A stretch of DNA of 20,000 nucleotides from an uncultured virus (IMG/VR IMGVR_UViG_3300028840_007457) (IMGVR_UViG_3300028840_007457); one strand, 5' to 3'; counted from the first letter of the stretch, positions 1 through 20,000 are shown. Notes: a model not told the origin generated them from the sequence alone. Translations and numbers: made by a program.

Positions 1-1
1 T

Positions 2-220
2 GCCGCCTCCGTCCAGCAAAACAGGCAAATGCCCCGCTCTGTTCCCATTACCACAGGTCATGGTACTCCTGTTGTTGATGAAACAGAAGAACGTACTGCT
101 AGCGGTAGGAAGTGGGATCCCAATTACTGGCGTCAGCGTATGAAGGGTCGTCTTTCTAATCGCACTGCTAGCGCCCTTACCGTTGGTTACGATGCGTTTA
201 AACGTAAAACGGGTAAGTAA
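2..220 (+). CDS. 3' end of a hypothetical protein running in from the left edge; carries two RTA|S motifs
   Basis: The frame is open from base 2 (AASVQQNRQMPRS...) to TAA at 218-220, so the ATG at 29 is probably internal. Contains EERTA|SGRK and SNRTA|SA, and a basic C-terminus (FKRKTGK). Confidence 0.7.
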   Translation, partial: AASVQQNRQMPRSVPITTGHGTPVVDETEERTASGRKWDPNYWRQRMKGRLSNRTASALTVGYDAFKRKTGK

Positions 221-265
221 CCAAACCAGCCTTCTTTAATCAGTAATTAGTAGACAGTTAAAAAT

Positions 266-315
266 CCGGTTGGGGTGAAGAAAACAAAAACGCTTCACCC
301 CAACCGGTTCGGTTT
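266..315 (+). terminator. Perfect 15-bp GC-rich stem-loop; possible intrinsic terminator or RNA processing/stabilising hairpin
   Basis: CCGGTTGGGGTGAAG (266-280) and its exact reverse complement CTTCACCCCAACCGG (293-307), with a 12-nt A-rich loop. Followed only by an interrupted T tract (TTCGGTTT). Intergenic, just upstream of the AAAGGA SD of the protease gene. Confidence 0.6.
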
Positions 316-330
316 AAAAGGAAAAGTTTC

Positions 331-1182
331 ATGCCTCACATTAACGGTCATGTAAGCCTACCCCGTGTTGATGGTCACTATGCCAGTTACGATAAAGATG
401 GCAACTATGAAGGAATGGTAGTTCGGGGAGATGCTTATGTGGCAGAACGGTACGATGCCCGTAATCAGATTTACGTACCTGAACCTCTCATTATCGAAGG
501 GCATAAACTGGAGCAATTTAAAGACCCCCGTGGAAAATTGCGTGTTGCTGGGGCAGATTTAAAAAATTGCAGCTGCGATACTCTGGATATTAGTTGGTTG
601 AAGAGTGCTAGTGAAGCTTATGATTGTAGTCCATCAATCTCAGATTATATTATAACAGAGTCTCCCGCACTTGTTATTGGGTACCCAAATAGAAATATGG
701 ATGGATTTACCATGGACGAAATGTTAAAGTGGAAAATACCTATGAGTAGAATGACCTACCAAACTTTTATTGGTAAACCAGCGCATCAGGATCATGATAA
801 TCAAGATCCAACTAAAGCTAAAGGCGCTATTTTTGATGCTGTTATGGTTCCTTTTATGGGCAGACCGCATGTTAAGTTACTCAAAGGATTTGATCGTAGC
901 AAAGATTCTAAATTAGCTAAGCGAATAGAAAAACGAGAAATAATTGGTCATAGTATGGGATGTCTTGTAGAGAAGACAGAATGTAGTCTCCCAGATTGTG
1001 GCTATATCAGTGATGGGCGCGTTACCTGCGAACATGTAGCTAATGGAGAAGGTAAAGGACAAGTTATTGGTGACTATATAGTTTGGGAGATTTTAAGAGA
1101 TCTCTATTTTATAGAGGATTCGGCAATTTCTAATAATGACCAAGCAAATGTTACAAGTTTAAGTAGCTATATCCACGGTTAA
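331..1182 (+). CDS. Putative prohead/capsid maturation serine protease (HK97/herpes assemblin fold) with zinc-binding insertion
   Basis: Motifs NRNMDGF, YQTFIGKPAHQDH (candidate catalytic H155), HSMGC (candidate nucleophile S208) and FIEDS (E262-x-S) occur in the order typical of phage prohead proteases. C218-x4-C223...C233-x-H235 lies between Ser and Glu. SD AAAGGA upstream. Confidence 0.8.
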   Translation: MPHINGHVSLPRVDGHYASYDKDGNYEGMVVRGDAYVAERYDARNQIYVPEPLIIEGHKLEQFKDPRGKLRVAGADLKNCSCDTLDISWLKSASEAYDCSPSISDYIITESPALVIGYPNRNMDGFTMDEMLKWKIPMSRMTYQTFIGKPAHQDHDNQDPTKAKGAIFDAVMVPFMGRPHVKLLKGFDRSKDSKLAKRIEKREIIGHSMGCLVEKTECSLPDCGYISDGRVTCEHVANGEGKGQVIGDYIVWEILRDLYFIEDSAISNNDQANVTSLSSYIHG

Positions 1183-1214
1183 TTTGTTTAAACGCCACAA
1201 AAAGGACAACAACA

Positions 1215-1475
1215 ATGCCTTACTTTAAAAACAACGTTGAAGTTTACAGTACCAAAGATCTGTTAGAAAATCTTGACGACGTAATGGAGAGTTTAGACTG
1301 GCATGTAGAAGCCCTTGCAGAGAATTTAAAATTAGGAAGAAAGAAGGCTATAGTTGATACTCTTGAAGGAATGAAATGGGAATTTTCAGAAGGTGTTAAA
1401 CACGTAGAAGACCTACTTAAAGCCATTGCCTCTGGTGGTGAGCTGGAAGTACCGTTACCTCGTAAAAAGTTCTAA
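1215..1475 (+). CDS. Hypothetical protein, acidic helical, basic C-terminal tail (PRKKF)
   Basis: SD AAAGGA at 1201-1206 before ATG; 86 aa; same strand and packing as neighbours. Confidence 0.8.
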   Translation: MPYFKNNVEVYSTKDLLENLDDVMESLDWHVEALAENLKLGRKKAIVDTLEGMKWEFSEGVKHVEDLLKAIASGGELEVPLPRKKF

Positions 1476-1479
1476 GCAA

Positions 1480-4400
1480 GTGTTTAACCGCTACGCTAAA
1501 AAAGACTGGGAACGCTTCAATTTAAAAAGAGAAGCTGAAGAGCTGAACCGTAAGTACTTTAATGGTGAACTCAGTTTAAGTTTCCATTTCAAGTACGGTC
1601 GGTTCTACCGCCAGTACGGTTTAGTAAAAGGAAGACGTAATCGTAACACTGGAGAAACCAAAGTTACGAGCCTGGAAATTAGCAACCGTTACGATTTAGA
1701 CAGAGAGACATTTCTTGGCATTTTAGGGCATGAATTAATACACGTTAAGTTCATGCAAAGTGGAGAAGATAGGTGGGAACGAGATCAACATGGTGCCCAC
1801 TTCCGTTCTGAAGTAAAAAGACTTCGCGGTCTTGGTTTAGATGTACCCCTTAGTGAAGACATTGGCAAACAAACCATGGATGCGGGTAAACCATTAAATA
1901 AAGCAGTAAATGTCATTATTAAAGATGGTACTTGGATTTTAGTTTGTCGCTCTTATGGTGCTCAAGAAGATTTAGACCGTTTTAACGGTCGCATGGAATA
2001 TACTTCATTTAGTAGAAAAACTCCTATTAAATTAGAATACTTTATTACTACCAATCCTATTGTACGCAGTGTACCAATTGCTAGAAATTTAAAAACCAGT
2101 AAGGGTCGCATGTACAAACTAGAGCCAGAGTGGTACTCTAGTTTACTTCCGGACAAAACCGGAGAACGGGTTTTTGAGCCCTCAGATTACAAAAGGTTGG
2201 GCAACATGAAAATTAGGAAAAGTGACTATGAGCCTACTTACACCGTAACTGTTACTTATACCCAATGGTCTGAAGACAAATACAGAGTTGAGCAAGAGGG
2301 GCAAAAAGACAAGCAGACTTTTTCCTCTTTTCCAGCTGCTGTTGACTTTGCCATAGCTTCCATGCCTCTAGTCACTGAGCCTAACGTCGGTTGGAGTAAG
2401 CCATATGAAACTCAAGTTGTTGACGATTCTTTAGTATTATTTGATAGCAGCTCTTCTAAAATGTTTATTACCACTGCACTTATTGAACGTAGTGATGGAG
2501 AATTTTTAAGTGAGGAAGAACTCTCCCACTTTGACTCTGCTGTCTACGACGCTGCTAGAGAAAGCGGAGTTAAGACTGATATTGTTCCTATTAAACCAAG
2601 AGACGAAATGACTAAGGAATTGGTAAAACGTTTCCAAGAAATAGAATATCCAACTGTTAAGTTTCAGCAAGTTGATTCAAACAAAATTGCTGTCAACGTA
2701 GGAACGGCTGTAGAAGGGTATCTTCTTAATGATGGTACAGGTTGGTTTTGGGATCCCAAAGATAGTAGCCTACGCAATGATAAACTAGAAAACGAAAGAT
2801 ATTCTGAACTAGATTTATTTAAAAATTGGGTAACCATCTTCCTCGAAGACACAATGAGTGTGGGGTCTAAAAACCCACTCTTGACAAAGGGTAAATCAAT
2901 GAGATACCGTAAACGCCAAGCTAACCTGGAAGAAATTAGAACCACAGCTGATCAAATTGCAGCTGATCTCAACGATTTTGATTTTAGAGGTGTTAGTCAC
3001 CTCAGTGGTCCTCAACCTGTAAGGGCTTATTTTGACGGTCCTCAGTACGGTACTTACCGTGTAGATTTTGCCTGGGATGACGGACGAGATCCCATCCCCC
3101 TTTTGAAACGCATTTTCAGCCAATTTCCTGGTAAAGTGACCACTCGTGGCGACTACGCTGTTTTTCTTCAAGGGCCTACTGTCAGTGTTTGGGCTGAAGA
3201 CGCTCTTAGTCATGAAAAGAACGCACCGTGGAGTACGTCGCGTCTTCCAGACCATGGTTCCTGGCACATTAGTGTAATGGATAACGACCGTGCTAGAAGG
3301 CTTTTTCCGGGAGTTTTTGCTGCAACGGCTAAAACTAGAAAACGTACAGCTAGGGGTGATCTAGAACAATTTAAGTCCATGTTAAAAGGGGTTTCAGTGG
3401 TAGACGGAGAAGGTTATCTTGATCCCGATTCTGAAACTGTCAACGTAGCCATTGTTCACGATGGTAGCGGATTTAATCCCGCTGCAGCTGTAGTAGTGGA
3501 CAGTTATGAAAGTGCTGAAAGTTGTATTCAGCAAGCTTTTGAAACTTTAGAAATGTGGAATTTTGAGCATTATAGAGAACACTATGATGAATTGGTAGAA
3601 GAGCATGGAGAAGAAGCAGGTAGCGAAATGTTTACCGAAACTTATAATGGCAATGCTTGGGATAATCTTCCCACTTTTGAGGTAGCTGAAGCTATAGCAT
3701 CAGACACCTTTGCCAGTAAACGCATTGATATTGATCCCGAGTTTGGCCTAAAATCTAAACCTCTCTACAAATTGCCTCCCACCACAGGTAAGACTAGAAT
3801 TAAACAGGCTGATTACTACTATGACTTAGCCGAGAAGATTTTAAACCACTACAATACAGAGTACAAACGTGGCTGGGCTTATTTTTTAGAAGCCATGGAC
3901 GACGTTGTTTACGGAGAAGCATTTAACAACCGTCTTCCTCGTGGTTTTGATATGATCATTGGTGTTGATTTAAAACGTAATCCAGGACCAGAGTTGGAAC
4001 AATTTATTTGGAACGTTAAACCGCGTATTATTGGTCGTGGAGACAAACACGAAACTACCGCTATTTTAACTGGGGAACTGAGAAAATTAGTGAAACAGTT
4101 TGAAGAAGGTAGGTTTGCTTCGGTGAGAAAAAGAAAAGCAGCTCCTTACCTTCGTCATGTTTTAAATGATCAGGATGTAGCTAGAGTTAAAGAAGACATA
4201 CACCTCTATAAATCTTATGGAAGAGATATTGCTGGTATTGAAGTTGGAAAACAATTTTACTATGATGGTGATATTTGGCAGTATTATGATGCCGATGCTG
4301 AAAGTGGTGCTCCTGAAGGTATTTTACTTGTTCTTTTTAATCCAGAAACCAATGAGATAGTGCAAGGTGTGCGTTTAGACGAGGTGGAACCTGTTGAGCA

Positions 4401-4518
4401 CAGTTACAGCGCTTCAAATCGTAAAGCTCGTTTAAATCGCTACGAAACTAAAACAATTCCCCCTGCAAAACTGAAAATTCCCGGCGTAGGCGTTTTTGCT
4501 CGTCGCCGTAGAAGCTAA
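1480..4518 (+). CDS. Multi-module polyprotein-like protein; N-terminal SprT-like HExxH zinc metalloprotease domain followed by about 6 unknown modules separated by basic [K/R]xA linkers
   Basis: LNRKYFNGEL...ILGHELIH (HELIH at 1729-1743)...HGAHF is the SprT-like pattern. Linkers at 2206, 2899, 3331, 3790, 4111 and 4408. Start placed at the in-frame GTG 1480 just after the upstream TAA, rather than the overlapping TTG 1426; start uncertain. Confidence 0.8.
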   Translation: MFNRYAKKDWERFNLKREAEELNRKYFNGELSLSFHFKYGRFYRQYGLVKGRRNRNTGETKVTSLEISNRYDLDRETFLGILGHELIHVKFMQSGEDRWERDQHGAHFRSEVKRLRGLGLDVPLSEDIGKQTMDAGKPLNKAVNVIIKDGTWILVCRSYGAQEDLDRFNGRMEYTSFSRKTPIKLEYFITTNPIVRSVPIARNLKTSKGRMYKLEPEWYSSLLPDKTGERVFEPSDYKRLGNMKIRKSDYEPTYTVTVTYTQWSEDKYRVEQEGQKDKQTFSSFPAAVDFAIASMPLVTEPNVGWSKPYETQVVDDSLVLFDSSSSKMFITTALIERSDGEFLSEEELSHFDSAVYDAARESGVKTDIVPIKPRDEMTKELVKRFQEIEYPTVKFQQVDSNKIAVNVGTAVEGYLLNDGTGWFWDPKDSSLRNDKLENERYSELDLFKNWVTIFLEDTMSVGSKNPLLTKGKSMRYRKRQANLEEIRTTADQIAADLNDFDFRGVSHLSGPQPVRAYFDGPQYGTYRVDFAWDDGRDPIPLLKRIFSQFPGKVTTRGDYAVFLQGPTVSVWAEDALSHEKNAPWSTSRLPDHGSWHISVMDNDRARRLFPGVFAATAKTRKRTARGDLEQFKSMLKGVSVVDGEGYLDPDSETVNVAIVHDGSGFNPAAAVVVDSYESAESCIQQAFETLEMWNFEHYREHYDELVEEHGEEAGSEMFTETYNGNAWDNLPTFEVAEAIASDTFASKRIDIDPEFGLKSKPLYKLPPTTGKTRIKQADYYYDLAEKILNHYNTEYKRGWAYFLEAMDDVVYGEAFNNRLPRGFDMIIGVDLKRNPGPELEQFIWNVKPRIIGRGDKHETTAILTGELRKLVKQFEEGRFASVRKRKAAPYLRHVLNDQDVARVKEDIHLYKSYGRDIAGIEVGKQFYYDGDIWQYYDADAESGAPEGILLVLFNPETNEIVQGVRLDEVEPVEHSYSASNRKARLNRYETKTIPPAKLKIPGVGVFARRRRS

Positions 4519-4548
4519 GAAACAAAAGTCAGAAAGGACTTCAATATC

Positions 4549-6153
4549 ATGGCACGAAAAACCAAAACCACTTTGAGAAAAGCAGCTGATAGCACCCAAC
4601 CTGGTAGCGTAAGTAGCAAATTGGAACGCCGCATGGGGCCAGATTTGACTTCACTATTCAACGCTGCTGGTACTAAGTTGTACAGCAATAGTGTGCTCAC
4701 CATTAAAGACGGTCTAAAAGAGATTTTCCAAACCGCTATTGACGATCTCACTGAAGAAATTGGTGACGAGTTAGGAAGAAGAGGTAAGGAAGAGGCAGCC
4801 AAACACTTTGGTGAGTTCATTAAAGAGGTTGTTCAGTCTGTCATGAAAGAGGGTATGGGAGAAATAAGTGATTCTTTAGAAGATTTAGCTAGCAGTGCTG
4901 CTGCTGAATTTATTCAAAGCACAGAAGAAGATTCTTCTGAAAGTGATGACGAACTCTTTGGTGTAGAAGAAGTGGAAGAGGTAGAAGAGGAGCCGGTAGC
5001 TGAACCAGAGGAGGAAGCACCTGCTGAAGGTGAGGAAGCTGCTCCTGCTGAAGGTGAGGGGGAAGTTGGTTTTGAAGACCTTATGGGAGAAGGGGAAGCA
5101 GGATTTAAAAAGGGTCCTCGTCGCTGGAAAAGCAAAAAACCAGTAAGGCTTAAGAAGGGTGAAGTGGCTAAAGAAGCCGAATTGGAAATTAAAGATCTGG
5201 TTAAAGTCACAGGTGGTGTGAGCAAGCTGAGGAGAAAAGGTATTAAAACAGCTCAGGCTGCTTTCCGTTACATGCAAAAAGCTCAAGTAGTTTTGGCTAA
5301 GAAACTGACCAAAGACTACGCTGTGGTTCAAGAAGTTTCTGCTGCTGATTTGGAAAAGTGGGCTAAACGATATTTTCCAGTTGCCAAAAAAGAAAGGAAA
5401 GGTACCCGTCGCCCTTTTGACCGAAAACGAAAAGCTGGTGATTTAGGTTCTGATTATTTTATTCCTGTCACTTCTACTCAATTAGATCCCGAAGTTATTT
5501 TGTGGTTCCATAGTGGACAGAGCGATCCAGTTTATGCTCTTGGTTCTAGATTAGTATCGCACCGGCCACAAGATCTTGGACGAACTAAAGCTTCTATTGA
5601 CGAATTGAATGCTTTAGAATCGACTTTGGAAAGATGGTTAGTAAGGTACACACAAGGGTTAGAAGACGATACATCCGATGAAGAATTAAATCGTATCGAA
5701 AAACTGCTCCGCAATACTAAAGCCATTATAGCGCAGCATGGTCGATATAAACCGAAACCTAGTTCCTTGCGTGGTAAAGAACAAGATGCTGCTTTTAAAG
5801 AATTCTTTGATGCTTACGTAGAAGGTTTGTTATTTGTTAGTACTGCTTATGGCGATGATGAAGGTGTTCCAATGGATTCTGTTTTCGGTTCCAATGATAT
5901 TGATAATGATTGTTATAGCCAGATGGAAGAAAACTGCGCCGAATTTTGGATTCATTTTGGTGATGCAATTATGGAAGCCGGAAGTCCTGCTGATGCAGGT
6001 CACGATTTTGCTATGACCGCCCAAGGTACGGGAGCTGGCTTCATGGATGGTGATTGGCCAGATCCATTAGACCGACAAATGTACGAAGCTAGTGAGGCTT
6101 TTGAAATGGATCTTTATGGACACTCTTCTGGTGAAGGGGGTGTAGCTTGTTAA
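4549..6153 (+). CDS. Multi-module protein: basic leader, helical domain with long acidic low-complexity tract, Lys-rich module, and C-terminal module with GHDF..T..G.GAGF.DGDW motif
   Basis: SD AAAGGA; leader MARKTKTTLRKA|A; E/D-rich tract ~4920-5100; linker KKERKGTRRPFDRKRKA|G (5386-5436). The C-terminal motif resembles, from memory, a widespread phage hypothetical family (GHDFWLTRNGHGAGFWD). Confidence 0.8.
   Translation: MARKTKTTLRKAADSTQPGSVSSKLERRMGPDLTSLFNAAGTKLYSNSVLTIKDGLKEIFQTAIDDLTEEIGDELGRRGKEEAAKHFGEFIKEVVQSVMKEGMGEISDSLEDLASSAAAEFIQSTEEDSSESDDELFGVEEVEEVEEEPVAEPEEEAPAEGEEAAPAEGEGEVGFEDLMGEGEAGFKKGPRRWKSKKPVRLKKGEVAKEAELEIKDLVKVTGGVSKLRRKGIKTAQAAFRYMQKAQVVLAKKLTKDYAVVQEVSAADLEKWAKRYFPVAKKERKGTRRPFDRKRKAGDLGSDYFIPVTSTQLDPEVILWFHSGQSDPVYALGSRLVSHRPQDLGRTKASIDELNALESTLERWLVRYTQGLEDDTSDEELNRIEKLLRNTKAIIAQHGRYKPKPSSLRGKEQDAAFKEFFDAYVEGLLFVSTAYGDDEGVPMDSVFGSNDIDNDCYSQMEENCAEFWIHFGDAIMEAGSPADAGHDFAMTAQGTGAGFMDGDWPDPLDRQMYEASEAFEMDLYGHSSGEGGVAC
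5020..5059 (+). repeat. Short in-frame direct repeat in the acidic tract (16-nt exact unit, 24-nt period)
   Basis: CCTGCTGAAGGTGAGG at 5020-5035 and 5044-5059, encoding PAEGE twice. Confidence 0.85.
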
Positions 6154-6194
6154 AGCGAAACAACGTAATATTAGCTGAGAGAAAAGGAACTGTC

Positions 6195-6413
6195 ATGCTA
6201 AGACGACATAGACGTAGAAGACGATTAGCTGCTGTTTCTCCCTTTGAAGCTAGTGCACAACTTCGTTACCTGTTTGATGAATTTTTAGATGAAGCTGGTG
6301 ACTGGTCTGAACCTCAAGCCACACAGCTAACTGAAGCCAGTGAAGCCTTTGGTGAGGTTTGGATGGACGCTGATGAAGACGGTAACGGTTCTGTTTGGTG
6401 TTCTCAGGGATAA
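6195..6413 (+). CDS. Small acidic protein with poly-Arg leader; partial paralog of the C-terminus of the upstream gene
   Basis: SD AAAGGA at 6183-6188 then ATG 6195 (preferred over TTG 6147). Leader MLRRHRRRRRLA|A. GDWSEPQATQLTEASEAF matches upstream GDWPDPLDRQMYEASEAF. Confidence 0.8.
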   Translation: MLRRHRRRRRLAAVSPFEASAQLRYLFDEFLDEAGDWSEPQATQLTEASEAFGEVWMDADEDGNGSVWCSQG

Positions 6414-6427
6414 AAGGAGGTAAAATC

Positions 6428-6751
6428 ATGTTAAGGCGAAGATTACACAAAAATACCTGTTTTAGAGGAGCAGCATCGGATGTTATTTTGAAAGCTTCTC
6501 CTACTCTTTTAGAAGTGTTCACTGAATTTACAGATCATCATGTGGATCTTAGTCATACCCAACTAGATGATTTTTTTTACAGACTTGATATGGAAGAATT
6601 GTTTCAAATTGTAGAAGAACTGACTCTTTCTGGTATTCCTGTCATTTGGCCAGAAAAACGGTCTGCCAAATCTCCTCTACGCAATATTTTAGTTTCAATG
6701 CTTACCACTAATCTATATAATACAACCTATTGGAATCGTTATTACAAATAA
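6428..6751 (+). CDS. Hypothetical protein with MLRRR leader
   Basis: Strong SD AAAGGAGG at 6413-6420, ATG 6428 (preferred over 6395). Leader MLRRRLHKNTCFRGA|A. Confidence 0.75.
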   Translation: MLRRRLHKNTCFRGAASDVILKASPTLLEVFTEFTDHHVDLSHTQLDDFFYRLDMEELFQIVEELTLSGIPVIWPEKRSAKSPLRNILVSMLTTNLYNTTYWNRYYK

Positions 6752-6767
6752 CAAAGGAGACAGTGCC

Positions 6768-7121
6768 ATGTTAAGACGAAGACGACGCAGAATGGCTGCT
6801 GAATATACATATGTTTACACTTATTTAGAAGTATTTACCTCGAAAGATAAATCTAAACCTTACGTATTTGAAATAGTAGCGATAAACTCAAGACAACTAC
6901 AAGAAGCAATTGACGATGCTATTGGCATAGCGGCAATTTTTAGTCATACAGATTTAGGCGATGAAGAAAACTTTAAGGTTAAGTGGTCTGGAGAACAACC
7001 AATAACGGATTTAAAACAACTACTACGTGATGTTGGAAGCAGAGAAGGGTTAATCCTTTCACAAAAAGAAATAGAAGACGAACTTGATAGTAAAGGTTGG
7101 GCGTACTTAGATATGCCATAA
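6768..7121 (+). CDS. Small acidic protein with poly-Arg leader; paralog of the module at 16603-16875
   Basis: SD AAAGGAG; leader MLRRRRRRMA|A; acidic body. Confidence 0.85.
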   Translation: MLRRRRRRMAAEYTYVYTYLEVFTSKDKSKPYVFEIVAINSRQLQEAIDDAIGIAAIFSHTDLGDEENFKVKWSGEQPITDLKQLLRDVGSREGLILSQKEIEDELDSKGWAYLDMP

Positions 7122-7148
7122 GAACCGACTTTTTAGGAGAATTTAGCA

Positions 7149-7418
7149 ATGCTAAAACGAAGACGCCGTAGAGTAGCAGCTACAAAAGCTCGTTTATCTG
7201 AAGGAACAACCTTTTGGGTTAAAGAAGATGAATTGGAAGACCCTTACAGTGTTGCAAGAGAGCTTCAAAGTGTGATCTGGTTTGATGAAAATTATTTTGG
7301 TGAAAATCAAGGCTACGGCTTAGAGGCAGAACCAACAGGTAGGAAAAACGATCTTCTTTATCACGGTAATTTAGTAACCATAACCGAGTATCGTTTGGTG
7401 GGTGTTTACGGAGACTAA
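7149..7418 (+). CDS. Small acidic protein with poly-Arg leader
   Basis: SD AGGAG; leader MLKRRRRRVA|A; acidic and aromatic body. Confidence 0.85.
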   Translation: MLKRRRRRVAATKARLSEGTTFWVKEDELEDPYSVARELQSVIWFDENYFGENQGYGLEAEPTGRKNDLLYHGNLVTITEYRLVGVYGD

Positions 7419-7420
7419 AA

Positions 7421-9250
7421 ATGCCGTGGGGTGATTTCAACTTTATTTCTCGTCCACATGTTAAAGTAGAACCACCTACTACCTACGAAACCAAAGCCTT
7501 GTTAGACAGCATTGACGATTTACTCGCCATTCAGTGTAGCCCCGGTACTTGGAACGTCAACCCCTACATGCATGGGCTGGCGAACGGGATGCATCTCATA
7601 CGCTCTATAATTAGTGGAGAAGAACCTGATTTTCTCTCTGCTCCAGACCGTTGGTTAGATGAACAGTATAATCGTCTTTCTGGTGGTGAACGCGGTGTTT
7701 TTGGTAGCGCTTTTGTAAGTTGCGTTGAAGAAGCCAGAAATAAACTAACTAAGAAATTAAAAGAAGACTACCCTCACGAAGACTATTACCTTATCAGTGA
7801 AGAGTTACCTCTAGACGAGTTAATTCCTACCGTCATGCTGAGGTACGGACCACAAGACAAAAAAGGTTTTTCCATGGACGACGATGTTATTTCCGTTTAC
7901 TGGGATGACGAAGCCTCCAGTTGGGTGGCACAATTAGAGGGTGACGTACCTCACCCTTTCCCAGCTGATCCCTACGACAACGAAGAACTAGTTAAAGAAA
8001 GCGCTTTAGCAGCCATGAAGGTAAGAAGACCTAACAGAGTAACAGACATCACCAGAGCACTCATTACTGGTAGACCACCTAAAATGCCAGTTACCAGTCA
8101 ACGAAAAGGAAACAAAATCATGGGACGCAAACGTAGAACTACAGTTGGTAAATTACACAAGGAACGTCGTGCAGACAGAGTAGCTCCTCTTGAATTTGAA
8201 GTAGGCGCTGTTTGCCTCTTTGATTTTCTGCGAATGGAACCAACTCAATTTGGGGTAACTAAAAACTTTCCTATAGATATGCTCCACGTAGCTGGTAAAT
8301 GGATCGCCAATACTGATTATGGTAACGACCCAACAGGAGATATTCAAAAAACTATTCCAAGACTAAACGACCTTGAAGCCGCAGAGTTATATACTATGTG
8401 TAGTAGTCGTAGTGAGTATGTTGTCAGGGAAAGTAAAGTTAGAACAGCAGCACTTAAACCAGCTGATAAAAGAGTGGTAAACGATTTTGTTGAAGGTGTT
8501 CCTAACGACGGTGGTAGAGTCGGAACCTTATGGACAGACGGCGAAAAACTAGAAAGTATGGGTTTGGGTGGTACAGTAATTGCTGTTAAAAAAGGTGACA
8601 ATATTTATGCCATAGACGGTTATAGTAGTCGTAGAGAAGAAAGCATAGTTAGGTATCTGAAAAAAATAACCCCACGTAGAAGATTTTACCAGGAGTTACC
8701 ATACGGTTACCCAGTGGTTAAAGACACAATTAGAACTTCTAGTTTAAGACGACGTAGAAAAGCCGCTTTTGACCCTTCACAAATAGAAGTAACAGAAGAC
8801 GAATATGGTACGCTTTACATCCTTCCCGGTGTTAATTTAACAGGTAACATAGAAAAAGATGTTGCTACAATGATGCAGGATGAAGAATTAGAATCTTGGT
8901 TGTATGGTGAACTAGGATCAGATGAATCCATTACCGATGTAAAAGGCGACGTAGTATACGGGGGAAGTGATGTTCAAGATTTCATAAGGTCTTACTTTCC
9001 TCACAGACCATCTATTGCTCGTAGTAGTAAACGACGTAGAAAATCTGATTTAACTTACAAACCTTCACGAAGCTACCTAGATGCTAGAGAGGATGCTAGT
9101 TTACATATTATGACCATTATGAAAAACTTGGTTAAAGAAGGTGTTAATTCTGGGGACATTGAAAATCCCGGACCCAATTTTATTTTTGAATTAACAGATA
9201 AAATTTGGGAATTAGTAAATAGTGTAGATGTGTACAAACGCGGACTGTAA
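7421..9250 (+). CDS. Multi-module polyprotein-like protein (about 6 unknown modules with basic linkers)
   Basis: 609-aa ORF; linkers at 8120 (internal SD+ATG, MGRKRR...KERRA|D), 8426 (RESKVRTA|A), 8732 (RTS|SLRRRRKA|A), 9020 (RSSKRRRKS|D). Includes the two-Cys module at 8192-8401. Confidence 0.8.
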   Translation: MPWGDFNFISRPHVKVEPPTTYETKALLDSIDDLLAIQCSPGTWNVNPYMHGLANGMHLIRSIISGEEPDFLSAPDRWLDEQYNRLSGGERGVFGSAFVSCVEEARNKLTKKLKEDYPHEDYYLISEELPLDELIPTVMLRYGPQDKKGFSMDDDVISVYWDDEASSWVAQLEGDVPHPFPADPYDNEELVKESALAAMKVRRPNRVTDITRALITGRPPKMPVTSQRKGNKIMGRKRRTTVGKLHKERRADRVAPLEFEVGAVCLFDFLRMEPTQFGVTKNFPIDMLHVAGKWIANTDYGNDPTGDIQKTIPRLNDLEAAELYTMCSSRSEYVVRESKVRTAALKPADKRVVNDFVEGVPNDGGRVGTLWTDGEKLESMGLGGTVIAVKKGDNIYAIDGYSSRREESIVRYLKKITPRRRFYQELPYGYPVVKDTIRTSSLRRRRKAAFDPSQIEVTEDEYGTLYILPGVNLTGNIEKDVATMMQDEELESWLYGELGSDESITDVKGDVVYGGSDVQDFIRSYFPHRPSIARSSKRRRKSDLTYKPSRSYLDAREDASLHIMTIMKNLVKEGVNSGDIENPGPNFIFELTDKIWELVNSVDVYKRGL

Positions 9251-9284
9251 GAAAACAACCTCTTTAAGAGAGAGAGACTTAAAA

Positions 9285-9566
9285 ATGTTAAGAAGAAGCA
9301 GAAGACGACATTTAGCCCTCAGTGATAGAGAATTCGCCTTTCGTCACATTAGACAACTTGCCAAACTCATTGAAAGAGACGCAAAAGACATTGCAGAGTT
9401 TGTATACCAGGCTCGACTTAGACCAGATCTTTTAACAGATAATGAAGCCGAGACCTTAGAAGAGTGGTTGGAAGATGCTGCTGCAAAATTAAAAACTGCT
9501 ATTAACGAACAACGGTTTAGACAACGGGGTGGTTCGGTTAGACGACGCAGACGTTTTAGAAGGTAA
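9285..9566 (+). CDS. Small helical protein with Arg-rich leader and Arg-rich tail
   Basis: ATG 9285 after a purine-rich GAGAGAGAG tract (preferred over 9228). MLRRSRRRHLA|L at the start and GGSVRRRRRFRR at the end. Confidence 0.8.
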   Translation: MLRRSRRRHLALSDREFAFRHIRQLAKLIERDAKDIAEFVYQARLRPDLLTDNEAETLEEWLEDAAAKLKTAINEQRFRQRGGSVRRRRRFRR

Positions 9567-9571
9567 AACAC

Positions 9572-10132
9572 GTGCTCCTTCACTTCACCACAAAAGACTT
9601 CAGAAAGCTGTTTCCCACTCTCTTAAGGTTGTGGCCTGAAACAGGTACCAAGTGGTCTAGAAAAAATGCTGCTGCTCTCCTCTCTTTAATTAAGGAGAAA
9701 GGCAAAGAGAAAACAGCAGCTGCTGACAGTTCCACAATTGTGGTTTCCACCTCCATAAGTAAAGAACAGCTTTTAGAGCATGGTAGAAGGGTAGTAGCTA
9801 TCTCATATTCAACACCGTTCCGGTTCCGGAGGCTCGACGCTCCCGCAAAAACTTTAAATAGTAAAGCGATTAAAGTTCGCCCTGGTAGTGATTTGTCTAT
9901 TGCTATTGAGGGAAACCCCACCACAGCTAGAATAGAAACTATTAGACGGATAAGGTTTAGAGGAAAACCAAATTATGTCAAGGCTGGTTTAATAATTAAC
10001 ACTGAAAATATTCCTTTTTACCTGCAACGGGAAACTAAGTGTGATTGTCGCTATTGTGGAAATCCAGCGCCTCGGGATTCAGAAATCACCAGTTGTCCTA
10101 GCTGTGGAGCTGTCCTCCCTAGCTGCGTTTAA
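9572..10132 (+). CDS. Hypothetical basic protein with C-terminal zinc ribbon
   Basis: GTG start after AAGGT; C-terminal CRYC-x12-CPSC; internal KEKTA|AA. Confidence 0.7.
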   Translation: MLLHFTTKDFRKLFPTLLRLWPETGTKWSRKNAAALLSLIKEKGKEKTAAADSSTIVVSTSISKEQLLEHGRRVVAISYSTPFRFRRLDAPAKTLNSKAIKVRPGSDLSIAIEGNPTTARIETIRRIRFRGKPNYVKAGLIINTENIPFYLQRETKCDCRYCGNPAPRDSEITSCPSCGAVLPSCV

Positions 10133-10137
10133 TTAAA

Positions 10138-10434
10138 ATGGAAAGCAAAACATTCCTAAATATTAAAGACCACTTTTTCGAGCGTTTGCAAGAAGAGAAC
10201 GCCAGTGGTCTAGATGAAGTTGAAGGCAGACTACTTTTCCACGACGTCGTTTTCCATTTTTGGTGGGCTGATAATCAGCTCACCTTAGAACTGGCAGTTT
10301 TACCTGCCACTTTTAGTGGTGATGAAGAAAGAGCTTGGGACCTTGTCGAAGATTTCATTAAAAGTAACGGCGGTCAAACCCACAACACCAAAGACACAAC
10401 CAAAACTGATTTATCAATTGCCCAAAAAAGTTAA
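10138..10434 (+). CDS. Hypothetical protein
   Basis: 98-aa ORF tightly packed between neighbours; no basic leader. Confidence 0.7.
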   Translation: MESKTFLNIKDHFFERLQEENASGLDEVEGRLLFHDVVFHFWWADNQLTLELAVLPATFSGDEERAWDLVEDFIKSNGGQTHNTKDTTKTDLSIAQKS

Positions 10435-10449
10435 AACAAAACCTTCATC

Positions 10450-12468
10450 ATGAAAAAAGCTTACACTGGTCCTGTTTATCCGTTTACTCCTCGGGTAACC
10501 TGGTATCCTAACTCTAATTCTGTTGTGGATTGTCAAGGTGCGGAAATTTACATTGAACAGCTTATGTACCGTTACCCTTATCGTGAAGATTTAGATAAGC
10601 TTCACAGTTTAATTCGACAACAAAACGGTGTAAATGACGGTGTCTGTGTAGAGTTAGCCAGGAAAGCTGAAAACATGATTTTAAAACAAGCGCAAACAAA
10701 CCCCACAACTCTAAGAGAAGTGCTGGAACAAGTAATAGATCCTTCTTATACAGTTGAAGACCAAACAGGCTTAGATTGGAATGCTGAAGACCTGTTAACT
10801 GAATTGTCAGAAGAAGAATTGAGCGCAACAGTTTACTGGGATGGTTTACCTAAACCAGCTTTAAATAGAGACGGTGACTATCCTGAAGTGTCTAAAATAT
10901 GGTTAGTAAATAGTGCTGGTCACGTACTTGAACCCGACCTTTTTGAAATTTATTTGGAAATTGACCGCATAGATCCTTTTAATTCCGGTAGTAATTTCAA
11001 AACTCATAAAGGGAATTTTAATACAATGGGTCGTCGTAGAGTAGCAACTGAAATTAAAGGAATACATTGGTTCTCTGGAGAAAAACCTCTTATTAAAGAG
11101 TTGGAGCGGTGGGGAGATCCAGAAGAGGTTAAAACCGGGAAAGTGTACTGGCACCGTAGACGCCAACAATACTTATTAGTTCCTGGTAATCCTAGCAAAG
11201 CTGAAGTGGCTGGTGGATTGGCTAAAAAAGATAAGTACGGTGATGATGTACCAAAAGATAAAGCTAAACAGAAAAAAGAGTTGGAATTTATAAGTGTCTC
11301 TGAGTTAAAGAAGTGGGCTAAGCAGTATGGTGTTAAAGATTGGTACGTGGATAACGTTTACGGTAAAAGGGTTTACCGAAAAGAATACGACAAAAAGGAA
11401 ACAACTGCTTTAACTAAAAGCGAAAAGGGCAAAATTATGATTAGTAGGAAAAAAGACCGTAAGGGTAACTTTAGACGAAGACGACGTAGACTTGCTGGTA
11501 GAGGTGATGCTTTTCTTCGTTACACCGATGAATTTGGTTCTGAAGTGCAACTTGAAATTGATGACGAATTAATTGGTGTATTTAATAACCAGGATGAAGC
11601 TATTGAGTTCATAAAAGAATGGGCCAATGAGAATCATTATTACCCTACTCTTTACTTCAAAGATATTGATGCCACACTTGAAGAAATTGACTATAGATAT
11701 GCATCTACAGCTTCACAAATGATTAATTGGAAAAGAGATCCTCACGTAGCTCGCATAATTGAACGCGGAGCTGAGCTGGGGCATGAAGTTGATACTATTG
11801 TCAAAGCAGTAGTAGAACACCTTGGTGATACCACCCTTCACTACAATAAAAAAGAAAGTGACGCCATTTGGAGTGTAGTCAAAGACTACGTCTCCGAATA
11901 TGATGCTGAACGAGAAGCTTACGCAAAGCGTATTGCTAGAAAACGTCACAGAAAAGCTGATTCATTTTCAGATTATTCAGAATTTGATGTGCCATTGTCT
12001 TGTCTTTATGATTTTTATGATCGTAGACTGTCTAATATTGAAGAAGATATGTGGGTTTTAATTTACAAAGACAATTCAGGGTGGCACGCAGAAAATGAAA
12101 GCGGTGACGAATTTAATGATTTAGCCCCCAAAAACGACACCGAAGCAAACCGTTTAGCTTTTTATTGCAGTAACATGAATTTAGTATCAGCTACGTTTTC
12201 CCAAAGCCATCATCGTCATCGCACTTCTTGTTGTGGTCGTGGTCGTCCTCATAGAACGGGTAGAAAGTGGGAAAGTTTACCTGAGGGGTGGGACAAAGAT
12301 AGTTTAGAGAGCTACTGGAATAGTATGGGTGGTAGCGTTAGTTCTTGTGTTGAAGAACTACAAGGTGATCCAGAGATTACAGATCCGGGGGCATTCTGTG
12401 CTAGTTTGGCAGATCGTGTAGAGGGTAAAAAATGGCGTCATAGACCACGTAAACACCGCAGAAAATAG
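10450..12468 (+). CDS. Multi-module polyprotein-like protein (about 7 unknown modules with basic linkers)
   Basis: MKKA|Y start; internal SD+ATG tags at 11026 (MGRRRVA|T) and 11437 (MISRKK...RRRRRRLA|G); RYA|S at 11695; KRIA|RKRHRKA|D at 11926; two-Cys module 11980-12168; C-terminal CV...DPGAFCASL module and basic tail RHRPRKHRRK. Confidence 0.8.
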   Translation: MKKAYTGPVYPFTPRVTWYPNSNSVVDCQGAEIYIEQLMYRYPYREDLDKLHSLIRQQNGVNDGVCVELARKAENMILKQAQTNPTTLREVLEQVIDPSYTVEDQTGLDWNAEDLLTELSEEELSATVYWDGLPKPALNRDGDYPEVSKIWLVNSAGHVLEPDLFEIYLEIDRIDPFNSGSNFKTHKGNFNTMGRRRVATEIKGIHWFSGEKPLIKELERWGDPEEVKTGKVYWHRRRQQYLLVPGNPSKAEVAGGLAKKDKYGDDVPKDKAKQKKELEFISVSELKKWAKQYGVKDWYVDNVYGKRVYRKEYDKKETTALTKSEKGKIMISRKKDRKGNFRRRRRRLAGRGDAFLRYTDEFGSEVQLEIDDELIGVFNNQDEAIEFIKEWANENHYYPTLYFKDIDATLEEIDYRYASTASQMINWKRDPHVARIIERGAELGHEVDTIVKAVVEHLGDTTLHYNKKESDAIWSVVKDYVSEYDAEREAYAKRIARKRHRKADSFSDYSEFDVPLSCLYDFYDRRLSNIEEDMWVLIYKDNSGWHAENESGDEFNDLAPKNDTEANRLAFYCSNMNLVSATFSQSHHRHRTSCCGRGRPHRTGRKWESLPEGWDKDSLESYWNSMGGSVSSCVEELQGDPEITDPGAFCASLADRVEGKKWRHRPRKHRRK

Positions 12469-12482
12469 AAAGGTTAAAAATC

Positions 12483-12737
12483 ATGACAGCAGAAGTAACC
12501 AAGGTAGTAGATTTAGAAGAAGCTCAAATGGTAGCTTTAGAAGCTGTGTGTACTAAATACAGTATTGATTTAGAAACGGAAAACGGATTTGAAACTAGAA
12601 TGTTTAATGGGGTTCCATCTATTAATATTAAAAAAACTGGTGACACCCAAATTACATTTACCATGTTAAACGTACCTGATACCGTAGATGCCCAAAAAGC
12701 TTTTCGTCTGGTTCAAGCCGCTTTTCCCTCAGCATAG
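12483..12737 (+). CDS. Hypothetical protein
   Basis: SD AAAGGT; 84 aa; no basic leader. Confidence 0.75.
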   Translation: MTAEVTKVVDLEEAQMVALEAVCTKYSIDLETENGFETRMFNGVPSINIKKTGDTQITFTMLNVPDTVDAQKAFRLVQAAFPSA

Positions 12738-12753
12738 GAAGGATTAAAGATTC

Positions 12754-14229
12754 ATGTCTATCAATATAGCAGTTCGGGATTTTTTACCATTTTTAGAAAA
12801 TCCCTCTCATTTTTTCGAGCTTGGTAAAGTTTGCCGAGCTGCAATTGCTTCTCCTAAAAAATTATCCCCTGCTTTTAAAGCTTTAGTAAATAAAAGACTT
12901 GCTTATTTTATTGTTCAAGCAGCTATTAACCCCTCTAAAATAGAAGAATTCAAAAAGCACAAAGGGAAAAATCTATTTGGAGAAACAGTAACAGACCTTT
13001 TAAAAAGCTTCATGAAAGGTCAGGAAGCTGGGGCTCAAAAAGAATATGTAGATCAAGCAGTAAAAGCTGGATCCAAACTCCTCATGGGCTCTTTTGATTT
13101 TGTCTACAATGCTGCTGTTGAAGTTGTAGATAAATGGATAAGCGTTACTACCGGAGAATCTACAGAAGAGATTTTAGATAGAACCCACGCTTATGATATT
13201 ATTGACCGTATTGCTTATTTTACTGCTCTTAAAGGTGTGCTAGAAAGTGTAGATCCTGATACGTGGGGAAGTCAGAAAACTACCGTTGAAAGAAAATTGG
13301 GTAAGGTAACTGGTGCTCTGGCTAAATCTATTTGGGAACATGGTTTAAGCAAGAAAAGTAAAAAGAAGCTTAAAAAAGTAGATCCCACAGACGAAGCTAG
13401 TAAACTAAAAGCAGAGCTATTCAAAACAGCAGGTACAGCTGCTAAGCAGACAACCTCCAAAGTACTTAAAGAGCTAGAAAAATTTGCCGCCCAAGTTTTG
13501 CAGTACAGTGCTGAAGAAGATGAGCAAGCAGAACAGAAAGCAGCCAGTGTTAAGAGGAGAGCAGAGTTTTACGACAACGATCCTCAAGTAGAGGAGGCCG
13601 TAGTTGAGGCCATTACTCCCTTTATAGAAAACAAATTAAACCAGTATGAAGATTGGTTTGTTGACAGTGAAGCGGGAGAATATCTCTGGAGTCAGTTTGA
13701 TCAACTTGTAGAAAATTGGATTTACGAAATTGCTCAAGTTGTAACATGGGCTGAAACAAGTGGAACAGGAGACGTTAGTTCTTTAGATTATTATGACTAT
13801 TCCAGAGAAATTTCTGGTATACTTTTTAAATTAACGCCCGGATCTGAAAACGAAGAAAATATTTACAACTATCTTAAAGATATTGAAAATGCAGTTTTAG
13901 GGCCAGCTTTTGAAGCTGCTGCTCAAGCGGTAGAAGAAAACAAAAAGTACGAACCTTTGGTAGCGAACAGGAGAAAAGCAATGTTGAGACGACGTAGAAG
14001 AAAAGTTGCTGTACGATATGAGTATGAAGATGTCGAAGATGACATTCGTAGTATAGTTGGTGGTCTTACTCCTATTTTAGATAGACTCCCTGTACTTTTG
14101 CGCATGGCCTACGGCAATAGTAAAAAATTTGAGGGTCCTCAATTAGAGGAGCTTTTAACCATGTTTAGAGAAGCGGACGAAAAAATAGAAGATGCTGTAG
14201 AAGTTTTAAAAATGCTTGCTACCCTATGA
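12754..14229 (+). CDS. Three-module protein: Lys-rich helical N-domain, acidic middle module, C-terminal MLRRRRRKVA module with its own SD
   Basis: SD GGAAGGA; linkers KAA|SVKRRA|E (13537) and RRKA|MLRRRRRKVA|V (13969-14010). Confidence 0.8.
   Translation: MSINIAVRDFLPFLENPSHFFELGKVCRAAIASPKKLSPAFKALVNKRLAYFIVQAAINPSKIEEFKKHKGKNLFGETVTDLLKSFMKGQEAGAQKEYVDQAVKAGSKLLMGSFDFVYNAAVEVVDKWISVTTGESTEEILDRTHAYDIIDRIAYFTALKGVLESVDPDTWGSQKTTVERKLGKVTGALAKSIWEHGLSKKSKKKLKKVDPTDEASKLKAELFKTAGTAAKQTTSKVLKELEKFAAQVLQYSAEEDEQAEQKAASVKRRAEFYDNDPQVEEAVVEAITPFIENKLNQYEDWFVDSEAGEYLWSQFDQLVENWIYEIAQVVTWAETSGTGDVSSLDYYDYSREISGILFKLTPGSENEENIYNYLKDIENAVLGPAFEAAAQAVEENKKYEPLVANRRKAMLRRRRRKVAVRYEYEDVEDDIRSIVGGLTPILDRLPVLLRMAYGNSKKFEGPQLEELLTMFREADEKIEDAVEVLKMLATL
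13969..13983 (+). promoter_or_regulatory. Internal in-frame ribosome-binding site and start codon (AGGAG-N7-ATG)
   Basis: AGGAGAAAAGCAATGTTGAGACGACGT lies inside ORF 12754-14229 and has the same architecture as the starts of stand-alone genes 6768 and 7149. Confidence 0.65.
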
Positions 14230-14479
14230 GTCTATTTTGTTAATTAGTAAAGTTACACCAGAGCTTTTGGCTTCTCTTTGTTTGTGGAATGAAAAAGGTT
14301 TACCTATTACAGACTATCTTATTTGTTTTGATACACTTCAAATGTTGGCTTACGTCATGGAAGAAAATGGAAGTGAACGGAGAGTTCAAATTACCAAATT
14401 TCTCTTTCTTGGAGATAAAAGCCTAGAGTTGTTTCTTCCTGATAGTTTGAGAGACTACAGAGTGGAAAATTTGGAGTAA
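14216..14479 (+). CDS. Hypothetical protein, tandem paralog of 14487-14723 (start uncertain)
   Basis: Shares F[DN]T...NGxExRVx[IV]xxFxFxG...LExxLPxxL with the next gene. TTG start is uncertain (14216 or 14237). Confidence 0.7.
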   Translation: MLPYESILLISKVTPELLASLCLWNEKGLPITDYLICFDTLQMLAYVMEENGSERRVQITKFLFLGDKSLELFLPDSLRDYRVENLE

Positions 14480-14486
14480 GTTAATT

Positions 14487-14723
14487 ATGATAATTGATAA
14501 CAATAACATTAGACTAAAGAAAACTCTTCGTGTGTTAGATAAAAATGGAGAGAGGGTTGAAAATATTGTTTGGTTTAATACTGAAACCCTGGTAGGTAGT
14601 ACAGTTAAAAATGGTAAAGAACAAAGGGTAGAAGTAAGCCAGTTTTGTTTTGTAGGTAACCCCATGGATTTAGAACACCTGCTTCCTCCAGAGTTGTATA
14701 TGCACATTGTTCCTAGTTATTAA
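14487..14723 (+). CDS. Hypothetical protein, tandem paralog of 14216-14479
   Basis: GGAG upstream; aligned motifs as for the previous gene. Confidence 0.75.
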   Translation: MIIDNNNIRLKKTLRVLDKNGERVENIVWFNTETLVGSTVKNGKEQRVEVSQFCFVGNPMDLEHLLPPELYMHIVPSY

Positions 14724-14735
14724 AAGGAATTAAGC

Positions 14736-15569
14736 ATGAGACCAAAAAGAAAAGCATACACAAGAGTAGTTAAACCAGGAGAAATAGGTACGCAAACCTT
14801 CTCTCCCAGTCCGGATTTAAAAAAGCTGGTAGACGATTATCTTAAAAAGGTGCAAAAAGAAGTTGATAGTGGTAAAGATGCCAACACAGCTTTCAAAACA
14901 AAACCATCTTTAGATGACCTAACAGGTAATGAATTAATCGAACTTCTTTTCTACAACGAAAAACTAGGTACTGCTCCTATTAAGGAGTTGAACTATCTTG
15001 ACCTTTTTAGCATTCTTCAAAGTCTGTTAGAGCAAAAAGTGTGGCAATTGGCTGTTCAGTGGTGGGGCGAGCAAGAAACAAAATTGAAAAAGGATACCAC
15101 AGAAACAGTGGTAGAAAGGCCAAAGGCTGCAAGCATGCTAAGGAGACGCCATAGGTTTGCTGTTTTAAATCCTTCCGATGTAGAGCTAAAAGGTATAGAA
15201 TTTGCAAGTGGCCAAGAACCAGAAGACAATGACTTCATATCTCTTGTTACTGTTAGATTCGCAGTAAGTGGACAAAGTTTGGCTAGTTTAGCTGGTAAAC
15301 AAAGACGAGTGCTTTTCCGTTATCTAAGCAATGCTTCAAAACACCAATTACTTTCTGCTGTGGTGAACAGTAGAGAACTACTGCAAACACTTAAACCTAA
15401 AATCAAACGATTTGTGAATGAGTATTTTGTTTATGACCTTGATATGGATCCACCTCGTCGTCTAAACATGGAGTGGGCAGAAGAAAGTGACTATCCCTAC
15501 AGTGCTGAAGTACACGCAGCAGATGAAACAGTTATTTTTGAAGTTGAACTAGACGTCATGGGAGGATAA
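14736..15569 (+). CDS. Two-module protein with basic leader and internal MLRRRHRFA tag
   Basis: SD AAAGGA; MRPKRKA|Y; internal KAA|SMLRRRHRFA|V (15123-15164) with ATG at 15135 preceded by AAAGG. Confidence 0.8.
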   Translation: MRPKRKAYTRVVKPGEIGTQTFSPSPDLKKLVDDYLKKVQKEVDSGKDANTAFKTKPSLDDLTGNELIELLFYNEKLGTAPIKELNYLDLFSILQSLLEQKVWQLAVQWWGEQETKLKKDTTETVVERPKAASMLRRRHRFAVLNPSDVELKGIEFASGQEPEDNDFISLVTVRFAVSGQSLASLAGKQRRVLFRYLSNASKHQLLSAVVNSRELLQTLKPKIKRFVNEYFVYDLDMDPPRRLNMEWAEESDYPYSAEVHAADETVIFEVELDVMGG

Positions 15570-15570
15570 A

Positions 15571-16026
15571 ATGAAAATCAAAGTAGGTAGCAAAACTTAC
15601 ATTAAAAAGACTGCCCAGAGTGTAGTCTACGATGATCGTTTTTTCCGTTGGGACGGAATTCTTTTTCATGTGTTTGCTTTGCTCCGCAGCAAAACAGGAG
15701 AAAACCTTCCTGGCCGAGAAGCTGGATTTACAAAAACTATTAAACAAATTCCCAAAGAAATAAAAGGTGATATTGACCCTGAAAAATTGGTAAAGGCTGA
15801 GGAAGCTGCTGCAGCTGGAGAGCTGTGGTACATTAAAATAGGAAGCAAAAAAGAGGGTTTGGGTTGGCTTTGGTCTAGAGACGGATCACAACCTTACCCT
15901 TCTGGAGCTAACAAAGTAATGGCCATTCACGAGGTTTTGACTTTTCTACAACGTTTTAGGTCCAGTAACAAAAGTAGCGGAGCTGAAGCCTACTACATTG
16001 AAATAACAAATAATTCACAAGGCTAA
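15571..16026 (+). CDS. Hypothetical protein with Lys-rich leader ending KKTA
   Basis: SD GGAGGA; MKIKVGSKTYIKKTA|Q. Confidence 0.8.
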   Translation: MKIKVGSKTYIKKTAQSVVYDDRFFRWDGILFHVFALLRSKTGENLPGREAGFTKTIKQIPKEIKGDIDPEKLVKAEEAAAAGELWYIKIGSKKEGLGWLWSRDGSQPYPSGANKVMAIHEVLTFLQRFRSSNKSSGAEAYYIEITNNSQG

Positions 16027-16031
16027 AACAA

Positions 16032-16286
16032 ATGAGAAAACGAAGACAAGCACTAGGACCAAATATAGCTGACGTTGTAGAGAACTTATTTAACAATTTA
16101 GGATTCAGGCAAGGACTATCTATTTTGCTGGCTCAAATAATGGACACTCCAAGCGCTCAAGATAAATACTATGCACTACTAGCCAAGTTTGGTATTACAG
16201 AAAATGATTTATCTAAAAACGATGACGATTATCTCTATGATGAGGTAGTAAGGCGTGTAACAAACACTAGACATTGGATAGACTAA
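16032..16286 (+). CDS. Small protein with basic leader
   Basis: MRKRRQA|L; AAGG upstream; tightly packed. Confidence 0.8.
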   Translation: MRKRRQALGPNIADVVENLFNNLGFRQGLSILLAQIMDTPSAQDKYYALLAKFGITENDLSKNDDDYLYDEVVRRVTNTRHWID

Positions 16287-16320
16287 CATGGCTATCGCAA
16301 TTGAAGGGACAATCAGGAAA

Positions 16321-17172
16321 ATGAAAAATCGCAGGCACTTAGCAAGCCAACGCCGAGAAGCCCAGCTGCAACAGCTGCTACAGCAGTTTGAAACTGCAAG
16401 CGGCAAAATCGTTAAAACGCTCACAGATGCTTACAAAGCAACCATGGGTAAGCAGTTCGATCAGAGCAACAAAATCCTCCATAAACTAGACGGAGTTGTT
16501 GAAGACAAAATTCTAGATTCGTTTTTAGAATTGAATGATACCATGGCTGGTGTTGTAGGATTAGAAGCCACAGCTAGTGTAAGGCGACGTAAAAAAGTAG
16601 CCATTACTTCTGAAGATGAAGTAGCTTATATTTGGGTAAACTACTTAGAAGAACCTACTCAGCTTTATATTACTCCTTTGGAACATCATTCTAAAGACCG
16701 TGTACTGGATGAATTGGCAGAAGTAGTTCAAGAAGATTGGGGTACAGATTTAGAGTACCATGCTGGTTTCGGTGAAGAAGGAGTTAAATCACTTTCCCAG
16801 CTCCTAAAAGGAAAACCTCTTCAAGAAGCTCTAAGACAGTTAGAGTACGCTGACATTGCAGTAATTGACACACCGGTTCCAGCTAATAGATTAAAGGTTT
16901 CTGCTCAAGAACCACGTTGGCACGATGTTGGTAGAGCAGATGCACCAGTAGCTACCATAGATATTTACCAAACAGGATTCTATGACGATCCCGAAAGTGA
17001 AGAAGGCGGTGGACTACCCGACTTTTTCGAATACAAAGCCTACCTGAGTGAAATGGAAGGTAAACCTTACGATGGAGCCTACGGTGTTGCTGACTATACA
17101 GAAGGAAATAGTGCTACTGAAGCTGTGAAGAAAATGATTGACCAGTGGAGCAGAGCTGGATTTTTAGAATAG
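16321..17172 (+). CDS. Three-module protein with basic leader and linkers
   Basis: MKNRRHLA|S (ATG 16321; alternative start 16288); linkers A|SVRRRKKVA|I (16573-16602) and RLKVSA|Q (16888). The middle module is paralogous to gene 6768. Confidence 0.75.
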   Translation: MKNRRHLASQRREAQLQQLLQQFETASGKIVKTLTDAYKATMGKQFDQSNKILHKLDGVVEDKILDSFLELNDTMAGVVGLEATASVRRRKKVAITSEDEVAYIWVNYLEEPTQLYITPLEHHSKDRVLDELAEVVQEDWGTDLEYHAGFGEEGVKSLSQLLKGKPLQEALRQLEYADIAVIDTPVPANRLKVSAQEPRWHDVGRADAPVATIDIYQTGFYDDPESEEGGGLPDFFEYKAYLSEMEGKPYDGAYGVADYTEGNSATEAVKKMIDQWSRAGFLE

Positions 17173-17181
17173 GGAAATATT

Positions 17182-17481
17182 ATGGACTCTAAAAGATTAC
17201 ATAGTAAAGTAGAGACGACACAGCTTTGGTCTATTTATAAAGGTAAATACCAGACTTACCACACAATCCGGGTAGAAGATCATGGTATTCTAAATATGAC
17301 GGATTTATCTACACGTAGCTATTATACAGATAGCACAAAAACCAATCTTGGTAGACGCCTTTTATGTGGTACTCGTATGTTACGTAAAGGTAACAAAATC
17401 TTGTATGGAAATGACGTGTGGTACAGACTTAACAAAGATGGTCTTCGATTTGTCCGAGAGGAGAATAAAGATTATGAATAA
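17182..17481 (+). CDS. Hypothetical basic protein
   Basis: AGGGA SD; 99 aa; fills the gap between neighbours. Confidence 0.65.
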   Translation: MDSKRLHSKVETTQLWSIYKGKYQTYHTIRVEDHGILNMTDLSTRSYYTDSTKTNLGRRLLCGTRMLRKGNKILYGNDVWYRLNKDGLRFVREENKDYE

Positions 17482-18124
17482 ACAACAACTAAATACTATT
17501 GATGATTTTATCACTGATGTCTTAATTGACATTGAAGAACGATATGCTTTTGACGAAACTAGAGTATTTGAACCTGAACCCGTGTATGATTATGTACATC
17601 CTCATCTAATGGGAGAGATCGGTTTTTCTCGGGATGTTCAAGTGGGCTACAGATTGGTTACACACAACCCAAATCATGTACTAGAAATTTTGCTAGATAC
17701 AACAGATGATTTTATTGTAATTCTTGACAATAATCTCTTATATAAAAATGTCCAAGAACTTTGGAAAGAAGTTGGAGCACGAAGATTAGCTAAACTTATG
17801 ATGCAGAGGAGTGTAACTGCAGCATCTGATGATCTATTATCTAAAGAAGAAAGAATTCAACTTTTTGATTATGAACGATCCGTTAGATCTACCTTACGTA
17901 ATTTTTTAGATAATGAAGATCGTGTAAGCGCAAATAAAGCTTACGATACTATTGCTAACTTTCAACAAGATCTTAAAGAAATGGGTTTTTGGTATACGGA
18001 TGAACTTGATCTAGTTTTGGAAAAAATACAAAAAAAAGAGCGTTATAGAGCAGCCGATTTAATGGACCGTTGGCTTGAATTTAAATATGCTCCTCAATAT
18101 AGAGAATTAACCCTACAGTATTAA
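17474..18124 (+). CDS. Hypothetical two-module acidic protein
   Basis: SD GAGGAG at 17458-17463, ATG 17474 (MNKQQL), preferred over 17348. Possible degenerate linker RRLAKLMMQRSVTA|AS. Confidence 0.75.
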   Translation: MNKQQLNTIDDFITDVLIDIEERYAFDETRVFEPEPVYDYVHPHLMGEIGFSRDVQVGYRLVTHNPNHVLEILLDTTDDFIVILDNNLLYKNVQELWKEVGARRLAKLMMQRSVTAASDDLLSKEERIQLFDYERSVRSTLRNFLDNEDRVSANKAYDTIANFQQDLKEMGFWYTDELDLVLEKIQKKERYRAADLMDRWLEFKYAPQYRELTLQY

Positions 18125-18128
18125 AACT

Positions 18129-18302
18129 ATGAGTTTTCAATTTGAATTTGATTTTGAAAATAGGGGTAGAAAAAGTACCATTACCCTTGAAGAGGTGAAA
18201 GCTCTCGTAGCTAAATCACTAGAAGACGTTAAAGAGCTAGAAGAAATACTGGACGAGGTGTTTACTCTTCCTCCCACAGCTCGAACGCTCATTTTGAGAT
18301 AA
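18129..18302 (+). CDS. Small hypothetical protein (57 aa) missing from the ORF track
   Basis: Manual translation MSFQFEFDFENRGRKSTITLEEVKALVAKSLEDVKELEEILDEVFTLPPTARTLILR*; fills the gap between genes ending 18124 and starting 18314. Confidence 0.7.
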   Translation: MSFQFEFDFENRGRKSTITLEEVKALVAKSLEDVKELEEILDEVFTLPPTARTLILR

Positions 18303-18313
18303 CGGAGAAAACC

Positions 18314-19462
18314 GTGAAAATTAGAAAATTGAGAATAGCTCAAGAACTTGATCTCTCCAAAGCATTTGAAGGTCTGTCTTCTGAAAAGCTTAAAGCTTTT
18401 AAAGAGGATCAAACTTTCGTTAAACACGCCAAAACCATCATTGATTATTATGGGTCTGCTCTACTGCAACTATGTAATCAAGTAGACACTGCTGGTAAAA
18501 AACTCAATTCAGATCCTGTTGAAGTTGCTATGTGGTCATTAGGTCTACCAGATACTGTTGTTGCTACTTACAAAGCACTTGTTAAACCCTCAAACTACAC
18601 CCAAAGTGAAATGCTAAAGTGGGTACAAAACCAGAAAGAAGCCTCTTTTAAGAGAACTGCTCTTCAGGCTCCCAAAGTAGAAATTGATCCCTCTTACAAT
18701 GAGGTTTTGAAGCAAGAAGAATTCATTAAACAACTGGCTGTTCTACCTGTCACTAAAAAATTTGCCAAACAATTCTACAATCAGTTTGTTACTCCTCTTT
18801 TAGACCATTGTAAAACAGTTAAAGAAGCTCAACAAAATGTGGCTGCTAATCCTTTCACAGCAATTACTGTAGGAGTGGAGTTACCTGCTAAATTAGTTGC
18901 TCAGTACAATCCTCTTGTTAAACAAAGTGATGAAGCTGCTAAGAAATTCAAAGATTGGATTTTTAAAACTAAGAAGCAGTTTGAATCAGTAGATATGGGT
19001 GGTGGTACAATTAACGTTAAAACAAACGCCAGTACAAAAATGGGTAATGGTTGTATTTATCCAAACACAGCTGGAGGAGCTGTTAATTACGCAGCTGAAG
19101 CTATCAAAGAAGTAGAAGCTAACGGTAGTAAACGTGTAACCGCTGAACAGTTTGATAAAGAAGCTCACCAATGGATTGTTCTAGATCACGAGTTGAGAAA
19201 AGCCTACCTGGTAAATTTACTAAAATGCAGTCATAAACCTATAGATTTGAAAGGTAGAAATGCTAAAGTTAAAACGGCTAAAAAGACACCTAAGAAATTT
19301 TCCATAAGTCAAAAATGTTTGTGTGATTATTTTGGAATGCCTTGCACAGGAAATGATGCTGTTAGTTTCGAGCGAAATAAGGATGGTTGGAAAGTCAAGG
19401 GTCAGCCGAGCCCTCTAAGTGACGATCAGGTAGCAGCTTTGTTTAGCAGTTGTAAAAAGTAA
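18314..19462 (+). CDS. Multi-module protein: leader, two tandem ~112-aa repeats, unknown module, C-terminal two-Cys module
   Basis: GGAG SD + GTG; MKIRKLRIA|Q; repeats at 18422-18622 and 18758-18958 separated by KEA|SFKRTA|L; RNA|KVKTA|K precedes the last module. Confidence 0.8.
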   Translation: MKIRKLRIAQELDLSKAFEGLSSEKLKAFKEDQTFVKHAKTIIDYYGSALLQLCNQVDTAGKKLNSDPVEVAMWSLGLPDTVVATYKALVKPSNYTQSEMLKWVQNQKEASFKRTALQAPKVEIDPSYNEVLKQEEFIKQLAVLPVTKKFAKQFYNQFVTPLLDHCKTVKEAQQNVAANPFTAITVGVELPAKLVAQYNPLVKQSDEAAKKFKDWIFKTKKQFESVDMGGGTINVKTNASTKMGNGCIYPNTAGGAVNYAAEAIKEVEANGSKRVTAEQFDKEAHQWIVLDHELRKAYLVNLLKCSHKPIDLKGRNAKVKTAKKTPKKFSISQKCLCDYFGMPCTGNDAVSFERNKDGWKVKGQPSPLSDDQVAALFSSCKK

Positions 19463-19463
19463 A

Positions 19464-20000
19464 ATGACTCCCAATCTTAAAACTACATTTGAGGGAGAGG
19501 GAAGATACCAAGATAATAATCACATTACTAAGAAAGAAAAAGGAACTCTACCACTCATTATAGCTGCACAAATTCTCGGTAAAAAAGGTGAAAGAAGAGA
19601 TTGGCACTACGAAAATGGGGAGAGGTACTTTGGTAATTATCCCGAAGCAGCTTGGAAAAAATTTGTAGAAAACGTCAAACGTCAAGGTATTCTTAACCCA
19701 GTCTTTATTGTAGTAGAGTGGGTAAGTGGAGAACCAAAAGCGTTCGTCTATGAAGGTAACCACCGCATTAAAGCAGCTATACAAGCTGGTTTAGGTGATG
19801 TACCTGTTGAGGTTCGTTACTTTGGTCACAGCGAAAGAGATTTTGAATGGCCCCAAAGACACATCAATAAAAGATACCAGGCTAAAATGTCCAATTTTAA
19901 AAAACCCAATCCAGAAATGGTTTCGTTCTTTAAACAAAGAACCCAAGAGCATATTAATCGCGTAAGCAAGTATATGAAAAAGTTGAAAGGCTTTCCTGGT
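19464..20000 (+). CDS. ParB/Sulfiredoxin-like N-terminal domain protein, truncated by the window edge and absent from the ORF track
   Basis: Open frame from ATG 19464 to the end: ...KKFVENVKRQGILNPVFIVVE...FVYEGNHRIKAAIQAGLGDVPVEVR... (ParB/Srx G-x-x-R signature), then KRYQA|K at 19869 and the start of a second domain (RTQEHINRVSKYM). Confidence 0.8.
   Translation, partial: MTPNLKTTFEGEGRYQDNNHITKKEKGTLPLIIAAQILGKKGERRDWHYENGERYFGNYPEAAWKKFVENVKRQGILNPVFIVVEWVSGEPKAFVYEGNHRIKAAIQAGLGDVPVEVRYFGHSERDFEWPQRHINKRYQAKMSNFKKPNPEMVSFFKQRTQEHINRVSKYMKKLKGFPG

Follow-up and report, generated by a model that had tools for sequence, protein, structure and literature searches.

Why do long ORFs in the head module of a jumbo phage contain in-frame ATG codons that are preceded by SD-like sequences and followed by arginine-rich tags? 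The 20,000 nucleotides of the window analysed here represent the head module of a jumbo phage of 222 kb, which is known from a metagenome contig alone. We consider it probable that the seven internal sites in question are gene-start cassettes, in frame, located at fusion or fission seams of mosaic head-protein ORFs. The long ORFs would then be strings of tagged modules, and each internal unit of SD, ATG and tag would represent the start region of a module that is an independent gene elsewhere. The units are read as start regions because in related phages the modules are separately started and tagged, fused in other orders, or Met-less.

Gene content of the head module

All features described here lie on the plus (+) strand. 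The head maturation (prohead) protease, of the T4 gp21 / jumbo-phage type, is encoded at 331..1182 (phrog_18299, E 2.3e-38) and is 28-39% identical (tblastn) to the annotated prohead proteases of Dickeya, Erwinia, Vibrio and Pseudomonas jumbo phages. Downstream of this gene many otherwise unrelated small proteins are encoded, whose common element is only a tag of the type MLRRRRR-x-A-A; such Arg-rich tags cluster from window position -12,000 to +35,000. Four stand-alone small genes (6195, 6428, 6768 and 7149, within 6195..7418) begin with ML(R/K)RRR and have an SD of their own each; they display the reference form of the SD-ATG-tag cassette. Stand-alone tagged genes are also found at 9285..9566 (MLRRSRRR) and 16032..16286 (MRKRRQ).

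The mosaic ORF at 1426..4518 (1030 aa) has an SprT-like N-terminal part, for which the Pfam match stays under the cut-off (E 6.3e-5; 23.2 bits vs 25.6). It holds the sites 2206 and 2899 as well as a GTG-headed tag at 4123/4126. A search for relatives of this ORF returned none. The mosaic ORF at 7421..9250 (609 aa) has tags at 8126, 8747 and 9029, and the mosaic ORF at 10450..12468 (672 aa) consists of the modules A, B and C, one further module that has been inserted, and a C-terminal domain that is widespread. In the ORF at 12754..14229 (491 aa) the tag at 13981 is followed by the final 82 aa, and the ORF at 14736..15569 (277 aa) combines an N-terminal tag (MRPKRK) with an internal one at 15135.

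Internal start signals

Within the ORF with the SprT-like part, AAAAGG (2191-2196) is followed after a 9-nt spacer by an in-frame ATG and the weak tag MKIRK (site 2206, 2191..2208; anti-SD pairing energy -6.4 kcal/mol), and AAAGGG (2886-2891) after a 7-nt spacer by an in-frame ATG and the tag MRYRKRQ (site 2899, 2886..2901; -4.7). Site 8120 (8104..8122; -5.8) consists of AAAAGGA (8104-8110), a 9-nt spacer and the in-frame ATG of MGRKRR. Site 11026 (11008..11028; -5.5) lies at the seam where modules A and B meet; here AAAGGGA (11008-11014) and an 11-nt spacer precede the ATG of MGRRRVATE. At the seam between B and C, site 11437 (11423..11439; -4.6), AAAAGGG (11423-11429) is followed by a 7-nt spacer, ATG and MISRKKDRKGNFRRRRRR. 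AGGAG (13969-13973) is separated by 7 nt from the in-frame ATG of MLRRRRRK at site 13981 (13969..13983; -7.4), and site 15135 (15115..15137; -5.0) has AAAGG..AAAGG, the nearer copy (15122-15126) with an 8-nt spacer to the ATG of MLRRRHR.

An SD-like sequence is located 7-11 nt 5' of the ATG at 7/7 internal sites and at both stand-alone comparison sites, 6195 (AAAAGGA) and 6428 (AAAAGGAGG). A sequence-only reading of the window had quoted all of these sequences, together with the KG-type signatures TKGKSM, RKGNKIM, HKGNFNTM and EKGKIM at internal sites and RKGTVM and KGGKIM ahead of 6195 and 6428, and each of them is found where it had been placed. The SD type is the same as that of neighbouring real genes (AAAAGGA at 331, 1215, 6195 and 14736). 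The seven sites, with an SD of the AAAGGA type common in this phage, a spacer, an ATG and an Arg-rich tag, are likely to be complete translation-initiation cassettes.

Pairing energies were computed over -20..-3 against CACCUCCUUU, an assumed host anti-SD, and the background genes were a crude ORF choice over the whole genome, giving 844 internal in-frame ATGs and 272 first ATGs. The seven sites span -4.6 to -7.4 kcal/mol, the other internal ATGs have a median of -1.8 (17.8% at or below -4.5), and the first ATGs one of -4.4 (50% at or below -4.5). The expectation that SD strength would exceed that of random internal Met codons is borne out (Mann-Whitney p=2.7e-4 vs the 844 internal ATGs), and the comparison with first ATGs gives p=0.40. 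Within -18..-5, 7/7 sites have a 4-mer SD core, vs 94/844 internal and 139/272 first ATGs. Within seven long ORFs, 16 of the 62 internal ATGs reach -4.5 or lower and all seven listed sites are among them (7/7 vs 9/55, Fisher p=2.3e-5), the list itself being post hoc. An objective tag rule (Met with at least four R/K, of which at least two R, in the next 7 residues) selects 13 internal Met codons genome-wide, seven of which reach -4.5 or lower (6/9 in the tag-rich head region). In a binomial test, P is 0.0016 vs all internal ATGs and 0.021 vs a basic-context background, basic coding context by itself raising SD-likeness (29% of 551 control positions at or below -4.5). Sites 2206 and 11026, with three basic residues each, fall outside this rule, and window position 8015 (MKVRRPNR, -0.4) falls within it and has no SD. 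Together with 21960 (-1.6) and 34537 (-3.8) it belongs to the Met-headed basic stretches of the head region with a weak SD or none.

The predicted mRNA fold over -30..+30 has a mean of -6.1 at the seven sites, vs -9.3 at the 844 internal ATGs (p=0.012), and of -6.8 at first ATGs. Around internal tags that lack Met the predicted fold is that of ordinary coding sequence (mean -9.1; p=0.013 vs the Met-headed sites); with n=7, both comparisons have modest power. The tag SSL-RRRRK-AA at 8747..8761 has neither start codon nor SD, and a start codon is also lacking at 5422, 9029, 11473, 11938 and 16582. The energies upstream of these Met-less tags are 0.0 to 0.4 (8747, 9029), -2.7 (11938), -4.0 (11473, 16582) and -5.3 (5422). 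The sole further tag with a strong SD, one that the sequence-only reading had not listed, is headed by GTG: the SD-like AAGAAGGTAGG precedes the in-frame GTG at 4123 and the tag RKRKAA (4103..4137; -9.6). An SD is mostly missing where an internal tag has no Met, so that SD and ATG occur together. The internal signals exist, they are start-like, and their SD and ATG are coupled.

Modularity and comparison with relatives

The modules of the ORF at 7421..9250 recur in different sets in the relatives P0004, P0005 and P0006, and modules are present, absent or relocated among P0004-P0006, P0008-P0013 and P0018. Module insertion, deletion and swapping take place at the tags in the alignments, and paralogous modules are found in other contexts of the same genome. 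Recombination at the tags would fit this pattern equally well as stop-codon loss. In the AlphaFold2 model of the ORF at 10450-12468, pLDDT falls below 50 at aa 171-201, 307-352, 499-509 and 581-615, which are the tag and seam regions, and the modules that flank aa 171-201 and 307-352 have block means of 70-93; with an overall pTM of 0.28, the local pattern alone was used. For this ORF the model predicts seams between independently folding modules.

Relatives were compared as predicted proteins only, so that all starts named for them are predicted ones. At 11026, P0011 and P0012 have their N-termini (MLRRRK...) opposite the internal Met 193 (BLASTP of window aa 193-312 with P0011 aa 2-118, E 6e-13); of the other relatives, P0009 is fused without the Met (RKGSKV-KQRK) and P0008 is without the 11-aa cassette. 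At 11437, P0032 is module B alone and terminates at the seam, P0010 begins at the P0008 seam that corresponds to it, and the Met is retained in all four relatives with a tag there (P0008, P0009, P0011, P0012). The Met at 8120 is retained in 2/2 relatives, P0004 (RKM-KRRRR) and P0005 (KIM-RRN), both fused. At 13981 the closest relative, P0002 (46% identity), is fused, has the same length (491 aa) and lacks the Met (PIAF-KRRRRLAV); the residues RRK encoded by the window's 'SD' align with a second basic run, RRRRK. P0157 (72% identity; 278 aa) is likewise fused at 15135 and lacks the Met (KAAGF-RRFARL), which is present in a distant relative, unlike in this close one. The ATG at 13981 and 15135 may be new rather than fossil.

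The expectation that relatives would be split at the junctions was therefore correct for 11026 (P0011, P0012) and 11437 (P0032, P0010) and wrong for 13981, 15135 and 8120, where they are fused. Likewise, the proposal that the long ORFs grew by fusion of tagged genes agrees with the start-like cassettes and with the relatives' boundaries at two seams, and disagrees with the fused, Met-less relatives at 13981 and 15135. The protein alignments show that modules are shuffled between relatives and that predicted gene boundaries of relatives coincide with 11026 and 11437. The history of these two sites would presumably extend to the other five, and its direction may have been fusion and not fission. 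Some of the cassettes may remain active in translation initiation and yield shorter, nested products, a suggestion we make tentatively; because the Met is conserved there, 8120 and 11437 would be the likeliest active ones.

Alternative explanations

Could the starts be younger than the tags? The ORFs would then always have been single genes, in which an SD and ATG arose before pre-existing internal tags, a shorter N-terminally tagged product being useful as with the scaffold genes nested in protease genes. The sites 13981 and 15135 fit such an origin, as their relatives are Met-less fusions of equal length, and the window has ML and an SD with rare AGG. So do the distant relatives L001-L004, related at the protease level, which carry the similar motif RRR-x-A-[AVS] and whose internal tags are mostly Met-less, so that absence of the Met may be the older state. 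Passages of PMC4378225 moreover treat scaffold starts located in frame within protease genes as an accepted feature of phages. We nevertheless regard newly evolved starts as unlikely, since gene boundaries predicted in relatives coincide with 11026 and 11437. The same coincidence argues against a mere by-product of protein composition, in which linker codons for Lys, Gly and Arg (AAR, GGN, AGR) mimic an SD, Met-Leu is a favoured hydrophobic pair before an Arg run, and translation starts play no part. The K-G amino acids indeed fully account for four of the seven SDs, 2899 included (synonymous resampling P 0.31-0.66), and the 29% SD-likeness of basic context, the Met-less RKGSKV-KQRK of P0009 at the 11026 seam and the basic run of P0002 opposite the 13981 'SD' all point the same way. 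KG within -7..-2, however, is found at 4/7 sites vs 25/844 internal Met codons, and the start-less tags are mostly without SD and have normal mRNA structure. Furthermore, the rare Arg codon AGG underlies the SD at three sites, 2206, 13981 and 15135 (in the last as AGG plus AAG). AGG makes up 9.2% of Arg codons genome-wide and 8/99 in the tags, and synonymous resampling gives P of 0.06, 0.034 and 0.048 for these sites and 0.003 summed over all seven. Composition by itself thus seems a rather improbable explanation.

Finally, the SD-like sequences might act as pause sites, anti-SD pairing slowing ribosomes at module boundaries for folding, with the ATG incidental. Their location in predicted inter-module linkers would suit this role, but every one of them has an ATG at the start-like spacing of 7-11 nt, the tagged module boundaries at 8747, 9029 and 11938 are without an SD-like sequence, and SD-induced ribosome pausing is itself disputed; we consider this explanation very improbable. 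Gene-start cassettes at module seams remain the preferred reading.

Relation to known systems

By analogy, the tag may be a capsid-targeting or processing peptide comparable to the T4 capsid targeting sequence (CTS). As with the T4 internal proteins that carry a CTS, diverse head proteins share one short N-terminal peptide and a gp21-type protease is encoded nearby. The tag is, however, poly-Arg (MLRRRRR-x-AA) without resemblance to the T4 CTS, and unlike the latter it is found inside ORFs too, up to five times each. In SPN3US and phiKZ, as described in passages of PMC10052503, packaged head proteins have N-terminal propeptides that are cut by a gp21-like protease (prohead protease gp245, motif AXE), with several cleavage motifs per propeptide. 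The likeness lies in a jumbo-phage head with many head proteins beside a gp21-like protease; both Arg-rich tags and internal start signals are unmentioned in the SPN3US passages of that paper. The protease itself is only 28-39% identical to those of other jumbo phages. Several tags are followed by x-x-E (MAAE, VATE, AITSE, VRYE), and the Glu 4-12 residues beyond many tags is a hint, only suggestive, of propeptide-type cleavage. RRKA, encoded by the SD at 13969, would be a candidate cut site according to the sequence-only reading.

Phage head modules contain in-frame nested gene pairs, among them lambda C/Nu3. The Mu protease/scaffold pair I/Z resembles the present sites in having an in-frame start with its own SD within a longer head-assembly ORF, an arrangement from which both a full-length and a C-terminal product are possible. 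In Mu and PaMx73 the in-frame scaffold start inside the protease gene has an SD 8-9 nt upstream, according to passages of PMC4378225. Unlike in Mu I/Z, there are seven or eight sites over five ORFs instead of one, they are candidate starts heading Arg-rich tags, and the ORFs are cargo-like mosaics rather than a protease gene. The same modules are fused, split or reordered among relatives, in line with the gene fusion and fission, module shuffling and general mosaicism of phage structural genes. Unlike anonymous mosaic junctions, the seams bear a repeated, recognisable SD-ATG-tag cassette.

It is a speculative possibility, and one we hold to be doubtful, that the locus represents a combinatorial cassette system, in which each fused head-cargo module keeps a poly-Arg tag for capsid targeting along with its own start codon and ribosome-binding site. 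Polyproteins cut by the prohead protease would then exist beside nested single-module products, the amounts of which would be set by internal initiation. In such a system the near-identical tag-coding sequences would serve as recombination seams, which would allow insertion, deletion and exchange of modules between cargo genes and between phages.

Setting of the head locus

The window lies within a single 221,679-bp metagenome contig (39% G+C), from the sequence of which it differs by 1 base, and its plausible genes are all on the + strand. The first ORF (331-1182, + strand) encodes a head maturation protease (phrog_18299, E 2.3e-38) that matched annotated jumbo-phage prohead proteases at 28-39% identity in tblastn; no DNA-level match to the whole window was found in the phage collection with megablast. 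Six small genes on the + strand (6195, 6428, 6768, 7149, 9285 and 16032) begin with the Arg-rich tag ML(R/K)RRRR-x-A-A or a similar one, and seven long ORFs downstream of the protease carry the same Arg-rich motif internally. Genome-wide, the tags are clustered in a region that takes in the window, ~12 kb of sequence ahead of it and 15 kb behind it. An RRR-x-A-[AVS] motif also adjoins the protease in four IMG/VR contigs (L001-L004), where the protease is ~50% identical.

No RNA run is listed as containing the window sequence, whereas two DNA sequencing runs contain it as an identical contig and may be its source. The alignment of these two runs to the window revealed no alternative letters and no split or fused variants of the ORFs. 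It showed a single 2-base insertion at 18148, at low depth, and a single low-depth joint (12492 -> 16424) with 35 foreign letters and a shorter side of only 21 letters, which we take to be derived from another organism.

Several other proteins of the locus have distinctive features. The N-terminal part (window 1426-2200) of the 1030-aa ORF 1426-4518 contains an HExxH motif (GHELIHV), and a SprT-like match to it stayed below threshold (E 6.3e-5, 23.2 bits versus a cut-off of 25.6); this part may represent a second, metal-dependent protease of the head module. ORF 4549-6153 includes a strongly acidic stretch (EEDSSESDDELFGVEEVEEVEEEPVAEPEEEAPAEGEE...) at 4900-5100, and in L001 an acidic ORF (8034-9551) is found upstream of the protease. 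As a speculation, such acidic stretches could be candidates for a scaffold partner of the basic tags. The protein encoded at 9572-10132, which has a C-terminal four-Cys motif (CxC..C...CPSCG), is conserved in the distant relative L001 (14595-15017).

Start-like sites inside the long ORFs

At seven internal positions in the long ORFs (2206, 2899, 8120, 11026, 11437, 13981 and 15135) an in-frame ATG follows a Shine-Dalgarno (SD)-like AAAGG or AGGAG at a spacing of 7-11 nt and directly precedes a basic stretch. The SD-like sequences and ATGs listed in the sequence-only reading are all present as it had them. Translation also yields the KG-x(2-4)-M signatures, and 6195 and 6428, the stand-alone starts used for comparison, are likewise as listed. 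AAAAGGA, the same type of SD, precedes the real genes 331, 1215, 6195 and 14736.

Pairing was scored over positions -20 to -3 against an assumed anti-SD, which may differ from that of the host, and amounted to -4.6 to -7.4 kcal/mol at the seven sites. The background was a crude set of 287 ORFs, 272 of which have an ATG start. The median in this set is -1.8 for the 844 internal in-frame ATGs (17.8% at -4.5 or lower) and -4.4 for the 272 first ATGs (50% at -4.5 or lower). In line with the sequence-only reading, pairing at the seven sites is stronger than at other internal ATGs (Mann-Whitney p=2.7e-4); it does not differ from that at first ATGs (p=0.40). An SD 4-mer core is found at 7/7 sites, 94/844 internal ATGs and 139/272 first ATGs. 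Within the seven long ORFs, 16 of the 62 internal ATGs reach -4.5, including all seven listed sites (7/7 versus 9/55 for the others; Fisher p=2.3e-5).

The 623-aa ORF immediately upstream of the window contains several tags. One of these, ~1270 bases before the window start (reverse-complement genome position 44979), is headed by Met and has the same signature (GKGKRTM-SLRKRRTRRSRLA; SD energy -5.7).

Composition and codon controls

Since the list of sites was compiled post hoc, a fixed rule was applied: a Met followed, within the next 7 residues, by at least four R/K, at least two of them R. Genome-wide this rule selects 13 internal Met, 7 of which are at -4.5 or lower; in the tag-rich region it selects 9, of which 6 are. 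Sites 2206 and 11026 fall outside the rule; window positions 8015, 21960 and 34537 fall within it, but have a weak SD (-0.4, -1.6 and -3.8, respectively). Basic context by itself increases SD-likeness: 551 non-Met positions ahead of basic stretches average -3.05, with 29% at -4.5 or lower. Against this background, the 6/9 of the tag-rich region corresponds to P=0.021.

Synonymous-codon resampling of the seven codons upstream of each site divided the sites into two groups. At the four sites with a K-G dipeptide (2899, 8120, 11026 and 11437; resampling P 0.31-0.66) the SD is a consequence of the amino acids alone. K-G itself occurs in residues -7 to -2 at 4/7 sites versus 25/844 internal Met. 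At 2206, 13981 and 15135 the SD depends on the rare Arg codon AGG (9.2% of the Arg codons genome-wide, 8/99 in the tags), and resampling gave P values of 0.06, 0.034 and 0.048, respectively. Summed across the seven sites, P is 0.003.

Another seven of the window's internal tags lack a Met; their upstream energies (best of two offsets) are -9.6, -5.3, 0.0, 0.4, -4.0, -2.7 and -4.0. The tag with the strongest SD-like sequence of all internal tags (RKRKAA, -9.6) is headed by an in-frame GTG at 4123 (window 4103-4137) and thus forms an eighth start-like cassette, absent from the list of the sequence-only reading. Tags with a start codon differ from start-less tags in upstream energy at p=0.004, or at p=0.037 when GTG 4123 is counted as Met-less. 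Predicted mRNA folding over -30 to +30 averages -6.1 at the seven sites, -6.6 at the six N-terminally tagged genes and -6.8 at first ATGs genome-wide; internal ATGs (-9.3; p=0.012) and Met-less tags (-9.1; p=0.013) fold more strongly than the seven sites. The seven sites therefore bear three features of initiation regions that otherwise similar tags are without, albeit in small numbers (n=7).

Modules and seams in related proteins

The comparative evidence consists of a handful of close relatives, compared as predicted proteins. ORF 1426-4518, which holds sites 2206 and 2899, was matched in 0/4 of the L001-L004 records. A tblastn search of the phage collection with this ORF and with P0002, a relative of the ORF that holds 13981, gave no match, and scans of viral contigs with ORF 12754-14229 and with alignments A1 and A4 found no relative. 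Metagenome-contig scans for DNA of close relatives returned only the window's own contig.

For ORF 10450-12468, a search without length limits gave 415 matches at E<=1e-3, mostly to the C-terminal domain only. At 11026, between modules A and B, two relatives (P0011, 341 aa, and P0012, 227 aa) start with MLRRRK..., aligned to the internal MGRRRVATE; in BLASTP, aa 193-312 of the window protein match aa 2-118 of P0011 (E 6e-13). P0009 is fused at this position without a Met (ESRKGSKVKQRKTATELKG), P0008 is missing the 11-residue cassette KGNFNTMGRRR, and P0013 has module B joined to other sequence, with no tag. At 11437, between modules B and C, the 130-aa P0032 consists of module B only and ends at the seam, and the Met is conserved in P0008, P0009, P0011 and P0012. 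P0010 (251 aa, MIRRRRRR...) starts at the position of an internal seam of P0008. An extra module of ~85 aa (aa ~505-590, window 11950-12225) is placed within a tag (RKRHRK | ... | HHRHR); it is present in P0005 and P0116, in the latter apparently twice as judged by eye, and not in P0008 or P0010. In the AlphaFold2 model of the ORF (mean pLDDT 64.6, pTM 0.28) the low-confidence stretches (aa 171-201, 307-352, 499-509 and 581-615) coincide with the seams.

At 8120 the Met is conserved in both P0004 (447 aa, RKM-KRRRRTTTVG) and P0005 (790 aa), where KIM-RRN precedes an additional module, after which the tag occurs once more (KKRRRRRTTTAGRLHKE). P0004, P0005 and P0006 differ in the modules after and between the tags. 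The relatives at the last two sites are fused. P0002 (46% identity, 491 aa versus 491 aa) has RRRKPIAF-KRRRRLAV, without a Met, where the window has NRRKAML-RRRRRKVAV at 13981, and the RRK encoded by the window's "SD" is aligned to a second basic run in P0002. At 15135, P0157 (72% identity, 278 aa) has PKAAGF-RRFARL, without a Met, and P0158 (32% identity, 278 aa) has KDM-RLAGRD. Among the predicted proteins, the split relatives that were to be expected from the sequence-only reading are found at 11026, where P0011 and P0012 start, and at 11437, where P0032 ends, but not at 8120, 13981 and 15135.

Modules of the locus also recur elsewhere. The ParB-like ORF at the window's end (19464-20000 and beyond) contains, at 20433-20768, a sequence paralogous to module A (37% identity over 112 aa); P0018 has the same fusion. 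Gene 6195 (aa 30-69; 6282-6401) is similar to the C-terminus of ORF 4549-6153 (6040-6150; 45% identity over 40 aa, E 7.6e-4), which suggests a tandem duplication of a module. The C-terminal domain of ~70 aa of ORF 10450-12468 (aa ~600-672, window 12247-12465; WExLPEGW...SxWNSxGGSV...DPGAFCASL...WRHRPRKRRRK) is very widespread, occurring at varied positions in proteins of 75 to >1100 aa, and has no match in Pfam or PHROGs. Genes 6768-7121 and 7149-7418 share a reading frame and are only nine codons apart, with two stops among them (window 7119-7151); the pair resembles such a seam in unfused form.

Origin of the start-like cassettes

According to these alignments, the long ORFs consist of modules joined in series with Arg-rich tags between them, and it is at the tags that modules enter, leave or change places. 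Two of the listed seams, as judged from predicted proteins, fall on gene boundaries of relatives. Most simply, each SD-ATG-tag unit would be the start region of a module that is, or once was, a gene of its own. For 13981 and 15135 one could instead propose that the starts have newly arisen in this lineage, in line with the fused and Met-less relatives at both sites; we regard this as improbable. An assembly artefact joining separate genes was rejected, given the matching length of ORFs in relatives (491 versus 491 aa; 277 versus 278 aa), and Tat signal peptides were rejected as the Arg run is not followed by a hydrophobic stretch. A short SDY..SDY repeat around the 2206 cassette was rejected as a recent duplication because its codons differ.

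The sequence-only reading, in which polyproteins grew by stop-codon loss between adjacent tagged genes and were tolerated because the protease would separate the products, retains its core, the tagged start regions of present or former genes; as an overall interpretation it is supported only in part. The insertions within tags would fit stop-codon loss between neighbours or, equally, recombination at the repeated tag-coding sequence. Present-day use of the internal starts is hinted at by the Met conserved among variable neighbours at 8120 and 11437, by an SD that depends on codon choice at three of the sites, and by the open mRNA; the fused, Met-less relatives at 13981 and 15135 count against it.

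Relation to known systems and significance

In-frame starts within head-assembly genes have a precedent in C/Nu3 of phage lambda. They are likewise established for the protease/scaffold genes of Mu and PaMx73 (PMC4378225). Also described are the T4 capsid targeting sequence (CTS), a short peptide common to diverse packaged proteins (PMC3012670), and N-terminal propeptides of SPN3US with several cleavage motifs, which are cut off at AXE by a gp21-like protease (PMC10052503). Compared with these systems, what is new is that the tag is poly-Arg, that it is used repeatedly and internally, and that start-like cassettes, seven or eight in number, are arrayed at the seams between modules. Full-text searches across an incomplete set of journals gave no description of these elements or of Arg-rich tags of this type in phage head proteins.

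Together with its start signal, the poly-Arg tag would be a compact and portable means of loading foreign proteins into capsids, a use for which the T4 CTS already serves. Provided that the cassettes are real seams, they would form a readable record of the construction of giant-phage head-cargo proteins, in which small, separately tagged modules can be fused, split and swapped with capsid delivery retained. If some of the cassettes are still active, a single message would yield several products per ORF, which would add a further control of dosage in head assembly.
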